In this document: in pieces, positions 1 to 64,000 of the stretch
Layout: every line of letters starts with the position of its first letter
Numbering within the stretch: position 1 is the stretch's first letter
Origin: a virus
Length of the DNA: 64,000 nt
Direction: 5' to 3' (one strand)
IMG/VR virus record: IMGVR_UViG_3300009594_000003
Span: 1-64,000 of that record
Position numbers and translations under genes: made by a program
The notes under the pieces: generated by a model
Database searches by the model: none
What the model was told of the DNA's origin: nothing
What the model saw: only the letters and a program-made list of their open reading frames with translations

Positions 1-42
1 CAGGTTCTAGAACCTGCGACAGACAGCTAACCGGGATAAACA

Positions 43-1107
43 ATGAAAATCGAGGAAGATGTCAAGCTCGACTTCTGTGATGTGCTTATCAAGCCTAAGC
101 GATCCCAGGCCCCCAGCCGATCTAAAATACTGCTCGAACGAACCTACAAATTCAAGCGTTCGAGTTTTTCTTGGACGGGAATCCCGATCATTGCCTCGAA
201 CATGGATACGGTGGGAACCATCCCGATGGCGAACGCCCTCTCTAAATTCGGCCTGATGACGTGTCTCCACAAGTTCATCCCGGTCGATGATCTATATAGG
301 TTTTTCGCCGAAACCGAAAAAGACGAAGAAAGAATAGCGGCGGCGTACCATACCTTCTACACGATGGGGATTACGGACGAGGATGTAGCTAAGCTCAAGA
401 AATTGCTGGAACTCGGTTGCCCTCCGGTGAAGGTGTGCATCGACGTTGCCAATGGCTACACAGAGTATTTCCAAGACAAGGTGAAGGAAATACGGGAGAG
501 GTATCTGCCGCATGCCATTATCATGGCTGGCAATGTCGCAACGCCTGAGATGGTACAAGAACTCATCATCTCTGGAACCGTTGATATCGTAAAGGTAGGA
601 ATCGGGCCTGGGTCCGTGTGTACTACCCGGAAAGCAACTGGCGTCGGCTATCCACAGCTTAGTGCCGTGATCGAGTGTGCGGATGCTGCCCACGGTCTCG
701 GCGGCTATATCTGTGCGGATGGTGGATGTGTGACGACCGGCGATATCTGCAAGGCATTCGGTGCCGGGGCAGATTTCGTTATGATCGGAGGGATGTTAGC
801 GGGCCATGAAGAATGTTTAGACCGTTGGCATTACACCAAGGAAGGCAAGAAGTACATGCGGTTCTATGGTATGTCCTCCCAAGAGGCTATGGAAAAGTAC
901 ATGAACGGCAAGGCTGCGTACCGGGCGGCAGAAGGCAAAACGGTCGAGATAGATTACCGTGGCCCTGTGTTGCCAGCAGTCGAGGAAATTTTGGGAGGGT
1001 TGAGGAGTGCCTGTGCCTACATTGGGGCTATGCGTCTGAAGGATTTCAGCAAATGTTGCACGTTTGTGAAGGTCAACCGGACCCACAACGTATCTTTTGG
1101 GGATTAG
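43..1107 (+). CDS. guaC: GMP reductase (IMPDH/GMPR family)
   Basis: LDFxDVLIKPKRS start, IIASNMDTVGT, catalytic KVGIGPGSVCTTR, ADGG, FYGMSS; no CBS domains. Confidence 0.93.
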   Translation: MKIEEDVKLDFCDVLIKPKRSQAPSRSKILLERTYKFKRSSFSWTGIPIIASNMDTVGTIPMANALSKFGLMTCLHKFIPVDDLYRFFAETEKDEERIAAAYHTFYTMGITDEDVAKLKKLLELGCPPVKVCIDVANGYTEYFQDKVKEIRERYLPHAIIMAGNVATPEMVQELIISGTVDIVKVGIGPGSVCTTRKATGVGYPQLSAVIECADAAHGLGGYICADGGCVTTGDICKAFGAGADFVMIGGMLAGHEECLDRWHYTKEGKKYMRFYGMSSQEAMEKYMNGKAAYRAAEGKTVEIDYRGPVLPAVEEILGGLRSACAYIGAMRLKDFSKCCTFVKVNRTHNVSFGD

Positions 1108-1189
1108 GATGCAGTGGCTAGTTTTGCTTCTAGCAGCAGTGCTTTACACCGGCTCGGTCTACTTCACGTTTAGCGATAAACACAAAAAC

Positions 1190-1560
1190 ACCACCCTAAA
1201 GGGTCGGGGCTTGCCATTCCAACTCTAAGCAACCTTTAACAGTTGTTTAGCGGACGACAATAGGCTGGTTGACAACAGCCCTTTATTCCTAATGTTCTTC
1301 GCACCGTTGAAATCAGCATGGTCAGTATGTCCACACAATTTACAGCAAAACTTGGCTTGCTTACGGCGATTATCTTTCTCGGTATGACCACAAGCATTGC
1401 ATCTCTGCGACGTATATGCAGGGTCAACTAAGATGACTGGCACACCAGCCAGTGCTGCCTTGTAAATAATGAAACTACGCAGTTGGTAGAACGCTCAACT
1501 TAATCTTTCTGCTCGTTGAGACTTCCGTACTGTTGTCCTTTCGTTGATATGCGTCAGGAC
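1190..1560 (-). mobile_element. tnpB: IS200/IS605-family remnant: TnpB C-terminus plus right-end hairpin
   Basis: VDPAYTSQRC..CGH...F.C..CG..DHAD.NGAKNI Zn-ribbon/RuvC-III motif; minus-strand AAGCCCCGACCCTTTAGGGTGG end at about 1191-1213; 5' part missing. Confidence 0.8.
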
Positions 1561-1593
1561 TCGAAGTCGGTAATAAAGAAATCGGGGTGATTC

Positions 1594-1884
1594 CTAGTTA
1601 CGTCGATTACAATGGAATTGAAGCTGCGTCGATAATGTCGCATGAACGAGACTAGGTTGAAAAACTACCAAGCAAGTCAATACCATGCTTGCTGTTGGCA
1701 AGCAGGCACCTTCTATCTCGTGTAATTTGTCCGAAGGAAAGTCTGAAAGCCTGAACGATTCGTGAGCTTGCCCAAAAGTATAAACATCTACTTTATGTCC
1801 ATCTTTCAACAATCTCTCGATTAACGCATAAGCTCTTCCGGCGTGGCCCATGCTTTCGTCGCATATTTCATAAAACACTTTCAT
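1594..1884 (-). pseudogene. Truncated MJ1255/MurG-like glycosyltransferase N-terminus
   Basis: MKVFYEICDESMGHAGRA resembles YG(V/I)CGEGMGHA.R with three Gly lost by single G-to-A changes; cut off next to the IS remnant. Confidence 0.6.
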
Positions 1885-1951
1885 CTTTGTCCTCTATCTA
1901 GCGAACTAAGACTACATGTTATATGAAACATGCGTAAAGAACAAGTATAAA

Positions 1952-1980
1952 CAAAAAGCCCGGCTTTCGCCGGGCTTTTC
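1952..1980. terminator. Intrinsic terminator (GC hairpin with A and T tails)
   Basis: AAAAAGCCCGGC-TTTC-GCCGGGCTTTT. Confidence 0.8.
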
Positions 1981-1984
1981 TATA

Positions 1985-2305
1985 TCACTTACCGCATGTA
2001 CATTTAGGATCGCCGCATGGCTTTTGATCCTTCACGCCGCAAACGCAGCCGTTCTTACATGCCTCACAAGAGCACTCGCACACCTTCGGCATAACCAGAG
2101 GCGTTTTGCAGCAGCCCTGGGCATCGCAGCATCCCTTCTTATCGTGAGGGTTGCAGCAGGAATCACAGCATCTACAGCAGTCGCAAGGATTGCACTTCTC
2201 ACAGTTGCAGCAGCACTCCTTGCCTGTGGTTGAGACCAAGTAGCTCAAAAGAAACGAGCCGACCATCAAGCCAATAACCAGTACGAACTTTCCAAATCTA
2301 CCCAT
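1985..2305 (-). CDS. Cys-rich metallothionein-like protein with N-terminal signal or TM helix
   Basis: hydrophobic N-terminus followed by dense CCC, CxC and CxxC clusters. Confidence 0.65.
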   Translation of the reverse strand: MGRFGKFVLVIGLMVGSFLLSYLVSTTGKECCCNCEKCNPCDCCRCCDSCCNPHDKKGCCDAQGCCKTPLVMPKVCECSCEACKNGCVCGVKDQKPCGDPKCTCGK

Positions 2306-2347
2306 AGTATGTTACCTCAACTTTCGAGTGTGTATGTATATATCCAT

Positions 2348-2650
2348 CTAGTTGATGGTATTGACGCACCCGGCTGCGTTTTCAATCAACTCGATGTAAT
2401 AATCATCTAGGTTGCCCACACCTAGTTCTTGTTCGCCGTAACCATTAGAGCAGAGTAGATTCCTCATCCTCATACCCCATCAGAAATGATGGCCGCCCCA
2501 CCACTTGTCAGGACTTTTCTTGTGTTCGTGGCGAATGACTTCGACGAGGGACTTCCCCACCAGTTCTTTATCGTCCGCTTCGTCCACTTTGGTTTTCGCC
2601 ATATAGTGACCGAGCCAGCGGACACACGATTTTGCTACTTCATAGTTCAT
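2348..2650 (-). pseudogene. Hypothetical protein interrupted by one in-frame TGA
   Basis: manual translation MNYEVAKS...KWWGGHHF*WGMRMRNLL...NLDDYYIELIE; TGA at 2480-2482 in a single frame. Confidence 0.55.
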
Positions 2651-2791
2651 ATAGAAACTCTCTATTCACTAGCTAGTAGTTAGTGTACCAAAAAAGAAAT
2701 CCCGGCTGCAATAAACAAGCTGTTTTGGGTTTGAGCTTCCCATCTGCACTGGCCTGTGCTATGATCTGAACTCCTAAAAAGGAGGAAAAAT

Positions 2792-3118
2792 ATGCATCTT
2801 CCAGACGAACCTCTCCCCGCCCAGAGTGTCAAAGATACGGCGACTGAGGCTCAGTTGAGCTTCCTCAAGAGCCTGGGATACACTGGGCCAGCGAACATCA
2901 CGAAAGAGGCGGCGTCGAAGGAAATCGACCGCCTGAAGAAACTGCCTCGTGACAACCACCCGGCCACGGAAAAGCAAATCAACTTTTTGCGGACGCTGGG
3001 CTACACAGGGCCAGCGAACATTAGCAAGGGCGAAGCCTCGAAGAAAATCGAGGAATTGAAGGGCAAGGCGAAAGACAAGTCATCAGGCCCCGACGAGCAT
3101 GTACCGGATTGGCTATGA
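2792..3118 (+). CDS. Small protein with two ATE(A/K)Q..FL..LGYTGPANI.K..AS..I..LK repeats
   Basis: AGGAGG RBS; internal duplication of about 40 aa. Confidence 0.8.
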   Translation: MHLPDEPLPAQSVKDTATEAQLSFLKSLGYTGPANITKEAASKEIDRLKKLPRDNHPATEKQINFLRTLGYTGPANISKGEASKKIEELKGKAKDKSSGPDEHVPDWL

Positions 3119-3636
3119 CCGAGACTCGGAACATCATCGACTACTACCATTACTGGACCACCGAGGCAATCAAGGCAGACCTCGACCAGAAGCGAAATAA
3201 TTTTTCCATTCTGGTTTCCAACCAGTTCAACGACTTCAACCTGGGAACAGTGATCCGTTGCTCCAATGCGTTCTTGGCGAAGGAAGTCATCATCTACGGG
3301 CGGAAGTCCTACGACCGCCGAGGTACAGTCGGTACACATCTGTATGAAAATTTGCGACATGTTAGGTGGATTGACGAACTTGTTATTCCAGAAAATTCCT
3401 TGATCGTCGGTATTGACAACCTGCCTGGGGCGGTGCCCCTGGAGACGTTCGACTGGCCCGCTGATCGCCATGTGGTGATGACTTTAGGCCAGGAGCAACT
3501 TGGCCTCCCAGAAGAGGTTGCATCGATTTGCGAACATCTGGTTTATATCAAGCAGTACGGCAGTGTGCGAAGTTTGAATGTCGGAGTGGCGGCAGGAATC
3601 GCCATGTACGACTACTGCCGGAAGGTTTTAGGTTGA
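3115..3636 (+). CDS. SpoU/TrmH-family RNA 2'-O-methyltransferase
   Basis: N.GTVIR..NAF, LGQE..G and SLNVGVAAGIAMY SPOUT motifs; ATGA overlap with upstream gene. Confidence 0.9.
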   Translation: MTETRNIIDYYHYWTTEAIKADLDQKRNNFSILVSNQFNDFNLGTVIRCSNAFLAKEVIIYGRKSYDRRGTVGTHLYENLRHVRWIDELVIPENSLIVGIDNLPGAVPLETFDWPADRHVVMTLGQEQLGLPEEVASICEHLVYIKQYGSVRSLNVGVAAGIAMYDYCRKVLG

Positions 3637-3660
3637 CTGTTGCTAGCGACGGTTTACAAT
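3633..3660 (+). promoter_or_regulatory. Sigma70-like early promoter
   Basis: TTGACT-N16-TACAAT upstream of the ORF at 3710. Confidence 0.55.
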
Positions 3661-3709
3661 TCAAGGATGAATACATTACCGAGTCCTACCTTCAGAAAGG
3701 AACGATCAA

Positions 3710-4705
3710 ATGGCCGGATCGAAAAACGAAGCCTTTACGTTCGACTCCAGCGATATGCCCAAGATGAGGGGCACTCCGGAGATCGTGCGGCTGGTCCCAG
3801 AGAAGCCGACTAGCGAGCAAAAGCATCCGGTCATGGAAGCCGAGAGTTTGTTGGAGATCAACTTCTTCAACAAGCAACGGAACATCATGCCGAAGCGACT
3901 TGAAGAACTGGCAAGGAAAATCGAGGACGGCAGGTTCCACGTCAACACCATCTGCATCGCCCACCTGAAGTTCGACTACGAAGGCTACAAGAAACTGCTC
4001 ATGAATGGGCAGCACACCGCCCATGCCGTGATTTCCACGAAAAAGCCTGTCTGGTCGGTCCTGATCGAGTTCAACGTCGAGAACATCAGGCAACTCTGCT
4101 GTCTCTGGGCACAATTCGACCCGCCCGGTGGTGACCGTACCCCGCAACAGATCGCCAACGCCTTCGTGGAAGTTCTTGGAGACCGCAAGTGGACGAAGCA
4201 ATCCATCAATAAATGCTCGTCCGCCGTAGCCGTGGTCCACAAGGGATCGTTCAGCTACGGTGCCAACACCACCGTAGACGAACGAATCGAACTGCTGATG
4301 TCCAAGAACTACATCTCTCACGCCAACTTCGCCAGAAACATCGTCTTCGACAAGGGCGAGGCTGACGATGTTCGTTTCCTCAGCCGAATCGCTACCCTGG
4401 CTGCCATCGTGAAAACACACCAAGTCAATCAGAAAGACGCCCAATTCTTCTGGACTCGTGTACGTGACGGCGGCGAGGTCTCGGCCAGCCATCCAGCCCT
4501 GGTCCTGCGAGACCTTCTGCAAACCGCAGCCTTCGGCAACACCAAGGCTACAGGCAAGAAGCGGCTTACCAGCCATGAAGCCTACATCCGTTGTGCCCAG
4601 GCATGGGTCGCCTACCGCAGCGGTGTCAAGAATGGCTTTAAGTTCTCGAAGTCTGCTCCTGAAAGTATTCCAGACTTCGACTCAGAGAACGCCGAGGCAG
4701 CGTAA
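3710..4705 (+). CDS. ParB-like / DGQHR-type domain protein
   Basis: LLMNGQHT.HAVI motif after RN.....LARKI.DG.F; GC3-rich codon usage. Confidence 0.6.
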   Translation: MAGSKNEAFTFDSSDMPKMRGTPEIVRLVPEKPTSEQKHPVMEAESLLEINFFNKQRNIMPKRLEELARKIEDGRFHVNTICIAHLKFDYEGYKKLLMNGQHTAHAVISTKKPVWSVLIEFNVENIRQLCCLWAQFDPPGGDRTPQQIANAFVEVLGDRKWTKQSINKCSSAVAVVHKGSFSYGANTTVDERIELLMSKNYISHANFARNIVFDKGEADDVRFLSRIATLAAIVKTHQVNQKDAQFFWTRVRDGGEVSASHPALVLRDLLQTAAFGNTKATGKKRLTSHEAYIRCAQAWVAYRSGVKNGFKFSKSAPESIPDFDSENAEAA

Positions 4706-4725
4706 ACCTTACCAAAAGTTGAAAC

Positions 4726-4762
4726 AAAAAAGGCCCCGGTGGGCAACCACCGGGGCCTTTTC
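4726..4762. terminator. Intrinsic terminator
   Basis: AAAAAAGGCCCCGGTGG-GCAA-CCACCGGGGCCTTTT. Confidence 0.85.
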
Positions 4763-4799
4763 TATTGATTCAGCCAGGGACTAATGCGAAAATAGATTC

Positions 4800-5171
4800 A
4801 TGCTAGATGAAAGAATACAGAAACTCATCGAGGACCAAAAGAACTCTAATGGCATAGACATCAGGCGGCTCCCCATCGGCACGAGGATCAGGGTGAGGAC
4901 TAGAAACACCGTCTATCACATGATTATCCGAGGGGATAGAGAAGTAACCGTGCGGGGCGGTAGGTATTTCCCCTTCCCTACCAGGACTTATCTTCCAGGC
5001 TCGACTTGGGGCGGCTCAATGTTGATGGTGGGCTGGATCGGGCACTCCATGAACATAGAGCTTCACCATCCATTGACCGATAAGATCGTTACGACCACTA
5101 GCGTTCAGGAGGCCGAGGTTATTGGCCAGAACTGGAAGTACCAGATGGATTGGCAAGTCGATGAACCATGA
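4800..5171 (+). CDS. Hypothetical protein
   Basis: 123-aa ORF with natural-looking RVRTRNTVY and GSTWGGSML motifs. Confidence 0.65.
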   Translation: MLDERIQKLIEDQKNSNGIDIRRLPIGTRIRVRTRNTVYHMIIRGDREVTVRGGRYFPFPTRTYLPGSTWGGSMLMVGWIGHSMNIELHHPLTDKIVTTTSVQEAEVIGQNWKYQMDWQVDEP

Positions 5172-5709
5172 ACGGAGGCAGGTGCGGCATAACCAGTGCC
5201 AGGAACTGTTTTGAATATAGGTCTTCTAGTCTGATTCTGAAGTTGCCCCTCTCCTTAATTACTTCGCACTCGAAGCCACATTCCCTGAAATAGTTTGCGA
5301 TCAAGTTGGAATCTTCTTTCCAGATGTGGGTGTTAAGAACTACTCGTCCCTTGTCCATCTTCCCGCAGTCGCCGAACCAGACCGCCCAGGCGACATCCTT
5401 CAGCGGGTCGAGGTTCTCCTTGCGGAGCTTCCTCTTCTTGCCTTTGTAGAACTTGGTTCTGAAGTCGTTGAAAATAGGGTAACACAGGGAATGCCATCTA
5501 TTCGTCTTCTCTATAGTCACAGGCTCAGAGGAGGCCAACGACGACAATTCCGCAGCCTTGTGGTCTAACCACAGGCCATCCTTGCTTCTCATCGACAGGT
5601 AGCAGTTCTTGCCCCTCGTAGGCTTTATGATAGACGAGCCGCCGAGTATTGTGCCCGCAATCACCTGCATCTGCCGTGAATCTATGGTTGGGTTGATTAA
5701 GTGAGTCAC
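5119..5709 (-). CDS. Free-standing LAGLIDADG (type 2) homing endonuclease-like protein
   Basis: IAGTILGGSSI and AWAVWFGDCG helices; first acidic residue appears lost. Confidence 0.75.
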   Translation of the reverse strand: MTHLINPTIDSRQMQVIAGTILGGSSIIKPTRGKNCYLSMRSKDGLWLDHKAAELSSLASSEPVTIEKTNRWHSLCYPIFNDFRTKFYKGKKRKLRKENLDPLKDVAWAVWFGDCGKMDKGRVVLNTHIWKEDSNLIANYFRECGFECEVIKERGNFRIRLEDLYSKQFLALVMPHLPPFMVHRLANPSGTSSSGQ

Positions 5710-5821
5710 GCTTTATCTATGCCTCGAATGGTGAATAATTTTTCCGATTGCATCTATAAAAAGAACCCAAGGGTCTAGATACTTGTGAAATTTGGAACTC
5801 TTTTACATGAGGTAATCAAAT

Positions 5822-6178
5822 ATGGGTGCAACATCTGTTACAGGTAAGGGCCGTGGAATGGCTAAGAACCTGAAGGGTCCAGGTAATGAGCGTAACTACT
5901 TCGTTCCGCAAGTTACCCCACACATCGTAATAGCTGGTTCTGTGGCTATTTCTGGTGGTCAGGGTACAGTGACCTTCCCGAACCCTTTGGCTGGTCCTGC
6001 TGCTGATTACGTAGTTATGTTGAACGTAGTTAGCACCGTGGCTGCTGCTCACGGCGTCACCACCCACACCAAGACTGACGTAAACGGCAAGTTCTCTTCG
6101 TTCATCATCAAGACTGAGAATGCAACCGACACAGTTGAGTGGATGGTCGTCAAGGCAGGTTACGGCCTAGAAGCCTAA
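5822..6178 (+). CDS. Small putative virion protein
   Basis: GAGG RBS, TAGATA box upstream, strongly biased codons, Gly/Val/Thr-rich, followed by terminator hairpins. Confidence 0.6.
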   Translation: MGATSVTGKGRGMAKNLKGPGNERNYFVPQVTPHIVIAGSVAISGGQGTVTFPNPLAGPAADYVVMLNVVSTVAAAHGVTTHTKTDVNGKFSSFIIKTENATDTVEWMVVKAGYGLEA

Positions 6179-6189
6179 CCTAAATGAAC

Positions 6190-6213
6190 AAGGCCCGCCT
6201 TGCGGCGGGCCTT
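6190..6213 (+). terminator. Terminator hairpin
   Basis: AAGGCCCGCC-TTGC-GGCGGGCCTT; a second hairpin lies at about 6268-6296. Confidence 0.6.
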
Positions 6214-6361
6214 AAATTCCGTAACTGACCTTTCTAATTGCTAAGCACTTATGTGCTGTTACGGGAGGGGCCGGTAGTGGGACGCTACCGGCCCCTTGCT
6301 TTTAACAACGAGTTAATAATATATATCTGAAGTTGAACTTTTTTTCAGCATATGAACTAAG

Positions 6362-6786
6362 CTATTTGAAGTGTTTTTCAATTACAGCCACACCGCATGG
6401 TCGTATTTCACCTAGTTTTACAACCCCAGCGTGAACATGCCTATGGCATATAGCACAAAGGACCACACACTTGTTAATTTCTGCTGCTATGTGTGACAAA
6501 CTCATCCGTACCATCTTAGCCACGCTATTCGATTTGCTGCCTATGTGATGCAAATCTAAATCGACGCCAACGAATTTGCCATCTGGGGTTCATACAGCCG
6601 TAGTAGACCTTGATCGAATTTATAACAGTCAGATTCCGCTTCTTTTCGATGGCCGGGACATGCCTCGATCTCATCTTCGAGATATACCCTCTACCGGGCC
6701 AGCAGTCGCCTTTTGTTCTTCCTGTAGTATTCTTTTGAGTATTCCTTATCTCTTCGTCTTCTCTCTTCGATAGACTTATATGGCAT
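6362..6786 (-). pseudogene. Decayed HNH endonuclease
   Basis: MPYKSIEERR... with an internal TAG and frameshift; C-terminal LDLHH...EINKCVVLCAICHRHVH. Confidence 0.7.
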
Positions 6787-7286
6787 TAGTTAATAACTCC
6801 AGAATCTACCAGTGCTTGGACGAGCTTCATTAGATGCTTACACATACCTTCTAACTGCAAAGGATTTGCAGGCGGGCCTCCTTTAGACTCGTATTTTTTC
6901 GGCTTTCTGCCAAAAAGACTACGATCTAGGTGGTTGTAGTAAGAAAACCTCCACCTGAAATCAGAGCAGTTACATCTAATCAGGACTTCGTTCTTGGTCA
7001 ATGATGGCTTCTTGAACTCGTACAAAAGTCCATCACTCGCCACTAATTTAACATCAGGGTTGCTATTATACACCACGTTCTTGATGAGAATCAATGATGT
7101 ATATTCTCGGCCTTCGTTTTGGGCCAGCCCCTTTACAAACAACGTCTTCAAACCTAAATATGGAGTCCAATCTATTCTGACGATTTTGATGGGCTGGGTG
7201 GCGTGTTGCCTGAACCTCGTGTTAGGGAAGGCAGCCACGGCACTATTGTAGAGACTCACCAATGTGCTTTCAGCTATCTCGCTCAT
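6786..7286 (-). CDS. SWIM Zn-finger phage protein
   Basis: CNCSDF.....MCKHL; TAAATA box 5 nt before the ATG. Confidence 0.7.
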   Translation of the reverse strand: MSEIAESTLVSLYNSAVAAFPNTRFRQHATQPIKIVRIDWTPYLGLKTLFVKGLAQNEGREYTSLILIKNVVYNSNPDVKLVASDGLLYEFKKPSLTKNEVLIRCNCSDFRWRFSYYNHLDRSLFGRKPKKYESKGGPPANPLQLEGMCKHLMKLVQALVDSGVIN

Positions 7287-7303
7287 ACGGCTATTTATGA
7301 TCT

Positions 7304-7636
7304 GTGGGGAAAGATATGACTATCATTATTCCTGGCGAACCAACTCCTGAAGAAAATACCCCGCTTCACCCCGATGGGAAACCGATGTTGCGTTTCGAGG
7401 TAAAAATGCGGAGACACAAGGGCGGTATCCAGAAGGCTATCTTCATAGGTGGCGAGATGCTCGACTGGTCCGTAGATGTGTCGCAAATGATGGACGCTAT
7501 GAACATGGGTCTGGCGTTCTACAGGGCCGTGCAACGTGATATAGAAAAACATTTCGTAGAAAGCGTGAGTGAATTCATTGGTAGGAAAGTGACTCCAGAG
7601 GACATCAAGAAAGCTATCAAAGAAGGGTGGATTTAA
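7304..7636 (+). CDS. Hypothetical protein
   Basis: 110-aa ORF coupled by TAATG to the next gene. Confidence 0.65.
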   Translation: MGKDMTIIIPGEPTPEENTPLHPDGKPMLRFEVKMRRHKGGIQKAIFIGGEMLDWSVDVSQMMDAMNMGLAFYRAVQRDIEKHFVESVSEFIGRKVTPEDIKKAIKEGWI

Positions 7637-8898
7637 TGGACGCAAATCGAGTACATGATATCCTGTCGAAGAAAATCTGTTACCATCCAGAAGCGATAGT
7701 GATTGACCAAGACCTCAGTATAGGTTCTTGGCTCTTCGATCTAAGAGATGGTACGGAGTACCTCGATCTGTTTTCTCAATTTGCCAGTCAGCCATTGGGC
7801 TGGAACCACCCAAAACTACTCGCACAACAGGACCGTCTGGGCAGGGCAGCACTCTACAAAATCGCCAACCCCGACATGTACTCTGTAGAACTAGCACAGT
7901 TTGTCGAGGCGTGGTCCTCGATCACACCAGACTTTGACCATCATTTTTTCATCGACACTGGCACCTTGGCGGTCGAGAATGCCCTGAAAGCAGCATTCGA
8001 TTGGAAAGCTCAATTGATGGGACTTAAGCAAGATTCTGCGGCTGACGAACTTCAAGTTATTCACTTCACCCAGGCTTTTCACGGCAGGAGTGGTTATACA
8101 CTATCTCTTACGAACAACATACACAACCCCCTCAAAACTAAGTTCTTTCCCAAGTGGCAAACATGGCCGAGAATCGGGGCACCCAGAGTAATCGAACACA
8201 ATTTACGAGAAACCGAGCGACTAGAAGGCATCGCACTAGATGATATCCGCTGGCATCTGGCTGGTGGTAAAATGGCAGCTATCATCATAGAGACCATTCA
8301 AGGCGAAGGCGGCGACAACCATTTCAGAGGCGAATTCTTACGAGAACTTCGGACCCTAGCAAGCGACAACGAGGCTATGCTGATCTTTGACGAAGTACAA
8401 TGTGGCATCGGGCTAACCGGCAAGATGTGGGCATACGAGCATTTCGATGTAGTACCAGACATCATTGCTTTTGGAAAGAAATCTCAGGTTTGCGGTATAT
8501 CTTCCACAAGTAGAATTGATCTAGTAATTGACAACGTATTCGAGAATCCGTCTAGAATCAATTCTACCTGGGGAGGTAATACGGTAGACATGGTTAGGGC
8601 AACCATCCTGATAGAAATCATCAAGGAGGAAAATCTAGTTCAGAATGCGGCCTTGGTGGGATCGTACTTCCTAGAAAAGCTCAAAACGTTAGGATTCGAG
8701 AATACTAGAGGCCGAGGTTTAATGATAGCTTTCGATGTGAAAGACAAACCAGAACGAGATGCCTTGATCCATAGGATGAAACAAAATAGAATACTTGCAT
8801 TAGCTTGTGGTGGTAGATCAATCCGGTTTAGACCACATCTAACATTCTCGCAACAAGATGCTGATGAAGCCGTAGAGAGGATCAGGAAGTCTATATGA
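7636..8898 (+). CDS. lat: L-lysine 6-transaminase (class III PLP aminotransferase)
   Basis: YLDLFSQFASQPLG.NHP, AVENALKAAFDWK, AFHGRSGYTLSLT, IQGEGGDNHF, FDEVQ, FGKK, SRINSTWGG. Confidence 0.88.
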   Translation: MDANRVHDILSKKICYHPEAIVIDQDLSIGSWLFDLRDGTEYLDLFSQFASQPLGWNHPKLLAQQDRLGRAALYKIANPDMYSVELAQFVEAWSSITPDFDHHFFIDTGTLAVENALKAAFDWKAQLMGLKQDSAADELQVIHFTQAFHGRSGYTLSLTNNIHNPLKTKFFPKWQTWPRIGAPRVIEHNLRETERLEGIALDDIRWHLAGGKMAAIIIETIQGEGGDNHFRGEFLRELRTLASDNEAMLIFDEVQCGIGLTGKMWAYEHFDVVPDIIAFGKKSQVCGISSTSRIDLVIDNVFENPSRINSTWGGNTVDMVRATILIEIIKEENLVQNAALVGSYFLEKLKTLGFENTRGRGLMIAFDVKDKPERDALIHRMKQNRILALACGGRSIRFRPHLTFSQQDADEAVERIRKSI

Positions 8899-9148
8899 AC
8901 AGAAGGTCGTTTCTAAAAAGTGTTGCTGGTCTACGGCGGCTGTCGCCGTACCTGTGGCTACTGTATCGGCATTAGCCAATCCAGTAGTGGTTGAGAACCG
9001 CAGACTGAAAGCAAGATGGTCGATGGAAGCTGCTCAGGACTTGCGTGCCATGCACAATCTAGCCGCCGAGGGAGAACTTTGCGAAATCATGTCCAAAGCA
9101 ATCAACGAAGAAATAGATCGAGAGATCATGCGGTCCCTAGCTGCCTAA
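8895..9148 (+). pseudogene. Tat-signal mini-protein carrying a T4 gp23 major-capsid motif (one frameshift)
   Basis: MNRRSFLKSVAGL from 8895, then a shifted frame AAVAVPVATVSALANP..RRLKARWSMEAAQDLRAMHNLAAEGEL.EIMS..I.EEIDREI. Confidence 0.65.
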
Positions 9149-9150
9149 AA

Positions 9151-9179
9151 CAAAAGCCCGCCTTACGGCGGGCTTTTTC
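9151..9179. terminator. Bidirectional terminator between convergent genes
   Basis: AAAAGCCCGCC-TTAC-GGCGGGCTTTTT. Confidence 0.85.
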
Positions 9180-9180
9180 A

Positions 9181-10194
9181 TTACTTGCCAAATACCTTTT
9201 CATATCCATCGAGCCATCCTGTAAACTGCTCGAAGAAGTCTTCGCCCTCGTATTCTGTGTGGGCATTTACTGGGATATTAACGGCTGCTGGGTCTATTGC
9301 AAGCGGTGTTTGCTGACTTTTCGGAGTTTCCTTTTTGAGTCCGAGTTTGACTAGATCAACACCGTTCTTCTCCAGTTTTGCCGATAACTTGGCTATGTCG
9401 CCTTGGAGTTTAGGATCGTTGGCGGCGACCATCTGCTTCAACTCTTCGATCTTGCCTTTGAACTTCTCGGCGGAGGCCGCAGCAGCAAGGGCGGCAGAAC
9501 CACCAAAGTCCTCACCATGCTTGCCAGCCGCAATGGAATCCATCATCTTCTGCAAGGCAGCACCGTAACTGTTGTGGAACTGAGCGGCTTTCATGGCCTG
9601 CATAGCTTGCGTCAGGAAGCCCACAACCGCCTTAATGGGGTCGTCACCGCCGCCTGCATTAGCACCAGCGTTGCCTGGAGTCTGGTCTGGAGGGGTTTGT
9701 GGAGAACCCGGAGGCGTAGCTGCACTTGGATCAGTAGGGGCACCCTCAGCACCACCGTCCCAGCCTTGAGCCAATTCCTTGCCGAATGGTCTGAAGAAGT
9801 TGGCTATGCCGCCTAGTGCATCGCCGAGTTTCTTACGCCCGTATCCGAGCAAACCAGCACCAGCACCAACGGCCTTCCTAGCTCCTCTACCGAACAAGCG
9901 ACCTAACCCACGACGTAGTGACCAGCCCTTTCCGGCGTTGTAGTCATCTCCGACCGTGGCTTCTAGATACAGATCGCCGAGAATTTCTTCTTTCTCAGAC
10001 AAAATCTGTAGAATGGCCTTGTGGGTGTCTGAATCTAGATCGCTACATTCGAGAAGTTCGTATAGTTGGCCCTCGAAAAAATTCCAAGTGAAAATAACTG
10101 GATTGATGTCATTTTCAACGAATACTCTGGCACTTTCCCAGAGCAGAGTATCGTTTTTCCTAAACTCACGATATTCCTTGAATGACTTCATCAC
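9181..10194 (-). CDS. Putative internal head protein (CTS-like N-terminus)
   Basis: starts MKSFKEYRE; Gly/Ala/Pro low-complexity middle. Confidence 0.6.
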   Translation of the reverse strand: MMKSFKEYREFRKNDTLLWESARVFVENDINPVIFTWNFFEGQLYELLECSDLDSDTHKAILQILSEKEEILGDLYLEATVGDDYNAGKGWSLRRGLGRLFGRGARKAVGAGAGLLGYGRKKLGDALGGIANFFRPFGKELAQGWDGGAEGAPTDPSAATPPGSPQTPPDQTPGNAGANAGGGDDPIKAVVGFLTQAMQAMKAAQFHNSYGAALQKMMDSIAAGKHGEDFGGSAALAAAASAEKFKGKIEELKQMVAANDPKLQGDIAKLSAKLEKNGVDLVKLGLKKETPKSQQTPLAIDPAAVNIPVNAHTEYEGEDFFEQFTGWLDGYEKVFGK

Positions 10195-10991
10195 GGTCCC
10201 TTCTTTGGTTTCATTGCCTCTAGCCTTGAGAATACGAATGGTATCACAGGCAATGTTTCACTAGAATCGAATGCATATGATACAGTGTTATTTACACTTT
10301 CATCTAATTTTTTCAGGTCGCTAATAGGAACTGCATAGGACACACCAAAGACCGGGTACATATGACCGTTGACCTTGGCCCCACGAATGCAAAACATAAC
10401 TCCGACCAGTTTATTGTTGTGAAATAAAGGCCCTCCCGAATCCCCTGGAACCGTGTAAACGGAAGTCCGCAGGCAACTCTTGCTTTTGTCGCTTGGCAGC
10501 TTCACTAAAACTCCTGTAACCTTTCCGAAGTCCACACGTAGGTCGTCACCCAAGCCGCCGCCGACTCGAACTACCTCATTACCAATGAACAGCTTCTCCT
10601 CGAAACCCAAATCTACCGTATGCAGCTTCTGATCTGATTCAAAGGCAATAAGTGCCAAATCGATTTTCGGATCAGAAGCAATAACACGGAACTTGAACTT
10701 ATCTTGACCATCGGGCTGCGACCAATTTTTGTACTTGATGACATAAATTGTCGGGCATTCCATGCCTCTTACTACATGGGCACACGTCAAAGCGATGTTG
10801 CGATAGGTATCTTCTGATTTCTCTGATCTCAGCACTACAGCCGTACCACTGCACTCGCTCCCTGGACAATACACCTGGAGGGTCGGGTATAGGCATTTCT
10901 CATGAAGGGTTTTATCGAGTTCCCCACTAGATACCGGAAGTGTAAAGAAAAGAACAAAAGACACAGTAAATAAAGGGATTGAATATTTCAT
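10191..10991 (-). CDS. Secreted trypsin-like (S1) serine protease
   Basis: signal peptide; TCAHVV, DLAL and GDSGGPL triad motifs. Confidence 0.88.
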   Translation of the reverse strand: MKYSIPLFTVSFVLFFTLPVSSGELDKTLHEKCLYPTLQVYCPGSECSGTAVVLRSEKSEDTYRNIALTCAHVVRGMECPTIYVIKYKNWSQPDGQDKFKFRVIASDPKIDLALIAFESDQKLHTVDLGFEEKLFIGNEVVRVGGGLGDDLRVDFGKVTGVLVKLPSDKSKSCLRTSVYTVPGDSGGPLFHNNKLVGVMFCIRGAKVNGHMYPVFGVSYAVPISDLKKLDESVNNTVSYAFDSSETLPVIPFVFSRLEAMKPKKGP

Positions 10992-11009
10992 ATTAGATAT
11001 ATATGAAAC

Positions 11010-11660
11010 ATGGAGGTCAAAATGTCTTCTAACAACAACGTGCTACTTGCTGTGATAGTAGCTTTGGCTGTCGGTATCTTTGGGGTCTATAAATGGAAGT
11101 CAGCGAAGAATGCCGACCCACAAGACAACTGGCAGCAGTGGAACCCGCAAGATCAAGAATGGCAACAGTGGACCCCACTAGCCATGCCACCAGGGACTCC
11201 ACCCACCGACCCGCCGACCACCCCTCCGGGGAACCCTCTTGGCACTCCCCGCAATTATACCGAAGCTATAAATTTTGCCAAACGCAATAATAAGCAAGTC
11301 TTGCTCGTTTTCGGTGCGGAATGGTGCCAGTGGTGCAAAAAGTTGAAAACCGAAACCTTGGCTAGTGCAGACGTGCAGAGCAAAGTATCGGGCTACGTGT
11401 ACTACTATGTCGATACCGACAAGGAAAAGGAGTTAGCCAGAAAATACAAAGTATCTGGCGTGCCGTACTATGCTATAGTGAATCCTAGCAACGAGTCGGT
11501 AGTTAGGCAGGGAAACGGATTCAAGTCTAATGTAGAATTCATAGCTTGGCTGGAAGGGAGAGACAACCAGCCGAGAAACCAACCTAGGCCGTTGAGGAGA
11601 GATCGGAGTCAGCCTCCGAGCCAACCTCCGAGGACTCAACCGCCTTTGGGTCCAGGCTGA
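11010..11660 (+). CDS. Membrane-anchored thioredoxin-fold protein
   Basis: N-terminal TM helix, FGAEWCQWC, GVPY cis-Pro loop, Pro-rich linkers. Confidence 0.85.
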   Translation: MEVKMSSNNNVLLAVIVALAVGIFGVYKWKSAKNADPQDNWQQWNPQDQEWQQWTPLAMPPGTPPTDPPTTPPGNPLGTPRNYTEAINFAKRNNKQVLLVFGAEWCQWCKKLKTETLASADVQSKVSGYVYYYVDTDKEKELARKYKVSGVPYYAIVNPSNESVVRQGNGFKSNVEFIAWLEGRDNQPRNQPRPLRRDRSQPPSQPPRTQPPLGPG

Positions 11661-11704
11661 AGAGTCTTCATTGAGTAACCCGCAGTTACGGGGGGGGTCA
11701 CAAA

Positions 11705-12955
11705 ATGCTGGAAGATGCGAAGAAGCAGCTATACGCTGCTTTGCCTTATGCGAATATCGATCCAGAAAGTGTGTTGAGACTTGAAAGCCCGGAGAAGACG
11801 TTAGAAGTAAGCATCCCAATGCGACACGACGACGGGACGCTGAAAATGTACAGTGCATATCGTTGTCATTACGACAGTACCCTTGGCCCGGCAAAAGGCG
11901 GAATTCGCTACCACCCTCACGTCGATAAAGATCATGTCCAAGCTCTAGCCTTCTGGATGACGTTCAAGTGTGCCGCCGTGAAGGTGCCTTTCGGCGGGGC
12001 CAAAGGGGGCGTCTCTATAGACCCTAAGAAATTATCCAACCGAGAACTAGAGAGAATCAGTAAAGCATACATCAGTGCCTTTGCCGACTTCATTGGCACG
12101 GACGTAGACATACCTGCTCCCGATCTAGGAACCAACGAACGAGTCATGGGGTGGATGTACTCGGAATATCGCAGAATCAAAGGCGGCAATCCGAGAGCCA
12201 TCATCACAGGGAAACCTGTTCCCTTGGGAGGGATTATTGGCAGGAGTTCGGCGACAGGTTACGGGGGCTACTACGTACTAGAAACACTGCTCAACAAGTA
12301 CCTCGATAAAGTCAAGATAGCTGGCAAAGAGAACCTGAGAGTGGCAATCCAAGGCTTCGGAAATGTAGGCTATTGGTTTGCAGAGAAGTGTTACAAGAAC
12401 CATATCAAAGTGGTTGCGGTAACGAACCAATACGGCGGGGTCTATGATCCCAAGGGCCTCGATATACCGAAATGCAAGTTCAACATCGACAACTCCCAGG
12501 AGAAAGAATTCGGGCTGGGCACTAAAATCACCAACGAAGAGTTATTTGAACTAGATACCGATGTATTGGTTCCAGCCGCTATAGAAAACGTCATTACCAA
12601 AGACAACGCCAGAAAGATCAAAACTCCCCTCATATTTGAATTGGCAAACGGGCCTACTACCCCGGATGCCGATGAGATGCTCCAAAATAAAATAATCGTT
12701 CCAGATATCCTCGCCAACGCCGGTGGTGTTGTTGTATCTTACTTCGAGTGGCTGCAAAACAGGCACGCCGAGGAATGGGATGCCGAGAGAGTCAATCTAG
12801 AACTGAACAAGAAGATGAAGTATGCCACAGAGAAGATGATGGATATGTATATGACACATCAGACTTCTATGCGTACAGCTACCTACATTCTAGCCTTGAA
12901 ACGGATCGCAGCCGCCAACGAGTGTTTGGGTAATCGAGGCTTTTTCCAGAGATAA
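11705..12955 (+). CDS. gdhA: Glu/Leu/Phe/Val dehydrogenase (glutamate dehydrogenase)
   Basis: GPAKGGIRYHP, PFGGAKGG, DIPAPD, IQGFGNVG, ELANGP, ANAGGVVVSYFEW. Confidence 0.92.
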   Translation: MLEDAKKQLYAALPYANIDPESVLRLESPEKTLEVSIPMRHDDGTLKMYSAYRCHYDSTLGPAKGGIRYHPHVDKDHVQALAFWMTFKCAAVKVPFGGAKGGVSIDPKKLSNRELERISKAYISAFADFIGTDVDIPAPDLGTNERVMGWMYSEYRRIKGGNPRAIITGKPVPLGGIIGRSSATGYGGYYVLETLLNKYLDKVKIAGKENLRVAIQGFGNVGYWFAEKCYKNHIKVVAVTNQYGGVYDPKGLDIPKCKFNIDNSQEKEFGLGTKITNEELFELDTDVLVPAAIENVITKDNARKIKTPLIFELANGPTTPDADEMLQNKIIVPDILANAGGVVVSYFEWLQNRHAEEWDAERVNLELNKKMKYATEKMMDMYMTHQTSMRTATYILALKRIAAANECLGNRGFFQR

Positions 12956-13231
12956 CTAGAGTTGCGATAGGCTCACGACAGGGATCGTCACCCCCAGGTA
13001 GCGATCTCCAGAGGGGGTTATCAACTTTATGCAAACCTGCCGTGTTGGAGGATCGAAACTAATGATCTGCCATTTGGCTGGGTCTAAGTTCTCGAAAAAC
13101 TCCTTCATCTTCGTCTCGGTGGGCAGCGTGGCTATAAGAGCCGTTTGGCTAAGACGTTGAGAGTTAAAACAAGCTGTCCTGTAAAACTGCATAGTCACAC
13201 TCCTTTATCATATGTAGTGGAGAAGAAAGAA

Positions 13232-13486
13232 ATGCCGAAGGAAGATTGTTATTGGTACGTTGATAGAACAGTACCGGAGGACAAACAAACTATACAGGTA
13301 ATGTGTACGGACTGCTATAAGAAGGAAAACTTCGAGGAGTACGCCCTGCACGAGCGACCGTGGTTTTGGAATGGATCGAAATTAGGCTATGGCGACTACG
13401 ATCTGAATTGTTCTCTATGCGGACATGTCATCTACTTGAGAGAAAAACCAGATGGTAAAAAAGCTGAGACCTCCATTCAAGGTTAA
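13232..13486 (+). CDS. Small Zn-binding hypothetical protein
   Basis: CTDC and CSLC pairs; ATG after a purine-rich stretch. Confidence 0.55.
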   Translation: MPKEDCYWYVDRTVPEDKQTIQVMCTDCYKKENFEEYALHERPWFWNGSKLGYGDYDLNCSLCGHVIYLREKPDGKKAETSIQG

Positions 13487-14210
13487 TGGGTACAAGCATT
13501 ACTTGGCAGGCTGGATAGTAAAGAACTTTCCGAAAAACTACCAAGAACTAGATTATATAGAACCCTATGCTGGGGCCGCTAGTGTGCTTTTGACTAAGGA
13601 TCGTTCGACGGCGGACAAAATCGAAGCACTCAACGATTCAGACTTGGGTATTATCCAGATACTCCGTGCATTGCGAGACGATCCCGATTGTTTCGTCAAA
13701 AGGTTGAAGCACACAACCTATTCTGAGAAGGTCTTTCAAAGGGAACTAGCTAGGACCGAGTTTGAAGACTACATAGACCATGCACTGAGAGAGTTCATCA
13801 TCCGCCGAATGAGCAGGGGTGGAGAGATGACAGTATTCGCTTGGTCTGAAAGGAAGCGAGGAGGCCAACCAAGCGAAATCAATGCTTGGAAAACCATTCT
13901 AGAAGAAATCCCCACTATAGCATCCCGCCTAAAAAACGTCAGACTTCTAAACAAGGACGGGCATGAAGTCATCCGCTCCTTCAACGACGAAAACACCCTC
14001 TGCTACTGCGATCCTCCAGCTTTCGAGAACAACGAAGCGAGTATACGCACTCACCACGAGTTATGGCAGGTTTTGAACGGTTTTGGCGGCAAAGTCATAT
14101 TGAGCGGAACGCAGAACAGTTTCTACAACCGACTCTACAAAGGATGGAACAAGATCAGCAACAAAGATGGCAGGAAGGCCAAGCCAGATATACTCTGGCT
14201 GAACTACTAG
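13452..14210 (+). CDS. Dam/D12-class adenine methyltransferase-like protein with degenerate catalytic motif
   Basis: YIEPYAGAASV, EALND, YCDPPA in place of DPPY, terminal LWLNY. Confidence 0.8.
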   Translation: MVKKLRPPFKVNGYKHYLAGWIVKNFPKNYQELDYIEPYAGAASVLLTKDRSTADKIEALNDSDLGIIQILRALRDDPDCFVKRLKHTTYSEKVFQRELARTEFEDYIDHALREFIIRRMSRGGEMTVFAWSERKRGGQPSEINAWKTILEEIPTIASRLKNVRLLNKDGHEVIRSFNDENTLCYCDPPAFENNEASIRTHHELWQVLNGFGGKVILSGTQNSFYNRLYKGWNKISNKDGRKAKPDILWLNY

Positions 14211-14256
14211 GCCACGCCCAGGCGTGGCTTTTTGTTTGATCCTTGATACATACTGA

Positions 14257-14481
14257 GTGGAACTCAACTTCAAGAGATGGTTGGAAGATGCTGGCGAGAC
14301 CTTCCACGTTAGTATATCCAACCAAGCTGCCGAGGACGGCTTCAACCAGTTACCGGGCAACGTCACCGGACGGAAGACAATGCCCTCGAAATTCGACCCA
14401 AATAAGAAGTTCGGTTTCCAGAGGAAAACAGACAAGACACGCCTAAATAGAGATAGTTCAAGCAAGGAGAATTATGGCTAA
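14257..14481 (+). CDS. Small CTS-like protein
   Basis: MELNFKRWLE; TACATA box 4 nt before the GTG. Confidence 0.55.
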   Translation: MELNFKRWLEDAGETFHVSISNQAAEDGFNQLPGNVTGRKTMPSKFDPNKKFGFQRKTDKTRLNRDSSSKENYG

Positions 14482-14542
14482 TCTAACACCAGCTATTACG
14501 TTCTGCTCACCAAGCGGTTCTAGAAGTCGTGAGCGTGGCCTA

Positions 14543-14896
14543 ATGACCCTGAGCTTCCAACGTCTATGCGAGATCATGGACCGGAGAAAAGCCCTGCGTG
14601 AACAAGAGGAAGGCGAGGCGATGCAGGGCGGTGGAGAGAGTGCGGCCATGACGGTCGTTCGCTCCGGTCTCGATCTCCGCAGCGAGGATTGCGGGAGCTT
14701 TTGGGATGACTTTATGAATATCTGCAACAACGCCGAGGGCATGTCTCAACTGCTAGATGTGCCTGCGGAGCAAGTGGCGAATTGGGCGACGAAAGTAAGA
14801 GAGATGGTACAGAAAATAGAACAGGCCGACGATCAGGAGGCGGGTTCTTCGGATAAGAAGGCTTCGGTCATCACAACTGGAACCGAGATGGAGTAA
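14543..14896 (+). CDS. CTS-like hypothetical protein
   Basis: MTLSFQRLCE after a TAATG junction; the ORF track extends it to 14474, probably through a deleted upstream gene. Confidence 0.55.
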   Translation: MTLSFQRLCEIMDRRKALREQEEGEAMQGGGESAAMTVVRSGLDLRSEDCGSFWDDFMNICNNAEGMSQLLDVPAEQVANWATKVREMVQKIEQADDQEAGSSDKKASVITTGTEME

Positions 14897-14898
14897 AC

Positions 14899-15312
14899 AT
14901 GAAATCATATCAAGATTGGGAACTAGAACAGGCACGCAAGGTCATCTCTGAATTCATGGCTAGCGATAAACCACTCGATGCCAAGGAGGTTCCTGTCCTT
15001 CAGCGTACCTTTAACCGAGTGGCTATAGACAAATTCGGCAAGATGCTAAGCGGCGACAATACCAAAGATGATCCAATGAACATGCAGCATCTAGCCGGTA
15101 CAAGGGGCCTTATGGGAACAGGAACCCACTCTGTAGAAGGCAGCGTTTCTGGTGCTATGATGCCCATCGTGAAGAGACTGCTTGCCAAGTACGACAAGGG
15201 CGACAAAAGGCAGGCTGTTATGGCTGCATTGAACGAGATCATGGAAGCGTCGTACTTCGCAATGAGTCAAGTCTTAAGCAAAACCGGAATTGGAAATGCT
15301 GATGAAAACTAG
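14899..15312 (+). CDS. CTS-like hypothetical protein
   Basis: MKSYQDWELE resembles T4 MKTYQEFIAE. Confidence 0.6.
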   Translation: MKSYQDWELEQARKVISEFMASDKPLDAKEVPVLQRTFNRVAIDKFGKMLSGDNTKDDPMNMQHLAGTRGLMGTGTHSVEGSVSGAMMPIVKRLLAKYDKGDKRQAVMAALNEIMEASYFAMSQVLSKTGIGNADEN

Positions 15313-15751
15313 TGTGAAGACTTTTCTAGAGTGGTCTAAATTGCGTAGCGAGATGGTGGGTGCCACAGAACCCAACATGGCTATCAGCACGGACGGCAGT
15401 GCAAATCAAATGGCTACTGGAGCTAAGAGGTTCCTTGGTACTCAGACCACAAGGGCCATTGGCGGTACTACTAATTTCGTGAACGCCCTGGCTATGATAT
15501 CTCAAAATAATCCGGCCTTACTCACTAAAGTTGTCGGTACTATAACCTCAGCCATCCGATCTCTCAAGGATGATGAAGTAGACCCAGAAACCAAAGAACA
15601 ACTCGTAAACTCGCTTCGAGCATCCGTTCCAGGTTTGAAACAGTTAGAAGGCCCCCCTGGGGCTAAGCCGTCAGCCGCCCCAACCGATCAACCAACGGTA
15701 GGCGGAACAGAGGCTAAACCTCTCGGTAACATAAGAGGCACCCCGGCATAA
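15302..15751 (+). CDS. CTS-like hypothetical protein
   Basis: MKTSVKTFLEWSKLRSE. Confidence 0.6.
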   Translation: MKTSVKTFLEWSKLRSEMVGATEPNMAISTDGSANQMATGAKRFLGTQTTRAIGGTTNFVNALAMISQNNPALLTKVVGTITSAIRSLKDDEVDPETKEQLVNSLRASVPGLKQLEGPPGAKPSAAPTDQPTVGGTEAKPLGNIRGTPA

Positions 15752-15761
15752 GAGGGGTAGC

Positions 15762-16829
15762 ATGAACCAAATTGTTACTAATCGTGAACGAGAAAAAATT
15801 CAAAGGATACAAAAGATACTGATGGCGAAGAGGATTGCTTCTCCAGTAAAGCAACCCTCTACTCTGAAGCAGATATCCGCCGTGCCATCGCAACCTCCTG
15901 CACCAAACACACAGCAGCGAATCATATCGGGTCGCAGTGGCGTAATCAAAAAGACTATCAACCAGAATCAACGCATCACTGAGCAGGCCAGGAACGCCCG
16001 CCCTGCGACAGTCGGTCGCTCTACGCCCATCAATGAAAAAGTTATATTCCTGTCTGGTGGTATCGGGGATGTGTTGACCGTAGAGAGCTTCATGCCGGAA
16101 ATGAGGAAGAAGTACCTGGAAACCATACTCTACGGAACTCGCAAACACCTAGTTATTCAAGAACTCTTCCAAGCATTGCCAAACTACCCAAACCTGAAAG
16201 AACATCGGGTAGTTTGGAGTGATTTCACCAACTTCTGGTGCTTCTTATACAAAACTGAGTGCGAAAACAGGTATGTCAAACAAGGAGCAATTCCACCCGC
16301 CATCCTTGCCGCCGCCGAAGATTACGGCATAGCAATCAAATTCCCCGTCATCAAGAGCGGACAATGGCCCTTCGTAGGGTCCAGCTTCATTAAACATCAG
16401 GTAGCCAATATAGATCGTCTTAACTTGCCACAAAACTACATAGTGATTGCTCCATATAGCTCAGACAAGGCTAATTCCAGGCGGGATTTCACGTCCGCCG
16501 ATTGGGAGGCAACAATAACTATGTTGCGCAGACGTGGAGCCAAAGGAGTGGTAGTAAACAATGGCACGGACTTTGTGCCGAACTCTGACCAGCTTATAAA
16601 CCTGTCCAATAAGACAACCATCCTAGAAAGCATTGAGGCTACGAAAAAGGCCAGTGCCTACATCGGGATAGATACTTGCTTCTCGGTTCTAGCCGCACAA
16701 CTTTTCCAATCGTCAAACTTGATAATCAAGTGCGTAAATAACCACGGCCTCAACAACAAGGCCGTATACTTTGCCCCTCATAACACATTTGAGTTCATTG
16801 TAGACGCAGTAAGCGGAAGGACCATTTAA
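15762..16829 (+). CDS. Glycosyltransferase, GT9/heptosyltransferase-like, with basic N-terminal extension
   Basis: SGGIGDVL, YIVIAP.S.....R, NLSNKTTILE, YIGIDT. Confidence 0.7.
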   Translation: MNQIVTNREREKIQRIQKILMAKRIASPVKQPSTLKQISAVPSQPPAPNTQQRIISGRSGVIKKTINQNQRITEQARNARPATVGRSTPINEKVIFLSGGIGDVLTVESFMPEMRKKYLETILYGTRKHLVIQELFQALPNYPNLKEHRVVWSDFTNFWCFLYKTECENRYVKQGAIPPAILAAAEDYGIAIKFPVIKSGQWPFVGSSFIKHQVANIDRLNLPQNYIVIAPYSSDKANSRRDFTSADWEATITMLRRRGAKGVVVNNGTDFVPNSDQLINLSNKTTILESIEATKKASAYIGIDTCFSVLAAQLFQSSNLIIKCVNNHGLNNKAVYFAPHNTFEFIVDAVSGRTI

Positions 16830-17482
16830 TGGATAGAACCATTGGATCGTATCCTGCGGTAGAAGACGGAGACCTGATCTTTTGCACCAATGTTGACATA
16901 GCCTACCAAAAGGACATGTCCAAGAGTGTATCCTACGATAAAGAATACTACGAAAATTACGTCAAGCGGGAAGGCACCGACATAGCAGTTGCACTCAACA
17001 AAGCCAGAGTTGGTATCGTTGAGAAATACTGCTACAACCGTGATATACTAGATATCGGCATTGGTTCAGGCGAGTTCATTAGAAGCTGCCGTCACAATAA
17101 GGCATACGGCTTTGACATCAATCCATACGGCGTCGTCTGGTTGAAAGACAGATACTTGTACATCGATCCCTGGCATCATGTTCCTTACCACATTTCCGGT
17201 GTGACGCTCTGGGACACCCTTGAACACATGCCAAAACCAACCGACTTCCTTGATCTGATGCCAGAAGGCATGTTTGTATTCCTCTCGATGCCCATGTTCA
17301 CAGACATCAAGAACATCAGATCAAGTAAACATTACAAGCCAAATGAACACTATTACTACTACTCGGTTGATGGATTTGCTCACTATGCAAAAGACGCTGA
17401 CTTCGAGGTCTTGGAACATAACAACCAAGAAACGCTAGCCGGACGTACTGGTATAGAGACATTCGTTCTCAGAAAGCAATGA
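16829..17482 (+). CDS. Class I SAM-dependent methyltransferase
   Basis: ILDIGIGSGEF, GFDINP, WDTLEH. Confidence 0.8.
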   Translation: MDRTIGSYPAVEDGDLIFCTNVDIAYQKDMSKSVSYDKEYYENYVKREGTDIAVALNKARVGIVEKYCYNRDILDIGIGSGEFIRSCRHNKAYGFDINPYGVVWLKDRYLYIDPWHHVPYHISGVTLWDTLEHMPKPTDFLDLMPEGMFVFLSMPMFTDIKNIRSSKHYKPNEHYYYYSVDGFAHYAKDADFEVLEHNNQETLAGRTGIETFVLRKQ

Positions 17483-17510
17483 AAAAAAGGCCCGCATAGC
17501 GGGCCTTTTT
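17482..17510. terminator. Bidirectional terminator
   Basis: AAAAAAAGGCCCGC-ATA-GCGGGCCTTTTT. Confidence 0.85.
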
Positions 17511-17511
17511 G

Positions 17512-18501
17512 TTAGTTGATACCATTTTCTGCTTGATATGCTTTGACAGCTTCAACTAGTTTGCGTGGATCAATGATCCCAAATCCCTGGTAGAATGTCG
17601 GGTCTCCTAGAAGTCCGTTCTGAATGTTTGATGTGTTCTTCTTGAAAATCGTCCTGTAGTCTTCTGCCATGTCGAGTTTAATCCTCAGTCCCTTGCTCCT
17701 CTTGTATGACAACACGAGTGCCGCTACACCTACAGCAAACGGACAGGCCATACTGGTTCCCGAAAGGATAGCGTACCAGTTATCAGGAACGGTTGAGAAT
17801 ATCTTGTCTCCCGGTGCCATGAAGTCCAGGTCTTTACCTGTGTTGGAAAACGTGGCCCTCTTCAGTTCCTCGGTGATCGCCCCAATAGCTATGGTTTCCG
17901 GGTACAGAGCCGGATAAAACACGTTCTGTGTTAGTCCTGCGTTACCCGCAGCACAAAATGTAACGACGTTCTTAGATGCGGCGTATTGCAGAGCCTTCTT
18001 GACCTCCTGTGTCGGGCGAGGCGAACCCAGAGACATAGCCAGGATGTCCGCCCCATTATCCACAGCCCAACGTATGCCTTTAGCCACATTTAGCAAGCTG
18101 CCATTGCCATGACGATCTAGCACCTTTACTGGAAGGACTTTGGCCTTTGGTGCTACACCAACCATGCCTATGTCGTTATTGCTTGCTACAATAATACCAG
18201 TGACATGCGTACCATGCTGGTTATCGTCGTCTGGTAGTTTAGCTTCGTTGACGAAATTCTTCCCAGGTAACAGGTTCTCGGCTAGGTCTGGGTGATCCAG
18301 GTCGCAACCGGTGTCTAACACTGCGATGGTTACACCTTCGCCCTGGGTTAGATTCCAGGCGTCGGGCAAGCTGAATGCGGTTATATTCCATCCAACTTTC
18401 TGGCGGGCGTCTTGCAGCGATAGTACCTCCTCGACCTCAAATGGAGGTAATTTGCATTTCTTATCCGTTCGTTGGTTGCTGGTTTTCTTCTTCCGTGCCA
18501 T
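17512..18501 (-). CDS. Subtilisin-like S8 serine protease
   Basis: AVLDTG, HGTHVTG, AAGN, SGTSMACP. Confidence 0.93.
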   Translation of the reverse strand: MARKKKTSNQRTDKKCKLPPFEVEEVLSLQDARQKVGWNITAFSLPDAWNLTQGEGVTIAVLDTGCDLDHPDLAENLLPGKNFVNEAKLPDDDNQHGTHVTGIIVASNNDIGMVGVAPKAKVLPVKVLDRHGNGSLLNVAKGIRWAVDNGADILAMSLGSPRPTQEVKKALQYAASKNVVTFCAAGNAGLTQNVFYPALYPETIAIGAITEELKRATFSNTGKDLDFMAPGDKIFSTVPDNWYAILSGTSMACPFAVGVAALVLSYKRSKGLRIKLDMAEDYRTIFKKNTSNIQNGLLGDPTFYQGFGIIDPRKLVEAVKAYQAENGIN

Positions 18502-18913
18502 TTTCCTCCTTTGGAACCATAGCCCCCTCGTTGTACTTGCTAACCAGGAAGTCGATGGCGTTTCCTACAACTACGTTGATGACGAAGGCTTTGATGGCTG
18601 GTACAAATGGCCGCAACCAAAAGGGCATGATTTCTTTGACAGTGAAATCAAATAGTTTGGTCACAGCCATCATAACGACCGCCTTTTTGTCAGCACCGGC
18701 AGGGATGATCGGTTCTACGTACTGGATCAATCCATCTAGCGACTTCAACAGAAATTTAACTACTTGATGTATCTTGCTGCTTGGAATTTTCTTCCAAAAC
18801 TCCCACCAACGTGGTCCTTTTTCTTTCTGCTCGGCAGCATACTCCTCGGCGAGTGCATTGACGTAATCTTCTACTGCATTGATCTGTTCTTGCGTTAGCA
18901 TATGAAGTGACAT
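18461..18913 (-). CDS. Holin-like amphipathic protein
   Basis: GADKK motif between hydrophobic helices; GGAGG RBS and TAGATA box; overlaps the S8 gene. Confidence 0.45.
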   Translation of the reverse strand: MSLHMLTQEQINAVEDYVNALAEEYAAEQKEKGPRWWEFWKKIPSSKIHQVVKFLLKSLDGLIQYVEPIIPAGADKKAVVMMAVTKLFDFTVKEIMPFWLRPFVPAIKAFVINVVVGNAIDFLVSKYNEGAMVPKEENGTEEENQQPTNG

Positions 18914-18958
18914 ATTGCCTCCTTAACACTATCTAGCCTTCTGACAGGAGGATTTAGG

Positions 18959-19288
18959 TTAGGTTACACAAGGCTCATCTTGAAGCCTGCTGATCTGATC
19001 TTCTAGGTAAGCTGTTGCCAGAGCGGAAGCCTCGGCTGCGGTGCAAAGTTCGCTTTCTAGCCAGACACGATTTGTGGTGTCTTTGTAGACTATTGTGTAG
19101 TAGCTACCCTGCACATCATTGACGAGGATGGACTTGATGTATACTCGTTCGATTTTACCTTCGTCTGCGGCTTTGGCACACACGTAGGCAACTTCATTGA
19201 CAAGGAACTTGACTGCGTAGATGTATTTAACGACGACGCCAGCACACCCCTTAACCCTCAACCCTCCAGTGGCAACGTAAATCGGCAT
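18959..19288 (-). CDS. Hypothetical late protein
   Basis: TATATA box 4 nt upstream of the ATG. Confidence 0.55.
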   Translation of the reverse strand: MPIYVATGGLRVKGCAGVVVKYIYAVKFLVNEVAYVCAKAADEGKIERVYIKSILVNDVQGSYYTIVYKDTTNRVWLESELCTAAEASALATAYLEDQISRLQDEPCVT

Positions 19289-19300
19289 GTTCTATATATG

Positions 19301-19330
19301 AAAACGGCCCGCTGAAAGCGGGCCGTTTTT
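19301..19330. terminator. Intrinsic terminator
   Basis: AAAACGGCCCGC-TGAAA-GCGGGCCGTTTTT. Confidence 0.8.
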
Positions 19331-19531
19331 GATTTATGCTACCTTCCTAATCGACCAGTCTACGGCTTGGTCTGTACCGCTGATCTTTTTCAGCGTCATG
19401 TCCCAACCGTGCATTAGGATGAGTGTGGGACTTACCCAAATAAGCTGGGCCTGGACTCCAGCAAAATGAGCAATATAAATGGCTCGCTGAGTGCTACTGG
19501 ATAACACCTTCTCATATGGCGGGCTTTTCTA

Positions 19532-20308
19532 TTACATCACTAGGGCGGCGAACTCTTTTGAGAGGTCGGCTATAGCTGCTGACAGCTTTTGAACCATCTC
19601 GTGGTCCTCGTTTTCTGCCGCCGTTTGTAGTTCGACAAGTACAGCAGCCTTCTTCTGCCTGATGTGCTTGAGTGCTTTGACGACATCACGGAGCTTGGTG
19701 CAGTCCTCAAACCGCTCTTCACGGATCGCACTCGCCAACTTTTGTTCAAACGTGTCGATAGCCTCGTCTATCTTAGATCGAGGTCCACGGACCAGTCCTG
19801 CAACTGGTTGTTCTTCATCAACCGTGAGTTTCTCTAGCTCCAATTTCGGCTTCTTGCCGACATGTTGCGTGGTGCCGTGAATTTGCTGAATTGCTATATC
19901 CATTTGGTCCTTAAAATGGACATAGCAATGCGAGCAACCCATACGGCCTGTCTTCTGTATCTCTGCAAATGAGATACCGCAGGCCGGGCAGACATTTGCT
20001 AGTTGTTGGACTTGCTCATGATGCACCACAACAGGCTTGCCTTGGCTCTGGAAGTATGCCAGCAACTCAGATAGAAGCTGCCCCGGTGTGGCTGGCTGGT
20101 CGGATTTCGGTCCCTGATATTGTGAATGTTGCGGATTGTGAGGATGCAAGACCGGCAGTTGCGGCGGCACACTCAGTTTCTCGCTATTCAAGTAGACGGA
20201 GGCACACTGGTGACACAGACGTATCACCTTGGCGTTGCCATCAACAATCTCATTGATGACCACATTCTTCGGCAGTGTGCAAGGCTTGCCTGTTACGGGG
20301 CAGATCAT
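19532..20308 (-). CDS. mcsA: McsA-like protein (CxxC motifs plus UVR coiled-coil domains)
   Basis: LCHQCA, CPACG.SF.EI.KTGRMGCSHCY..F, IHG..QHVGKKP, AIREERFE...KLRD. Confidence 0.82.
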   Translation of the reverse strand: MICPVTGKPCTLPKNVVINEIVDGNAKVIRLCHQCASVYLNSEKLSVPPQLPVLHPHNPQHSQYQGPKSDQPATPGQLLSELLAYFQSQGKPVVVHHEQVQQLANVCPACGISFAEIQKTGRMGCSHCYVHFKDQMDIAIQQIHGTTQHVGKKPKLELEKLTVDEEQPVAGLVRGPRSKIDEAIDTFEQKLASAIREERFEDCTKLRDVVKALKHIRQKKAAVLVELQTAAENEDHEMVQKLSAAIADLSKEFAALVM

Positions 20309-20892
20309 TTATTGTCCTTCTTTCTCTCGATCAGTTTGTGGTGGTCGTGGAAATCCTTGACCTGTTGCTGGTACAACTTGGCATCCTTTTCAGGAATTTC
20401 CTTTGTGTACTTGCTCAGCGTGTCCTCCATGATCTTCTCGAACTTGACGGCATGATCCTTCCGAATCTGAGTTAGCTTCTTGATCGATTCTTCTATATCC
20501 GTCTTGTCGGGATTGCGGTCGGTCTTTTCCAGGTCTTCCTTGGTAGTCGCCTTATATCGTTCGGGAGCAGTCGTAGCTTCCTTCGCCCAGGCTTGATTCA
20601 ATCCGGCGAGTTGTTTGCTGAGATTCTCGGCCTGGAGCAAGTAGAAAAGGTCTCTCTCGAAATCAGTCAGGTCTTTCAGTTTGGCTGTTTTCTTGGTTTT
20701 GGTATTTTCCAACTCGTAGTCCTTGTAGAACTCCGGGCTGTTGATGTTTTTACTCCAGTTCTCGGCGTTCTTCAGTGCTTCAAGATAATCCTTGACTTTC
20801 GGGCCGTCATCCTTCTGGGTGTAGGCAGAGCCGGTCACAAACAAAAGGCTGGTGAAGGCTAGAGCTAGGCTTAGCGGGACAATGCATTTCAT
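20305..20892 (-). CDS. Secreted helical hypothetical protein
   Basis: signal peptide, GGGAG RBS, Lys/Glu-rich. Confidence 0.7.
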   Translation of the reverse strand: MKCIVPLSLALAFTSLLFVTGSAYTQKDDGPKVKDYLEALKNAENWSKNINSPEFYKDYELENTKTKKTAKLKDLTDFERDLFYLLQAENLSKQLAGLNQAWAKEATTAPERYKATTKEDLEKTDRNPDKTDIEESIKKLTQIRKDHAVKFEKIMEDTLSKYTKEIPEKDAKLYQQQVKDFHDHHKLIERKKDNK

Positions 20893-20962
20893 GATTGGCT
20901 CCCTTGTAAGGGTGAAGTTTGATAACCTATTCTAGTAGTTTGGCGAAAAAGATCAAATCCAA

Positions 20963-21784
20963 TTATATCTGAATCGGAGAGCCAGTAATCCTTAGATCGA
21001 AACCATCTAGAAACAGAGCGGCTGTATTTGGAGTTACAGTACGCTCAATCCAAACAGGGACACTCTCGCCCGCACGTAGTATACCTATGTTGATGGGGTT
21101 TATTTTTTTGGCATTGAGGAAATCTACGCCGAATGGCTTCTGGTTGTCAAAGTCTATAGACGGTGCTATCTGGTTAATCGGGGCACCGTCTACTAGTTTG
21201 GCGGCACTAACGGTAAACGAACCGACCAAGTTAGTGGTGTTCACAACGGTAAGCAAGTCGTGGAACTTCTTGTCATCGTCGCCAGCAAAATGTATCTCGA
21301 AGAATCTAGTGCCTCCAGCGGTCGAGACGTTGACAAACACGCCGGATAGCAGGCTCAGATTATTCAGTTCGTCCTCTAGATTCTGGCCCCAGACGTTCAA
21401 ATCGCTGTCATAGTTCCAGTTGAAAGTTTGATTTTCGTACTGCATCACCAGAAACCCGCCAGAAACGGGGCCGCTGATTGCAACTCGCTGGATGTCTCTG
21501 GAGGTTTCTACGCCAATTTTCAACGTGGCACCACCAAGGATATCGTTAGCCATGTAGAGCGAAACATCGAACAGCGAATCTGTGCTATGATTATTGAAAA
21601 TGTAGATGCAGCGGTAATCTACCTTGCCAGTGCCAGCACTCTCCTTTTGGGTGTCGGGAAAAAGGTTGTTTAACAAATTACCAATTACAATTGCAGAGGG
21701 ATCACCGCCAAGGGATTCGGCGGGATCATTGTTTGCCGTACCCCCAGAGTAAACGAAAACTATGTCATTCGCACCTATAGCCAT
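20963..21784 (-). CDS. Putative tail/baseplate-associated structural protein
   Basis: YSGG..N.DP..SLGG and NNLF.D...G..DYRC.YI.N motifs seen in myophage structural proteins; beta-rich. Confidence 0.55.
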   Translation of the reverse strand: MAIGANDIVFVYSGGTANNDPAESLGGDPSAIVIGNLLNNLFPDTQKESAGTGKVDYRCIYIFNNHSTDSLFDVSLYMANDILGGATLKIGVETSRDIQRVAISGPVSGGFLVMQYENQTFNWNYDSDLNVWGQNLEDELNNLSLLSGVFVNVSTAGGTRFFEIHFAGDDDKKFHDLLTVVNTTNLVGSFTVSAAKLVDGAPINQIAPSIDFDNQKPFGVDFLNAKKINPINIGILRAGESVPVWIERTVTPNTAALFLDGFDLRITGSPIQI

Positions 21785-22083
21785 TATTTCCCTCGTTTCA
21801 AAATGTACCGGACATTTCTAGGTGTGTAGCCCGTCATCTGTGCTATAGTAGAGACGTTAAAAAATGGATTTTCCGCCAGAGCTAAGACATTGTGGTGGTT
21901 TGTCACCTGCCGGTTCGGTCTTCCGTGTTTGTGCAGGATTCGATAGACTTCCGCAACGGATTTCCCTGTCTTTAGTGCGATGTCTCGCACCTTCATCCCT
22001 GGGTCGCCAAAATACATGTTGGCAACCTCGAACTCCGAATATTGCTTTAGTTCTGTCAAGAAGTCCTTAAAAGAGAAGTCCAT
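21784..22083 (-). CDS. CTS-like protein with two HTH motifs
   Basis: MDFSFKDFLTE; VRDIALKTGKSVAEVYRIL and VSTIAQMTGYTPRNVRYIL; TAAATA box 4 nt upstream. Confidence 0.65.
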   Translation of the reverse strand: MDFSFKDFLTELKQYSEFEVANMYFGDPGMKVRDIALKTGKSVAEVYRILHKHGRPNRQVTNHHNVLALAENPFFNVSTIAQMTGYTPRNVRYILKRGK

Positions 22084-22118
22084 ACCCTATTTAGATAGAC
22101 GGAACGTAATTCCTGTTA

Positions 22119-22147
22119 TTGACGCTTTGTTCCATAGCAGGTAGAAT
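22119..22147 (+). promoter_or_regulatory. Sigma70-like early promoter
   Basis: TTGACG-N17-TAGAAT followed by GAGGAGG RBS. Confidence 0.65.
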
Positions 22148-22175
22148 CTAGCTGGTTCAGAGGAGGAATTTCTAT

Positions 22176-23126
22176 ATGGCGGTCTTCAGCTTCGGGAGCG
22201 ATCCCGAATTCATGCTTTGGAAAAATGGCATTTTCTACAGTGCCATTAACATCGTGCCGGGCAGCAAAAAGGCCTGTTACGTTATAGACGGCTGCAACTT
22301 TTACTACGACAATGTGTTGGCAGAATGCACGATTCAGCCAGCGAAAACCAAAAAAGAAACAGTCAAGAATATCCGCAAGTCTCTCACGTTGTACGCCAAC
22401 TTGGTCAGGCCCTATTACCTCGTTCCCAGGGCTTCACACCGCTACGATTGGAACCAGTTGAAGAGCAAAGAAGCACTAGAAGCCGGGTGCGATCCAGAAT
22501 GGTGTGCCTATAGTCTGGAAGTAAAAAAGCCTGACAAGGTGTTTTTCCGCAAGAACAACCTGCGGAGTGGCGGCGGACATATTCACCTTGGCTCAAAGAC
22601 AATTATCAAAAAGCAGCGTGGGCTGATCTTCACCACTAGGATGCTCGATCTCTTCCTGGGCATTCCTAGCATCCTCCTAGACCACGATACCTCCTCACCA
22701 GAGCGTCGGAAACTCTACGGCCTTGCCGGTAGATTCCGCAAGCCAGACTACGGTGTAGAGTATCGATCTATCGGTAACTTCTGGCTCGCTAGCCCAAAGT
22801 TGGTTGAGTTGGTCTATGACATCTGCGATTTCACCCTGGGGTTCATAGACGCCGACAAGCATCTAGAATTCTGGACTATTGACGAAGAGCGTCTGGCTTC
22901 AGATGACGCTTGGAATGATGAGAGCTTCAACCCGGCAGACTGCCACAAATGCCACGGTTATGATGTGGCAGCGTTGAGAGACGCCATCGATAATTCCAAT
23001 AAAGCCAAAGCCAGGAAATTCATGGACTTCCTGAAACAACAGATGCCTTCCAAGCTCTATGAAGACATTTGCAGCCTTGCAGATCATCCTGATTTCGAGA
23101 TGTACAAAGAATGGAGACTCAAATGA
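22176..23126 (+). CDS. phiEco32-like COOH-NH2 ligase type 2
   Basis: GSDPEF, DNVLAE, GCDP, RSGGGHIH.G, RR.LYG.AG.FR...YGVEYR. Confidence 0.82.
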   Translation: MAVFSFGSDPEFMLWKNGIFYSAINIVPGSKKACYVIDGCNFYYDNVLAECTIQPAKTKKETVKNIRKSLTLYANLVRPYYLVPRASHRYDWNQLKSKEALEAGCDPEWCAYSLEVKKPDKVFFRKNNLRSGGGHIHLGSKTIIKKQRGLIFTTRMLDLFLGIPSILLDHDTSSPERRKLYGLAGRFRKPDYGVEYRSIGNFWLASPKLVELVYDICDFTLGFIDADKHLEFWTIDEERLASDDAWNDESFNPADCHKCHGYDVAALRDAIDNSNKAKARKFMDFLKQQMPSKLYEDICSLADHPDFEMYKEWRLK

Positions 23127-23755
23127 TTGAAATCTACCCGACCCTCATCAATCCCACTCTCGCCAAGAAATGTATCATCTTCATGGCTGGCCGAGGCGGT
23201 ACGACAAGAGGGCGGCATTTTGAACTCTACAAAGAGCAGCTAGAGAAAATGAAGGCGGAGAATGTGTTACTTGTCGGGGCTGCTGCGATCAAGGAATACT
23301 ACCAACAGCCCAGGGGTCCACACGACCAAGCTGAAGCTATTCGTGGTCAAGGCAAAGCAGTAGGCCAGATTATGAATCTGGTTCTATCTATGGAACATGA
23401 TTACGAAGTGAAAAGAGAGAACATCTGGTTGGCTGGCTTTTCAGCCGGGGCTGTAATGGCTGTGATGACGGCGGTTCAGGCGACAAAACACTTTGGCGGC
23501 GTCATCGCACACAACGGTGCCATACTAGAACCGAACAACATTCCCGAAGCCAATGGCATGAAGACACCGTTTGCATTGTTCCACACAAAGGACGACAGTG
23601 TATTCAAGTGGGACGAACGATATCTGCCAATGAAGAAGGCACTAATCGACAAGAAGTACAATGTGACTTGTTTCGAGACTAAAGAAGGCGGGCACACTAT
23701 TTCCCAAGAACAAATAGAACAAGCTTGTTCGTTTATCTCCCGGCTACACGCATAA
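23123..23755 (+). CDS. Phospholipase/carboxylesterase-like alpha/beta hydrolase
   Basis: AGFSAGA nucleophile elbow, H..DD.V, GGH. Confidence 0.78.
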   Translation: MIEIYPTLINPTLAKKCIIFMAGRGGTTRGRHFELYKEQLEKMKAENVLLVGAAAIKEYYQQPRGPHDQAEAIRGQGKAVGQIMNLVLSMEHDYEVKRENIWLAGFSAGAVMAVMTAVQATKHFGGVIAHNGAILEPNNIPEANGMKTPFALFHTKDDSVFKWDERYLPMKKALIDKKYNVTCFETKEGGHTISQEQIEQACSFISRLHA

Positions 23756-24608
23756 CAGTCATTCTGCCTGGAGGAACTTGAGCCTTCAATCCAGTCAAAG
23801 CTACTTCTTCGGGCGTAATAGGCTGGAGATGTACCTTCAACCCGGTTTGCTGCTTAGAAAGTTCCAAAGCAAGAACCGGGAATTCCTTTTTGAACTCCTC
23901 CCAATCGAAACCTGGGGCTAGTTTCAATTCCTTGCCAAGAAGTACAAAGTATTTGTTGAGAGGCGAATCTGCGGCTAGTCTGCCAACATAGGCGTGATCG
24001 AAGTCGCTAAGAATGATCATCTTTTGGGGAGGGTAATCACCGTAGACGTAGTAGCAACTAGTTTGAGCCACTACTTCGGTGAACATGGCCTGGGCTGCCA
24101 AACATTTTCCAGCCTTAACCTGATCTGGGTTACAAAGGGTCTTCAAATGCCGGTTGTAGGCCCCATACTCGCCTCTGGCAGAGAAGGGGTGCTGTCCGGC
24201 GTAGTGTGAAATGATGTCATGAACGCCTCTGCCACGAACATTGGTCTCGTTATCCCAAGCTGGATGATCCCTCTTATTTGAATCGGCGTCAGGGCCGGGT
24301 TTCTCGGCGTAGACATTTACCACTGGTTTTTTAATTCCGGCTGCTTTTTGGGTGTTGATGGCCTGAGTCATCTGCCTCATGCTCTTGTAAGGATCATCCA
24401 TCGTCGGATTCATGACCCACCTACTCTTCAAAAAGTTATATTGCCTGCCGATCTTCCTTTGCAGGTCTTCGTAAGCGGCCCTGGCCCCAGGCTCTTCTGA
24501 AGAGGCGATCATGTAAGATGCAGCCACAAGCCGCTGGAAAATGGAGCCTTTGTAGCTTCCCTTTAGAGCGAGTGCTTCTTGAAGTGATAACCAATTGACG
24601 AAATCCAT
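23733..24608 (-). CDS. CTS-like protein with R.VHD..SH / RGE..AY..H motifs
   Basis: MDFVNWLSLQE; RGVHDIISHY, FSARGEYGAYNRH, FTEVVAQ. Confidence 0.6.
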   Translation of the reverse strand: MDFVNWLSLQEALALKGSYKGSIFQRLVAASYMIASSEEPGARAAYEDLQRKIGRQYNFLKSRWVMNPTMDDPYKSMRQMTQAINTQKAAGIKKPVVNVYAEKPGPDADSNKRDHPAWDNETNVRGRGVHDIISHYAGQHPFSARGEYGAYNRHLKTLCNPDQVKAGKCLAAQAMFTEVVAQTSCYYVYGDYPPQKMIILSDFDHAYVGRLAADSPLNKYFVLLGKELKLAPGFDWEEFKKEFPVLALELSKQQTGLKVHLQPITPEEVALTGLKAQVPPGRMTVMRVAGR

Positions 24609-24611
24609 GTC

Positions 24612-25418
24612 TTATCTACTATGTCTGCGAAGTTTTCTGCATTCCTCCTTCATCCACTCCTTGAACTCCGATGAACGGCACTCGTTGCACGTCCATTTCA
24701 TGCCAATGTAGCGAAAAATGTCCAACTCAAGATACAAACGCTTCTTGTGAATGAAACATATTTCGCCACACTGCCCGCACCATAACTTTTTACGCCCCGG
24801 CTTGGCATCCTCGTTAAAGCGATAATGTTTGGCAAGATAGGCTTCAACGGGGTCCACAGATGAACGGTGGTTCACCGAGAACTTCGGTACAACGGCTTCC
24901 CGTTTGGCTTTCTTTCGCTTTTTGGGGAGGTTGTCGTAGTAATCACGAAGAGGCCCTGGCATAGCAGGCACAGGAAACTTGGTGCCACGCAACCACTGAT
25001 ATGTTGCTCCTGTTTCGCAAACAAAGCTGGGAGGGACTACGGATTGGTGCCCATTGCCACGAAATTCTATGTTTTGATAGACAATTCTGGTTAGATCGGG
25101 GTCTGGAGAAAGAAAAAGATGGTGCTGGGACTTGGAACTACGCCACGTAGGATGTGGGTAATCTCCGATGAGCTTCTGTAGCGTGGCATTTGCTTCCTCG
25201 TCGTCGCCCTCAACATCTACGACATCTCCCAGCAAAATGCCTATATTGGCACCGGGATAGACGTAGAAACCCTCTCTACATCGCTCGACGGACCAGTCCT
25301 TATTCCAGCCCATACCAATCGGTCTTTTTGACGAGCGGTGTAATGGAATAGGCTTGAGTCCCTGACCAATGTATGCTTCGACAAAATCAGCAATGAAAGC
25401 TTCCTTTGGCATAATCAA
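24612..25418 (-). CDS. Bifunctional DNA primase/polymerase N-terminal (Prim-Pol) domain protein
   Basis: IPL....KRP...W, NIGILLG.VVDVEGD, HHLF, VVPPS...G..Y.W; C-terminal CxxC pairs. Confidence 0.8.
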   Translation of the reverse strand: MIMPKEAFIADFVEAYIGQGLKPIPLHRSSKRPIGMGWNKDWSVERCREGFYVYPGANIGILLGDVVDVEGDDEEANATLQKLIGDYPHPTWRSSKSQHHLFLSPDPDLTRIVYQNIEFRGNGHQSVVPPSFVCETGATYQWLRGTKFPVPAMPGPLRDYYDNLPKKRKKAKREAVVPKFSVNHRSSVDPVEAYLAKHYRFNEDAKPGRKKLWCGQCGEICFIHKKRLYLELDIFRYIGMKWTCNECRSSEFKEWMKEECRKLRRHSR

Positions 25419-25712
25419 AGTATTATACCAGACTGTCGAAAACCATCAAGCCTTGTATTTCACGGCCTCGATTATCTGCGATCTAGTCAGCGTCTCTACC
25501 TTGATACTGTGTTTGTGTGCCCAATCAGCAATTTTGGCGTATATAGCTAACCGATCCCTTCTCAGCCAATAGTTGGTAAGTGCCATTGATCTCCCCGTTC
25601 TTATTAACGGTGGAGTTAGATATACCAGATTCTATAGATAACGCAATAGCTACTCTAGACATTTTTGCCAAAATAGAATAAATTGTACCACGACCTAGAA
25701 AGGGAAACCTAC

Positions 25713-26633
25713 ATGAAAGTTTTCGTTACTGGCGGGACCGGCTTCATCGGCTCAAATCTAGTCAAAGAACTAGTAAAGAGAGGGCATAGAGTAGTGGCGA
25801 CTGGTTGCAAAACCGAGGTCAAATTACATGGCGACGTGCAATTTCTCGGTCTGCATTTAATGGGCATCAACTGGCACGCCCTGGACGGTATAGATGCCGT
25901 GGTGCATCTTGCGGCCAATAACGACACGATGGACCGGGATAGGCAAGAGATGTTCTTGGCTAATGTAGACTCTTCGGTAAAGTTGATGTATGAGGCAGGG
26001 TGCCGTGGTGCTAAGAGCTTTGTATACGCCTCTAGTTGTGCCGTGTACGGTTCCGCTCCTGCTCCTTATGTCGAAGATGAAACAGTTCCAGTTCCACTCA
26101 ATGTATATGGTGAATCCAAGCTATACATAGAAAAGGAAGCCGAGGTCTATTGGAACAGGGTGGGCACAACTTCGCTTCAAAAGATGCCGATGATTGGGCT
26201 GAGATTCTCGAACGTGTACGGCCCAGGAGAGGATCACAAGGGAAAACGAGCCAGCATGGTGCATCAGATCATACAGAAAATGCTACGAGGGCAGTCGCCA
26301 CGGCTATTCGAGTTCGGCGAACAACAAAGGGATTGGGTCTATGTAGACGACGTGGTGCAGGCAATTGTACTCGCATTAGAGTACACAGGTCCACACGTAG
26401 TTCTCAATTGCGGCAGCGGTAAAGCTGAGTCTTTCAACAAAATCGTACAGATAGCCAACAAGCTAATTCGTACAAACAACGGGCTAATTCCGCTCGACAT
26501 CCTGTATGTGGCTAACCCTAGCCCAGAGACCTACCAGGATTTTACTCTCTGCGATATGAGCAAAGCCGAAAGAGTGCTTGGTCACAAACCTAAATACGAC
26601 CTGGAGGCGGGCATAGCCGCCCTCTTGAAATAA
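25713..26633 (+). CDS. NAD-dependent sugar epimerase, HldD/RfaD-like
   Basis: VTGGTGFIGS, YASS.AVYG, YGESK, NVYGPGE.HKG.RASM, RDWVYV.D. Confidence 0.85.
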   Translation: MKVFVTGGTGFIGSNLVKELVKRGHRVVATGCKTEVKLHGDVQFLGLHLMGINWHALDGIDAVVHLAANNDTMDRDRQEMFLANVDSSVKLMYEAGCRGAKSFVYASSCAVYGSAPAPYVEDETVPVPLNVYGESKLYIEKEAEVYWNRVGTTSLQKMPMIGLRFSNVYGPGEDHKGKRASMVHQIIQKMLRGQSPRLFEFGEQQRDWVYVDDVVQAIVLALEYTGPHVVLNCGSGKAESFNKIVQIANKLIRTNNGLIPLDILYVANPSPETYQDFTLCDMSKAERVLGHKPKYDLEAGIAALLK

Positions 26634-26670
26634 AAAAATCAATGGGCCGGAAAACCGGCCCATTGATTTT
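26632..26670. terminator. Bidirectional terminator
   Basis: AAAATCAATGGGCCGG-AAAA-CCGGCCCATTGATTTT. Confidence 0.85.
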
Positions 26671-26688
26671 GGAGGTTATTGGAGTTAC

Positions 26689-27480
26689 TTATAGCTGACC
26701 GATTCTGGTTGCAGGCGAAAATCCAGGTTCTCCTGGTTTTGGCTGAGTCTCGCCTTGCGGCACTTGAGCCAAAGCTAAAGCGTTAGGGTCTATCTCTGGA
26801 AAAAGTGCATCCTCTCGCACGCTGATGCCATCCCAATTCTTCTGATTTGGGTCTGGACCAATCATGCCCATGACGGAGTTCCACCAATCGGTTTCCTCCT
26901 TCGTCATTTGCTTCTTGGCACCCTTCTTCATTGTCTTGCAGGAACATTTGGACATCATCTTGTTGCAGCCCTTACACTTGCCGTCGTCCTTCTTCATGCC
27001 CTTCTTCATTATCTCACCCTTGGCAAACGGCGGCTTCTTACCCTTGCCCTTCTTCGGCGGTGGAGGCATATCCATGTCTTCTTCGTCACCCATGCCTTCT
27101 TCGTCACTCATGCCTTCTTCGTCGCCCAGGTCTAGTTCCTCATCGCCCAGGCCCTCTTCGTCGCCTAGTTCTTCGTCGCCCAGACCTTCCTCATCATCCA
27201 AACTGACTTTTTCCTCGTCGTCCAGGCCCTCTTCATCACCTAGTTCAAGGTCGGCATCGTCTAGCTTTGGATCAAGTTCTTCTTCGTCTTCAGGAACATC
27301 CTTGCCGAACATCTTTTTCTTCATCTTCTTGGCTTCTAATAGCTTCCACTTTGCAAGCCAATCAGAAGCTCCAGTTGACCCGACAATACCGCCAACAGTA
27401 GCGGGCCGAGCAACACCTAGAGTGAACGATGTTCCGGTTACGGACTCGTTTAAGTCTCTCCATTCCTTAAATGTCAGCAT
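26689..27480 (-). CDS. CTS-like acidic/basic low-complexity protein (scaffold or internal head candidate)
   Basis: MLTFKEWRDLNES; repeated (L/M)GDEE units flanked by KKM-rich blocks. Confidence 0.7.
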   Translation of the reverse strand: MLTFKEWRDLNESVTGTSFTLGVARPATVGGIVGSTGASDWLAKWKLLEAKKMKKKMFGKDVPEDEEELDPKLDDADLELGDEEGLDDEEKVSLDDEEGLGDEELGDEEGLGDEELDLGDEEGMSDEEGMGDEEDMDMPPPPKKGKGKKPPFAKGEIMKKGMKKDDGKCKGCNKMMSKCSCKTMKKGAKKQMTKEETDWWNSVMGMIGPDPNQKNWDGISVREDALFPEIDPNALALAQVPQGETQPKPGEPGFSPATRIGQL

Positions 27481-27595
27481 GTGTTGTCTCCAAAAATCTT
27501 GTATCTAATACCAATTGCTGGTAAACTATATATGTAGGAGTGCCCGAATTCAACCAGGCACCGTCCATTTCTTATTATCTTATCTAGGAGGCAAT

Positions 27596-27889
27596 ATGAA
27601 GAAATTCATAGCTACAATCGGTCTGTTGGCCTTGGGACTTTTTGCATTTGGATCAACGGCTCAAGCACAGCAAAGGCACAATCACCCAAACAACAACCAT
27701 CACTACAACCAGTACAACAACCACAACAACTGTAACCCGTACCCGTATCCGCACCATCATCACTATCCAAGGCCGTACCCATATCCTTATCCATACGTGA
27801 ACCCCTACTACCCGTATTACCCGTACCCGTATTACCCGTACCCGTATTATCCACACAGCTACTTCCAGTTTCAGCTTAGGATTCGTTAA
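27596..27889 (+). CDS. Secreted His/Asn/Tyr/Pro-rich small protein
   Basis: AGGAGG RBS, signal peptide ending AQA, YPY repeats. Confidence 0.65.
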   Translation: MKKFIATIGLLALGLFAFGSTAQAQQRHNHPNNNHHYNQYNNHNNCNPYPYPHHHHYPRPYPYPYPYVNPYYPYYPYPYYPYPYYPHSYFQFQLRIR

Positions 27890-28743
27890 TGAAAAATCAC
27901 CTACTCAGGGCGGCAGTCATCATCGTTGGCCTAGTTCTAGGTTGGAACGGGTTTAAGTGGTGGTACAGTCGCCAGTTTGCATTGGAGTACATCCAAGAAG
28001 ACTTCCTACAAAACAGGAAGAATGAGATGACTCCTATAATTCCGCAGCAACAAACCGAAGAAATGAAAATAATCGAGGCGATAAACACTAGAAACGCCTC
28101 GATCAATTCGGTAAGCTGTAATGTGGATATCCGGGCTACCCACCAATTCACGGTGAAGCTCACCGCAGTCATTCGCCATGAAAAGAAGCTCCGGTTCCGA
28201 ATGCAGACAAATTCAGTTCTAGGTAGGGAATCAGACATCGGTTCTAACGATACGCACTTCTGGTTCTGGTCTAAAAGGATGGACCCGCCCTACCTGTTTT
28301 TTGGGCGGCACGAGAACCTGATGAAGAGCAGATTGCGGACACCCTTTAACCCTGAGTGGCTTGTAGAACTGTTGGGCGTTGGGGATATAAACTACCAGAA
28401 TGCTTTCGTCGTAAGAAACGGCAAGCTCGTAGCCATCCTGCAACCGAAAACAAGTACGAACGGTGAACAAATCACCAAAGTCACATTGATCGATCCAGAG
28501 AGAATGGTGGTGGTGGGCCACTATCTCTATGATTCGGCGGATAAACTGATCGCCAGTGCTGAGGTAGAAAGTTTGTTGACTACCAACACCGGCCATATCG
28601 TTCCACGCAAGTTGAAAATGATCTGGCACGAAGAAGGTGTATTAGTAGAATGGACTCTGCGGGACATCAGAATCAACGCCCCACAGAGTCCATCTAGCTG
28701 GCAAATGCCAGACGTAAGACAAAAAATGGAGTTAGGCAACTAA
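27889..28743 (+). CDS. Membrane-anchored beta-rich protein (LolA-like fold possible)
   Basis: N-terminal TM helix; DIGSND..FWFWSKR..PP motif. Confidence 0.6.
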   Translation: MKNHLLRAAVIIVGLVLGWNGFKWWYSRQFALEYIQEDFLQNRKNEMTPIIPQQQTEEMKIIEAINTRNASINSVSCNVDIRATHQFTVKLTAVIRHEKKLRFRMQTNSVLGRESDIGSNDTHFWFWSKRMDPPYLFFGRHENLMKSRLRTPFNPEWLVELLGVGDINYQNAFVVRNGKLVAILQPKTSTNGEQITKVTLIDPERMVVVGHYLYDSADKLIASAEVESLLTTNTGHIVPRKLKMIWHEEGVLVEWTLRDIRINAPQSPSSWQMPDVRQKMELGN

Positions 28744-28745
28744 CA

Positions 28746-28976
28746 TTACTTGCCGAACTTCTTGAGAATAGTTTCTCTCCTCTTCTTTTCAATGGCTAGC
28801 CGTTCCTTGTTCATGCCAGCGGGACTTTTTTGTTGTTGCACTGCCAAAGCCCTCAACTCGGTTGGAGACTTTGCGGCAGCCAAACCCCCCTGGATCGATC
28901 TTTGAGCAGGCGTGACCACCGGCCTTGCTCCCGCCACGTTTCTGATTGGCCTTCCACCACCGCAGCCACATCCCAT
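28746..28976 (-). CDS. Small basic protein starting MGCGCGG
   Basis: GGAGG RBS before the ATG at 28976. Confidence 0.6.
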   Translation of the reverse strand: MGCGCGGGRPIRNVAGARPVVTPAQRSIQGGLAAAKSPTELRALAVQQQKSPAGMNKERLAIEKKRRETILKKFGK

Positions 28977-28989
28977 AGTGTACCTCCAA

Positions 28990-29130
28990 CTAAGCAAATA
29001 TCTTTCTTCTGGGCTTCTGAACCTTGTCCACGGCTTCCTTTTTCTGTGTAGAGACAATGTTCGCACTCTTGTGACCGCACCCGCAGCCATTCTGTCTCGG
29101 TTGAACTTGTCGTCGCTGTGCTGGGTTCAT
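28990..29130 (-). CDS. 46-aa basic protein with GCGCG motif
   Basis: manual translation MNPAQRRQVQPRQNGCGCGHK...; TATATA box 4 nt upstream. Confidence 0.5.
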   Translation of the reverse strand: MNPAQRRQVQPRQNGCGCGHKSANIVSTQKKEAVDKVQKPRRKIFA

Positions 29131-29155
29131 GCTGTATATATCCTAGTAAGAAAAC

Positions 29156-29188
29156 AATAAGGCTGGCAGTTGAACTGCCAGCCTTATT
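29156..29188. terminator. Terminator hairpin
   Basis: AATAAGGCTGGCAG-TTGAA-CTGCCAGCCTTATT. Confidence 0.7.
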
Positions 29189-29209
29189 CGGAATCACCCA
29201 AGATGGACG

Positions 29210-29323
29210 TTAGCTTCTCTTGCTAGAGTTGCTCTTCTTGGCCTTCTTGCCCTTCGTTTCCTTCTTGATGGTCTTCTTTGCCTTCTTCGGAGTCTCCTTA
29301 GAGGCGGTAGTCTTCTTACTCAT
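29210..29323 (-). CDS. 37-aa Lys-rich histone-H1-like peptide
   Basis: AAAGGAG RBS; MSKKTTASKETPKKAKKTIKKETKGKKAKKSNSSKRS. Confidence 0.5.
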   Translation of the reverse strand: MSKKTTASKETPKKAKKTIKKETKGKKAKKSNSSKRS

Positions 29324-29365
29324 TACGATTATCTCCTTTGTTGAGGTAAGTGAACTAGTAGAGAA

Positions 29366-30049
29366 TCATTGTATCAAAAAATCACAGCACGAGAAAACTT
29401 TTGTATCCTCCATGTCAAAATTCTTATCGTGTTGTAGATTACCGACACATCCTCCTAACGTCGGTATCAACAACCTCTTGCCAGGAGGGCGGTATCTCTT
29501 GGTGTAGAACTTGATTATAGCCTCCTCGTATTTTTTGTAGAGCTTGTGCATACGCACCCCTGGAATGTGTTTTGAGAGATTGAAGCAAGCAAGGATGTTT
29601 GAGACGGTCTTGAGGGCGTAATGTATCTTGACCTTCTTCCGGCCACGACCAACCTTGTTGAAGTCGATGAACCAAGTCAATGAATCTGGATCGTAACTGA
29701 AAACGGGATTGAGGAGGCCGACCTTCTCATGTGCGTCTATGTAGTCCTCGATCTCCGAGAGGAACATAGACCTGCGGTGTCCAAGGTAGAAGACGTTGTA
29801 GAAGTAACCAGGGATGGTGCGGAAAGTCAGGGCCAAGATATTCTTGTTGACCTTGGTGTTGAAGTTGTGACGCAAGCAAAAGGGGCAGAAGAACTCGCTA
29901 CCGGAGAGTTTTTCGCAGATGCCCCTGATTTCCGGGTAGAGACCTACGGTTTTTTCGCAAAAGCTGCATGTGAAATGTATCTTCTCAGATAATTCGTTCT
30001 TAACTGCCTTCTTTGGCAACAGTCGCACATTTTTGACGCTTACGCTCAT
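29366..30049 (-). CDS. Zn-finger hypothetical protein
   Basis: CSFC and CPFC pairs; 227-aa ORF. Confidence 0.7.
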   Translation of the reverse strand: MSVSVKNVRLLPKKAVKNELSEKIHFTCSFCEKTVGLYPEIRGICEKLSGSEFFCPFCLRHNFNTKVNKNILALTFRTIPGYFYNVFYLGHRRSMFLSEIEDYIDAHEKVGLLNPVFSYDPDSLTWFIDFNKVGRGRKKVKIHYALKTVSNILACFNLSKHIPGVRMHKLYKKYEEAIIKFYTKRYRPPGKRLLIPTLGGCVGNLQHDKNFDMEDTKVFSCCDFLIQ

Positions 30050-30163
30050 CTATCCTACACCCAAGGGCCTAGATTCAGGAATGCTATCAGAACTTCCGAA
30101 AAAAATCAATTTTCGCCCTATATACCAAAGGAATTCCAACTCGAAATAAGCGAGGTATACCTT

Positions 30164-30385
30164 ATGAAGACATTCATGCAATGGGCTGAGACAAACAAGC
30201 ACGACCTGAGTTTTCTAGTTACAGATGCCCCAGAGGGCAAGGATACTGTGGACGAGAAGACCAAGCGTGCCGGTATCAGCGATAACTATCCTGATGCCTA
30301 CGTGAAGAAGCAATATCCTCACAAGTATTTCAACCCGATTTCCGCCACGGCTGACAGCCAGCTAGGTGGGAAGATTGGCAGCTAA
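30164..30385 (+). CDS. Small CTS-like protein
   Basis: MKTFMQWAE; GAGG RBS; TATATA upstream. Confidence 0.65.
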   Translation: MKTFMQWAETNKHDLSFLVTDAPEGKDTVDEKTKRAGISDNYPDAYVKKQYPHKYFNPISATADSQLGGKIGS

Positions 30386-30387
30386 AC

Positions 30388-30415
30388 AAAAAGCCCGGCG
30401 TAAGCCGGGCTTTTT
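30388..30415. terminator. Bidirectional terminator
   Basis: AAAAAGCCCGGC-GTAA-GCCGGGCTTTTT. Confidence 0.85.
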
Positions 30416-30417
30416 GT

Positions 30418-31053
30418 TTATAGATTGTGATTCCAAGCTCGCTCGTCCTCAGAATAAAGTTCATTCTGTTCTCTCAGACTCAGCACGTAGTCCAATGCAC
30501 GCTCTACATCCATAGAGTCATGGATGTAGTTTTCCATGTTCCTAAGCCGTTCGTACTTAGCATATCGGTTCGGCGGATTCTTAGCCGTAGATAGGTCTAC
30601 AAAATCGACCTTGGAAGGTACTGCCTTGGAACTGGACTTGCCGGATTTATTTGCAGTGGGTGCCGACTTGCTGCCGCAATTGCTAGCACCACCTGGGCCG
30701 CAGCAAGACCCACTAGTGGAAGGATTCAACACCTTCTGGATTCGTTTCTCGTGATCTTTCTGAACGACTGTCTTATCGTCATCGTCATCTGGCACATCTA
30801 GTCGCTCCCAATAACCCCACTGATCTTCATTCTGCGGGTTCTGAACGACCATGCCCGACTTGTAATACTTTTGGATGATCTGTTCGACACGTTCTTTGGT
30901 CAGGTTGGCTTCTTTTGATATAGCAGACGTACTTCGCCACTTGTACTTCGGATGACGTGCTAGTGCTATAAAGAAACGCTGTTCCTCATCACCTTCTTTG
31001 GTGCCTTGAGGATATACCTGCGTCCACTTCTTCAACTTCTTTTTATTCGCCAT
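30418..31053 (-). CDS. Hypothetical protein with winged-HTH-like N-domain
   Basis: WRSTSAISKEANLTKERVEQII..Y...GMV. Confidence 0.6.
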   Translation of the reverse strand: MANKKKLKKWTQVYPQGTKEGDEEQRFFIALARHPKYKWRSTSAISKEANLTKERVEQIIQKYYKSGMVVQNPQNEDQWGYWERLDVPDDDDDKTVVQKDHEKRIQKVLNPSTSGSCCGPGGASNCGSKSAPTANKSGKSSSKAVPSKVDFVDLSTAKNPPNRYAKYERLRNMENYIHDSMDVERALDYVLSLREQNELYSEDERAWNHNL

Positions 31054-31148
31054 AGTATTTTTCTCCAAACTACTATAGATAGAGTGTAGCTAATTAGATC
31101 GGCTGGCACAATATCTAAGTAACAGCCGAAGAAAAAAGAAAGGTCAGT

Positions 31149-31628
31149 ATGGGCAAAATCAACCGTCTCAGTAAGAGAGTAACCAAGTACGAAGCTCTCG
31201 CACAACAGCGTGAGCGACTGGAGTATAAGACGAAAGGCGAAGGACTCTATCTATATAGAAACAAGTCCAAGGATGCAACATTAGAGTTGCCAAAGCCAAC
31301 CACATCAGGCCAACGTGTCGTTCAACCGCTGGGAGAGTGGCAAGGCGACAACTACTACATGCAGTTGGTGAGGACCAATCTAGCAACTCTCGTCCGTGAA
31401 ATTATATCTCCAACAGAGGAAAAAGCCATGAACGAAAAGAAACTCATTCTAGATCAACCCGACCGTGTGACCGTCAAAGGCACTGTCGAGCAGGTTTTGG
31501 TCGAGCCAAACGACGCAGAAGCAACCCCGCCGACGTCAACCAGAAGGACCAAGAGAGAGCATTCCAAGAAGAAAGAAACGCTCTTGAACGAGGCCCCGGT
31601 AGATGGGGTTGAGATCGTTTTGAGCTAA
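31149..31628 (+). CDS. Hypothetical protein
   Basis: 159-aa ORF with RBS, followed by a hairpin at about 31652-31682. Confidence 0.65.
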   Translation: MGKINRLSKRVTKYEALAQQRERLEYKTKGEGLYLYRNKSKDATLELPKPTTSGQRVVQPLGEWQGDNYYMQLVRTNLATLVREIISPTEEKAMNEKKLILDQPDRVTVKGTVEQVLVEPNDAEATPPTSTRRTKREHSKKKETLLNEAPVDGVEIVLS

Positions 31629-31719
31629 CCCGAAAAAGACAATTTTATTCTAGAGCCGTCGTGCTTCCGCACGACGGCTCTTTCTACATCAGGCTTCTAG
31701 ATTCCCCGAATTAGGCCAC

Positions 31720-31747
31720 TTGACATCGGCTTCCCGGTGACTATAAT
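31720..31747 (+). promoter_or_regulatory. Sigma70 consensus early promoter
   Basis: TTGACA-N16-TATAAT. Confidence 0.75.
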
Positions 31748-31793
31748 GCTCGTAGCGGTTTGTGGCAACAGTGTTCTCTGAGGAGACCAAGAA

Positions 31794-33032
31794 ATGGCGA
31801 ACAGCATTCGTAGGCAAGTGATGCTGAAGCGAAAGTGCAGTCAGAAGACCAACGACAAGACCACGAAGAAACAGGTTGAGTACATCGCCAAGCGTTCCAC
31901 CACCGGCTCTCGTGGCAAAGGCTGGGAGTACAAGGTCAAGAAAGCCGCTGCCCCAGTGAAGGTCGGCGAGTCGTGGATTTTCACGTATCGCATCGAGTAC
32001 CAGAAGTCGGGCGGGCGAGGCGAGGCGTGGAAGGGTCAGTGGGCCGAAATCCTGAAGTACGTCATCGAGGTCGGCAACGGCACCAAGTACGGCAAATTTC
32101 CGTGGCGGGTCACGCACCCCGATGAGAAGGAGATCAAGGCAATTCTGGCCGAGGAAGGCTACCTGGAGGAGTTGGATCATGTCTTCATGCCGGACAACGA
32201 GCGTCCGACCGTGCATGACGACAAGTTACTGCCGATGGACGAGGACCACCAGAAGAAGTACGCCGACATCAGCTTCGACCGCAAGGACCACTTCACGCAC
32301 ATCTACGACCGTGATGCTCAGATCGAGCGGGTCATCTCGGCGATCAAGGCGGCTCAGGCTTCCTTGATGGAGAACCGCTTCCACTGCGTTCTCTACGGTC
32401 CTCCTGGCTGCGGAAAAACCGAAATTCTGCTCGCCGTCTGTACGATGCTCGGTCGTGAGGGCGAAGCCTACATCAAGCTAGATGCGACTAGCACCACCAA
32501 GGCCGGTATCGAGTCGCATCTACTCGACCCCAACACACTCATTCCTCCGGTTATCATGATCGAGGAAATCGAGAAGACGAACGAGATGGACCTGCGGTGG
32601 ATGCTGGGCGTTCTAGACAAGCGTGGTGAGATTCGCAAGCTGAACTACCGCATCAACGCACGCCGCAACGTGCCGATGCTTTGCCTCGCCACGGTGAACA
32701 ACATGGAGTTATTCAAGAACGTGCTGGCAGGTGCCCTTGCCAGCCGGTTCCCAAATAAGCTATACTGTCCTCGCCCTGGTCGGGAGATCATGAAGCGTAT
32801 CCTCGAACGTGAGGTTGCCAAGTCCAAGGGCAAGACTGAGTGGATCGAACCCGCTCTCCAGTTTGCCGTGGACGACCTGGGTATCAACGACCCACGAGAG
32901 GTCACGCCAATCTGTCTCTGCGGTGGAGACGATCTCCTGAAGAAGACGTACCAGCGGTGGTACATTCACACGATGGAGCCGGGCGACCAGGAGAAGGCCA
33001 AGGAAAAGGCTCCGCACTGGTTCAAGGACTAG
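31794..33032 (+). CDS. AAA+ ATPase
   Basis: Walker A GPPGCGKT, Walker B IMIEEIEK, sensor ATVN, Arg finger ASRF. Confidence 0.85.
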   Translation: MANSIRRQVMLKRKCSQKTNDKTTKKQVEYIAKRSTTGSRGKGWEYKVKKAAAPVKVGESWIFTYRIEYQKSGGRGEAWKGQWAEILKYVIEVGNGTKYGKFPWRVTHPDEKEIKAILAEEGYLEELDHVFMPDNERPTVHDDKLLPMDEDHQKKYADISFDRKDHFTHIYDRDAQIERVISAIKAAQASLMENRFHCVLYGPPGCGKTEILLAVCTMLGREGEAYIKLDATSTTKAGIESHLLDPNTLIPPVIMIEEIEKTNEMDLRWMLGVLDKRGEIRKLNYRINARRNVPMLCLATVNNMELFKNVLAGALASRFPNKLYCPRPGREIMKRILEREVAKSKGKTEWIEPALQFAVDDLGINDPREVTPICLCGGDDLLKKTYQRWYIHTMEPGDQEKAKEKAPHWFKD

Positions 33033-33062
33033 CGATCTAGCTGGTCCTAGAAAGGACTAGCA

Positions 33063-33485
33063 ATGTTCGCACTACTCAAAAATGGGCGTCTTGTGAACCT
33101 CACGGCTTGCAGCACAGAGGTCACGAACGCCCTGGCCGATGGAACGGCTGACACAGTGAAGAAGGTCGAAACGCTTGACGAAGTGGCGGTACTGGTGAAC
33201 AACCGGTGCAGCCACTTCGCCGTTGACCAAGACACGTCGGAAGACGCAGACGGCGTTCTCTCCGCTCTCGGACAATTCTTCGACAACATGCGAACCTCCA
33301 TCGAGGATGGAGCCTCAAGTCTATATGAACAGGCCCGGTCTCTGTCCGGCAAGGACATCCTTACCAGGGCCGAGGCTGCATTCAAACAAGCGAGGGACGC
33401 AGGTGCCCAGAAGCTCGATGAGCTTCGGAAAGTCGTACACAAGGCCACCGAAAAAGTCGTACACAAGGCCACCGAAAAGAAGTAA
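33063..33485 (+). CDS. Hypothetical protein
   Basis: AAAGGA RBS; C-terminal KVVHKATE duplication. Confidence 0.6.
   Translation: MFALLKNGRLVNLTACSTEVTNALADGTADTVKKVETLDEVAVLVNNRCSHFAVDQDTSEDADGVLSALGQFFDNMRTSIEDGASSLYEQARSLSGKDILTRAEAAFKQARDAGAQKLDELRKVVHKATEKVVHKATEKK
33429..33476 (+). repeat. Perfect 24-bp tandem duplication, in frame
   Basis: AAAGTCGTACACAAGGCCACCGAA x2. Confidence 0.9.
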
Positions 33486-33489
33486 CGGG

Positions 33490-33740
33490 ACAGTTGAAAG
33501 AAAATCGAAGACGCATGGAGCCAGTTCCAGAACCAAAACGGCAGATGTGCTATTAGTGGGGTCGAAATCAAGTTGGTCAGAAACTATAGCACTGCTCCTA
33601 GAAGGAAGCACCAAACAGCATCACTAGACAGGATTGACAGCACTAAAGGCTATGTCAAAGAAATGTGGCCTGGGTGCATAAAGCGGTACAACAAATAAAG
33701 TGGAACTTCACGCTCTCAGAACTCGTAGACTGGTGTGGTT
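33490..33740 (+). pseudogene. HNH endonuclease remnant
   Basis: manual translation QNGRCAISG....TASLDRIDSTKGYV..(frameshift)NVAWVHK; no start codon. Confidence 0.7.
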
Positions 33741-33758
33741 TGATTTAGAGACATCAAA

Positions 33759-35132
33759 ATGAGTAAGCTGGTTGTAGAAGTGTGTCGTGTTGAAAAGATC
33801 GAAGATCACCCAAACGCCAATCGTATGAAGTTGGCGACAATCAAGGGTTGGAAGACCTGTGTACGGCATGACCCAGAAACAGGCTGGACGCAATTCAAAC
33901 CGGGTGATTTCTGTGTGTATTTTCCGCCCGACGCCATTCTGCCGCCTGCACTCGCCAACGACAGACTTGGGATCATGAAGTATCTCAAGGAACTGCCGAA
34001 AAACGAGCTAGGTGAACGCACGCCTGGAGGCAGAGTTGCAGCCACGAACTTGCGGGGATACCCCAGCTACGGTGTCATCATGAAGATTGATCCCAAGTGG
34101 GGCGATGACCCGAACTGGCCGGTCGGCACCGATCTAGCTGAACACTTCGGTGTCACCAAGTACGAACCGCCGTTGGACTGCACCGATGGAGACGCTGAAA
34201 AGCAATGCCCTCGCTTCTACGATTACACTTCCATCGAACACTACGGCAACTTCCCCGCTGCGTTCGATGCCGGTGAAGAAATTATTCTGACCGAAAAGGT
34301 CCACGGCAAGAACTGCCGAATGGGTCTGTGTCTGGACACAGATGAGAACTGCGTTCCGGGCTGGGTCTACATGTGTGGGTCGCACGACGTTCGCCGAAAG
34401 GAATGGTCTCCACAGAACCGCCGCTTCCAGGCTGCGGAGTTGATGGAGAGCATGATCGTCAGCGAAAAGGCACCGCCACTCGGCACCATCTTCCTATACA
34501 ACGGAAGCTGGTGGAAAGTAGAAGAATGCTACGAGCGTCCCGTCAAGTCGATTCTGCTCGACGCCGAGGGCAAGCGGTACTTTGGGCCTGAAGAGATTCG
34601 GGCATACATCAAGACCGCTCGCTGCACGCAGGAAGGTGAGACGATCCTGCGGAAATCTGAATTCTGGGAGTTTCTAAACGACGGCGTAAAGGGCCTGCTG
34701 GAGTACATGCGGGACGAATATCCCTGGGATGGGAACAAGTTCAGCATCATCCTCTACGGCGAACTATACGGCAGTGGCGTTCAGGATATGACCTACGGTA
34801 TGAGGACCAAGGGTTTCAGGGCCTTCGACCTTGCCTTGAACAACCTCTATCTGGATTTCGCCGTCAAGGTAGACCTGTTCAAGCGGTTCGGCATCGAGAT
34901 GGTGCCGATTCTGTACCAAGGACCGTTTTCCCAGGAAGTGGTCGAAAAGCACACCAGCGGCCCGACTACCCTCTGTGAACCATCAGCGATCAAGAGTGGT
35001 TTCAAGGGGCGGGAAGGCGTGGTGATCTTGCCGACCAAGGAACGGCTCAGTCCTGTGATCGGAAAACGCTGCTGCCTGAAATCAGTGTCTACCGATTACC
35101 TCGCCCGGTCTGGCGGTACTGATTTCCACTAG
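33759..35132 (+). CDS. RNA ligase, DRB0094/Rnl5-like
   Basis: N-terminal HPNA.R...A.I.GW module; motif I TEKVHG, YGELYG..VQ, FD, REGVVI, LKSVS.DYL. Confidence 0.85.
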   Translation: MSKLVVEVCRVEKIEDHPNANRMKLATIKGWKTCVRHDPETGWTQFKPGDFCVYFPPDAILPPALANDRLGIMKYLKELPKNELGERTPGGRVAATNLRGYPSYGVIMKIDPKWGDDPNWPVGTDLAEHFGVTKYEPPLDCTDGDAEKQCPRFYDYTSIEHYGNFPAAFDAGEEIILTEKVHGKNCRMGLCLDTDENCVPGWVYMCGSHDVRRKEWSPQNRRFQAAELMESMIVSEKAPPLGTIFLYNGSWWKVEECYERPVKSILLDAEGKRYFGPEEIRAYIKTARCTQEGETILRKSEFWEFLNDGVKGLLEYMRDEYPWDGNKFSIILYGELYGSGVQDMTYGMRTKGFRAFDLALNNLYLDFAVKVDLFKRFGIEMVPILYQGPFSQEVVEKHTSGPTTLCEPSAIKSGFKGREGVVILPTKERLSPVIGKRCCLKSVSTDYLARSGGTDFH

Positions 35133-35180
35133 GATTTTCCCTGGTTTCGAGCGGGCCTGCCTCACGGCAGGCCCGCTCTC

Positions 35181-35209
35181 TTGACACCTGAATTCAGGAT
35201 GTCTAGAAT
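35181..35209 (+). promoter_or_regulatory. Sigma70-like promoter
   Basis: TTGACA-N17-TAGAAT immediately after a hairpin at about 35149-35178. Confidence 0.65.
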
Positions 35210-35219
35210 TGCGACGGAG

Positions 35220-35704
35220 GTTGGGCGAGGCGTTTATGCCGGGTCTTTCGACCCTCCGACTCTGGGACACATATACGTCATCGACCAGACCGCACGGCTC
35301 TTTGACGAGTTGATCGTTGCCGTTGGCGACAACCCTGAAAAAAAGTTTTCTGAACGCAGCAGGATAGATATGCTGAAAGAGAGCATCCTGCTTTTGCAGC
35401 AACGTCTTCAAGGCGACCATCCCATCGAGAACATCCGAGTCGATCATTTCCGTAATCGGTTTCTCATTGACTACGCCAAAGAACAAAACGCAAAGTATAT
35501 CATTCGAGGAATCCGCAACTCCCAGGATTTCGAGTTTGAGAAAGCAATGCGGTATCTCAATGCCGACCTCACGCCAGGGATAACAACCCTGTTCATTGTC
35601 CCTCCACGAGAGTTGGCTGAAATCAGTTCCAGTGTTGTGAAGGGGGTGTGTGGACCGGAGGGCTGGCAGCGTGTTGTCCAGTCTATGGTCCCACCCCCGG
35701 TCTG
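35220..35704 (+). CDS. coaD: Phosphopantetheine adenylyltransferase; start uncertain and 3' end fused to unrelated sequence
   Basis: VYAGSFDPPTLGH, IIRGIR...DFEFE, ISSSVVK; the frame runs on into non-homologous sequence to 35861. Confidence 0.8.
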
Positions 35705-35990
35705 CTCAGCAAGTGCACCGTCAAAGACGTGGATGAGGAAGGCTAGCTCACTTGTGAGCCGAAGCCCGATAACGAAGTTCTCGCCGTTCAGATCGGCGAG
35801 GACCACGCCGGGCCGGACGGTTTCACCCTCATCGGTCAGTGGGGTGATGAACGAATCGTAGATGGAAAGCAGTGCTTCCTGCAATACGGTATTGCGGGGA
35901 CTACGTACTGCAAAGCGTTACTAACCCCAACGACCGATGGATCGTGAAGCGTGGCCTCTACTTCTCCGACTATCTTCTTGGCAGAAACAC
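35705..35990 (+). pseudogene. 3' fragment of an unrelated gene joined to coaD by a deletion
   Basis: alternate frame SKCTVKDVDEEG*LTCEPKPDNEV...QWG...QYG.AGDYVLQ; TAG at 35744-35746. Confidence 0.45.
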
Positions 35991-36082
35991 TCAGAAAATC
36001 TGCTGCCTAGAAATACAACCTCCGCTACTCTAATAAATGACGGCGTGGTTTCCACGCCGTCATTTATGTTTTTGGAGGTTGA

Positions 36083-36820
36083 ATGAAAGGTATTATTCTT
36101 GCAGGAGGTCTCGGCACACGCCTGCACCCTTTGACAAGGGTTACGAACAAGTGTTTGTTGCCGATCTACAACAAGCCCATGATATACTACCCGATTCAGA
36201 ATCTAATCGATTCGGGTATCAACGACATTCTGCTCGTGTGTGGCGGTAATGCTGCCGGTGAATTCCTGAGAATCCTTGGGAATGGCGAAGAATTCGGCAT
36301 CAAGCATCTACACTACACATATCAGAAGGAAGCGAGCGGCATTGCCCACGCTCTGGGATTGGCGAGAGAATTCTGTAACGGTCAGCCAATGACCGTAATG
36401 CTAGCAGACAACATTCTAGAGAACCCCGTTCGGGAACAAGTGCAGGAATTTTCGGCCAACCCTGTCGGAGCGAAAATCTTCCTCACCAAAGTTGCAAACC
36501 CATCTGCCTACGGCGTAGTTGAAGCTGATACCGAGGGGAATATCCTCAGTATAGAAGAAAAACCGAAGTATCCAAAGTCGGACGAGATTGCAATTGGACT
36601 CTACATGTACGATAATACCGTCTGGGAGTTCATTGACCAGCTAAAGCCATCTGCTCGTGGCGAGCTAGAGATCACCGACTTGAACAACCACTTCCTCCGA
36701 AATGGCAGACTCAAGGCACATCGAATCAACGGATGGTGGGCTGATTGCGGAGAGAACTTCGACATGTATTTAGACGCTTCTAACAAAGCGAGGGAATTAT
36801 GGCATAAGAAGCGACGGTAA
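36083..36820 (+). CDS. rfbA: Glucose-1-phosphate thymidylyltransferase (short form)
   Basis: MKGIILAGG.GTRLHPLT...NK.LLP.Y.KPMIYYP, EEKP, PSARGELEITD. Confidence 0.9.
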   Translation: MKGIILAGGLGTRLHPLTRVTNKCLLPIYNKPMIYYPIQNLIDSGINDILLVCGGNAAGEFLRILGNGEEFGIKHLHYTYQKEASGIAHALGLAREFCNGQPMTVMLADNILENPVREQVQEFSANPVGAKIFLTKVANPSAYGVVEADTEGNILSIEEKPKYPKSDEIAIGLYMYDNTVWEFIDQLKPSARGELEITDLNNHFLRNGRLKAHRINGWWADCGENFDMYLDASNKARELWHKKRR

Positions 36821-36907
36821 AACCCAAAAAGGACTGGTAGGATTTAATGTTTCTAGGCATAATAGGCGTGCAAGTAGTTGTACTAGCCTATTTGCTATGG
36901 GTGTGAT

Positions 36908-38483
36908 ATGTTGAAATCCGAAGCCTTGCAGATGTTGAATGAAAAAGTGTGTTCTTGTACGAAGTGCAATGAGCTAGCTCGTACAAGAACAAACCGTTTT
37001 TAGGGAAGGCAACCCTCGCTTCTCTAATTAACCGTCCTTCTTGGACGGTTTCTTCTTTTCTGGCTATACAACTCCCGCATTAGGCACTTCAAGCCATACC
37101 TCTCCCTCTCCGCACATCTTTTTCTCGGTCAAATAATGTAAGCAGTGTCGTTTACTAGAAGAAGGAAAACCGGAGAATATGACAACATGCGTTAAAATAA
37201 TCAGGAAATCCAATGTTTCCGACCCGCTAGAACTGGTTAATCAAAACATGGTGATAGAAGATGGGTTGGAACATGGTAGGAGAAATAACCTTGAACGGCG
37301 TGCCTCGCTGGGATATGCTCGATGAGGCAAATAACCTGATTTCCAAATTAAAAACTACCAAGCCAAAATATGTTATTTACCGTGACCATGATAGAATAGG
37401 CTTCAAGAATCCCGCCGAAATCGGTTTCTTCATTACCTCCCTGAAACAACTGGATATGAAGATTATCACCGCCAACGACGAGCAGGTGGTCGATATGACC
37501 AACCTCGCTTCGACCATGCGGACGGTGCAAAACCAGTTAGCTTCATCAGCCGAGATTGAGAAGAAGGGATATAGGACACAAATTGCTCGCCGGAAGACTA
37601 TCGAGAAGAAGTCTAGTCCTGGCAAGATGTGTGTCTATGACTATGACTGGATAGTATATAACCGTGAAGGCACTTTCAAATATAAGGTCATCTACGAAGG
37701 TTACAAAAAATGCGAAGGACGGCACTGGACTGACCCACCGAAGAATACCAGAAGTCATGCCAATGCGGTGGAAAGAATATCCAGACGGCAAACGAGAAGC
37801 ATATCACGACCAGTGGGTTCAAAATAGTCACAACTGGATATTGCTCACGTCCGTTCCCATGATGGAAAAGGGCGACCGGAAGACTGAGATTGTTAATGTT
37901 GAGCGTGCCAAAGTTGTGAAAGATATATTTGACTTGGCTGACACTCCTAGTTACAAAACTCCTCACGAAATTGCCTGCATCTTCAACAATAAGGGCATCA
38001 AGAGCATGAGTAGGAAGTGGGATGCCAAGACAATAAAGTGCATCTTGTCAAACCCCATATACAAAGGGTATCCAGTCGATAATCAAACTTCAAAAGCAAA
38101 GACCGCTCGGTTGAATACTAATATAGTTACCGTGCCACCGACCAAGGAAGAACGAGCAGCAATACGCATTGTAGATATTGCACAATGGGACCGAGTGAAT
38201 AAATATCTGCGAGATAATCAGACAGGATATAAACATTTTCGCCGTGCTAATCTCGGTGACTTTTGGGCAAAGTGCTTTTTGTTCTGCGGTAACTGCCAAG
38301 ATATTTTTTACGTCGCCAATAGCACTAAATGGAAACCTTCCAAGAACTATCGCTGCGAGAAGTGTGGTGCCATAAAATCCCAATGCTAACGTCCTTTTTC
38401 TAGGTGAGGCTCCCGGTCAAAATGAAGACGGAACCGGAAGGCCCTTCGTCGGTAGGGCAGGTAGTTACTAGACGACATCATTT
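36908..38483 (+). pseudogene. Family-4 uracil-DNA glycosylase split by an insertion and truncated by an IS
   Basis: 5' part CTKCNELARTRT..VF.EGNP (36908-37015); resumes [33 protein letters not shown] (38379-38483). Confidence 0.8.
37016..38380 (+). mobile_element. About 1.37-kb element encoding a frameshifted large serine recombinase
   Basis: KIIRKS near 37195, DHDRIG, recombinase-domain IKCILSNPIYKG, IVD..QWDRV, CGNC and YRC Zn ribbon; AAYCC at both junctions. Confidence 0.7.
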
Positions 38484-39240
38484 AATCATCTGCTGGGGCG
38501 ACCGAATCGAGGATGTAACCATACGCTGAAAACTCGTAGTGGATTGACCCGTACTGGCCTTGTGGCAAGGCTCTTATCAAGTCGGAGAATTATGTCCTCG
38601 TTCCTGATTACTTTTCTCCCGATGTTCGCTGACCCATTACAATCAGCATTGATTACACGACCGTCACTGGAACGATAACGCCCACGACCCATGCGAGTAC
38701 CAAAAAAACTCATGCTTCACACCAGCAACGTACTCTGGGAGCGGATTACGGTCAAAGAAACTGGCTTTGCTGGTGTAGAACTCCTCCGTGAAAATAACCT
38801 CAAGTTGCACGATAAACTTGGAAACATGGTGGAAGTAGTTTTCCAGTCGGAAGTACCATTTCTTACTTTCACGCTTGGTCTTGTGCCTGTTGAAATGCTT
38901 GTTGATGCTCTTGCAAATGCGACCGTATGGGAGAAGTCTGATCGGAAGTTATCATAGCAAGGTTATTCAACCCAATGTCAATACAGTTGTTCGGGACAGC
39001 TTGTTCGTATTGTACGTCCACGATGAAGCCAAATCGCTTGGGTGTAATGACCACTTATTTGTAGGCTCTGGTACTTTGGATACTGAAGCAGTCGTTGGTC
39101 GGCGTTATGGTGTTCGGTTTTTGCTTAACCTTGTTCTGTCCTCCTTTGATGGTTTCATTATAGAAGATGACCTGAGCCAGTTTGTCCTTGTAGTAGGGTG
39201 GCATGGGCATCTTGACGAACTTACTCTTGTCCTTTGACCA
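38484..39240 (-). mobile_element. tnpB: Decayed IS200/IS605-family TnpB
   Basis: IDIGLNNLA.ITS (RuvC-I), R..RGRY.S..G..INADCNGSANI.RK; several frameshifts and deletions. Confidence 0.75.
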
Positions 39241-39263
39241 CTTAAAGAAAGTGGCAGAGCGAG

Positions 39264-39291
39264 CTTTACAACAGGTCGAGCGTGACTACAA
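39264..39291 (+). promoter_or_regulatory. Sigma70-like promoter of the pncA-vWA unit
   Basis: TTTACA-N16-TACAAT, then AGGAG RBS. Confidence 0.55.
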
Positions 39292-39336
39292 TACGGGTGT
39301 GGTCAGGACAACTCAACAAATAGGAGAGAATGAACC

Positions 39337-40212
39337 ATGCGAAAGGTCCATCTGGTCATCATCGACCCGCAGAATAGTTTTTGCAAAGTCGTTCCCCAAA
39401 CCGACCAGCAGAAACTCCACGACGGCGAACTGTGCGTCACCGGGGCCTGGGAGGATATGGAACGGGTCGGCGACATGATCCGACGCCTGGGCAAGAAGCT
39501 GACGCAGATTCACATCACCCTCGATTCCCACCACCAGTGGCACATCGCTCACCCCTGCTGGTTCAAAGACAGCAAGGGTCAGCCTCCGGCCCCCTTCACC
39601 ACCATGCGAGTAGAAAACGGGGTGATCATCGGTGCCCAATTCGATGCCAAGGGCGGTCTCCATGACGTGGGCGAGTATACGCCGACTCTCTTCGGCGAAA
39701 CCTACAAGTGGACCTACAAGTATCTCACCGAACTGGCTTTGGGCGGTCGCTACCCGCACGTCATCTGGCCGTATCACTGTTTAATCGGCACGCCCGGTCA
39801 CAACATCGTCGCCCCGCTGGAAGACGCCATCCTCGAATGGGAGCGTGTCGCTCGGCAGACCTGCGACAAGATCACCAAGGGGTCATGTCGTTTCGTGGAA
39901 CACTTCTCGGCAGTTCGTGCCGAAGTAACCTACGACCAAGACCCCAACACCCAACTCAACACCGACTTCGTACAAATGCTCGGCCACGAGGCCGACGAGG
40001 TTCTGATCTCCGGTGAGGCCCTATCTCACTGTGTCGCCAACACTTTCCGAGACGTTGCCAACGAACTCGGCGACGACTTCGTGAAGAAGTGTGTGCTGCT
40101 CGAAGACGCCTCCAGCAACGTCGGCAACTTCGAGAGCTACGGCAAGAAATTCGTCACCGAGATGAAGGCTCGTGGAATGCGAGTCTCTACCACCAAGAAA
40201 TACCTCAAGTAA
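39337..40212 (+). CDS. Nicotinamidase-like cysteine hydrolase (long isochorismatase-family form)
   Basis: IIDPQNSFC, TLDSH...HIAH, WP.HC..GT.G, KG, GEALSHCV. Confidence 0.82.
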   Translation: MRKVHLVIIDPQNSFCKVVPQTDQQKLHDGELCVTGAWEDMERVGDMIRRLGKKLTQIHITLDSHHQWHIAHPCWFKDSKGQPPAPFTTMRVENGVIIGAQFDAKGGLHDVGEYTPTLFGETYKWTYKYLTELALGGRYPHVIWPYHCLIGTPGHNIVAPLEDAILEWERVARQTCDKITKGSCRFVEHFSAVRAEVTYDQDPNTQLNTDFVQMLGHEADEVLISGEALSHCVANTFRDVANELGDDFVKKCVLLEDASSNVGNFESYGKKFVTEMKARGMRVSTTKKYLK

Positions 40213-40266
40213 CCGGACTGACTATTCGCCCCATAGTCTTTCCCATATACCAGAAAGGAACTAGTC

Positions 40267-40998
40267 ATGTCTGATGAACAGGCCCTTGAACAGCACAAGA
40301 TCGGGCACTTCGGTTTCAGTGCCGTCCACATTGGCAATCTCGGTGCGGCGGAATACACGCTCGTCACCATCGTCTGCGATCGCAGCGGCAGTACCAACGG
40401 CTTCCAAGCCGATATGGAAGCTGCTCTGAAGGAAGTCATCAAGGCGTGTCAGTTCTCGCCACGAGCCAACAACCTTCTGATCCGTGTCCTAACGTTCGAG
40501 GACTCGCACAGCGAATTCCACGGCTTCAAGCTGCTGGAGCAGATCAACCTCGATGACTACAACGGGGCATTGGCACCGGACGGCTACACCGCCTGTTACG
40601 ACGCCATGCTCGACGGCATCGAGGCAACCGACAACTTCGGCCAGCAGTTGGATGCCCAGGATTTCAACGTCAACGCTATCCTGTTCTTCATTACAGATGG
40701 CGATGACAACCGTTCCACGAACGGTACGACACAAATCAAGCAGGCACTCAGTAAGGCGGTGAAATCCGAGGCCCTGGAGAGCATCGTCACCATCCTGATC
40801 GGCGTGAACGTCATCGATCCGCACTTCAAGGAGCGGCTGGAGCAGGCTCACCAGCAGTGTGGTTTCACACAATTTATCGCTTTGGGCGATGCGAACAAGA
40901 AGACACTGGCAAAACTCGCTCAGTTCGTCAGCCAGTCGATCTCCTCGCAGTCTCAGGCGTTGGGAACAGGCGGTCCTTCCAAGAGCATCAACTTCTGA
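40267..40998 (+). CDS. vWA domain protein, TerY/YegL-like
   Basis: MIDAS DRSGS, G.TA.YDA, FFITDGDDN.S, FVSQSISSQS. Confidence 0.82.
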   Translation: MSDEQALEQHKIGHFGFSAVHIGNLGAAEYTLVTIVCDRSGSTNGFQADMEAALKEVIKACQFSPRANNLLIRVLTFEDSHSEFHGFKLLEQINLDDYNGALAPDGYTACYDAMLDGIEATDNFGQQLDAQDFNVNAILFFITDGDDNRSTNGTTQIKQALSKAVKSEALESIVTILIGVNVIDPHFKERLEQAHQQCGFTQFIALGDANKKTLAKLAQFVSQSISSQSQALGTGGPSKSINF

Positions 40999-41042
40999 AC
41001 TCTGTCCGTTTCGGAGTTGATTCTGACCACGCTGTTCGGAGC

Positions 41043-41079
41043 AAGACGCCCGGCCCGACATGTCGGGCCGGGCGTTCTT
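41043..41079 (+). terminator. Hairpin between vWA and pncB, followed by a second promoter
   Basis: ACGCCCGGCCCG-ACATGT-CGGGCCGGGCGT; TTTACA-N16-TACAAT at 41083-41110. Confidence 0.65.
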
Positions 41080-41131
41080 GTATTTACAGGCCAAAAACCA
41101 ACACTACAATGGTCGTGAAAGAAGGACCGCA

Positions 41132-42316
41132 ATGCTCAAATCGATTCTAGATACCGACCTGTATAAGCTGACGATGCAGCAGGCGGTATTGGAAAAATAT
41201 CCTGATGCCCACGCCGTCTATACTTTCACGAACCGAAGGAAGTCCGACAAGTTCCCTGATAAGTTCGAGGACTACTTGGTTTCCGGCCTCATGGCCTTAA
41301 CTAAGGTGGCGTTGTCGCCCGGTGAGGCAACATGGCTCGCCACGGCTTGCCCCTGGCTCAAGTCCTCCTACATCGAGTACCTCCGCAACTACCGTTTCAA
41401 CTCTTCGGAACTGTTTTTGAAAGTCAGGAATGACGATCTCACTATCACCATCAACGGACCTTGGCACCGAACTATTCTGTGGGAAGTGCCGATGATGGCG
41501 ATCATCAGTGAACTCTATTTTCAGCATGTAGTCACGGATTGGACGCACGAAGGGCAAGAAGAGAAGATCGCAAAGAAGGGTGAACTTTTTAAGGCAGAGC
41601 AGATACGTTGGTCGGACTTCGGTACTCGTCGCCGTCGCTCCTACAAATCACAAGATCGTGTCGTCAACATCTTCAAAGGCAACCCATTCTTCAGCGGCAC
41701 AAGCAACGTCCATCTAGCCCACAAGTACACTGTCCGGCCAATCGGAACTATGGCCCACGAATGGATTATGGGCCACGCCGCTCTCTGCGGTCTGCGGTAC
41801 GCCAACCGCTACGCCCTGCGTGCGTGGAACGATGTGTATCACGGCAACCTGGGGATTGCTCTTACCGACACCTACGGCACACCAGCTTTCTACAAGGACT
41901 TCGATGGCGTGTTAGCTCGTCTTTATGACGGCGTTCGGCATGACAGCGGTAGTCCCTTCGAGTTTGCCGATGCTGCGGTCGCTCATTACAAATCACTCAA
42001 CATCAACCCAGCCCACAAGACCATCGTGTTCAGTGATAGTCTGGACCCTCCATTGGCAGTTCAGCTTGCTCAGCGGTGCCGTCAACTAGGAATCAACGCT
42101 GTTTTTGGTATTGGCACGAACCTCACGAATGATTATGATAGTGGCAAGCCGCTGAATATAGTCATCAAACTGCGTTCACTGAACGGTGTCGAGGTCGTTA
42201 AACTGAGTGACGATCTCAACAAGGCGACCGGCGATAATGACGCCGTGCGTGTCGCCAAGTGGACGTTCTGCAATACACCGCTCGATAAGCCAGGAGTTCA
42301 GAGCTACAAGAGGTAA
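41132..42316 (+). CDS. pncB: Nicotinate phosphoribosyltransferase
   Basis: SILDTDLYKLTMQQA, DFGTRRR.S, GTSNV, GTMAHEW, ALTDTY, GVRHDSG, FSDSL, FGIGT.LTND, KLSD. Confidence 0.93.
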   Translation: MLKSILDTDLYKLTMQQAVLEKYPDAHAVYTFTNRRKSDKFPDKFEDYLVSGLMALTKVALSPGEATWLATACPWLKSSYIEYLRNYRFNSSELFLKVRNDDLTITINGPWHRTILWEVPMMAIISELYFQHVVTDWTHEGQEEKIAKKGELFKAEQIRWSDFGTRRRRSYKSQDRVVNIFKGNPFFSGTSNVHLAHKYTVRPIGTMAHEWIMGHAALCGLRYANRYALRAWNDVYHGNLGIALTDTYGTPAFYKDFDGVLARLYDGVRHDSGSPFEFADAAVAHYKSLNINPAHKTIVFSDSLDPPLAVQLAQRCRQLGINAVFGIGTNLTNDYDSGKPLNIVIKLRSLNGVEVVKLSDDLNKATGDNDAVRVAKWTFCNTPLDKPGVQSYKR

Positions 42317-42321
42317 CTGAT

Positions 42322-44331
42322 ATGAACGACTTTGGCCTCGCACGCATCACCGTTGTCAGCCCGGAAGTCAAGGTTGGCAACCCAACATTCAATGCTTTCC
42401 AGGTTGCCGATGCGGTCAAGAAAAACCCTGGATCGCAAATTTATCTTTTCCCTGAGTTGGGGATTACCGGCTATACATGTGCCGATCTCTTCAACTCGGC
42501 TACACTTCTCGAACGGACTGTGGATAGTCTAGTCTGGCTCAGCGAGCAGACGTATATGAATGACGCCTTCGTTGTGGTCGGTTTACCTGTCAAAGCAGAC
42601 GGCAGCCTCTACAACTGTGCCGCCGTTATTCACGCCGGGAAAATCCAGGGTCTCATCCCCAAGCAACATCTCCCGACGTACAAAGAATTCTATGAACGTC
42701 GTTGGTTTGCCCCAGCTACCGGCATGGAATCCAGGGCCATCAAGTTCGGGAATCTCTACATTCCTTTTGGTATCGATCTACTTTTCGAGGATGAAAACCA
42801 CCCCAACATCCTCATTGGAATCGAGATTTGCGAGGATGTGTGGACTGTCATCCCGCCCAGCAGCTATCAAGCCTTAGCCGGGGCAACGATCCTCCTCAAC
42901 CTCTCTGCCAGCAATGAAACAGTCGGCAAGGCCTCATATCGCCGTGATCTGGTTCTTAACCAATCTGGCCGCTGCATCGCTGCATATGCTTATGCCAGTT
43001 CTGGCTGGACAGAATCTACCACCGATCTAGTTTTTGGTGGTCACTGCATGATTGCCGAGAACGGTTTGATGCTTACGGAAACCCCCAAGTTTGAGCGGTC
43101 GGCAATGATTACTGCGGATGTTGATGTCGAAAAGCTGGTGCTGGAACGTGAACGCACTTCGAGCTTTGCTGACAACAAACGTCGGCAGGCTGTTCCGTTC
43201 CGCATCTTCCGAATAGCTCTGGAACAGCGGGGCGACGATAGGCTTATGCGGAGCGTGAATCCTCACCCCTTCGTTCCGCATAACACCAAAGAACTAGACG
43301 AACGCTGCAAGGAGATTTTTGGCATCCAGACTCGTGGCCTTGCAAAGCGAATCGAAACAGCCAATGTCAACCGCATGGTAATTGGTGTCTCCGGTGGTTT
43401 AGACTCTACGCTCGCTCTCTTGGTTGCAGCCAAAGCGTGTGATCTAGTTGGCAAGCCGCACAGTACCATCCTGGGGATTACCATGCCGGGTTTCGGCACA
43501 ACAAGCCGGACCAAGAACAACGCCATCAAGTTGATGGAAGCATTGGGCGTCGAGCAGAAAACCATCGACATTCGCCCGGCTACCCTTCATGCCCTGTGTG
43601 ATATACAACACAGGCCATTCGGGATTAAACTTGAAGCTCACTACCCGTATCCAGGCAGTGCGGTTGAAGCGTTGCAGGCACAACTTGCCAACCTGCCACA
43701 CGACAATCGCCACGATCTGGTGTTCGAGAACGTCCAGGCTAGACTCAGGACGTTCCTGTTGATGTCGCATGGTTTCGTCGTCGGCACAGGCGATCTATCG
43801 GAGCTTGCCCTGGGCTGGTGTACGTACAACGGCGATCACATGTCGATGTACAATCCCAACTGTAGCATCCCAAAAACACTGGTGAAGTTCCTTGTGGAAT
43901 ATGTTGCAGAAAACGAAGTGAGAAACTTTGTTAACAGCGACAACACTCTGGTGGACATCTGCAAGACAACAATTTCTCCCGAACTGTTGCCAGCGGGTGC
44001 GGATGGCAACATTCTACAGTCCACCGAGGATGTTGTCGGCCCCTACGAACTGATTGACTTCTTCATGTTCTGTATGATCCGGTGCGGATACGGGCCGAAG
44101 AAGACTTTGTACCTCGCCGAACACGCTGAGTTCAATACAAAGTACACACGAGACCAACTGAAAAATTGGTTGAAGGCTTTCTATTTCCGGTTCTTCTCCT
44201 CGCAATTCAAGCGGTCTTGTGTGCCTGACGGCCCGAAGGTCGGGTCGGTTTCTCTGTCGCCGAGAGGCGACTGGCGTATGCCCAGCGATGCTGATGTATC
44301 AATTTGGGTCAGCGAGGTTGACGAAGCATGA
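42322..44331 (+). CDS. nadE: Glutamine-dependent NAD+ synthetase
   Basis: nitrilase domain FPEL..TGY, PK, EICED; synthetase SGGLDS, ENVQAR, GTGDLSE, QFKRSC.PDGPKVG. Confidence 0.95.
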   Translation: MNDFGLARITVVSPEVKVGNPTFNAFQVADAVKKNPGSQIYLFPELGITGYTCADLFNSATLLERTVDSLVWLSEQTYMNDAFVVVGLPVKADGSLYNCAAVIHAGKIQGLIPKQHLPTYKEFYERRWFAPATGMESRAIKFGNLYIPFGIDLLFEDENHPNILIGIEICEDVWTVIPPSSYQALAGATILLNLSASNETVGKASYRRDLVLNQSGRCIAAYAYASSGWTESTTDLVFGGHCMIAENGLMLTETPKFERSAMITADVDVEKLVLERERTSSFADNKRRQAVPFRIFRIALEQRGDDRLMRSVNPHPFVPHNTKELDERCKEIFGIQTRGLAKRIETANVNRMVIGVSGGLDSTLALLVAAKACDLVGKPHSTILGITMPGFGTTSRTKNNAIKLMEALGVEQKTIDIRPATLHALCDIQHRPFGIKLEAHYPYPGSAVEALQAQLANLPHDNRHDLVFENVQARLRTFLLMSHGFVVGTGDLSELALGWCTYNGDHMSMYNPNCSIPKTLVKFLVEYVAENEVRNFVNSDNTLVDICKTTISPELLPAGADGNILQSTEDVVGPYELIDFFMFCMIRCGYGPKKTLYLAEHAEFNTKYTRDQLKNWLKAFYFRFFSSQFKRSCVPDGPKVGSVSLSPRGDWRMPSDADVSIWVSEVDEA

Positions 44332-45179
44332 ACACCGACTCATTCTATGCCAAAGGTTCTACCCACCGTGAGAACCAGGACTACGCCACTCACGGCGAGA
44401 GAGAGGGGCAACCATTCGCTATCATTTCAGATGGATGTTCGTCTGCTCCACGCACTGATTTCGGGGCACGGATTCTGGTGCAAGCCGCCGTGCAATATCT
44501 CGGCGTGGCTGGATACAATGATGATTCATTTAGCCATAGTACGATCAATACGGCCCGTATTTGGTCACATGCCCTGGGCCTGCCTGATGATTGCCTCTGT
44601 GCTACGCTGCTCATGGCTATAGTTGCAAACGTAGATGTAGGAATGCCGCACGTTGACCAGCATATGTACAAGGTCTTCATCAGTGGCGATGGCTTTGTGG
44701 TTGCTCGGCACAAGGACCGCATGGAAATCCACGAATATAAATTTGCTCGTGGTGCCCCATGCTACCTTCGCTACAGCCTGGACCCCAAGATGTCCAAGGA
44801 CTATTGGGCAAAGTTCGGCGATGAGGTCACACATCGCATCTACATGATCGACAACAACGGAAAATCCGACTACCAAAAGGAGACGAAGAAATATCCTGCC
44901 GCTCCGTTCTTCTTTAAGTTGGAGTTTCCCGTCTCCGACTACCTTTGGGTCGCAGTGGTCAGCGACGGCGGCGACTCTTTCTTGGAAACGGTGGACCACG
45001 GCACCGGCCTAGAACCAACCGATGTTCCGGCCAGTACCGTACTATTTGAGCTATTCAACTTCAAGAATTATCAAGGCGAGTTCGTCCAGCAACGGTGCAG
45101 TAAGGCTTTCAAGGAGTTCGGCAAGAAACGCTGGCAGAACGCCGACGACATTGCTGTTGGGGTGATTGCGAGGGACTGA
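44328..45179 (+). CDS. PP2C-like phosphatase, TerY-P/YegK-like
   Basis: G.TH..NQD, ISDGCSS...D.GA, ATLL, GDG, VSDG, DDI. Confidence 0.82.
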   Translation: MNTDSFYAKGSTHRENQDYATHGEREGQPFAIISDGCSSAPRTDFGARILVQAAVQYLGVAGYNDDSFSHSTINTARIWSHALGLPDDCLCATLLMAIVANVDVGMPHVDQHMYKVFISGDGFVVARHKDRMEIHEYKFARGAPCYLRYSLDPKMSKDYWAKFGDEVTHRIYMIDNNGKSDYQKETKKYPAAPFFFKLEFPVSDYLWVAVVSDGGDSFLETVDHGTGLEPTDVPASTVLFELFNFKNYQGEFVQQRCSKAFKEFGKKRWQNADDIAVGVIARD

Positions 45180-45180
45180 T

Positions 45181-45798
45181 ATAAGAATCGGACTTCTAGG
45201 CGAGGCCTTTGACCCAATTACCTGTGCCCACATGGACATGGCTAGAGTTGGACTAGAAGTGTTCGATGAAGTCTAGCTCATGCCATGTAATACACATCCT
45301 TGGGACAAAGAAATGGCCCACGGCTCAGACCGTCTTCATATGATTGAGTTGGCGACTCAACACACCCCCAAAATAAAACCGTGCCCCTACGAACTAGAAA
45401 TGGCACCAAGTTCGTACACCTACGATGTGGTGTGGAGCATGAGACATAAGGTGCGGTTCATGCCGATTGAATTCAGCATCATCGTTGGCATGGACAATGC
45501 CAACAAAATCAAGGAGTGGCATCGCTGGCAAGAACTGATCGAAATGATCCCTTTCCTTGTAGTAAAGAGAAGGGGCATCGAACAACAAACTGATTAGTTC
45601 CTGAAAGCTCCTCATATGTTCAAGGACATCGGGACGGTGACGGGCACACTGCAAACCAACTGCCTAGCCGTACCAATTAGTTCAACACTGGTACGGCGAA
45701 CCATCAGAGAGGGCGGCGATGCCCGCCCATTTCTGCACTTGGACGTGTGGAACTACATCGACAAGAAGGGACTCTACAAGAAAGGTCCAGATGAATAA
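45181..45798 (+). pseudogene. nadD: Nicotinate-nucleotide adenylyltransferase with ATA start and two in-frame TAGs
   Basis: single frame IRIGLLGEAFDPIT.AH...FDEV*LMP...R..M..LA...YT...IIVGMD...I.EW..W...TD*F...ISSTLVR...V..YI....LY. Confidence 0.82.
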
Positions 45799-46609
45799 AT
45801 GTTGCGTCTACATGGTGAATCAACATCCGCTGTACATGAACATGGCTTGTAACAGCATAGCCATGTTAAGGAAACATTCGGCCATTCCAGTTCGTGTACT
45901 GCTGATTACCGATTTCGCACGCACCACCTTCTCTAATACACGGAACTACCCCGGCTTGGAACTTGATGTGTCCGATGATGCTGTGAAACGGATGTCGGAC
46001 AGGTTGGTTGTTAAGTGCGAGGAAATGGGAGCGGAAGTAAAGGTACTGAGTCCACACGCCGCCGAAACAGACTACATTCATTGCAACCAATCCTACATGG
46101 CTACGGAATGCCCAGAGGAACTGGTCATGAAAATGGATGCCGACACCTTCCTCTTCGGCGACATCGAGCCTGTTTTCAACGCATACGATGGATACGATGT
46201 AGTCGCCCTGGAAGCGGACTGGTTCAAGAAAGAAAAAGAATGGAAGCCTGAATGGTTCGGGAATCAGACGCCACTCTCTACAGCGGTGATTCTGTTCCGA
46301 AACGAAACGGCCAAACGCTGGGGAGAATTCTTGCCAGGGATGTGTCGGGCGTATGCCGAGGGCGACTCTGACGCCGCTATCTGGGCACGAAACAGAAAAA
46401 TCTTGTATTTGCGGGACGAACTTTCCTTAACACCATTCGTCATCTGCAATACACTGAAATGGAGGCTGTTCAGGGAAGAACACTGTTGCCAGATCAGTGC
46501 CCCGGAGTTTTGGAAAAACATCATTGCACACGCCTTCGGCTACAATTGGCTGAAGGCTTATCAGATGCTCACAGGGAGCAAAGACTTGCCGTTGAGGGCC
46601 GCTCAATGA
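45791..46609 (+). CDS. Glycosyltransferase-like protein (GT-A fold, GT8-like)
   Basis: Y..MA.NSI..LR, MDADT DxD motif, DE..L. Confidence 0.6.
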   Translation: MNKCCVYMVNQHPLYMNMACNSIAMLRKHSAIPVRVLLITDFARTTFSNTRNYPGLELDVSDDAVKRMSDRLVVKCEEMGAEVKVLSPHAAETDYIHCNQSYMATECPEELVMKMDADTFLFGDIEPVFNAYDGYDVVALEADWFKKEKEWKPEWFGNQTPLSTAVILFRNETAKRWGEFLPGMCRAYAEGDSDAAIWARNRKILYLRDELSLTPFVICNTLKWRLFREEHCCQISAPEFWKNIIAHAFGYNWLKAYQMLTGSKDLPLRAAQ

Positions 46610-48345
46610 AGCTCTACTTGAAGGGAAGTGGCACCGAAATCAACCTGGATCAGCGGGACTTCATTGCCAAAGGCGGCGAGGGCAGCATCTTCGGCAAGGG
46701 GGCGATTGCCTACAAAGTCTATGACGACCCGCACAAGATGATCCCCGTTGCCAAGATCGGCGAACTAGCCGTCCTCGATCATCCGAACATCATCAAGCCA
46801 GACGTTGTGTTGCTAGACGGCAAGAACAAGCCCATCGGCTACACAATGCGATTGCTGAACAACACTCACGTCCTCGTCTCTTTGTTTACCAAAGCCTTCC
46901 GCTTGCGTAATGGTATTGACGACGCCATGATGCTCCATCTGGTCAGGGAACTTCAAAAACTCGTGGCGTTCGTTCACAGCAAACGTATCCTCATCGTTGA
47001 CCTGAACGAGATGAACTTCCTCACGGATGCCGGGTTCAAGGACATCTACGGCATAGATGTCAATTCATACCAAACGCCCGGCTTTCCAGCGACAGCAATT
47101 ATGGATACGATTCGTGACCGCCACATGACGGGCCACAATTTCAACCAGAACACCGACTGGTTTAGCTGGGCCGTTGTTGCCTTTCAAATGCTGATTGGCA
47201 TTCATCCGTATAAGGGATCGCATCCCGACTTTGAGACGATGCCCAAGGACGAGCGACTGAATGCTCGTATGACTAGAAACGTCTCGGTCTTTCACAAGAA
47301 TGCTACATGGCCCAAGGTGTGTCAGCCATTCGATGTCATCCCGCCAACGCTCAAGGGCTGGTTCGTTGACGTGTTTGAGCGTGGACATCGTGGCAACCCG
47401 CCTCCCAATTACGCCGCCGTGGTTGTGGCGGTCGCTACTGCGATTCAAGATATTGTCGGCACCGACCTGTTCGACATTCAGGAACTACAAACCTTCGCCG
47501 AGGAAATCGTGCGGGTATGCTCTACGGCCAACACCACGGTAGTTTTCACCAAAGATAATTTAGTCATTGGCAAGAAGCTCTACCCGCTGCCGTCGCCAAC
47601 GTGCAAGATCGCTTTTGCCCCGAAGACCGAGAACCCCATCGCCTTCTGGATTGACAACGGCCTCAAGGCGTTAGATGTAGTTTCCAACAAGCCGTTGTCC
47701 GTCCCAGCAACCGGCACCGCCCTCCTAGAATGCGACGGTCGTGTGTATGTCCAGAATGGGACATACCTCATGGAGTTTATGATCGGCGAGTTCCCGACCG
47801 GCGTGAAGATTCTGCCAAAACAGGTCGGCAAAGTTATGGATGTGCTGGGTGCCACGCAAATCTACGACGGCGTGATCTTGCAAAACGTCCTGGGAACTTT
47901 CTACGCCACGATCTTCCCGGTGAGCGGCCAGAGCCATCAGGTCAAGCTCACCGAGTTGTCCAAGTACCAGATCATCGACGTCAAGTACGAGAATGGTGTC
48001 CTGGTGGTAGTTGGCACAAAGCTAGTCTCGAAGCGGTCAATGGCAACCAAGAGCAAGTACGACCGTTTCGTGTTCCGCATGTCGCCGGACTACAAGAATT
48101 ACGACTTCTGGACCGCCGAGGACGTAACCTATACCGGAATCAACTTCACCGTCGCCGATCACGGCGTAGCGGTACTGATGAACGAGGAGGAAAAACTGGA
48201 AGCCTTCTCGGAGACGAAAGGATCATCGACTACGCCCAAGAGATTCGATGATGATGCCCTTGACACCGACATGAAGTTGTGTCACCGTGGCAGCAAGATT
48301 CTGTTCGCCAAGGGGAAGAAACTGTATTCCATTTCCATGAAGTAG
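46606..48345 (+). CDS. Ser/Thr kinase, TerY-P/YegI-like, with beta-rich C-terminal domain
   Basis: GGEG.I, AYKVY, H...I.I.DLN..NFL, ID..S.Q, TDWFSWAVV.FQML.GIHPYKG. Confidence 0.85.
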   Translation: MKLYLKGSGTEINLDQRDFIAKGGEGSIFGKGAIAYKVYDDPHKMIPVAKIGELAVLDHPNIIKPDVVLLDGKNKPIGYTMRLLNNTHVLVSLFTKAFRLRNGIDDAMMLHLVRELQKLVAFVHSKRILIVDLNEMNFLTDAGFKDIYGIDVNSYQTPGFPATAIMDTIRDRHMTGHNFNQNTDWFSWAVVAFQMLIGIHPYKGSHPDFETMPKDERLNARMTRNVSVFHKNATWPKVCQPFDVIPPTLKGWFVDVFERGHRGNPPPNYAAVVVAVATAIQDIVGTDLFDIQELQTFAEEIVRVCSTANTTVVFTKDNLVIGKKLYPLPSPTCKIAFAPKTENPIAFWIDNGLKALDVVSNKPLSVPATGTALLECDGRVYVQNGTYLMEFMIGEFPTGVKILPKQVGKVMDVLGATQIYDGVILQNVLGTFYATIFPVSGQSHQVKLTELSKYQIIDVKYENGVLVVVGTKLVSKRSMATKSKYDRFVFRMSPDYKNYDFWTAEDVTYTGINFTVADHGVAVLMNEEEKLEAFSETKGSSTTPKRFDDDALDTDMKLCHRGSKILFAKGKKLYSISMK

Positions 48346-48354
48346 GAGACTCAC

Positions 48355-48841
48355 ATGCACCCATCAGAGTACATCGAATTTCTCAAAACCGGCAATGGTG
48401 CCAAGGTTGACGGTCTGTGTGGCCGGATTATCCGGGGCAAGACGCCGTAGTGCTTCTCTCGCCTCTCCGATGATCCGAACCGCAAGGTAGTCATGCTCAC
48501 CGATGCGGAGGACTTGCAATCGTTGCTGGGAAAGAATAGCTATCAGATGCTCATTACCATCGGTCATCATCCCGACCACATCAACCAGTGTCTCAGCGAA
48601 GGCAAGAGCTACAAGATCGTGGTGTTCCCGGCCAGCAGTGCCCTCGAAGGCACTTGGGATAGTCGTGAAGCTCGGCTCCCAGGTTTACCCCGACGTGGCC
48701 CCAGAATTCGGACGGCTCCCATTCTCGGTCATCGAACAACTGGCCGGTTATCACTTCAAGGATGTCGATGATCCGACACATCCGAAGTTCATGTCGCACG
48801 AGCGGTTCCAAGCCCTGATCGTTCAGCCTTCACACCCCTAA
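48355..48841 (+). pseudogene. Decayed gene at the end of the kinase operon
   Basis: AGGAG RBS; MHPSEYIEFLKTG...GRIIRGKTP* then continues in frame; later frameshift; hairpin at 48840-48867. Confidence 0.55.
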
Positions 48842-48910
48842 CGCCCCGGCCAAGGGCCGGGGCGTTTCCGTTTACATAAGCTGTTTCTGTACTAGAATGA
48901 TAAATAGAGC

Positions 48911-49597
48911 ATGATCGATTTCGGCTTCAAGGAGTACCTTCAACTACAAGAGATGGCGGCGAGAAAAAGCCTCGCTAGAAGTCTTGAGAAGTGGATGGAC
49001 AACATCGACAAGCCGGTTGCTGTTTTAACTGCGTTCCGAAGCGAACATGACCTGGAAACGAATCGAAAGAGAAACGAGGAACTGGTCAAGGACTTGACGG
49101 CTGCCGGTTTGAGCCATTACCCTGTAACAGGACAAGGCCAGGAGATCAAGCGATGGGCATTCCTTTTCCGAGTAATCGAACCAACGAAAGAAGAGTCCTT
49201 TGTGGTCCAGCCACGAGGCGAAATGAGCGATACGGTATTCGTTAGCACTATCCAGGGGTTGATGAACACCTACAACCAGGATTTCGTGGCAATGAAATTA
49301 CCAAGCAGTCCTGATGCTTTTCTACTTGGGAGAAATGGGAATAGAGAACCATTGGGTCGAAGTGCCCATCCAAGAAGAGAAGAAAACCCGTTTTACTCAG
49401 AATTGCTCAAAGGAGTAAGAACGCCGCCCGAACAAATGAGCGGATGGGAAAGAACGGGAGAAAGAAGTCTGGTACGTCGATTCATCAACTGGCTGAGGGG
49501 CAGGTCTCATATGAACCACCCAGTCCCAGCCGATGAAAGAGGCGGCAGAAGATTCGTAGTGGGCGATGCACCCAAACACCCACAGGGAAATGCGTAA
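48911..49597 (+). CDS. CTS-like protein with DUF3293-like domain
   Basis: MIDFGFKEYLQLQE; LTAFR....N..RN..L..DL, EESFVV; TAAATA box 4 nt upstream. Confidence 0.65.
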   Translation: MIDFGFKEYLQLQEMAARKSLARSLEKWMDNIDKPVAVLTAFRSEHDLETNRKRNEELVKDLTAAGLSHYPVTGQGQEIKRWAFLFRVIEPTKEESFVVQPRGEMSDTVFVSTIQGLMNTYNQDFVAMKLPSSPDAFLLGRNGNREPLGRSAHPRREENPFYSELLKGVRTPPEQMSGWERTGERSLVRRFINWLRGRSHMNHPVPADERGGRRFVVGDAPKHPQGNA

Positions 49598-49827
49598 TGT
49601 TGAACCTCCTGAAGATGCCCTACCTTTGGTTGTTGGAAGTCCGCCTCATGCACTACGTAGGTCGCTGGAATCATTATCGCAATCGAGTCCTTGACGAACA
49701 AGCTGCGTCGGTGAATAACAAGATCAAGATCGCCAAAAAGGTTCTCAATGGTCCTCCGCTGGAATTGAGCCGACGCCACTACGAATACGCCCGCTTAAAA
49801 AACCGTGGCGAGGAACCAAAGCCATGA
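49597..49827 (+). CDS. Hypothetical protein
   Basis: TAATG and ATGA coupling with both neighbours. Confidence 0.5.
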   Translation: MLNLLKMPYLWLLEVRLMHYVGRWNHYRNRVLDEQAASVNNKIKIAKKVLNGPPLELSRRHYEYARLKNRGEEPKP

Positions 49828-50165
49828 ACTGGAGCGAAGTTCTAGAACTGGAACCGAAGCTCGCCGAGGTCGAAAAGTGGGCCAGAACCATTGACGATCC
49901 AGCCGATGAGTTCTTCGAGAAACACTATCTCGAACTCAAGCGGCGTCTTAATCCCATCGTCGGGTGGAACCGAGAAATCCCAGATTTTGAACGAGTACCA
50001 TATGCCAAGAACCCGGCCAACCTGGGAGAGATGCACCAGCACGACATCGACACCGGAAACACTCACAGAAAGCGTGTCTTCTTGCGAGTGCCCATTCACC
50101 TGCGGGTATTGTACACATCCGAAGCATGGGATGCAGCACTGCAACATCTACTAGAGATTATATGA
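49824..50165 (+). CDS. Hypothetical protein
   Basis: W..V.ELEP.L....LK..L...VGW...L.TS.AWD pattern; GAGG RBS. Confidence 0.6.
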   Translation: MNWSEVLELEPKLAEVEKWARTIDDPADEFFEKHYLELKRRLNPIVGWNREIPDFERVPYAKNPANLGEMHQHDIDTGNTHRKRVFLRVPIHLRVLYTSEAWDAALQHLLEII

Positions 50166-50515
50166 CAAGCTTCGCACTGTCAACCGTGGCGGTGCCATTC
50201 TGTTCAAACCCGATCATAGCTCAGAAGGCCAGCAAGGTTGTCTATGAGGGCGATTGGGTCACGACCAATCGCAAACTCGACGGCACGATGAAGTGCGAGG
50301 TCTCGGACTTGGGAAACGGAAACTGGAAGGGCAAATTCTGGGGCGAGTGGCAGAGAGTTAAGTTCTCCTACGACGTGAAGTAGTCTGGCCCGCCCGATAA
50401 GCTGAAGGGTACGGCTAGGTGCCGACTATGAGTGGACCGGCTCGATCACTGACAAGCGGTTCAAGGGCAAATTCGGAGGCACTCGCTACAAGGGCTACTT
50501 TGATTTGAAGCGATA
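50162..50515 (+). pseudogene. Decayed small beta-rich protein
   Basis: ...KFSYDVK*SGPPDKLKGTA then frameshift to ADYEWTG...FKGKFGG; TAG at 50381-50383. Confidence 0.5.
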
Positions 50516-50531
50516 GGTACTCTGTTAGGGT

Positions 50532-51203
50532 ATGAAAGTTCTCACCAAAGACCCTGGCAGATTCCTTGTTGTTGACGAAATTCTAGACAAGGAAACCTTC
50601 GAGATGTTCTGGAAGTGGTACGAGCAACAAGACTTCTCTTGCCCCCATATGGGCGGCTGGCAGAAAGTCTGGCGGCTCGCTGATGGCACACCTTACGGTA
50701 GCCATCCATACTACCACACCAAAGCCCCCTTCAACAACCCGCTGGATGCCGTCTACAAAAGCATCCTGTTTCTCGCCAAGGAGAACCCGGATGTCTGCGG
50801 AGTAGAAGGGACGGACTGGATCGAGATCATAGTCCGTCCCTACATCTATACTGCTGGGTGCCGCCTCTCTTGGCACAACGACCCCGGCTATTCCGCCGCC
50901 TGCATCTTCTATCCGCACAAGCTCTGGCACGCTCATTGGGGCGGGGAACTATTCATTGCCCTCACTCCCCCATCGATTACTCAAGGACAGGTCAAAAGTG
51001 ATATAAACGAGATCACCAGGGAATGGTACTCCGACTTTCTCAACCTCTACGGAATTGGGACTTACGTTGCCCCGGTCCCGAACCGGGCAGTTTTCACCAA
51101 AGGCGACGTATGGCACGCCATCAACCGTGTGGATCAAACGGCTGGAGATAACATTCGCTGTTCGGTTGTGGCGTTTTTTACAAAGAAGGAAGGTAACAAA
51201 TGA
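50532..51203 (+). CDS. 2OG-Fe(II) oxygenase
   Basis: LSWHND, WGGEL, PNRAV, WHAI, R.SV. Confidence 0.85.
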   Translation: MKVLTKDPGRFLVVDEILDKETFEMFWKWYEQQDFSCPHMGGWQKVWRLADGTPYGSHPYYHTKAPFNNPLDAVYKSILFLAKENPDVCGVEGTDWIEIIVRPYIYTAGCRLSWHNDPGYSAACIFYPHKLWHAHWGGELFIALTPPSITQGQVKSDINEITREWYSDFLNLYGIGTYVAPVPNRAVFTKGDVWHAINRVDQTAGDNIRCSVVAFFTKKEGNK

Positions 51204-51430
51204 ATGCAGAACTAGAAGCCCTAGCGAGCAGATTGGTAGAACTGTACGACGAGGGGTTATAACCCATTACGAGATATTTGCACGAGCGAGAGAGAAAGGT
51301 TGCTGGACCTACCTGCCGGACGCCCACAAAAGTGAATTTGACAGGTGGGACAGGTCGGCAGCCATCCGATGTAGGTTCTCTATCGAGTACGGCAGGCAAA
51401 TCAAGTGCCTTGCATCGTCGCAGAGATAGA

Positions 51431-51958
51431 TCATTTCTTCTTCGGGCCTCTCTTGAGTGGGACTGGTTTCATCTTCTCAACGTGTCGGTCCTTGGTGTGT
51501 TTCACTTGATGCATCATGTTACGAAGGTCTGCCACGATGTCTCCAGCGTTGTCGCCGGTCTTGTGGTTGGCCTGGATGCTGACCGTCTTGCGATCTTTGT
51601 TGTAGAATCCCTTCGACATAACGAACGATCCATGATCATGATTCGGATTATAGCTTACTATACCGACCCATTCGCCGTCATCCCAATTTCTGGTAGAAAC
51701 AAGAATTCGGATTGGTTTGTCATCGAACACCTGTTTGATATGGTAGCCATCTTGCTTTAAGGCAGCACTGACATAACCAAGGCAGATTTTGGCAAACGCT
51801 TCTTTGACTTCATCGATTTTGCTACGGAAGTTTACCTCGACACTATATCTGGTGGTCGTTACTGCCTCGTTCAGAGATGCAATATCTCCCAGCCACTCGT
51901 TTAGAGAGGTAGATTCCTTGATCGTTCTCTTCGCAAAATAGTCTATAAATGAAATCAT
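51431..51958 (-). CDS. CTS-like hypothetical late protein
   Basis: MISFIDYF....IKES; directly downstream of the neck gene. Confidence 0.65.
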   Translation of the reverse strand: MISFIDYFAKRTIKESTSLNEWLGDIASLNEAVTTTRYSVEVNFRSKIDEVKEAFAKICLGYVSAALKQDGYHIKQVFDDKPIRILVSTRNWDDGEWVGIVSYNPNHDHGSFVMSKGFYNKDRKTVSIQANHKTGDNAGDIVADLRNMMHQVKHTKDRHVEKMKPVPLKRGPKKK

Positions 51959-51959
51959 C

Positions 51960-52844
51960 TTAATCCATAGTTATTGGTAGTATATCGCCGAACTTATAAA
52001 TCAAGTCCTCGAACCACTTCTGCCTGTCCTCTCTCGCCTCTTGGATCAACTGATCCCCGTCTAGCTGCACCCCGCCGTTTGGACCGGGCGGATTCTTGAT
52101 TCTGCCTCTAATCCTTCCAAGTATCTCCTTAGCATAGGTCAAAGCTCCCTCGTTCATGGCCTGAGTAACCTCTGCCCAATCTTTGCATTTCTGTAGGTAG
52201 TGTACGATGACCTTCTGGGCTTTAGATGGCACAGGATAAAGTTTGATGTGCTTTAGACCACCAACCCACTCCCAACCGCCCAAGTTGGACGATATTCTAG
52301 AGAACATCTGCTCATACTGTTTGTATAGTACCCACTCGCCCATCCTTCCCCAAATCGGCTGTACCGGGTCTATCAGGCCCCCTTGAATCGAAGCGTAACT
52401 ACCGCCTGGATAGAAATACTCGATAGGAATAGCTCCGTCTAAATCTGAAGCCTGGAAAGCAAAGTTGCCAGTTTCCTTGTAGTAGACGTTCCTAATCAAC
52501 CCCACGTCTGGCGGCATTTCATAGATGCTTTTCCCCGGAGTGGTAATGAACGTGTAGTAGGAATAGTATTCTTTCCCGGCGTAGTCTTCAAACACACGCA
52601 GAACTTCGTCTATGCAAAAGTCGAGGTTCTGTTCATCTAGTTCTAGTTTTAGGGTGGGGGCACCCAGCATATGAAGAATGTATTCTCTGATTTCCTGACG
52701 TACTTTTTCACGATTAGGGCGTGGGCCAACACCCTTGTATCTGGTGTTGCCACTAGGAGAACAGGACGAAGCACAGGCACCAGAGGCCATTGCCTGAGCG
52801 GAAGGACGACCAATGACCAAAGTATTGTTGCCGCAATTACTCAT
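51960..52844 (-). CDS. T4 gp13-like neck (head completion) protein
   Basis: IREYIL..LGAP.L.LELD...LD.CID..L..F, A.AKEILGRIR.....GP.GGVQLDGD.L.QEA. Confidence 0.8.
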   Translation of the reverse strand: MSNCGNNTLVIGRPSAQAMASGACASSCSPSGNTRYKGVGPRPNREKVRQEIREYILHMLGAPTLKLELDEQNLDFCIDEVLRVFEDYAGKEYYSYYTFITTPGKSIYEMPPDVGLIRNVYYKETGNFAFQASDLDGAIPIEYFYPGGSYASIQGGLIDPVQPIWGRMGEWVLYKQYEQMFSRISSNLGGWEWVGGLKHIKLYPVPSKAQKVIVHYLQKCKDWAEVTQAMNEGALTYAKEILGRIRGRIKNPPGPNGGVQLDGDQLIQEAREDRQKWFEDLIYKFGDILPITMD

Positions 52845-52860
52845 AGTGAAATATATAGAA

Positions 52861-53376
52861 TCAAGACTTGTGATATTCGCCAAGCCTCGGAACGATATAC
52901 CTGTTTGCTATGTCAAGCCATTGCGATTCGGTAAAAAAGTTACTCTTGAGGTTGTTACACCTGTGACATGCTAAGCAAATGTTGTCCATAGTATAACCAC
53001 TGGCGTTATCTTTCCGGTCCACTGTCATTAGTGATTTTTTACGCTTCGTCGCTTTTAGAATCGCCTCAGATACACCACAGTAATAACAGACCTTGCTCTG
53101 CCCGTTGTACCAACTAGCAAACTCGTCTCTAGACATGTCTACCAACAAACCACGCTGTTTTGCAGTCGTTTTAATAGACGAGTACCTAAGTTTCCCTTGA
53201 TCGTATGCTTCTCGGTGTTGCTTATACCTCATCTTACGCCATCTGTCACGGTTTTTATTCAAGCATTTGTTGCATAGAACAGTTGACCGTGGGCTAATGG
53301 AATTTGGGCACTGCTTGCAAAGTCCTGCCAATCTTCTCTTCTTGGTTCTTTCTATTTGGCGTTCTTTATTTGCCAT
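52861..53376 (-). CDS. HNH homing endonuclease
   Basis: CYYCG, TVDRKDN..GY...NICLACHRCN.LK. Confidence 0.85.
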   Translation of the reverse strand: MANKERQIERTKKRRLAGLCKQCPNSISPRSTVLCNKCLNKNRDRWRKMRYKQHREAYDQGKLRYSSIKTTAKQRGLLVDMSRDEFASWYNGQSKVCYYCGVSEAILKATKRKKSLMTVDRKDNASGYTMDNICLACHRCNNLKSNFFTESQWLDIANRYIVPRLGEYHKS

Positions 53377-53461
53377 GATAGCCTCCTATATATTGGTAGA
53401 ATACAACTATGTTATCATAGTTAAAAACTGAAAACACTATGGTAATTTTTGGAAGTGAGAT

Positions 53462-56452
53462 ATGGGCCTAACTAGATTTCTTGAATTTGCTGAAAACCAG
53501 GAGAGAAACCAGTCGCAGGGAGTTGTTGCGTTCGGAGCCTACTGGCCTGGAATCGAGAACGTTGGCTTGTTTCCACAGACGTTCACCGAGGCTGATAAAG
53601 TAGATGTTGTTACCACATCGAAGACACCGATCATGTTTGATATCGATGATGTCGAGTGGTTGTCGCAATTCCCTCCACAGTTCGCCACAGCAGCACTAGC
53701 AATGCGATACGGCTCGCTACTCGTATGGGCTGTAGAAAAAATGAAGAAAGGGGAACCGATCCCAGATCGTGCCCCCATTACATTCATTGACAGGAACACC
53801 AGTATAGAATTCAGCAAGAGTCTGGATGGGGAAGAGGACATCCCCCTTGGCATGGACAAACTAATCAAGAGATTGACCAAATCAAGAGACCTTGAGGCAT
53901 TCCACAGGATGAAGCCCGGCGAGCGTGACAAATACAAAGGCGGCACGCTCGGATATAACCTAGAGAACATCTTCACAAACCCGCAAACGGGAGAGAAGTT
54001 CGCCGACGCATATATCGCCATGACCCAGCTAACCGCACGACAGGTTATGGAGGCATGGAGACACGGTATGACTGCCGGGTTTTTGAAGAAGGGCGATCCT
54101 TTCTCTATGCACGCCCAATTCCAACAAGTGGGCTTTGGCGGTGGGGCACCAAAGGAAGAGCGAGCGGTCCTGCTAGATTGGGATGGTACACTGAGACAGC
54201 AATCTCCAGCGGGTTTGTGGCTACCAGTTAGAACCGGCGAGTTCCTTAGCGATAAGATCAAGTCTCCGATCACCGACCGTGGCGAGGTTCTTTATCGCTT
54301 CGAGCGAGATGGCACCCCACAGGAAGTTAGAGCTTTCGTACCGGCTTGGCAACCAGGACGCTTGGTAGACTTGGCCTCTGTTCACCAATACAACAACCTG
54401 ATTGATGAAGTAAACAGGCTGATGCAGTTACATGGCGATCCCAACCATAAGTCCATCAGGGCGGTTGTGAACGATGCTCGTTCGGTTATTCAAGGAAGCC
54501 GAACCTATGACGAGTTCGATTACAACGTCCACCGTTTCAACAAGGAAACGGATGAAAAAGGACACAGGCTCTATCCTCGTCTTTACACACACAATACGGC
54601 TGGCATAGGCATAGTTCAGCCACACGCCAATCAGCCAGAGACGATCCAGGGCACCAAAAAAGATGCAGACACAATCAGGAGCTTCTTCCATATCCACCAG
54701 GGTAGTTCCGCACAACCACTGACTATGGACCCAAGTGGCTCCTTGGCCCCAGCTAGTGCAGTTGGAAGTGGCATCAAAGACTTCATCTATGATCTACTAA
54801 AAAAGTACAACGACCCAGAGGGGGCTACTACGCTTAACTCAATGTACGATGACATCTTCCAGGTAGCCTCTAGTTACCTAGAACGGTTGGCTGGAGAGCC
54901 TCTATGGGCCGACGCTGCCCGAATTCTGCGTGACAAAGAGGCTGACCCCGATGACAAGGAGAGAATCTACAAGAAGACGGCCAAGGATATTCGCAGAACC
55001 ATAAAGCACTGGACTAGTGCCCTATGGCAATTGGATTGGGGCCAAGGCACTCGCCGACAAAGACAAGCACGAGCAAAGAAAACCGCAAATGCTGTGGCAA
55101 GGCAAACACTTGAACTGCGAGACGAGATAGCTCAGGGCGGCAAGAGTCATGGCTTGTCCGATGAGGATTTGGCTAGACTGCGAAGCGGACGGCTCCCTGG
55201 AGAACGTAATACCGAGGTAAGGCCAGAGTCTCCTCGCATCGGAAAAGGCAATTTGCCTGCAAGTATGTCGGAGATTGGAATCGGCCATCACATCGCAACT
55301 ATCAGAAGGCGTGCCGCAGATATTGCCGCTAGATCGGCTGCATTACAACAAGAGAGACAGTCTGGAATGGGTAAGATAGACCTGAAAACCATGATGGACT
55401 CTCTAGCAAAAGATGCTCAGAACAGAAACTCTATTTTCAACCAACTAGTGCAAGCATACATCTTCACACAGATTCAAAGTAGTAATCTAGATTTTGACAT
55501 GCGTGCTGCCTACGATTGGGCGGATATAGAGATGGATAAGATTCTCAAAGGTAGCGGCATCAAGGTAGAAAAGGGTATTGACCAACTAATAGCAGCAGAC
55601 GATAAGGAACTCGATGCCGAAATGTCGGCTCTCAAGCAAGAGATTATCAAGTTGGTAGATGAAGTCAAGGATATGGTGGGCGATGAAACTATGTCTCCTG
55701 CTGTACGTGAATTCTTCAAACAGTACCCGATCTCCGAACTTATCGAAAACCCGGAAATGATAAAGAGGGCATACGAGGAACTAAACGAACTTGAAAGAGG
55801 CGAAGTGCTTGATGACGACGACTTCGGCCTAATCAAAGATTTCCTAGCGGACGCCAAAAAGCACGCAGATGCCCTCAAGGGTAAGGATACCATGTCTATT
55901 GCTGACAAAGCTAGACACGCCAAACATCTCGGCGACGAAGGCAAGTCGGCAACATCGGAACTAGAAGATTTTCAGGTTAAACTACAAAGTACAGAGTACC
56001 TAGAAGCTATAGCCAAGTCTCAGGAGAAATACAAAAGACTGAAGAAAATAGCATTAGCTCATCCAGAACTGCCTCTGCTAATGACGGCGATTCACAAAAT
56101 AGAGGAGATGATGCAGGGCAAGGGTCAGACTGTGCCTACGGTACAGCCAAAGCTGGTGAGTCAACCTGCACCGTCTACGGCTTCTACAGAGAAGATCGAT
56201 CCTGATTACTTCCTCGCTGATCTGCAAAGAATAGGAGCAATTGCCAGGAACGAACAGTTCTTAGACAAAATCAGGAGACTAGCAATAACTTACCCAGAAG
56301 AACCTAGATGGCAACAGATCATCGATCAGGCCGAGCAGATGAAGAAAGGCACCACGCCTATATCTCAACAGAAACCGGTTCGTCCGAGGATCGCAAAAAA
56401 GAAACCGGCTGAAAAGCCAGGAGGAAACCTATCACAAGGAACGCTATTCTAA
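53462..56452 (+). CDS. 996-aa helical protein with CTS-like N-terminus
   Basis: MGLTRFLEFAE; long intact ORF with no catalytic motif recognised. Confidence 0.75.
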   Translation: MGLTRFLEFAENQERNQSQGVVAFGAYWPGIENVGLFPQTFTEADKVDVVTTSKTPIMFDIDDVEWLSQFPPQFATAALAMRYGSLLVWAVEKMKKGEPIPDRAPITFIDRNTSIEFSKSLDGEEDIPLGMDKLIKRLTKSRDLEAFHRMKPGERDKYKGGTLGYNLENIFTNPQTGEKFADAYIAMTQLTARQVMEAWRHGMTAGFLKKGDPFSMHAQFQQVGFGGGAPKEERAVLLDWDGTLRQQSPAGLWLPVRTGEFLSDKIKSPITDRGEVLYRFERDGTPQEVRAFVPAWQPGRLVDLASVHQYNNLIDEVNRLMQLHGDPNHKSIRAVVNDARSVIQGSRTYDEFDYNVHRFNKETDEKGHRLYPRLYTHNTAGIGIVQPHANQPETIQGTKKDADTIRSFFHIHQGSSAQPLTMDPSGSLAPASAVGSGIKDFIYDLLKKYNDPEGATTLNSMYDDIFQVASSYLERLAGEPLWADAARILRDKEADPDDKERIYKKTAKDIRRTIKHWTSALWQLDWGQGTRRQRQARAKKTANAVARQTLELRDEIAQGGKSHGLSDEDLARLRSGRLPGERNTEVRPESPRIGKGNLPASMSEIGIGHHIATIRRRAADIAARSAALQQERQSGMGKIDLKTMMDSLAKDAQNRNSIFNQLVQAYIFTQIQSSNLDFDMRAAYDWADIEMDKILKGSGIKVEKGIDQLIAADDKELDAEMSALKQEIIKLVDEVKDMVGDETMSPAVREFFKQYPISELIENPEMIKRAYEELNELERGEVLDDDDFGLIKDFLADAKKHADALKGKDTMSIADKARHAKHLGDEGKSATSELEDFQVKLQSTEYLEAIAKSQEKYKRLKKIALAHPELPLLMTAIHKIEEMMQGKGQTVPTVQPKLVSQPAPSTASTEKIDPDYFLADLQRIGAIARNEQFLDKIRRLAITYPEEPRWQQIIDQAEQMKKGTTPISQQKPVRPRIAKKKPAEKPGGNLSQGTLF

Positions 56453-56614
56453 ACTTCAAAGACTGGCTGTTAAAACGTGAAATGGTTGGAACCGATACCA
56501 TCTATGATCCCAAGGTAAAGCCCAGAACCTTCAACTGGTGGGGTGCGGTCGGCAATACTGGTATTTCTATAGAGGGCGACCCTATCAAATCCAAGAAATC
56601 AAGGAAAAAGAAGA

Positions 56615-56953
56615 ATGGCTAATATAGTAGACTTCTTCAACGCCCTGTCTAATCCCTATAAACTAGCTCTGAAAAAGAATGTGTACGAGATCATCAAAGA
56701 TCGGTATGATAAGGATATAGATGAGGTTATAGATAGAATCACTTTCACCATCAGTACAGAGGCGGATTACAAGAAACTAGGTAAGCTAATAGCCGCCATC
56801 TTTGAGAGTGGTTATTTTAGGTCTCTAGATCAGTACCAAGAACAGCTTAGAAAACTAGGCGTCAACATCACGGTCCAACCAGAACCACAAACGCAAGAAC
56901 ACAAATCCATATTTCCTAATCAGAAAAATCAGGCGTGTAGTCAGAAGGAATAG
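56615..56953 (+). CDS. Hypothetical protein
   Basis: 112-aa ORF downstream of the large gene. Confidence 0.6.
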   Translation: MANIVDFFNALSNPYKLALKKNVYEIIKDRYDKDIDEVIDRITFTISTEADYKKLGKLIAAIFESGYFRSLDQYQEQLRKLGVNITVQPEPQTQEHKSIFPNQKNQACSQKE

Positions 56954-57542
56954 TTTTGTAGAGTACGCCGTTCGCTTTGGGCTGACTATCTACAACTTTC
57001 CACCACCTGAATTCATTGTATTTCTTGCCAGTTCTATATCTGGCTGGGTATACCACAGAATCCTTTGGAATCTGAAGATTGGTCCAAAACGTCATGGCTA
57101 TGTCGATATTATCGACTATGATCCCTTCAAATGTGAATTTCTTGCCACGTTCAACTCTCTTGTACTTGTCGCCGTACAGGTCATCTTTCGTCTCACGCAA
57201 GACAACCGGCTGACAGTGGAAAATCACGATGTTTTGGGTATTAACCCTGTACTTTGGTTTCGGTTCTTCTGCCACAACAGGATTCGCCAATTCCGCCTCG
57301 ACAGGAGCGGGTTCCTGTTGAATAATCACCGGTTCCTCTTTTGGCTTGATGACCATCGGTTTTATCTTGATGGGCGTTTTGATAGGCACAACTGCCTCTT
57401 CTGGCTGAGTAGATTGTTCTACCCGCCAACGGCAATTGTGTAGAACCAGCTTGTCTTCAGGCCCCCAAACTACCTGATCTATGGTAAGTTTGTTCGGTCC
57501 TTTCAAGCGATAAGGTGTCCCGTCTTTATTGGTTATAGGCAT
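56916..57542 (-). CDS. Hypothetical late protein
   Basis: TAGATA box 5 nt upstream; N-terminus N.DGTPY shared with the gp14-like ORF. Confidence 0.65.
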   Translation of the reverse strand: MPITNKDGTPYRLKGPNKLTIDQVVWGPEDKLVLHNCRWRVEQSTQPEEAVVPIKTPIKIKPMVIKPKEEPVIIQQEPAPVEAELANPVVAEEPKPKYRVNTQNIVIFHCQPVVLRETKDDLYGDKYKRVERGKKFTFEGIIVDNIDIAMTFWTNLQIPKDSVVYPARYRTGKKYNEFRWWKVVDSQPKANGVLYKTIPSDYTPDFSD

Positions 57543-57615
57543 ACCACTATCTACGCTTTACACAAGGTAAATGATTTCGTACAATGCCTGAGCTTTTACT
57601 TTGGAAGAAGTAAGC

Positions 57616-58890
57616 ACGAAACGTATTTTTGCGATATTGCTGGCTGTTGGGATGGTAGCCTTTGCTGCCCACGGCCAAACCATCGATACACAATTCAAAG
57701 GCAGCGGAAGCTCGAAACCATCAGGTTCGAGTTCCTCGAAGCCATCTGGAAGTAGCTCAAAGCCCTCTACTAGAAGCAGTAGCTCGAAGCCTTCTACCGG
57801 CAGCAGCAGTTCCAAGTCCTCTACTGGAAGCAGTAGTTCAAAGCCCTCTACTGGAAACAGTAGCTCGAAGCCTTCTACCGGCAGCAGTTCCAAGTCCTCT
57901 ACCGGAAGTAACTCGAAGTCATCTACGCCTCCGGGTGGCAGTAGCTCGAAGCCATCTACTCCTCCAGGTAGTAGCAGTTCTAAGCCGTCTGTAACCCCGC
58001 CAAGCGGCAGTAGCACCAAACCTGGAAGTTCATCGCCTTCGGTGAAACCGGGCACCATGCCTCCGAGCAGCCCGTCTGTAAGGCCGGATGGCAAGACGCC
58101 GAGTGGCACGGTAAAGAAGGACGATACCAAGCCAGGGGCTTCCGTTCGTCCCAACACTGACGATGCGATTCCAACAGGCCCTTCGGGTAAGCCGGTAAAT
58201 CCGAAGAGCGTCGGAGGCAAAACCTACGACGACGCTGCGGCTGCCGCCGCTGCAAGAGCCAAGTCAAAAGAGAATTTCCAGAAAGCCCAAACTGCGAAGG
58301 CTGAATACACCGACCCGAAAGGCAAGGTCGTAAAGATCGACAGTGCTGCCCCCAAACTGCAACTGTACGAAATAAACTTGATGCCGACAGCTATCGAACC
58401 AGATCAACTCGTGTCGAGCATCACTACCATCATCACTACGGCCCCCGATACAGCTACTACTGTAGTCAACCCTACGTGTACATCGGCGGCGGCTACTTTC
58501 CCCTGTTCTGGTACGTCATGCTGGACTAGTCGCTCAAACGTCGAGCGGCGTGGTTCTACCACAATCAACATGTCATGGATCAGGCCCTATACCAAAAGTC
58601 TCTTGCCGAAAACACAACCCTGCGTCTTGAAATCGAGAAAATGAAAGCTCGCAATGTGGCAGTCAACGCTGCTTACATCGATCCTGAGTTTGCAGAAAAT
58701 CCCAATTTGATGTACACTCAGGAACACATCGACGTCGTGTATAACCCGGTTCACGACGATGACCCCGTTGTCCACGTCGTTTACCACGGAGACGGTAGCG
58801 GTGGATGGATCGTGCTGTGGGTGCTACTCGGCATCCTGGTAGTCGTACTCATCGTCTGCCTCATCTTCATCAAGAACTGGAAGGAGTACC
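57616..58890 (+). pseudogene. Decayed secreted/membrane protein with Ser-rich repeats
   Basis: ACG in place of ATG before KRIFAILLAVG; frameshift near 58350; TAG at 58527-58529; C-terminal TM helix; TTTACA-N17-TACAAT upstream. Confidence 0.6.
57700..58030 (+). repeat. Coding tandem repeat of about (T)GSSSSKPS units
   Basis: about 10 degenerate 24-30 nt units such as AGTAGCTCGAAGCCTTCTACCGGC. Confidence 0.8.
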
Positions 58891-58892
58891 AA

Positions 58893-59543
58893 ATGCCGAC
58901 TCTATGGGAAATGCTGACCAAAAAGAAAGAGAAGGCCATCTCACAAGATGAGGTCTTCTACAATCCGCTTAAATTGCGGATCGGCAATCACATCAAGGTC
59001 AACAACCTCGATCTGGGCAAGCTGTCCTTCAGTTTGACCAACATGAGGGTGGTCGAGCGAAACATCGACGGCCAGAGTTTCCGCTTCGCCGACTACGATC
59101 TGACTGCCCGACCGCTCGATGGTGAACCGGTACACCAACGTATCCGGGTGACGCCTCATGACGACAGAACCTTCGGTGTATTGCTGCTCAAGCACTTCAC
59201 CGGTTTTGGGTACGATGAAGGCTACCATAAGGGCCTCGCCTTTGAGAATAACAAGGGTGAAGCTTACGAGCCGGAATGGGATGGCCGGTATTGGCGTGTC
59301 AACGACGTACAAACCGAGTGGAACGCCAAGACCGACACACTCACCGACGCCAACAGCGACGGTTTCATTTCCAAGAGCGAAGTCAAGCACGGCAAGCTCA
59401 CGTATTGGGACTTCTGGCGTGAGACCAACATCGAAGGTCTCAAGGTGCTGGAGTTCTACATCGTGGAAATGAACGGCGAAGACGGCTGGTTCGATATCTG
59501 GGTGGGCCAGGAGATCGATCCAAACCGTGTCGAGGTCATCTAG
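58893..59543 (+). CDS. DUF2491/DUF4178-like protein
   Basis: AAGGAG RBS before MPTLWE; YNPL.LRIG and C-terminal VE....GW..IW.G.EI....V.VI. Confidence 0.5.
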   Translation: MPTLWEMLTKKKEKAISQDEVFYNPLKLRIGNHIKVNNLDLGKLSFSLTNMRVVERNIDGQSFRFADYDLTARPLDGEPVHQRIRVTPHDDRTFGVLLLKHFTGFGYDEGYHKGLAFENNKGEAYEPEWDGRYWRVNDVQTEWNAKTDTLTDANSDGFISKSEVKHGKLTYWDFWRETNIEGLKVLEFYIVEMNGEDGWFDIWVGQEIDPNRVEVI

Positions 59544-59758
59544 CAGCCCAAGGACGATATATTATGATACCCAAAATGAACACGCAGACCCGAAAAGTGG
59601 TACGAGTTACGACCGAGGAGTTTGAGTTGGACGACGGGCAGATATTCCCGCATGTCGTTGAACTTGCCCCCCGACGAAGTTCCCACTATGGAGGAGTTTC
59701 AGGCTACCTACGACCACTGGAGGACCGTGATTGCGAATGAATTGAAAGAATAGACAAA

Positions 59759-60870
59759 ATGAACAAACTGGTGAACATCAGCCAGGCAGCCGAGATGCTT
59801 GGCGTCTCCACCAAAATACTATGCCTATGGGATGGTGAAGGTAAGGTAGAGGCAGTTAGAACGGCAGACTTCGGGGTATACGAGCAGTCACGGTGTTACA
59901 ATAGAATGAATGGACAGTGGGCAGAGTAAGACCTACGAGCAAGAGTTAGTTAATGACATGATTTCGCCTATGTCGTCCTTCTCCAGCAAGATTTACGGCA
60001 AGCATTCAGCCGAGAACCGCAAATGCCGTAAATTGGAAAAGTTAGCAGCGTTGAGACAGTTGCCGATGGGGGCGGCTGTGCCTGTAGATGTGGAAGAAAT
60101 ACATGAACCAACCGGCATACTGGAAACTGGACAGCAAGATCAAGGCGAGGCAGAAGAATGTGGCAACGTACCAGAAATTAACCAGGCGGAACTCATTACC
60201 TACTGACCGTGGCTACTGAACACTCTGCAACTACCAACCGCCCTACGAAAGCGGCACGAAGATTGTGCAACTTGAAGAACTTGGGCACTGGTTGGTGCTA
60301 TGTATGCTCACCCTGACAAGTTCACTCATATTCCAATCGTGGATGAGTGGGTAGTGATTGCCGAAGAACTTGCTGCTAAGAGCGGTGGCGTTCTCCCTTA
60401 CGCTCGCTGGTTGCAGGCAGAGAATGGATGAGGTTGCTAAAGAAGTAATACAGCAACCAGATGTGAAAATGGTCGTAATGGAAGACTTGAAAAAGTTAAA
60501 CCACAAGATCAAATTCAGACGCCGCCTGAGTAAAAATATGCGGCAGTCGCTCGGTACATGGGCGTATCGTTACTGGCTGAACCGGATACAAATGGCAACT
60601 GAGGATAACCGTGTTAGTCTTCGTCATGTTCCACCGGCATATACCAGTCAGCGATGCAGTGCATGTGGTCATATTGAGCGGAGAAACCGAAATGGTGAGA
60701 AGTTCTTGTGCAGGAAGTGTGCTACGCCTGCAATGCAGATGTGAATGCTGCCAAGAACATTGAGTTCCGGTGTACCAGCCGACCTTACGGTGCGGCTTCC
60801 AAACCGAGAAACAGGGATTTTTGTCTAAGGTAAGATTTTCCAAGTTTTGAAGAACGATTGCGACGGTGTG
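59759..60870 (+). mobile_element. Decayed IS607-family element (TnpA plus TnpB remnants)
   Basis: MerR-like ISQAAEMLGVS...L..W...GK...VRT; EQELVNDM....SFSSKIYG; TnpB VVMEDL, VPPAYTSQRCSACGH, AD.NAA.NI. Confidence 0.78.
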
Positions 60871-60871
60871 A

Positions 60872-60919
60872 CTAGAAAACAAAAAGGCCCGGCTTTCGCC
60901 GGGCCTTTTTGTTTTCTAG
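60872..60919. terminator. Long perfect bidirectional terminator
   Basis: CTAGAAAACAAAAAGGCCCGGC-TTTC-GCCGGGCCTTTTTGTTTTCTAG. Confidence 0.88.
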
Positions 60920-61314
60920 TCTAGCGTAATCTTTGGCGTTATCTCAATCGTTCCGCCGCCAACCGGCAGCACGAATGGACCGCCTGCAAACTTCTCTGCC
61001 CATAGCAAACTTCCTGCTGGGCCGGTTATGTAGTAACCATAACACGTCACAGGATCAAGCATATTGAATTGCTGGGCTGCGTATTGTGCGGTCGTCACAT
61101 TTGACACGGTAGAAACGGTCCAGCTAGCACCCGTCAGGGTCAGCGGAGAATAACCAGAGATACCAGAAACTTCGGTGAAACTGCTGGAAATCGAGTTATC
61201 CGTTGGATCGTGGTTGTTCGTGTAAAGGTGAATGACCAAGTTGGCTGGAGCCATCTTGTTGACGATCATCTCCAACATTTTCGCTTCGCCGACATCAGGT
61301 GCAACTAGTGCCAT
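60916..61314 (-). CDS. Putative virion structural (tail-associated) protein
   Basis: L.IHLYTNN.DP......FTE....GY...TL....W, YGYY, LLWAEKF pattern; GGAGG RBS, TAGATA box. Confidence 0.6.
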   Translation of the reverse strand: MALVAPDVGEAKMLEMIVNKMAPANLVIHLYTNNHDPTDNSISSSFTEVSGISGYSPLTLTGASWTVSTVSNVTTAQYAAQQFNMLDPVTCYGYYITGPAGSLLWAEKFAGGPFVLPVGGGTIEITPKITLD

Positions 61315-61363
61315 TTTCCCTCCGTTTGTGTCCTAGATAATAGTGAATGAAGCTTAACTATAA

Positions 61364-61774
61364 ATGCCGCTGAGAGAAAAATACCGTGGGAAAAAATACA
61401 TTGACATGAAACCATCTAGAGAAGAGTTGGAAAAGTACCAAAATAATCTGGCTGGAGGAGCCGGGGCGTTTGGGGTCAGTGAGCGGACCATCAGAAGATG
61501 GTTAGACGCCGAGGGTCTTTATCGACCTACGGAAGGGTATGGTCCTAACAAGCTGACTGAAAAACAGGTAGAAGAGATTAGACGCCTACATATACAGAAA
61601 AAGTACACGCAAGCTCAGCTAGGCAAGAGATTCGGCGTTACCCAAGCAACGATAGGCAGAATACTTAATAACATCTATCACAAGAAAACCGACCTGAAAC
61701 TTGGCGGGGCTGCCATCGTCAGTTTCCATGAAAAGTTTCCACCCACCGAACTGTGCCACTCTCAGACCGCATGA
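61364..61774 (+). CDS. Double-HTH DNA-binding protein
   Basis: A.AFGVSERTIRRWL and KLTEKQV.EIR....TQAQL..RFGVTQATIGRIL. Confidence 0.7.
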   Translation: MPLREKYRGKKYIDMKPSREELEKYQNNLAGGAGAFGVSERTIRRWLDAEGLYRPTEGYGPNKLTEKQVEEIRRLHIQKKYTQAQLGKRFGVTQATIGRILNNIYHKKTDLKLGGAAIVSFHEKFPPTELCHSQTA

Positions 61775-62645
61775 AGACGCTGTGCGTCACCGGCCCAACG
61801 CTGGTGTAGCGAACTCCCTTCAACATACTACCATCGGTGATCCCTGTGGCTGCAAAAACACATTCGCCTTTGACTAATCCGTTGGTGTCATAAACCGGAC
61901 CTTCTGGTTTCCAGGCATCGTCTTGCAAAGCTACTTGGGCCTGGAACTCACCACCGAGGCACTTGATAGCCGCTGCCGCCAAGACTGCTTCGGGTGCTCC
62001 GCCGATGCCAAAATATATATCAACTCCACTATTGGGCAAACAAGTAGCAATAGCTCCAGATACGTCACAGTCCTGAATCAGTTTGATGCGGACACCTAGC
62101 TGTCTCAGTTCCTTGATGAATTGCTCGTGACGTGGCCTATTCAAAACACACACCATCAGATCAACCAGCTTTTTATTGGCTGCTGTGGCTACGTGTTGCA
62201 CAATGTCTAGTAGTGCCCACCAGAGTTTCACATCAGTCTTGAGGTTGGTTTTTATCTTCTTTCCGAAAGCCAGCTTCTTCATGTAGAAATGCGGTGTAGT
62301 AAACATGGCGTCTACAGGAGCCATCGCCAGGGTAGCAATGGCCTCTGGACCAGAAGTAACTGTGGGCGTGGTGCCCTCGATGGGATCAACGGCAATCTCA
62401 TAATCAGCGGACATCCAAGATTGCTCTGTGCCCAACCGCTCTCCCTGGAACAACCCATAGCTTTTATCCTTCTCCCCTTCACCGATGCGAATGATACCAC
62501 TGAACTTTATCAAGTTCAGTCGGTTCCTCATTGCATCCGTTGCCGCTTTATCTGCAAGTTCCTTGTTGCCGCTGCCGACCCAATGTGAAGCTGCTATAGC
62601 AGCCGCTTCGGTCACTCTAACTAGATCAAGGCTGATATTCTTCAT
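61719..62645 (-). CDS. glpX: Class II fructose-1,6-bisphosphatase
   Basis: LVRVTEAAAIAA, IGEGEKD, AVDPIEGT, RPRH, GIGGAPE.VLAAAA, FAATGITDG. Confidence 0.92.
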   Translation of the reverse strand: MKNISLDLVRVTEAAAIAASHWVGSGNKELADKAATDAMRNRLNLIKFSGIIRIGEGEKDKSYGLFQGERLGTEQSWMSADYEIAVDPIEGTTPTVTSGPEAIATLAMAPVDAMFTTPHFYMKKLAFGKKIKTNLKTDVKLWWALLDIVQHVATAANKKLVDLMVCVLNRPRHEQFIKELRQLGVRIKLIQDCDVSGAIATCLPNSGVDIYFGIGGAPEAVLAAAAIKCLGGEFQAQVALQDDAWKPEGPVYDTNGLVKGECVFAATGITDGSMLKGVRYTSVGPVTHSVFMRSESGTVRWVETFHGN

Positions 62646-62665
62646 TGTTCTCTTCTATATAAAGC

Positions 62666-63211
62666 ATGGGACTACTGAACGAGGATGGCACCCCGTACAA
62701 GGCCATAGGAAGCATCCAGCAATTCAACCCGGAAAACAAACAACACTGCTTGTTTAGTTTTTGGGACGAAGAGGCTATTCGTCAAGGAGGCTCTCCAATA
62801 TATTACTACGAAGTCTTCATCCAAATCAACAACACTTTCGATCCGATTTATAGAGAGGACCGTGGCAAGTTGTGGTCTAACTTCCCAGTGGAACTATGGG
62901 CTATGTACGAACCTATTCCTTCTCAGAACTACCAAAATGCTTATGGCATAGACTCCCCAGACGATATCATTTTCGAGATGAACTATGATGCCGTCATCAG
63001 AGATTTGGGGCATCTGCCGAAACCTGGGTCTAGAATCTTCACTCCCCACCTGCGGGAGAATTGGGAAGTAATATCTAATAAGACTGGAGAGTTTAAGACA
63101 TGGGGCATCATCAGAATACAAACGCTTTGTAGGAGATGGCAAGAAACTGTTACCACTGGTGAGGGTAAGGTATCTCAAGCCCAACCAGATTTCAAGATAG
63201 ATGCAGTATGA
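62666..63211 (+). CDS. T4 gp14-like neck (head closure) protein
   Basis: E.I...G.PIYY, DPIY.ED, YGIDS.D.I.F, PKPG..I; TATATA box 4 nt upstream. Confidence 0.65.
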   Translation: MGLLNEDGTPYKAIGSIQQFNPENKQHCLFSFWDEEAIRQGGSPIYYYEVFIQINNTFDPIYREDRGKLWSNFPVELWAMYEPIPSQNYQNAYGIDSPDDIIFEMNYDAVIRDLGHLPKPGSRIFTPHLRENWEVISNKTGEFKTWGIIRIQTLCRRWQETVTTGEGKVSQAQPDFKIDAV

Positions 63212-63219
63212 GGTAGACC

Positions 63220-63783
63220 ATGACACTAGAACAAGTACAGAAATTGAAGGCAGAGCTTCTTAGCAGGCTCATCAACGCAGAAGAGCAACTAGAGGCCAAG
63301 GTCTCAGAACTTACCATCCATGAGGGCAAGAAGAAAGAGAAATCCAAGGAATGGAAGTTCGGTAAGGGGATCAAAGGCACGGTGCGTGCTGCTATAACCA
63401 AACACTCCGATAAGTTCGACAAGGACTGCAAAGACCCGGATCGTTTATGCCCATACGCCGTCTTCGCCGCCAAGAAGAAAAAGGGAATGACAGCCAAATA
63501 CAAAGACCAACCAAGTACACTAAAAGGCAAACCAAAGAAAAGGAAACGATTCCAAAACGAATGCTTCATGACTTTCGAGGAATGGTTGCCTCTACGTGAA
63601 GACTGTGGCAAACCACACCCGATCACAAAGATGCAGAAGATAGATCATGAAGAAAAAAAAAGGTCGCCGAAGGTAAGAGACCTCAGAGACGACCTGAGTA
63701 GTGACTACAAAGGACACATCAAGCACAACGGAACCGTGGAGCCATTCAAGGTTTTCGATAAACGAACTCTACGAAGAAGTTAG
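63220..63783 (+). CDS. Basic hypothetical protein with internal CTS-like motif
   Basis: GAGG RBS; internal FMTFEEWLPLRE; PYAVFA. Confidence 0.6.
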   Translation: MTLEQVQKLKAELLSRLINAEEQLEAKVSELTIHEGKKKEKSKEWKFGKGIKGTVRAAITKHSDKFDKDCKDPDRLCPYAVFAAKKKKGMTAKYKDQPSTLKGKPKKRKRFQNECFMTFEEWLPLREDCGKPHPITKMQKIDHEEKKRSPKVRDLRDDLSSDYKGHIKHNGTVEPFKVFDKRTLRRS

Positions 63784-64000
63784 GCTTGTGTATCTTCTTG
63801 AAGAACCACAGAGGGATTTTCGGTTTTCGCAGGGGCGTTCTGATGTCCAGTATCTTCACCCTCAATGGCATCTGGGTCTGAGTTTTGAAAATGCGGTAGG
63901 TCTTCACGTCTCACCTTGAAATAAGCTGGCTTGATCCTCTTCATTGTCTTTGGGCGGTCGGAGCGACTACCCTTGTTGCACTCATTGAATAGATTTCTTA

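What the first reader, a model, noticed from the sequence alone, without database searches (positions are those of the whole stretch)
8895..9148. Tat signal peptide fused to a fragment of T4-type major capsid protein
Seen: MNRRSFLK (twin-arginine consensus RRxFLK) starts by ATGA overlap with lat. After a 1-nt frameshift near 8933 it continues through a hydrophobic stretch ending ALA into RRLKARWSMEAAQDLRAMHNLAAEGEL..IMS..I.EEIDREI, then a stop and terminator. Established: that peptide matches the conserved gp23 segment R.LKA..(T/S).ELAQDL.A.H..DAE.EL..IL..EI..EI.RE. Inference: an exported or membrane-tethered mini-capsid peptide could be a decoy for capsid-sensing immunity, a membrane nucleation point for prohead assembly, or a superinfection-exclusion factor. 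It could also be a recombination scar.
Basis: partly seen in the sequence, partly recalled or inferred. Interest (0 to 1): 0.7.

Follow-up and report, generated by a model that had tools for sequence, protein, structure and literature searches.

The report
Broken Tat-tagged capsid-fragment phage gene
A very large uncultured phage carries a frameshift-broken copy of a small gene that, in intact relatives, joins a bacterial twin-arginine export signal to a copy of the piece of the head-shell protein that glues neighbouring shell units together; the family seems undescribed and its job is unknown.

Summary
ATG 8895 (ATGA overlap with a LAT-family aminotransferase) opens MNRRSFLKSVAGL, the frame slips by -1 at 8931-8933, and the second frame gives a hydrophobic stretch ending ALA, a 55-residue match to Pfam Gp23 (E 7e-17; T4 gp23 259-312), a stop and a strong terminator hairpin. 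It is not a one-off scar. Intact 84-85 aa homologues exist (P0003, 80% identical; P0004 in a complete 527-kb phage). In a search of 1.84 billion cluster representatives, 33 of the best 150 hits are 68-146 aa proteins with an RR leader, a hydrophobic region and the same gp23 segment. None of the 48 hits of 200 aa or more has the leader. The copied segment is the P-domain strand, short acidic helix and spine helix, which in T4 make capsomer-capsomer contacts and hold head-length and gp31-bypass mutations. The complete phage with an intact copy also encodes TatA. The window's copy is broken: a 380x contig from a second assembler is identical and the junction has no slippery site. The function is inferred only: a Tat-routed mimic of the capsomer contact element. 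This scan has noted the same family on other DNA (at least 12 genomes). I found no paper describing it.

The parts
7627..8898 (+). Upstream gene, translationally coupled (ATGA overlap): class-III aminotransferase of the L-lysine 6-transaminase family. Context only.
   Evidence: ORF; PF00202 E 7.7e-83; TIGR03251 502.6 bits against a cut-off of 520.8.
8884..8889 (+). Shine-Dalgarno-like AGGAAG, 5 nt before ATG 8895.
   Evidence: Read directly from the sequence; not tested.
8895..8932 (+). Frame-0 part of the broken gene: MNRRSFLKSVAG(L). This is the twin-arginine n-region and the start of the h-region.
   Evidence: It aligns to residues 1-12 of the intact P0003. PF10518 TAT_signal gives 16.4 bits, E 0.0087, below the cut-off of 22.7, for the 26-aa product.
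8931..8933 (+). Frame-break junction: one base missing relative to intact relatives. It lies at the foot of a perfect 7-bp hairpin (8932-8950).
   Evidence: Frame 0 matches relatives up to here and frame -1 matches them from here. Hairpin. The Logan contig is identical with 0 gaps.
8895..8975 (+). The 26-aa ORF that ordinary translation from the ATG would give (stop TAG 8973-8975).
8933..9148 (+). The -1-frame part: the rest of the h-region (TAAVAVPVATVSALA), a linker, the gp23-derived module and the stop codon.
8954..9148 (+). The 64-aa GTG ORF that gene callers report (identical to P0002). It has no leader, and reading the sequence shows no Shine-Dalgarno motif before it.
8960..9145 (+). Segment homologous to the T4-type major capsid protein (P-domain strand, short acidic helix, spine helix; T4 gp23 259-312).
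   Evidence: PF07068; PDB phmmer; hhalign of the family alignment against T4 gp23, probability 97.9, E 6.4e-13.
9152..9177 (.). Intrinsic-terminator hairpin (A-tract, 11-bp stem, U-tract) between convergent genes.
   Evidence: -19.8 kcal/mol, z -6.65, and 0 of 200 shuffles fold as well.

Best explanation
Window 8895-9148 is a frame-broken copy of a gene from a conserved and apparently undescribed family of small (about 70-145 aa) proteins of large T4-type phages.

Architecture (shown). An intact member starts with a near-consensus twin-arginine leader (M-N-R-R-x-F-L-K), followed by an Ala/Val/Gly-rich h-region that usually ends in Pro. A short linker, often rich in Pro and Lys, comes next. The protein ends with a copy of one segment of the major capsid protein: the P-domain strand RKLKAxW, the short acidic helix and the spine helix.

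Mechanism (inferred). The leader takes the protein to the host Tat machinery at the inner membrane, for export or as an uncleaved anchor. The one complete phage genome with an intact copy supplies its own TatA. The capsid-derived part keeps the same conserved residues as real capsid proteins. It covers the element that in T4 makes capsomer-to-capsomer contacts at the quasi-threefold axes. It therefore most likely acts as a mimic of that contact element, binding something that normally recognises it (the capsid protein itself, or a host factor) and coupling that partner to the membrane or to export.

This copy (shown). One base is missing at 8931-8933. Ordinary translation therefore gives only a 26-aa leader peptide, so this copy is most likely an inactivated allele.

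Odds. The family and architecture are real: about 0.9. This copy is truly broken and not recoded: about 0.75. The leader is a working Tat signal: about 0.65. The module acts as a contact-element mimic: about 0.3.
For: Architecture in relatives. P0003 (85 aa, 80% identical to the window's 64-aa ORF) and P0004 (identical to L006:4001-4252, 84 aa, 44% identical to P0003) are intact single ORFs with MNRRSFLK, an h-region and the gp23 segment.

Size of the family. A profile search of 1.84 billion 50%-identity cluster representatives gave 1747 hits at E<=1e-3. Of the best 150:
- 33 are 68-146 aa proteins with an RR motif and a hydrophobic region before the gp23 segment; 31 of these 33 fit RRxF[LFI][KRQG];
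- 1 has RK in place of RR;
- 3 start inside the h-region;
- 0 of the 48 hits of 200 aa or more has such a leader.

Conservation. In the 32-sequence alignment, R3 and D51 are invariant, and R4, F6, W44, E47, L52, H56, E61, E75 and I76 are at least 90% conserved.

Tat models. P0003 passes TIGR01409 (21.1 bits against a cut-off of 16.7). P0004 scores 19.8 bits on PF10518 (E 7e-4, below the cut-off of 22.7).

Same constraints as real capsid proteins. Per-column entropy over 49 core columns correlates between 35 distinct leader-bearing minis and 45 distinct full-length capsid proteins (Spearman 0.71, p 1.3e-8).

Mapping onto T4. The module aligns to gp23 259-312. Passages of Fang et al. 2022 (PMC9546572) place several features there: the short negatively charged P-domain helix that contacts neighbouring capsomers, the head-length mutations A268V, A275T, D285V and D287V/N, and the gp31-bypass residues G292, V306 and V307 of the spine helix. 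I checked this numbering on the T4 record. Some members add further gp23 pieces that match T4 ~97-130 or ~447-461, the other two head-length clusters.

TatA. The complete 527-kb phage G001 encodes a TatA/B/E protein (PF02416, 45.9 bits against a cut-off of 21). None of 5 other large T4-type phage records without a leader-bearing mini has one.

The break. A 36,295-nt Logan contig at depth 380 is identical over 8600-9400, with no indel. The same 64-aa truncated ORF is on record from a 463,644-bp contig. Frame 0 follows the relatives right up to the junction, where the sequence GGU CUA CGG offers no X XXY YYZ slippery site.

Fold. The AlphaFold2 model of P0003 has a leader helix at 3-30, a short helix at 46-55 and a long helix at 58-84, with mean pLDDT 83.8.
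Against: - No experiment and no expression data bear on any member.
- Tat dependence rests on motif and profile matches only. The window's own 26-aa product and P0004 fall below the curated Tat cut-offs.
- A signal-peptidase site is clear in the window (ALA) but not in P0004 or several others (read).
- If the protein is exported, its capsid-like part faces the periplasm, where no capsid protein is known to be. The mimic idea then needs either a pre-export (cytoplasmic-face) role or an unknown periplasmic partner.
- Conserved residues may be kept only for the module's own fold.
- The entropy comparison uses two sets that were both picked by one profile, so it is biased toward agreement.
- The 49-column tree does not resolve whether the minis have one origin or many: 19 label changes, and starred branches force at least 3.
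- The TatA link rests on one complete genome. The window's record (17% complete) has no TatA, and neither record has TatC.
- The run behind the Logan contig may be the sample the window was assembled from, so it is not independent proof of the break.
- The family is rare in the collections I could scan by pattern: 1 record in IMG/VR besides the window's own, and 0 in 185,579 species genomes. Context is therefore known for two loci only, and they share no synteny.
Confidence: 0.6

Rival explanations
1. The window's gene is intact in function: a -1 ribosomal frameshift (or slippage on the A5 run 8915-8919) joins the two frames and the full leader + gp23 product is made.
For: There is an A-run (CUA AAA AGU) 12 nt upstream of a perfect 7-bp GC-rich hairpin at 8932-8950. 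A slip there would still give a hydrophobic leader. The -1 frame is open back to 8879.
Against: The heptamer is not X XXY YYZ: the AGU codon could not re-pair in the -1 frame. Frame 0 keeps matching the relatives (SVAGL against SIAGL) for five codons after the A-run, so the ancestral frame changes at 8931-8933, where nothing is slippery. The fold of 8905-9000 is not unusual (z -1.65, 8 of 200 shuffles fold as well). Intact relatives need no shift.
Confidence: 0.07
2. The break is an assembly or sequencing error, or a minority or sample-specific variant, and the phage population carries an intact 84-aa gene.
For: Only contigs could be laid, not raw reads, and contigs drop rare variants. The one run found may be the window's own source.
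Against: Two assemblers agree at depth 380 with 0 differences and 0 gaps. The site is not a homopolymer. The truncated 64-aa ORF is also on record from a 463,644-bp contig. The same genome has another conserved gene with two in-frame TAGs.
Confidence: 0.08
3. The leaderless 64-aa ORF from GTG 8954 is the real product and works in the cytoplasm, like the many leaderless small gp23-fragment proteins.
For: Sixty-five of the best 150 representatives are small proteins with the gp23 segment but no leader. Eleven of those share a conserved basic + R-S-I-D-D-x-W tail, so leaderless minis are a real class. Gene callers do call the 64-aa ORF.
Against: No Shine-Dalgarno motif precedes GTG 8954, and it lies inside the leader's h-region. 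The sequence upstream is plainly the remnant of a leader, 80% identical in architecture to P0003. The window ORF lacks the tail motif of the leaderless class.
Confidence: 0.1
4. The N-terminal RR + hydrophobic region is not a Tat signal. It is instead a Sec/YidC-type signal-anchor or another targeting or oligomerisation element, and the protein is simply a small membrane protein.
For: Scores against Tat models are modest, with only P0003 over a curated cut-off. The n-region is only two residues long. Several members lack an A-x-A site.
Against: R3 is invariant, and R4 and F6 are at least 90% conserved. Thirty-one of 33 members fit RRxF[LFI][KRQG]. The h-region is weakly hydrophobic (Ala/Gly/Val), with basic residues after it, as in Tat leaders. 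G001 encodes TatA. A second TatA-bearing phage record carries another RR-leader protein.
Confidence: 0.12
5. The fusion is a neutral recombination scar, a stray capsid-gene piece that landed behind a leader, with no function in any phage.
For: This copy is broken, sits among metabolic genes far from any head gene, and the two known loci share no synteny.
Against: There are 33 distinct 50%-identity clusters with the same two-part architecture, with mean pairwise identity 0.485 in the core. The leader motif and the same capsid residues are still conserved, and the ORFs are open. In the complete G001 the gene is intact beside a full-length capsid gene elsewhere in the genome.
Confidence: 0.03

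Closest known systems
T4-type major capsid protein gp23 and vertex protein gp24 (Pfam PF07068, HK97 fold; PDB 6UZC, 5VF3, 8T9R)
   Same: The module is homologous to gp23 259-312 (E 6.8e-17 to the Pfam model; hhalign probability 97.9). It keeps the residues that are invariant in full-length capsid proteins: W, E, QD, H, E and EID-E.
   Different: It covers only about 60 of 376 profile positions. It has no N-arm, E-loop, A-domain or P-domain sheet, so it cannot form a capsomer. It has an export-type leader that none of the 48 longer hits has. The gene lies far from head genes.
Bacterial twin-arginine (Tat) signal peptides (TIGR01409, PF10518), including uncleaved Tat signal-anchors and hitchhiker cargo (the last two recalled, not looked up)
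   Same: Consensus RRxFLK, a weakly hydrophobic h-region, a Pro and basic residues after it, and A-L-A in the window's copy.
   Different: The passenger is a roughly 55-residue piece of a virion protein with no cofactor. It is encoded by a phage, and one such phage brings its own TatA. In the 2026 Tat review PMC13673990 I looked only at the passages around 'phage' (4 occurrences; 'virus' and 'viral' occur 0 times). None of them concerns phage-encoded Tat genes or cargo.
Gol region of T4 gp23 with the Lit protease of prophage e14
   Same: It is a precedent that a short, highly conserved piece of gp23 has a biological activity of its own: it binds EF-Tu and triggers Lit (passages of PMC3014915).
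   Different: Gol lies in the first quarter of gp23, whereas this module is 259-312. Only some other family members (P0041, P0101) carry a piece from the Gol-side region. Gol is part of the capsid protein, not a separate gene with a leader.
Small exported proteins of T4 (Spackle, antiholin RI). Their roles are recalled; for PMC8385771 I saw only the search listing
   Same: They are phage-encoded, under 100 aa, carry an N-terminal signal, are largely helical, and act in the periplasm.
   Different: They use Sec-type signals and are not derived from virion proteins. No sequence relation was tested.

Membership tests
Pfam Gp23 (PF07068), T4-type major capsid protein | Significant match to the family model above the gathering score | tested here: met
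   62.4 bits against a cut-off of 24.4, E 6.8e-17; 59.3 bits in the six-frame genome search.
Pfam Gp23 (PF07068), T4-type major capsid protein | Complete HK97-type fold (N-arm, E-loop, P-domain sheet, A-domain), covering most of the model | tested here: not met
   The match covers only profile positions 135-194 of 376. The product is at most about 84 aa. The AlphaFold2 model of the relative P0003 has three helices and no sheet.
Twin-arginine signal peptide (TIGR01409 / PF10518) | Twin-arginine motif (S/T)-R-R-x-F-L-K near the N-terminus | tested here: met
   MNRRSFLK at 8895-8918. R3 is invariant and R4 and F6 are at least 90% conserved across 32 members.
Twin-arginine signal peptide (TIGR01409 / PF10518) | Score above the curated cut-off of a Tat signal model | tested here: inconclusive
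   Window 26-aa product: PF10518 16.4 bits, under 22.7, and no TIGR01409 hit. Relative P0003: TIGR01409 21.1 bits, over 16.7. Relative P0004: PF10518 19.8 bits, under 22.7.
Twin-arginine signal peptide (TIGR01409 / PF10518) | n-, h- and c-regions and the passenger in one reading frame | tested here: not met
   The frame breaks at 8931-8933 and frame 0 stops at 8973. This feature is met in P0003 and P0004.
Twin-arginine signal peptide (TIGR01409 / PF10518) | Export depends on TatABC and on the RR pair | not testable with these tools
   There is no experiment. The only indirect evidence is that G001 encodes TatA.
Leader + virion-fragment mini-protein family (undescribed; defined here and in earlier notes of this scan) | One small ORF with an RR leader followed by a conserved piece of the major capsid protein | tested here: not met
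   The window copy is split over two frames. It is a broken member by descent, 80% identical to the intact P0003. Thirty-three intact clusters are among the 150 best representatives.
Programmed -1 ribosomal frameshift site | Slippery heptamer X XXY YYZ at the frame junction with a downstream structure 5-9 nt away | tested here: not met
   The junction reads GGU CUA CGG. The nearest A-run (CUA AAA AGU) is not a canonical heptamer and lies 12 nt before the hairpin. The fold has z -1.65.

The most novel reading that the evidence does not exclude
Large T4-type phages run an export-tagged mimic system. Small proteins carry the capsomer-contact element of the head protein (in other members, other conserved virion pieces) behind a Tat leader, helped by a phage-encoded TatA. 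They capture whatever recognises that element, either a host sensor of capsid protein or surplus capsid subunits. They then drag it to, or jam it at, the Tat translocon. This removes the partner from the cytoplasm or tethers head assembly to the membrane. The broken copy in this window would then be a natural loss-of-function allele, which could show what the gene costs or buys.
Probability: 0.2. Interest if true: 0.85.

Novelty: new variant of a known kind. Interest (0 to 1): 0.6.

Why it matters
Capsid proteins are the phage parts that several bacterial immune systems sense, and in T4-type phages the head assembles on the inner membrane. A conserved gene family couples a textbook export signal to exactly the capsid segment that sets capsomer contacts, head length and chaperonin dependence in T4. 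Such a family would be a new kind of phage accessory function, whichever reading holds: decoy, membrane tether, assembly regulator or exclusion factor. It is also directly testable, because intact members are short, T4 genetics of the copied segment is rich, and Tat export assays are routine. Phage-encoded TatA together with phage-encoded Tat cargo would extend the known reach of phage control over host secretion. This window adds a natural broken allele, a link to TatA in a complete genome, and the mapping onto the T4 mutation clusters.

Tried and rejected
No codon-level test was therefore possible.

I used degenerate DNA patterns instead. These found only G001 in the viral collection and nothing in 185,579 species genomes. 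A tblastn of P0003 against 50,697 GenBank phage records hit 2155 records, all at query residues 28-85 (the capsid gene) among the 40 rows shown. None covered 80% or more of the query. A look-up of 10 family members showed singletons or pairs on contigs of 628-20,410 bp, unnamed or labelled 'hypothetical protein'.

Binding to the capsid protein. One complex-prediction job (G001 capsid protein with residues 20-84 of P0004) ended with no verdict, score 0.00. It counts neither for nor against binding.

Fold search. Foldseek of the P0003 model against the PDB gave no match at E<=0.001. The ESM Atlas gave no usable hit.

Expression. No RNA holder was listed for the stretch.

Promoters. The T4 late-promoter motif TATAAATA has 0 matches in the window (0.84 expected). 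Sigma-70-like sites were not more frequent than in shuffles (5 against 3.5).

Rejected idea: relation to T4 prohead core protein gp67. I recalled an old claim of gp67-gp23 similarity, but hhalign gave probability 0.3.

Rejected idea: the module is the Gol peptide. Gol lies in the first quarter of gp23, whereas the module is 259-312.

Rejected idea: stop-codon recoding rescues the gene. Frame 0 meets TAG, TAG and then TGA, and it is not gp23-like.

Origin of the minis. The 49-column FastTree is mostly unresolved (89 of 156 inner branches open). It shows only a starred set of 73 rows rich in small proteins (37 leaderless, 25 with leader, 4 capsid proteins). I draw no conclusion from it on one or many origins. 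P0004 is 56.6% identical to its own phage's capsid protein over 53 residues, no closer than other minis are to that protein. There is thus no sign of recent copying or co-evolution.

TatC. None was found in G000 or G001.

Second RR-leader mini-protein of G001 (63 aa, Cys-rich). It has no paralogue in that genome.

Papers. Searches found nothing on Tat leaders on phage capsid pieces or on phage-encoded TatA. I saw passages only of PMC9546572, PMC9958956, PMC9026906, PMC3014915 and PMC13673990, and search listings only for the rest. Supplements were closed, and SI Fig. S5 of PMC9546572, which maps the T4 mutations, was not seen.
Full report
WHAT IS THERE. The window is the first 64 kb of an 85,651-bp viral record that CheckV rates 17% complete, so it is a piece of a very large phage. 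At 8895 an ATG overlaps the stop of a 423-aa LAT-family aminotransferase (ATGA). It opens MNRRSFLKSVAGL. This frame then runs into unrelated residues and a TAG at 8973, giving a 26-aa ORF. The -1 frame is open from 8879. It reads ..TAAVAVPVATVSALANPVVVENRRLKARWSMEAAQDLRAMHNLAAEGELCEIMSKAINEEIDREIMRSLAA and stops at 9146. An 11-bp hairpin with flanking A and U tracts follows at 9152-9177 (-19.8 kcal/mol, z -6.65), facing a convergent gene. The second frame matches Pfam Gp23 at E 6.8e-17 (62 bits against a cut-off of 24.4, positions 135-194 of 376) and phrog_138 'major head protein'. It also matches T4 gp23 residues 259-307 among solved structures. No full-length capsid gene lies in the record.

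THE FUSION IS A GENE FAMILY. A word-indexed search with the 64-aa ORF found P0003, 85 aa and 80% identical. P0003 is a single open frame: MNRRSFLK, an h-region, NPVVVEN and the gp23 segment. A scan of viral contigs with P0003 found an intact 84-aa ORF at 44% identity in a 527,112-bp record rated 100% complete (G001; L006:4001-4252). The same protein (P0004) is also on record from another source. I then searched a profile of these three against 1.84 billion cluster representatives with no length limit. This gave 1747 hits at E<=1e-3. I classified the 150 best by script:
- 33 are 68-146 aa proteins with an RR motif in the first 30 residues and a hydrophobic window before the gp23 segment. Of these, 31 fit RRxF[LFI][KRQG].
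- 1 has RK.
- 3 begin inside the h-region.
- 65 are other small proteins.
- 28 are 200-399 aa and 20 are 400 aa or more.
- None of the 48 proteins of 200 aa or more has such a leader.
Each representative stands for a different 50%-identity cluster. In the 32-sequence alignment R3 and D51 are invariant, and R4, F6, W44, E47, L52, H56, E61, E75 and I76 are at least 90% conserved. P0003 passes the curated cut-off of TIGR01409 (21.1 against 16.7). P0004 and the window's stub fall short of PF10518 (19.8 and 16.4 against 22.7). The family members I looked up are unnamed or 'hypothetical protein'.

WHAT PIECE OF THE CAPSID PROTEIN IT IS. The family profile aligns to T4 gp23 259-312 (hhalign probability 97.9, E 6.4e-13). 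The AlphaFold2 model of P0003 has a leader helix, an extended stretch, a short helix (46-55) and a long helix (58-84), with mean pLDDT 83.8. Passages of Fang et al. 2022 (PMC9546572) describe this region of T4. Neighbouring capsomers are held near the quasi-threefold axes by charge contacts between the short, negatively charged P-domain helix and basic P-domain strands. The head-length mutations A268V, A275T, D285V and D287V/N cluster beside that helix. [quoted passage not shown] I checked these residue numbers on the T4 record. The mini-proteins therefore copy the strand, the short acidic helix and the spine helix. Some members add, sometimes in permuted order, pieces matching the capsid regions that correspond to T4 ~97-130 (P0041, P0101) or ~447-461 (P0007, P0099, P0037, P0034). 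Those regions hold the other two T4 head-length clusters named in the same paper: G97; and A455, T457, R460 and G461. Column by column, the minis conserve the same positions as full-length capsid proteins (Spearman 0.71 over 49 columns). Both sets were chosen by one profile, which inflates that agreement. The minis are as far from each other (mean identity 0.485) as from capsid proteins (0.505). The short tree cannot tell one origin from several.

THE WINDOW'S COPY IS BROKEN. Frame 0 follows the relatives through K-S-V-A-G-L (P0006: K-S-I-A-G-L). The -1 frame follows them from T-A-A-V-A-V-P (P0006: V-A-A-A-V-A-V-P). The change of frame is thus pinned to 8931-8933, where one base is missing. 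There is no slippery heptamer there. The nearest A-run is five codons upstream and is not X XXY YYZ. The local fold is not exceptional (z -1.65), although a perfect 7-bp hairpin sits exactly on the junction. A contig made by a different assembler from the one public run that holds the stretch is identical over 8600-9400, at depth 380. That run may be the window's own source. The same truncated 64-aa ORF is on record from a 463,644-bp contig. GTG 8954 has no visible ribosome-binding site. I conclude that this allele makes only a 26-aa leader stub and is most likely inactive. Another conserved gene of this genome, nadD-like at 45181-45798, has two in-frame TAGs. The genome therefore carries several lesions or uses an odd code, but recoding TAG would not mend the frame here.

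A LINK TO THE TAT MACHINE. The strict start pattern M-x-R-R-x-F-L-K occurs once in the window's record and once in G001, each time at this gene. A looser pattern adds one more small RR-leader ORF in G001, 63 aa and Cys-rich. G001 also encodes a clear TatA/B/E protein (PF02416, 45.9 bits against a cut-off of 21; a 71-aa ORF) but no TatC. Five other large (251-350 kb) phage records with T4-type capsid genes but no leader-bearing mini have no TatA (0 of 5). Relatives of the G001 TatA lie in two more viral records. One of these carries a 317-aa protein that starts MKRRDFIK. The window's record has no TatA, but five sixths of that genome are missing. The numbers are small. They still fit a phage that both supplies cargo for the host Tat system and boosts that system.

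HOW IT MOST LIKELY WORKS. The two-part architecture, its conservation, and the identity of the copied capsid element are shown. The rest is inferred. The leader should bring the protein to TatBC at the inner membrane, and then either across it or into it as an N-in anchor. The module keeps capsid-like constraints, which suggests it still meets a partner that reads the capsomer-contact surface. The difficulty is topology: after export the module faces the periplasm, where no capsid protein is expected. Three readings remain:
- (a) It acts before or without transport. It holds capsid subunits or a capsid-sensing host factor at the translocon, as a tether or a jam. T4-type heads do assemble on the inner membrane (passages of PMC9958956 and PMC9026906).
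- (b) It carries a bound partner out, as hitchhiker cargo does (recalled).
- (c) It has a periplasmic target unrelated to capsids, and the conserved residues serve only its own fold.
I put reading (a) or (b) together at about 0.3. The one complex prediction gave no verdict and is not evidence either way.

COMPARISON AND NOVELTY. The module belongs to the gp23 family by homology, but the protein is not a capsid protein because it lacks most of the fold. The leader looks like a Tat signal, but export is untested. The Gol peptide shows that a short gp23 piece can act alone, but it is a different piece. T4 gp67 is unrelated. Four literature searches found no description of leader-tagged capsid fragments or of phage tatA. 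In the 2026 Tat review I looked only at the passages around 'phage', and they did not mention either. GenBank phages hold no close copy. Earlier notes of this scan report the same design in at least 12 other genomes, with other virion pieces and with phage TatA in some. A later check priced the 'exported decoy' reading at about one in three. These are unchecked AI notes. My own searches reached the family and the TatA link independently before I read them. I rate it a new variant of known kinds (capsid-protein paralogues; Tat cargo). It is interesting at family level, while this particular copy is a broken member.

Noticed in passing
L004 and L005, 3923-4273 (+); proteins P0005, P0022, P0024, P0025, P0026, P0029, P0050, P0061, P0067, P0071, P0105, P0110: A second class of small proteins carries the same gp23 segment without a leader. 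These end in a conserved tail: a Lys/Arg run followed by (Y)-R-S-I-D-D-x-W-E. By regular expression, 11 of the 65 leaderless small hits have it (P0005 has it by eye). It looks like a docking motif for an unknown partner.
   Followed up: partly
L065 1477-1692 (-) in G001; relatives L067 3001-3195 and L068 3001-3132: There is a phage-encoded TatA in the complete 527-kb phage that has the intact mini-protein, and relatives in two other viral records. None of 5 other large T4-type phage records has one.
   Followed up: partly
L070 565-1518 (-) in G008: A 317-aa protein starting MKRRDFIK, with no Pfam or NCBIfam family, lies in a 75-kb phage record that also has a TatA relative. It may be a second kind of phage Tat cargo.
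   Followed up: no
L071 1432-1620 (-) in G001: A second small RR-leader ORF (MKRRSFL.., 63 aa, Cys-rich) lies about 10 kb from the phage tatA. It has no paralogue in that genome.
   Followed up: partly
proteins P0041, P0101, P0007, P0099, P0037, P0034: Some minis are collages of several conserved gp23 pieces (spine segment plus the PLVRR..VSVQPM piece or the GYFYxPYVPL piece), sometimes in permuted order, and with or without a leader.
   Followed up: partly
window 9137-9145 and the C-termini of 38 family members: C-termini are apolar. Ten of 38 end in Ala-Ala (the window's copy ends LAA, like the last three residues of the ssrA tag, which is recalled). Twenty-nine of 38 end in A, V, I or L. 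This could be a protease or PDZ recognition signal, or simply shared ancestry.
   Followed up: partly
window 8932-8950: A perfect 7-bp GC-rich inverted repeat (UACGGCG..CGCCGUA) sits exactly on the frame-break junction. It may have favoured the deletion.
   Followed up: partly
It is either a broken gene or TAG recoding.
   Followed up: partly
window 10191-10991 (-), 11010-11660 (+), 17512-18501 (-): Envelope-directed genes lie near the finding: a trypsin-like peptidase with a Sec-type signal, a membrane-anchored thioredoxin with CxxC, and a subtilase. They sit among metabolic genes (IMPDH/GMP reductase family, Glu/Leu/Phe/Val dehydrogenase, Dam-type methylase).
   Followed up: no
L050 1911-2312, L051 4001-4231, L052 4001-, L053 4001-, L057 521-: Other phage and metagenome contigs encode small proteins that start with the same MNRRSFLK leader but continue into unrelated sequences.
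   Followed up: no
L059 1099-2037 (+) in G001; L069 in G007: A 312-aa gp23-like protein (Pfam positions 178-347) lacks the large middle insertion of the 491-aa capsid protein. It may be the vertex protein. A similar 323-aa frame lies in the TatA-bearing fragment G007.
   Followed up: no

Follow-up and report, generated by a model that had tools for sequence, protein, structure and literature searches.

A long nicotinamidase and YegL-, PphC- and YegI-like signalling proteins form a four-gene cassette in phages and bacteria

A phage contig carries genes for NAD+ salvage that alternate with genes for a vWA protein, a phosphatase and a kinase. This locus raises the question of which genes belong together and what their association might do. 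An earlier note had read the cluster as one interleaved functional unit and as a third phage route for rebuilding NAD+. The window analyzed here is the whole 64,000-nucleotide stretch of DNA, and the contig on which it lies was examined over 85.7 kb. The source element was a myovirus, as the contig encoded a tail sheath, three tail-tube paralogues, a baseplate hub and a late sigma factor. The same cluster proteins were found again on a contig of 463,644 bp.

Gene content of the cluster

All of the genes named in the earlier note were present on the + strand and in the order described. The features of the cluster were as follows.

39265 to 39292, + strand: promoter-like TTTACA-N16-TACAAT, 45 bp upstream of the nicotinamidase start (sequence pattern)
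39337 to 40212, + strand: long nicotinamidase, PncA type, 291 aa (residues, fold, profile matches)
40267 to 40998, + strand: vWA protein, YegL/TerY-like, intact MIDAS, Ser-rich C-terminal tail (residues, hhalign)
41041 to 41081 (stem 41045 to 41076), + strand: strong GC-rich hairpin, terminator-like, between the vWA gene and pncB (folding)
41083 to 41110, + strand: second promoter-like TTTACA-N16-TACAAT, ahead of pncB (sequence pattern)
41132 to 42316, + strand: nicotinate phosphoribosyltransferase PncB, 394 aa (NCBIfam TIGR01514, 422.8 bits, cut-off 269.55)
42322 to 44331, + strand: glutamine-dependent NAD+ synthetase NadE, 669 aa (NF002730, 838.9 bits, cut-off 473)
44328 to 45179, + strand: PP2C-type Ser/Thr phosphatase, PphC-like (Pfam PP2C_2, 36.7 bits)
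45166/45181 to 45798, + strand: nadD pseudogene (full-length alignment with the intact NadD of relatives L011, L014, L028, L045 and L056)
45791 to 46609, + strand: 272-aa protein, possibly a GT-A/GT8-like glycosyltransferase (ESM Atlas neighbours, lead only)
46606 to 48345, + strand: YegI-like Ser/Thr kinase (residues 1 to 270) fused to a C-terminal beta-propeller (residues 289 to 579) (residues, hhalign, AF2)
48493 to 48841, + strand: frameshifted small ORF in two overlapping frames, outside the conserved cassette (reading-frame analysis)

The two matching promoter-like sites reported earlier were found at the positions listed. Their pattern occurred 3 times in the window versus 0 times expected from 100 shuffles, and the closest relative, L139, carried a near-identical site 76 bp ahead of its orthologue of the nicotinamidase gene. 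The hairpin between the vWA gene and pncB had a folding energy of -36.3 kcal/mol (z -5.28), and 0 of 200 shuffles folded equally well. Because the hairpin and the second promoter-like site precede 41132, a pncB start at 41060 was rejected and the ATG at 41132 was taken as the true start. From this corrected start PncB matched both Pfam NAPRTase and NAPRTase_N, and NadE matched both CN_hydrolase and NAD_synthase.

The nadD gene had been called broken, and it is. The remnant forms one reading frame free of frameshifts that is interrupted by in-frame TAG stops at 45274-45276 and 45595-45597, lacks an ATG start and has TCAH in place of the HxGH motif; thus, the phage-encoded route is incomplete. 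Both stops recurred in a second, separately made assembly (a Logan contig) of the one public run found, with 0 differences over 44900-46100, but the window itself probably derives from this run, which therefore does not provide independent data. The GT-A assignment of the 272-aa protein held up in part: its nearest ESM Atlas clusters were GT8 or nucleotide-diphospho-sugar transferases, which is a lead only, and it had no Pfam match. No homologue of it was found in any of the relatives' loci compared, so that it is known only from the window's version of the cluster. Likewise, the frameshifted ORF had no Pfam match and no homologue in the relatives' loci.

The nicotinamidase and the signalling triad

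The hydrolase was identified as a long nicotinamidase, in agreement with the earlier call. It retained all of the catalytic and metal-binding residues of PncA, including the WPxHC motif, and D10, K181 and C232 together with D63, H65 and H147 were invariant or almost so in 36 sequences. In searches with this protein, the top 10 Foldseek matches to its AF2 model (pLDDT 94.3) in the PDB were all nicotinamidases, as were 4 of 4 matches in a PDB profile search. The protein also contained an additional beta/helix subdomain (about 65 aa, residues 73-140), a conserved insertion that follows the metal-binding segment and precedes the WPxHC motif. Identity to solved nicotinamidases was only 14-18%, the Pfam Isochorismatase score (26.3 bits) fell just below the 27-bit cut-off, and the NCBIfam PncA score was 18.7 bits versus a cut-off of 174 bits.

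The three signalling proteins proved to be homologues of E. coli YegL, PphC and YegI, as the earlier note had proposed. The hhalign probabilities were 94.9% for the vWA protein against YegL (E 4.5e-8), 84.6% for the phosphatase against PphC (E 6.8e-6) and 99.4% for the kinase against YegI (E 2.3e-21). Active-site residues were conserved in each family: MIDAS residues D38, S40, S42, T108 and D144 in 43 vWA sequences, the G-loop, K37, D132, N137 and D151 in 42 kinase sequences, and the Asp-Gly metal motifs, which were invariant, in 39 PP2C sequences. The kinase start overlaps the stop of the gene for the 272-aa protein (ATGA). In Foldseek searches, the kinase model (AF2, pLDDT 90.9) matched LRRK2, which combines a kinase with WD40, and the propellers of G-beta, WDR5, Nup133 and Vps18.

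Conservation of the cassette and its linkage to NAD genes

Comparison of loci showed that the conserved unit is a tetrad consisting of the long nicotinamidase, the YegL-like vWA protein, the PphC-like PP2C and the YegI-like kinase with its beta-propeller. Of 42 non-redundant phage loci, 37 had the full tetrad, and in 36 of those 37 the order was nicotinamidase, vWA, PP2C, kinase. The tetrad was also found in Myxococcota and Bacteroidota chromosomes, which led us to reject the idea that the cassette is phage specific: 9 of 52 assessable bacterial loci had the full tetrad and 10 more had the vWA and kinase genes without PP2C. Among the bacterial carriers were an isolate, Paraliomyxa miuraensis, as well as a 6.9-Mb contig and a 9.4-Mb chromosome from Myxococcota. 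An nrtR gene (NUDIX plus NrtR_WHD) directly adjoined the cassette. It occurred in 10 of the 42 phage loci and in 30 of the 52 bacterial loci that could be assessed, and there was none in the 85.7 kb of the window's contig. We found no description of the tetrad in a literature search.

The pncB, nadE and nadD genes are optional additions to this cassette. Of the 42 phage loci, 13 had at least one of them within 10 kb of the cassette and 29 had none nearby. In L007 and L008, the two closest relatives (nicotinamidase 79-81% identical), the tetrad was present and no NAD genes or remnants were found within 10 kb. Only the window and four relatives (L009/L010, L011, L012 and L140) had these genes interleaved with the cassette, at the same junctions. 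NAD genes do recur near the triad in relatives, a point on which the earlier reading is supported. The deeper nodes of a quick tree were weakly supported, and the NAD genes may have been either lost or gained. The PncBs most similar to that of the window were those encoded at the same position (53% and 50% identity); the sampled bacterial PncBs shared 40-44%. The NadE of L012 was only 23% identical to that of the window, which suggests separate recruitment. Among 119 non-self database matches to PncB, 17 had a longest contig equal in size to that of a listed nicotinamidase match, which is only a hint of co-residence.

The same long nicotinamidase was also found in bacteria that lack the triad. 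It directly adjoined pncB in Desulfoluna, Desulfococcus and relatives, the arrangement in Marinilabiliaceae and Odoribacter was nicotinamidase-pncB-nadE, and 12 of 27 triad-less loci had such a pncB or nadE neighbour. A pncB gene beside the nicotinamidase fits nicotinate as the product.

Proposed function of the cassette

The reading that we favor, at a probability of roughly 60%, is that the phage carries a copy of a conserved cassette of four genes that places entry into deamidating NAD salvage under phosphorylation control. The most doubtful of the alternatives is that the NAD and signalling genes are mere neighbours in a variable region of auxiliary genes, interleaved at insertion-tolerant junctions. 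Other genes inserted in relatives' cassettes were unrelated or of no known family (GT92 and a sulfotransferase in LR756511), and only 7 of 55 gap ORFs matched Pfam, 1 of the 7 being NAD related; such cargo indicates that the cassette tolerates arbitrary insertions. The absence of NAD genes from the closest relatives, the position of pncB-nadE behind its own hairpin and promoter-like site, and a contig full of assorted metabolic genes and gene remnants are in keeping with this account. It does not explain, however, why an NAD salvage enzyme is a fixed member of the cassette, or why nrtR, pncB and nadE, with NadE non-orthologous, recur near it in varied arrangements in distant phage and bacterial lineages.

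We also think it unlikely that the hydrolase is nicotinamidase-like in fold but acts on another amide. The tetrad would then control some other metabolite, to which the window's NAD genes would have only a loose pathway relationship. NMN, nicotinamide riboside, NAD+ itself or a non-pyridine compound bound via the extra subdomain would be candidates, and the conserved insertion, the scores below curated cut-offs and the low identity to solved enzymes leave room for them. The complete set of PncA residues and the immediate proximity of pncB in many bacteria and phages argue against such a substrate. Improbable, too, is a phage-carried conflict system of the TerY-P type, for defence or superinfection exclusion, in which the kinase releases the nicotinamidase as an effector. 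The effector would destroy free nicotinamide and starve a competitor's NARP1 Namat and NARP2 Nampt pathways, and its owner could still use nicotinate via PncB and NadE. If NrtR responds to ADP-ribose, NrtR control would induce the cassette upon NAD+ cleavage. The YegL/PphC/YegI homology and a Gp17 superinfection-exclusion gene within the cassette of L027 are compatible with this role, as are the requirement of NARP1 and NARP2 for nicotinamide (10.1101/2024.02.11.579819, available text) and the stand-alone anti-phage activity reported for TerY-P-like modules (PMC11090510, available text). Yet the kinase lacks the C-terminal zinc ribbon or OB fold described there for TerY-P, a search of defence families matched generic kinase models only, and the flanks of five annotated bacterial loci were housekeeping and NAD genes (nrtR, ATP synthase) with no recognisable defence islands. 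The enzyme beside pncB in triad-less bacteria is, moreover, an ordinary salvage context.

Under phospho-regulated salvage, the bacterial cassette, which lies beside nrtR, would act at the first step of nicotinamide (Preiss-Handler) salvage. In the phage lineage, pncB and nadE may have been inserted between the vWA and PP2C genes, behind their own hairpin and promoter, and nadD between the PP2C and kinase genes. Nicotinamide would be converted to nicotinate by the nicotinamidase, to NaMN by PncB, to NaAD by host NadD (since the phage nadD is dead) and to NAD+ by NadE. The kinase would phosphorylate, and the phosphatase dephosphorylate, some cassette component, most likely the Ser-rich vWA tail or the nicotinamidase itself, and the resulting state would be read by the vWA protein, whose MIDAS is intact. 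A signal sensed by the beta-propeller would then switch on nicotinamide deamidation. If so, an infected cell would gain flux from nicotinamide to NAD+ after cleavage by host NADase defences or phage use of NAD+, and we infer a possible anti-defence role for the window's cluster on this basis. Overall, the four-gene cassette points to a control point of vitamin B3/NAD recycling that is common to bacteria and phages and is undescribed in the papers searched.

Comparison with known systems

The TerY-P triad (Anantharaman et al. 2012; Gao et al. 2020, both as described in the available text of PMC11090510) and E. coli YegL-PphC-YegI consist of the same three domains as the phage triad, encoded by co-oriented neighbours. 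The E. coli and phage triads share an IDxDS[FY]Q kinase motif and a Ser-rich vWA tail, and the K-12 triad likewise tolerates an inserted gene (yegJ). The phage cassette differs in its fixed fourth member, the nicotinamidase, in its NAD metabolism context, as opposed to tellurite resistance or restriction systems, and in the soluble beta-propeller of its kinase, where YegI has membrane segments (10.1101/819920).

According to the available text of Rodionov et al. 2008 (PMC2330246), the nrtR product is a repressor of NAD metabolism genes, and Clostridium acetobutylicum has an NrtR-regulated operon nrtR-pncA-pncB-nadD-nadE. The clustering of these enzymes as one deamidating salvage route resembles the phage cluster, and nrtR adjoins many relatives' cassettes as it does such operons; the window, in contrast, has a nadD pseudogene and no nrtR within the 85.7 kb of its contig. 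That text mentions no kinase, phosphatase or vWA partner, whereas the phage has a long form of nicotinamidase whose gene is accompanied by three signalling genes.

A Preiss-Handler cluster pncB-nadD-nadE (Kuafu_71) has been described in jumbo phages (PMC11662467, available text). As in the window, the genes for the deamidating NAD+ route lie together in the DNA of a huge phage, and the third route proposed in the earlier note is therefore not new as a gene inventory. The available main text mentions no kinase and no nicotinamidase-vWA-PP2C-kinase unit; the window differs in its dead nadD and in NAD genes interleaved with the cassette. The earlier interpretation is partly supported: it stands for the nicotinamidase, the YegL/PphC/YegI homology, the NAD linkage and the contrast with NARP systems, and is corrected for the composition of the unit and for the novelty of the route as a gene inventory.

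NARP1 (Adps/Namat) and NARP2 (Nampt/Nmnat) are phage pathways of NAD+ reconstitution (bioRxiv 10.1101/2024.02.11.579819). As had been claimed, they use other enzymes; the terms Preiss, nicotinic acid, NadE and deamid have 0 occurrences in the available text of the preprint. Like them, the window route is predicted to rebuild NAD+ from nicotinamide with phage enzymes. Unlike them, it would proceed through nicotinate, NaMN and NaAD, would depend on glutamine and, at two steps, on ATP, and is accompanied by a signalling triad.

Organization of the cluster

The earlier note had listed a co-oriented cluster in the order nicotinamidase, vWA, pncB, nadE, PP2C, broken nadD, a GT-A-like protein, kinase, and a decayed ORF. 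Every gene on that list was found, on the + strand and in that order. The features that the text relies on were as follows.

39337-40212 (+), long nicotinamidase
40267-40998 (+), YegL-like vWA protein
41041-41081 (+), GC-rich hairpin, -36.3 kcal/mol, z -5.3
41083-41110 (+), second promoter-like site, ahead of pncB
44328-45179 (+), PphC-like PP2C
45166/45181-45798 (+), nadD remnant
46606-48345 (+), YegI-like kinase

The start of pncB was placed at 41132, downstream of the hairpin and the second promoter-like site, and the GT-A-like gene (start 45791) and the kinase gene (start 46606) each overlapped the stop of the preceding gene. The promoter motif that had been proposed for the cluster, searched as TTTACA-N15-18-TACAAT, occurred three times in the window against zero expected. 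When TA[CG]AAT was allowed, the contig had five copies, all on the + strand. L139, the nearest relative, retained the motif 5' of its nicotinamidase gene.

The cluster was flanked by other genes of note. An RmlA-like glucose-1-phosphate thymidylyltransferase gene (36083-36820, +) lay just 5' of it, and a C-terminal fragment of a serine-recombinase-type integrase (37261-38389, +; Pfam Recombinase, phrog_95) lay between rmlA and the nicotinamidase gene. The distance between these two genes was about 2.5 kb in the window versus about 1.1 kb in L139 (661-2505; rmlA 94% identical), and the integrase fragment therefore sits in extra DNA. Directly 3' of the cluster, at 48871-49597 (+), was a gene for a SAM-lyase-family protein (Pfam PF23780, 31 bits) with its own TTTACA-N16-TAGAAT site, and it may be an anti-restriction gene.

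Conservation of a four-gene unit

The conserved unit is a tetrad made up of the nicotinamidase, vWA, PP2C, and kinase genes, which we refer to as the cassette. Four GenBank phage records carried the tetrad genes in the same order, contiguously in two and interrupted in the other two by unrelated genes (GT92, sulfotransferase, and unknown ORFs); pncB, nadD, and the GT-A gene were absent from all four records. A profile scan of IMG/VR yielded 50 loci, 42 of them non-redundant. All four genes were present in 37 of the 42, and in 36 of these the order was nicotinamidase, vWA, PP2C, and kinase.

The bacterial scan, which covered one genome per prokaryotic species, yielded 80 loci, 52 of which were assessable (at least 5 kb downstream). 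The full tetrad was found in 9 of the 52, mostly in Myxococcota and Bacteroidota, including the isolate Paraliomyxa miuraensis and two Myxococcota records, a 6.9-Mb contig and a 9.4-Mb chromosome. In 10 further assessable loci, among the Myxococcota loci L061-L096, the vWA and kinase genes were adjacent and no PP2C was detected between them. The gaps between vWA and kinase in these loci were about 3 to 450 bp by tblastn match coordinates; therefore, the phosphatase is dispensable or encoded elsewhere there. No triad gene was present in 27 of the 52, and 12 of the 27 had pncB or nadE beside the nicotinamidase gene.

The long nicotinamidase

The hydrolase had 2,204 relatives in the database searched (E <= 1e-3). 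When 36 family members were aligned, the catalytic triad (D10, K181, and C232) was invariant or at least 90% conserved, the metal ligands (D63, H65, and H147) were invariant or nearly so, and the motif WPxHCLIGTxGH was conserved. In profile matches, LDSHH and WPxHCLIGTxGH aligned with RDWH and WPVHC of 2h0r and 3pl1, and K181 and C232 aligned with the region of yeast Pnc1 that holds K122 and C167. All four matches of the family profile in the PDB were nicotinamidases, with the metal, Lys, and Cys segments aligned. The AlphaFold2 model (pLDDT 94.3) agreed with this assignment, as the first 10 Foldseek matches in the PDB were all nicotinamidases (target-normalized TM 0.52 to 0.82, with 9 of the 10 at 0.77 to 0.82). 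By residues, predicted fold, and profile, then, the hydrolase is a long nicotinamidase.

It is predicted to deamidate nicotinamide to nicotinate, and its genomic neighborhood speaks for this activity: pncB was its immediate neighbor in Desulfoluna, Desulfococcus, Marinilabiliaceae, and several phages. Some relatives carried a second isochorismatase/nicotinamidase-like gene within the cassette or just 3' of the kinase gene (L023, 17602-18168; L036, 11171-12022; L044, 15472-16386). A complex prediction for the nicotinamidase and the vWA protein, run without controls, scored 0.00 and counts neither for nor against binding.

The signaling triad

The kinase, vWA, and PP2C proteins all look functional by their conserved motifs. 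Specifically, the kinase retained its G-loop, K37, D132, N137, and D151 (42 sequences), the vWA protein retained a complete MIDAS motif and a C-terminal tail rich in Ser (43 sequences), and four Asp-Gly/Asp-Asp motifs were retained in the PP2C (39 sequences). Against the E. coli K-12 proteins, hhalign gave probabilities of 99.4% (E 2.3e-21) for YegI, 94.9% (E 4.5e-8, tail included) for YegL, and 84.6% (E 6.8e-6, N-terminal 112 columns only) for PphC. The vWA tail at the C-terminus of 40267-40998 had the consensus SxSISSQS...F in the vWA alignment (A3). It also aligned with the YegL tail and is a candidate site of phosphorylation by the kinase. Thus far, the labels YegI-like and TerY-P-like in the earlier note agree with the homology to the E. 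coli triad, but they do not extend to the kinase C-terminus, where residues 289-579 were all-beta and matched WD40-type propellers.

NAD genes around the cassette

The cassette has an intrinsic link to NAD metabolism, and this link reaches beyond the window. In the flanks of five annotated bacterial loci, a NUDIX + NrtR_WHD regulator directly adjoined the cassette or pncB-nicotinamidase, and tblastn (E <= 1e-10) placed nrtR at 10 of the 42 phage loci and, among the assessable bacterial loci, at 30 of 52. There was no tblastn match to nrtR within the 85,651 bp of the phage contig.

NAD genes inside the cassette were found only in the window, L009/L010 (pncB), L011, L012 (pncB and nadE), and L140 (pncB). 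L011 carried nadE inside the cassette and an intact nadD between PP2C and kinase. The window PncB was most like the PncBs at the same position (53% and 50% identity), and the window NadE was most like that of L011 (46%). Because the L012 NadE was just 23% identical to the window NadE, its sequence suggests a separate recruitment. The nearest PncBs in a large protein database were 81% and 71% identical, followed by matches of 61% or less. Among the non-self PncB matches listed, 17 of 119 shared a longest-contig size with a listed nicotinamidase relative, which hints at co-residence of the two genes and is not proof of it.

We considered whether the NAD genes were a very recent insertion unique to the window and dropped this idea, as NAD genes occupy the same positions, or adjacent ones, in L009-L012, L036, L041, and L140. 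Three results weigh against a fixed seven-gene unit: the sister loci of the window lack the NAD genes, 29 of 42 phage loci have none nearby, and most other cargo in the cassettes is unrelated. L007 and L008 were the sister loci of the window with a support of 100 in a quick tree (built without 8 duplicate loci and without sequences that had fewer than 230 aa or contained stops), and they carried the tetrad with no NAD gene. No pncB or nadE remnant was detected in their vWA-PP2C gaps at E values up to 10.

Completeness of the NAD route

PncB and NadE were intact and scored over the equivalog cut-offs. The earlier note had called nadD broken, and it was: the remnant was one continuous frame, free of frameshifts, but it was interrupted by two in-frame TAG stops, lacked an ATG start, and read TCAH where HxGH is expected, and it aligned end to end with the intact NadD proteins of relatives. 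A second assembly (a Logan contig of a single public run, probably the source of the window) was identical at the stops, which excludes an assembler slip; it comes from the same probable source, so it is weak support and not an independent sample. Stop-codon recoding was rejected as an explanation for the TAGs: no tRNA genes were found, TAG terminated 30 of the 116 called ORFs, and TAG readthrough raised the coding density only from 0.861 to 0.874. Readthrough of any stop codon gave almost zero gain, and the genetic code is standard.

The other cytidylyltransferase-fold gene, at 35181-35861 (+) just 5' of the cluster, scored as CoaD (pantetheine-phosphate adenylyltransferase-like; TIGR01510, 144 bits, over the cut-off) and by score is not a substitute for NadD. 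The window PRTase was a nicotinate PRTase by NCBIfam, and its PHROG match to "nicotinamide PRTase" was weak (60.4 bits). Neither Prs/Adps nor an intact Nmnat was detected in the ORFs scanned. With nadD dead, the Preiss-Handler set of PncB, NadD, and NadE in the cluster is incomplete.

The phage and its genome

The window makes up the first 64 kb of one contig of 85,651 bp (G000:C1). This is a myovirus contig, with genes for a tail sheath, three tail-tube paralogues, a baseplate hub, a head-tail adaptor, and a late sigma factor. This contig is a piece of a huge phage, because identical nicotinamidase and PncB proteins were on record for a 463,644-bp contig and because the phage records in which cluster relatives were found were all huge phages of 462 to 595 kb, apart from one fragment of 6.5 kb. 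These relatives were found at the protein level only; a Megablast search of 50,697 phage records with the cluster was negative.

The metabolic gene set was unusually rich, with IMPDH/GMP-reductase family, class-III aminotransferase, glutamate dehydrogenase, GlpX fructose-1,6-bisphosphatase, CTP synthase, and M14 carboxypeptidase genes. These and other features of the contig were located as follows.

Window 43-1107, 7627-8898, 11705-12955, 61719-62645 (-), metabolic genes
G000:C1 83378-84991 (-), 72323-73759, metabolic genes
73704-74180 (-), PAS-domain protein
G000:C1 68487-70310 (+), the three consecutive tail-tube paralogues (phrog_4542), after the tail sheath gene
Window 5119-5709 (-), LAGLIDADG homing endonuclease gene, 68.5 bits
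Window 1225-1443 (-) and 60358-60744 (+), short ORFs with only a Cas12f1-like/TnpB TNB zinc-finger domain (62 and 38 bits), probably left behind by TnpB-type mobile elements
Window 8954-9148 (+), lone 64-aa ORF with a 62-bit match to the Gp23 major capsid protein model, over model positions 141-194 of 376

In the case of the last ORF, a split capsid gene was rejected because the neighboring + strand ORFs had no capsid match. The ORF, which has an aminotransferase gene on one side and an unknown gene on the other, looks like an isolated remnant of a capsid gene.

Function of the cassette

Depletion of NAD+ is a common bacterial defense, and NAD+ reconstitution by phages is a recently described countermeasure. 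To our knowledge, two phage reconstitution pathways have been described, NARP1 and NARP2, and both use nicotinamide directly. Neither the NARP1 gene set (Adps and Namat) nor the NARP2 set (Nampt and Nmnat) was found in the ORFs scanned.

The best-supported reading of the sequence data is that the tetrad would control the entry of nicotinamide into the Preiss-Handler route. The genes pncB, nadE, and nadD would have been added to the tetrad in this phage lineage, and nadD would later have decayed, so a host enzyme must perform the NadD step. We infer the phosphorylation partners, a signal sensed by the propeller, and the defeat of NADase defenses. A more novel reading is that the cassette is a phosphorylation-gated valve for free nicotinamide, used by bacteria and huge phages in conflicts over NAD+; that with PncB, NadE, and host NadD it makes up a third, deamidating, signal-controlled reconstitution pathway that overcomes NADase defenses; and that this would be the first physiological output to be revealed for a YegL-PphC-YegI/TerY-P type triad. 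We regard this more novel reading as tentative and give it a probability of roughly 0.3.

Alternatively, the nicotinamidase might be the effector of a conflict system of the TerY-P type. The co-oriented vWA, PP2C, and Ser/Thr kinase genes are neighbors as in the TerY-P/YegL-PphC-YegI triad, which is in keeping with this idea; the nrtR and pncB genes beside many cassettes are in keeping with salvage. PADLOC returned no TerY-P match for the window proteins, but the positive control (YegL, PphC, and YegI of E. coli) was also unmatched, so this result is uninformative on membership. Another possibility is that the hydrolase acts on a different amide. It missed the curated cut-offs of Pfam PF00857 (26.3 versus 27 bits) and NCBIfam NF008623 (18.7 versus 174 bits); these were missed because the match is split by about 65 inserted residues (73-140), which form three beta-hairpin strands and a helix, and the active-site residues and the neighboring pncB genes point to nicotinamide.

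Finally, the NAD and signaling genes might form a mere neighborhood. Cargo inside the cassettes was mostly unrelated, with any Pfam match in only 7 of 55 gap ORFs, and the co-occurrence check proposed in the earlier note had a divided outcome: the tetrad was linked and NAD genes recurred nearby (13 of the 42 phage loci had pncB, nadE, or nadD no more than 10 kb away), but none was nearby in the other 29. The nicotinamidase gene is itself a member of the conserved tetrad, and control of nicotinamide entry by the tetrad is the reading we prefer.

Comparison with known systems

No published description of a nicotinamidase-vWA-PP2C-kinase cassette was found by full-text searches on TerY-P in phages, jumbo-phage NAD genes, NAD reconstitution, and NrtR. 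The available part of PMC11662467 describes jumbo phages with pncB-nadD-nadE clusters and contains no mention of a kinase, and the phage NAD systems in the available parts of PMC7824862 and PMC9503650 are without such a unit. The deamidating route is not mentioned in the accessible portion of the NARP preprint (10.1101/2024.02.11.579819). Rodionov et al. 2008 (PMC2330246), in the portion at hand, describe nrtR-pncA-pncB(-nadD-nadE) operons in which a phosphatase or vWA partner is absent, and PMC12484599 reports a PncA-like gene in phage G, with its context not given.

Our analysis adds a huge phage with a deamidating route and shows that, in bacteria as well as in phages, the entry enzyme of this route is linked to three signaling proteins: a kinase, a phosphatase, and a vWA protein. 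E. coli YegL-PphC-YegI has no known substrates or purpose as yet (10.1101/819920). For this homologous triad, the cassette points to a specific candidate pathway and to a few candidate substrates, so the question becomes directly testable. If the proposed control is true, it would be the first case of Ser/Thr phospho-control in bacterial NAD salvage.

The kinase sets the cassette apart from both known forms of the triad. TerY-P kinases, as described in the available part of PMC11090510, end in a zinc ribbon (classical) or an OB fold (defense form), and the window kinase has neither; YegI has membrane segments (10.1101/819920), and the window kinase has a beta-propeller instead. Overall, the cluster is an NrtR-type nicotinamide salvage system joined to a YegLKI/TerY-P-type triad, both of kinds already known, on a huge phage with extra Preiss-Handler genes.
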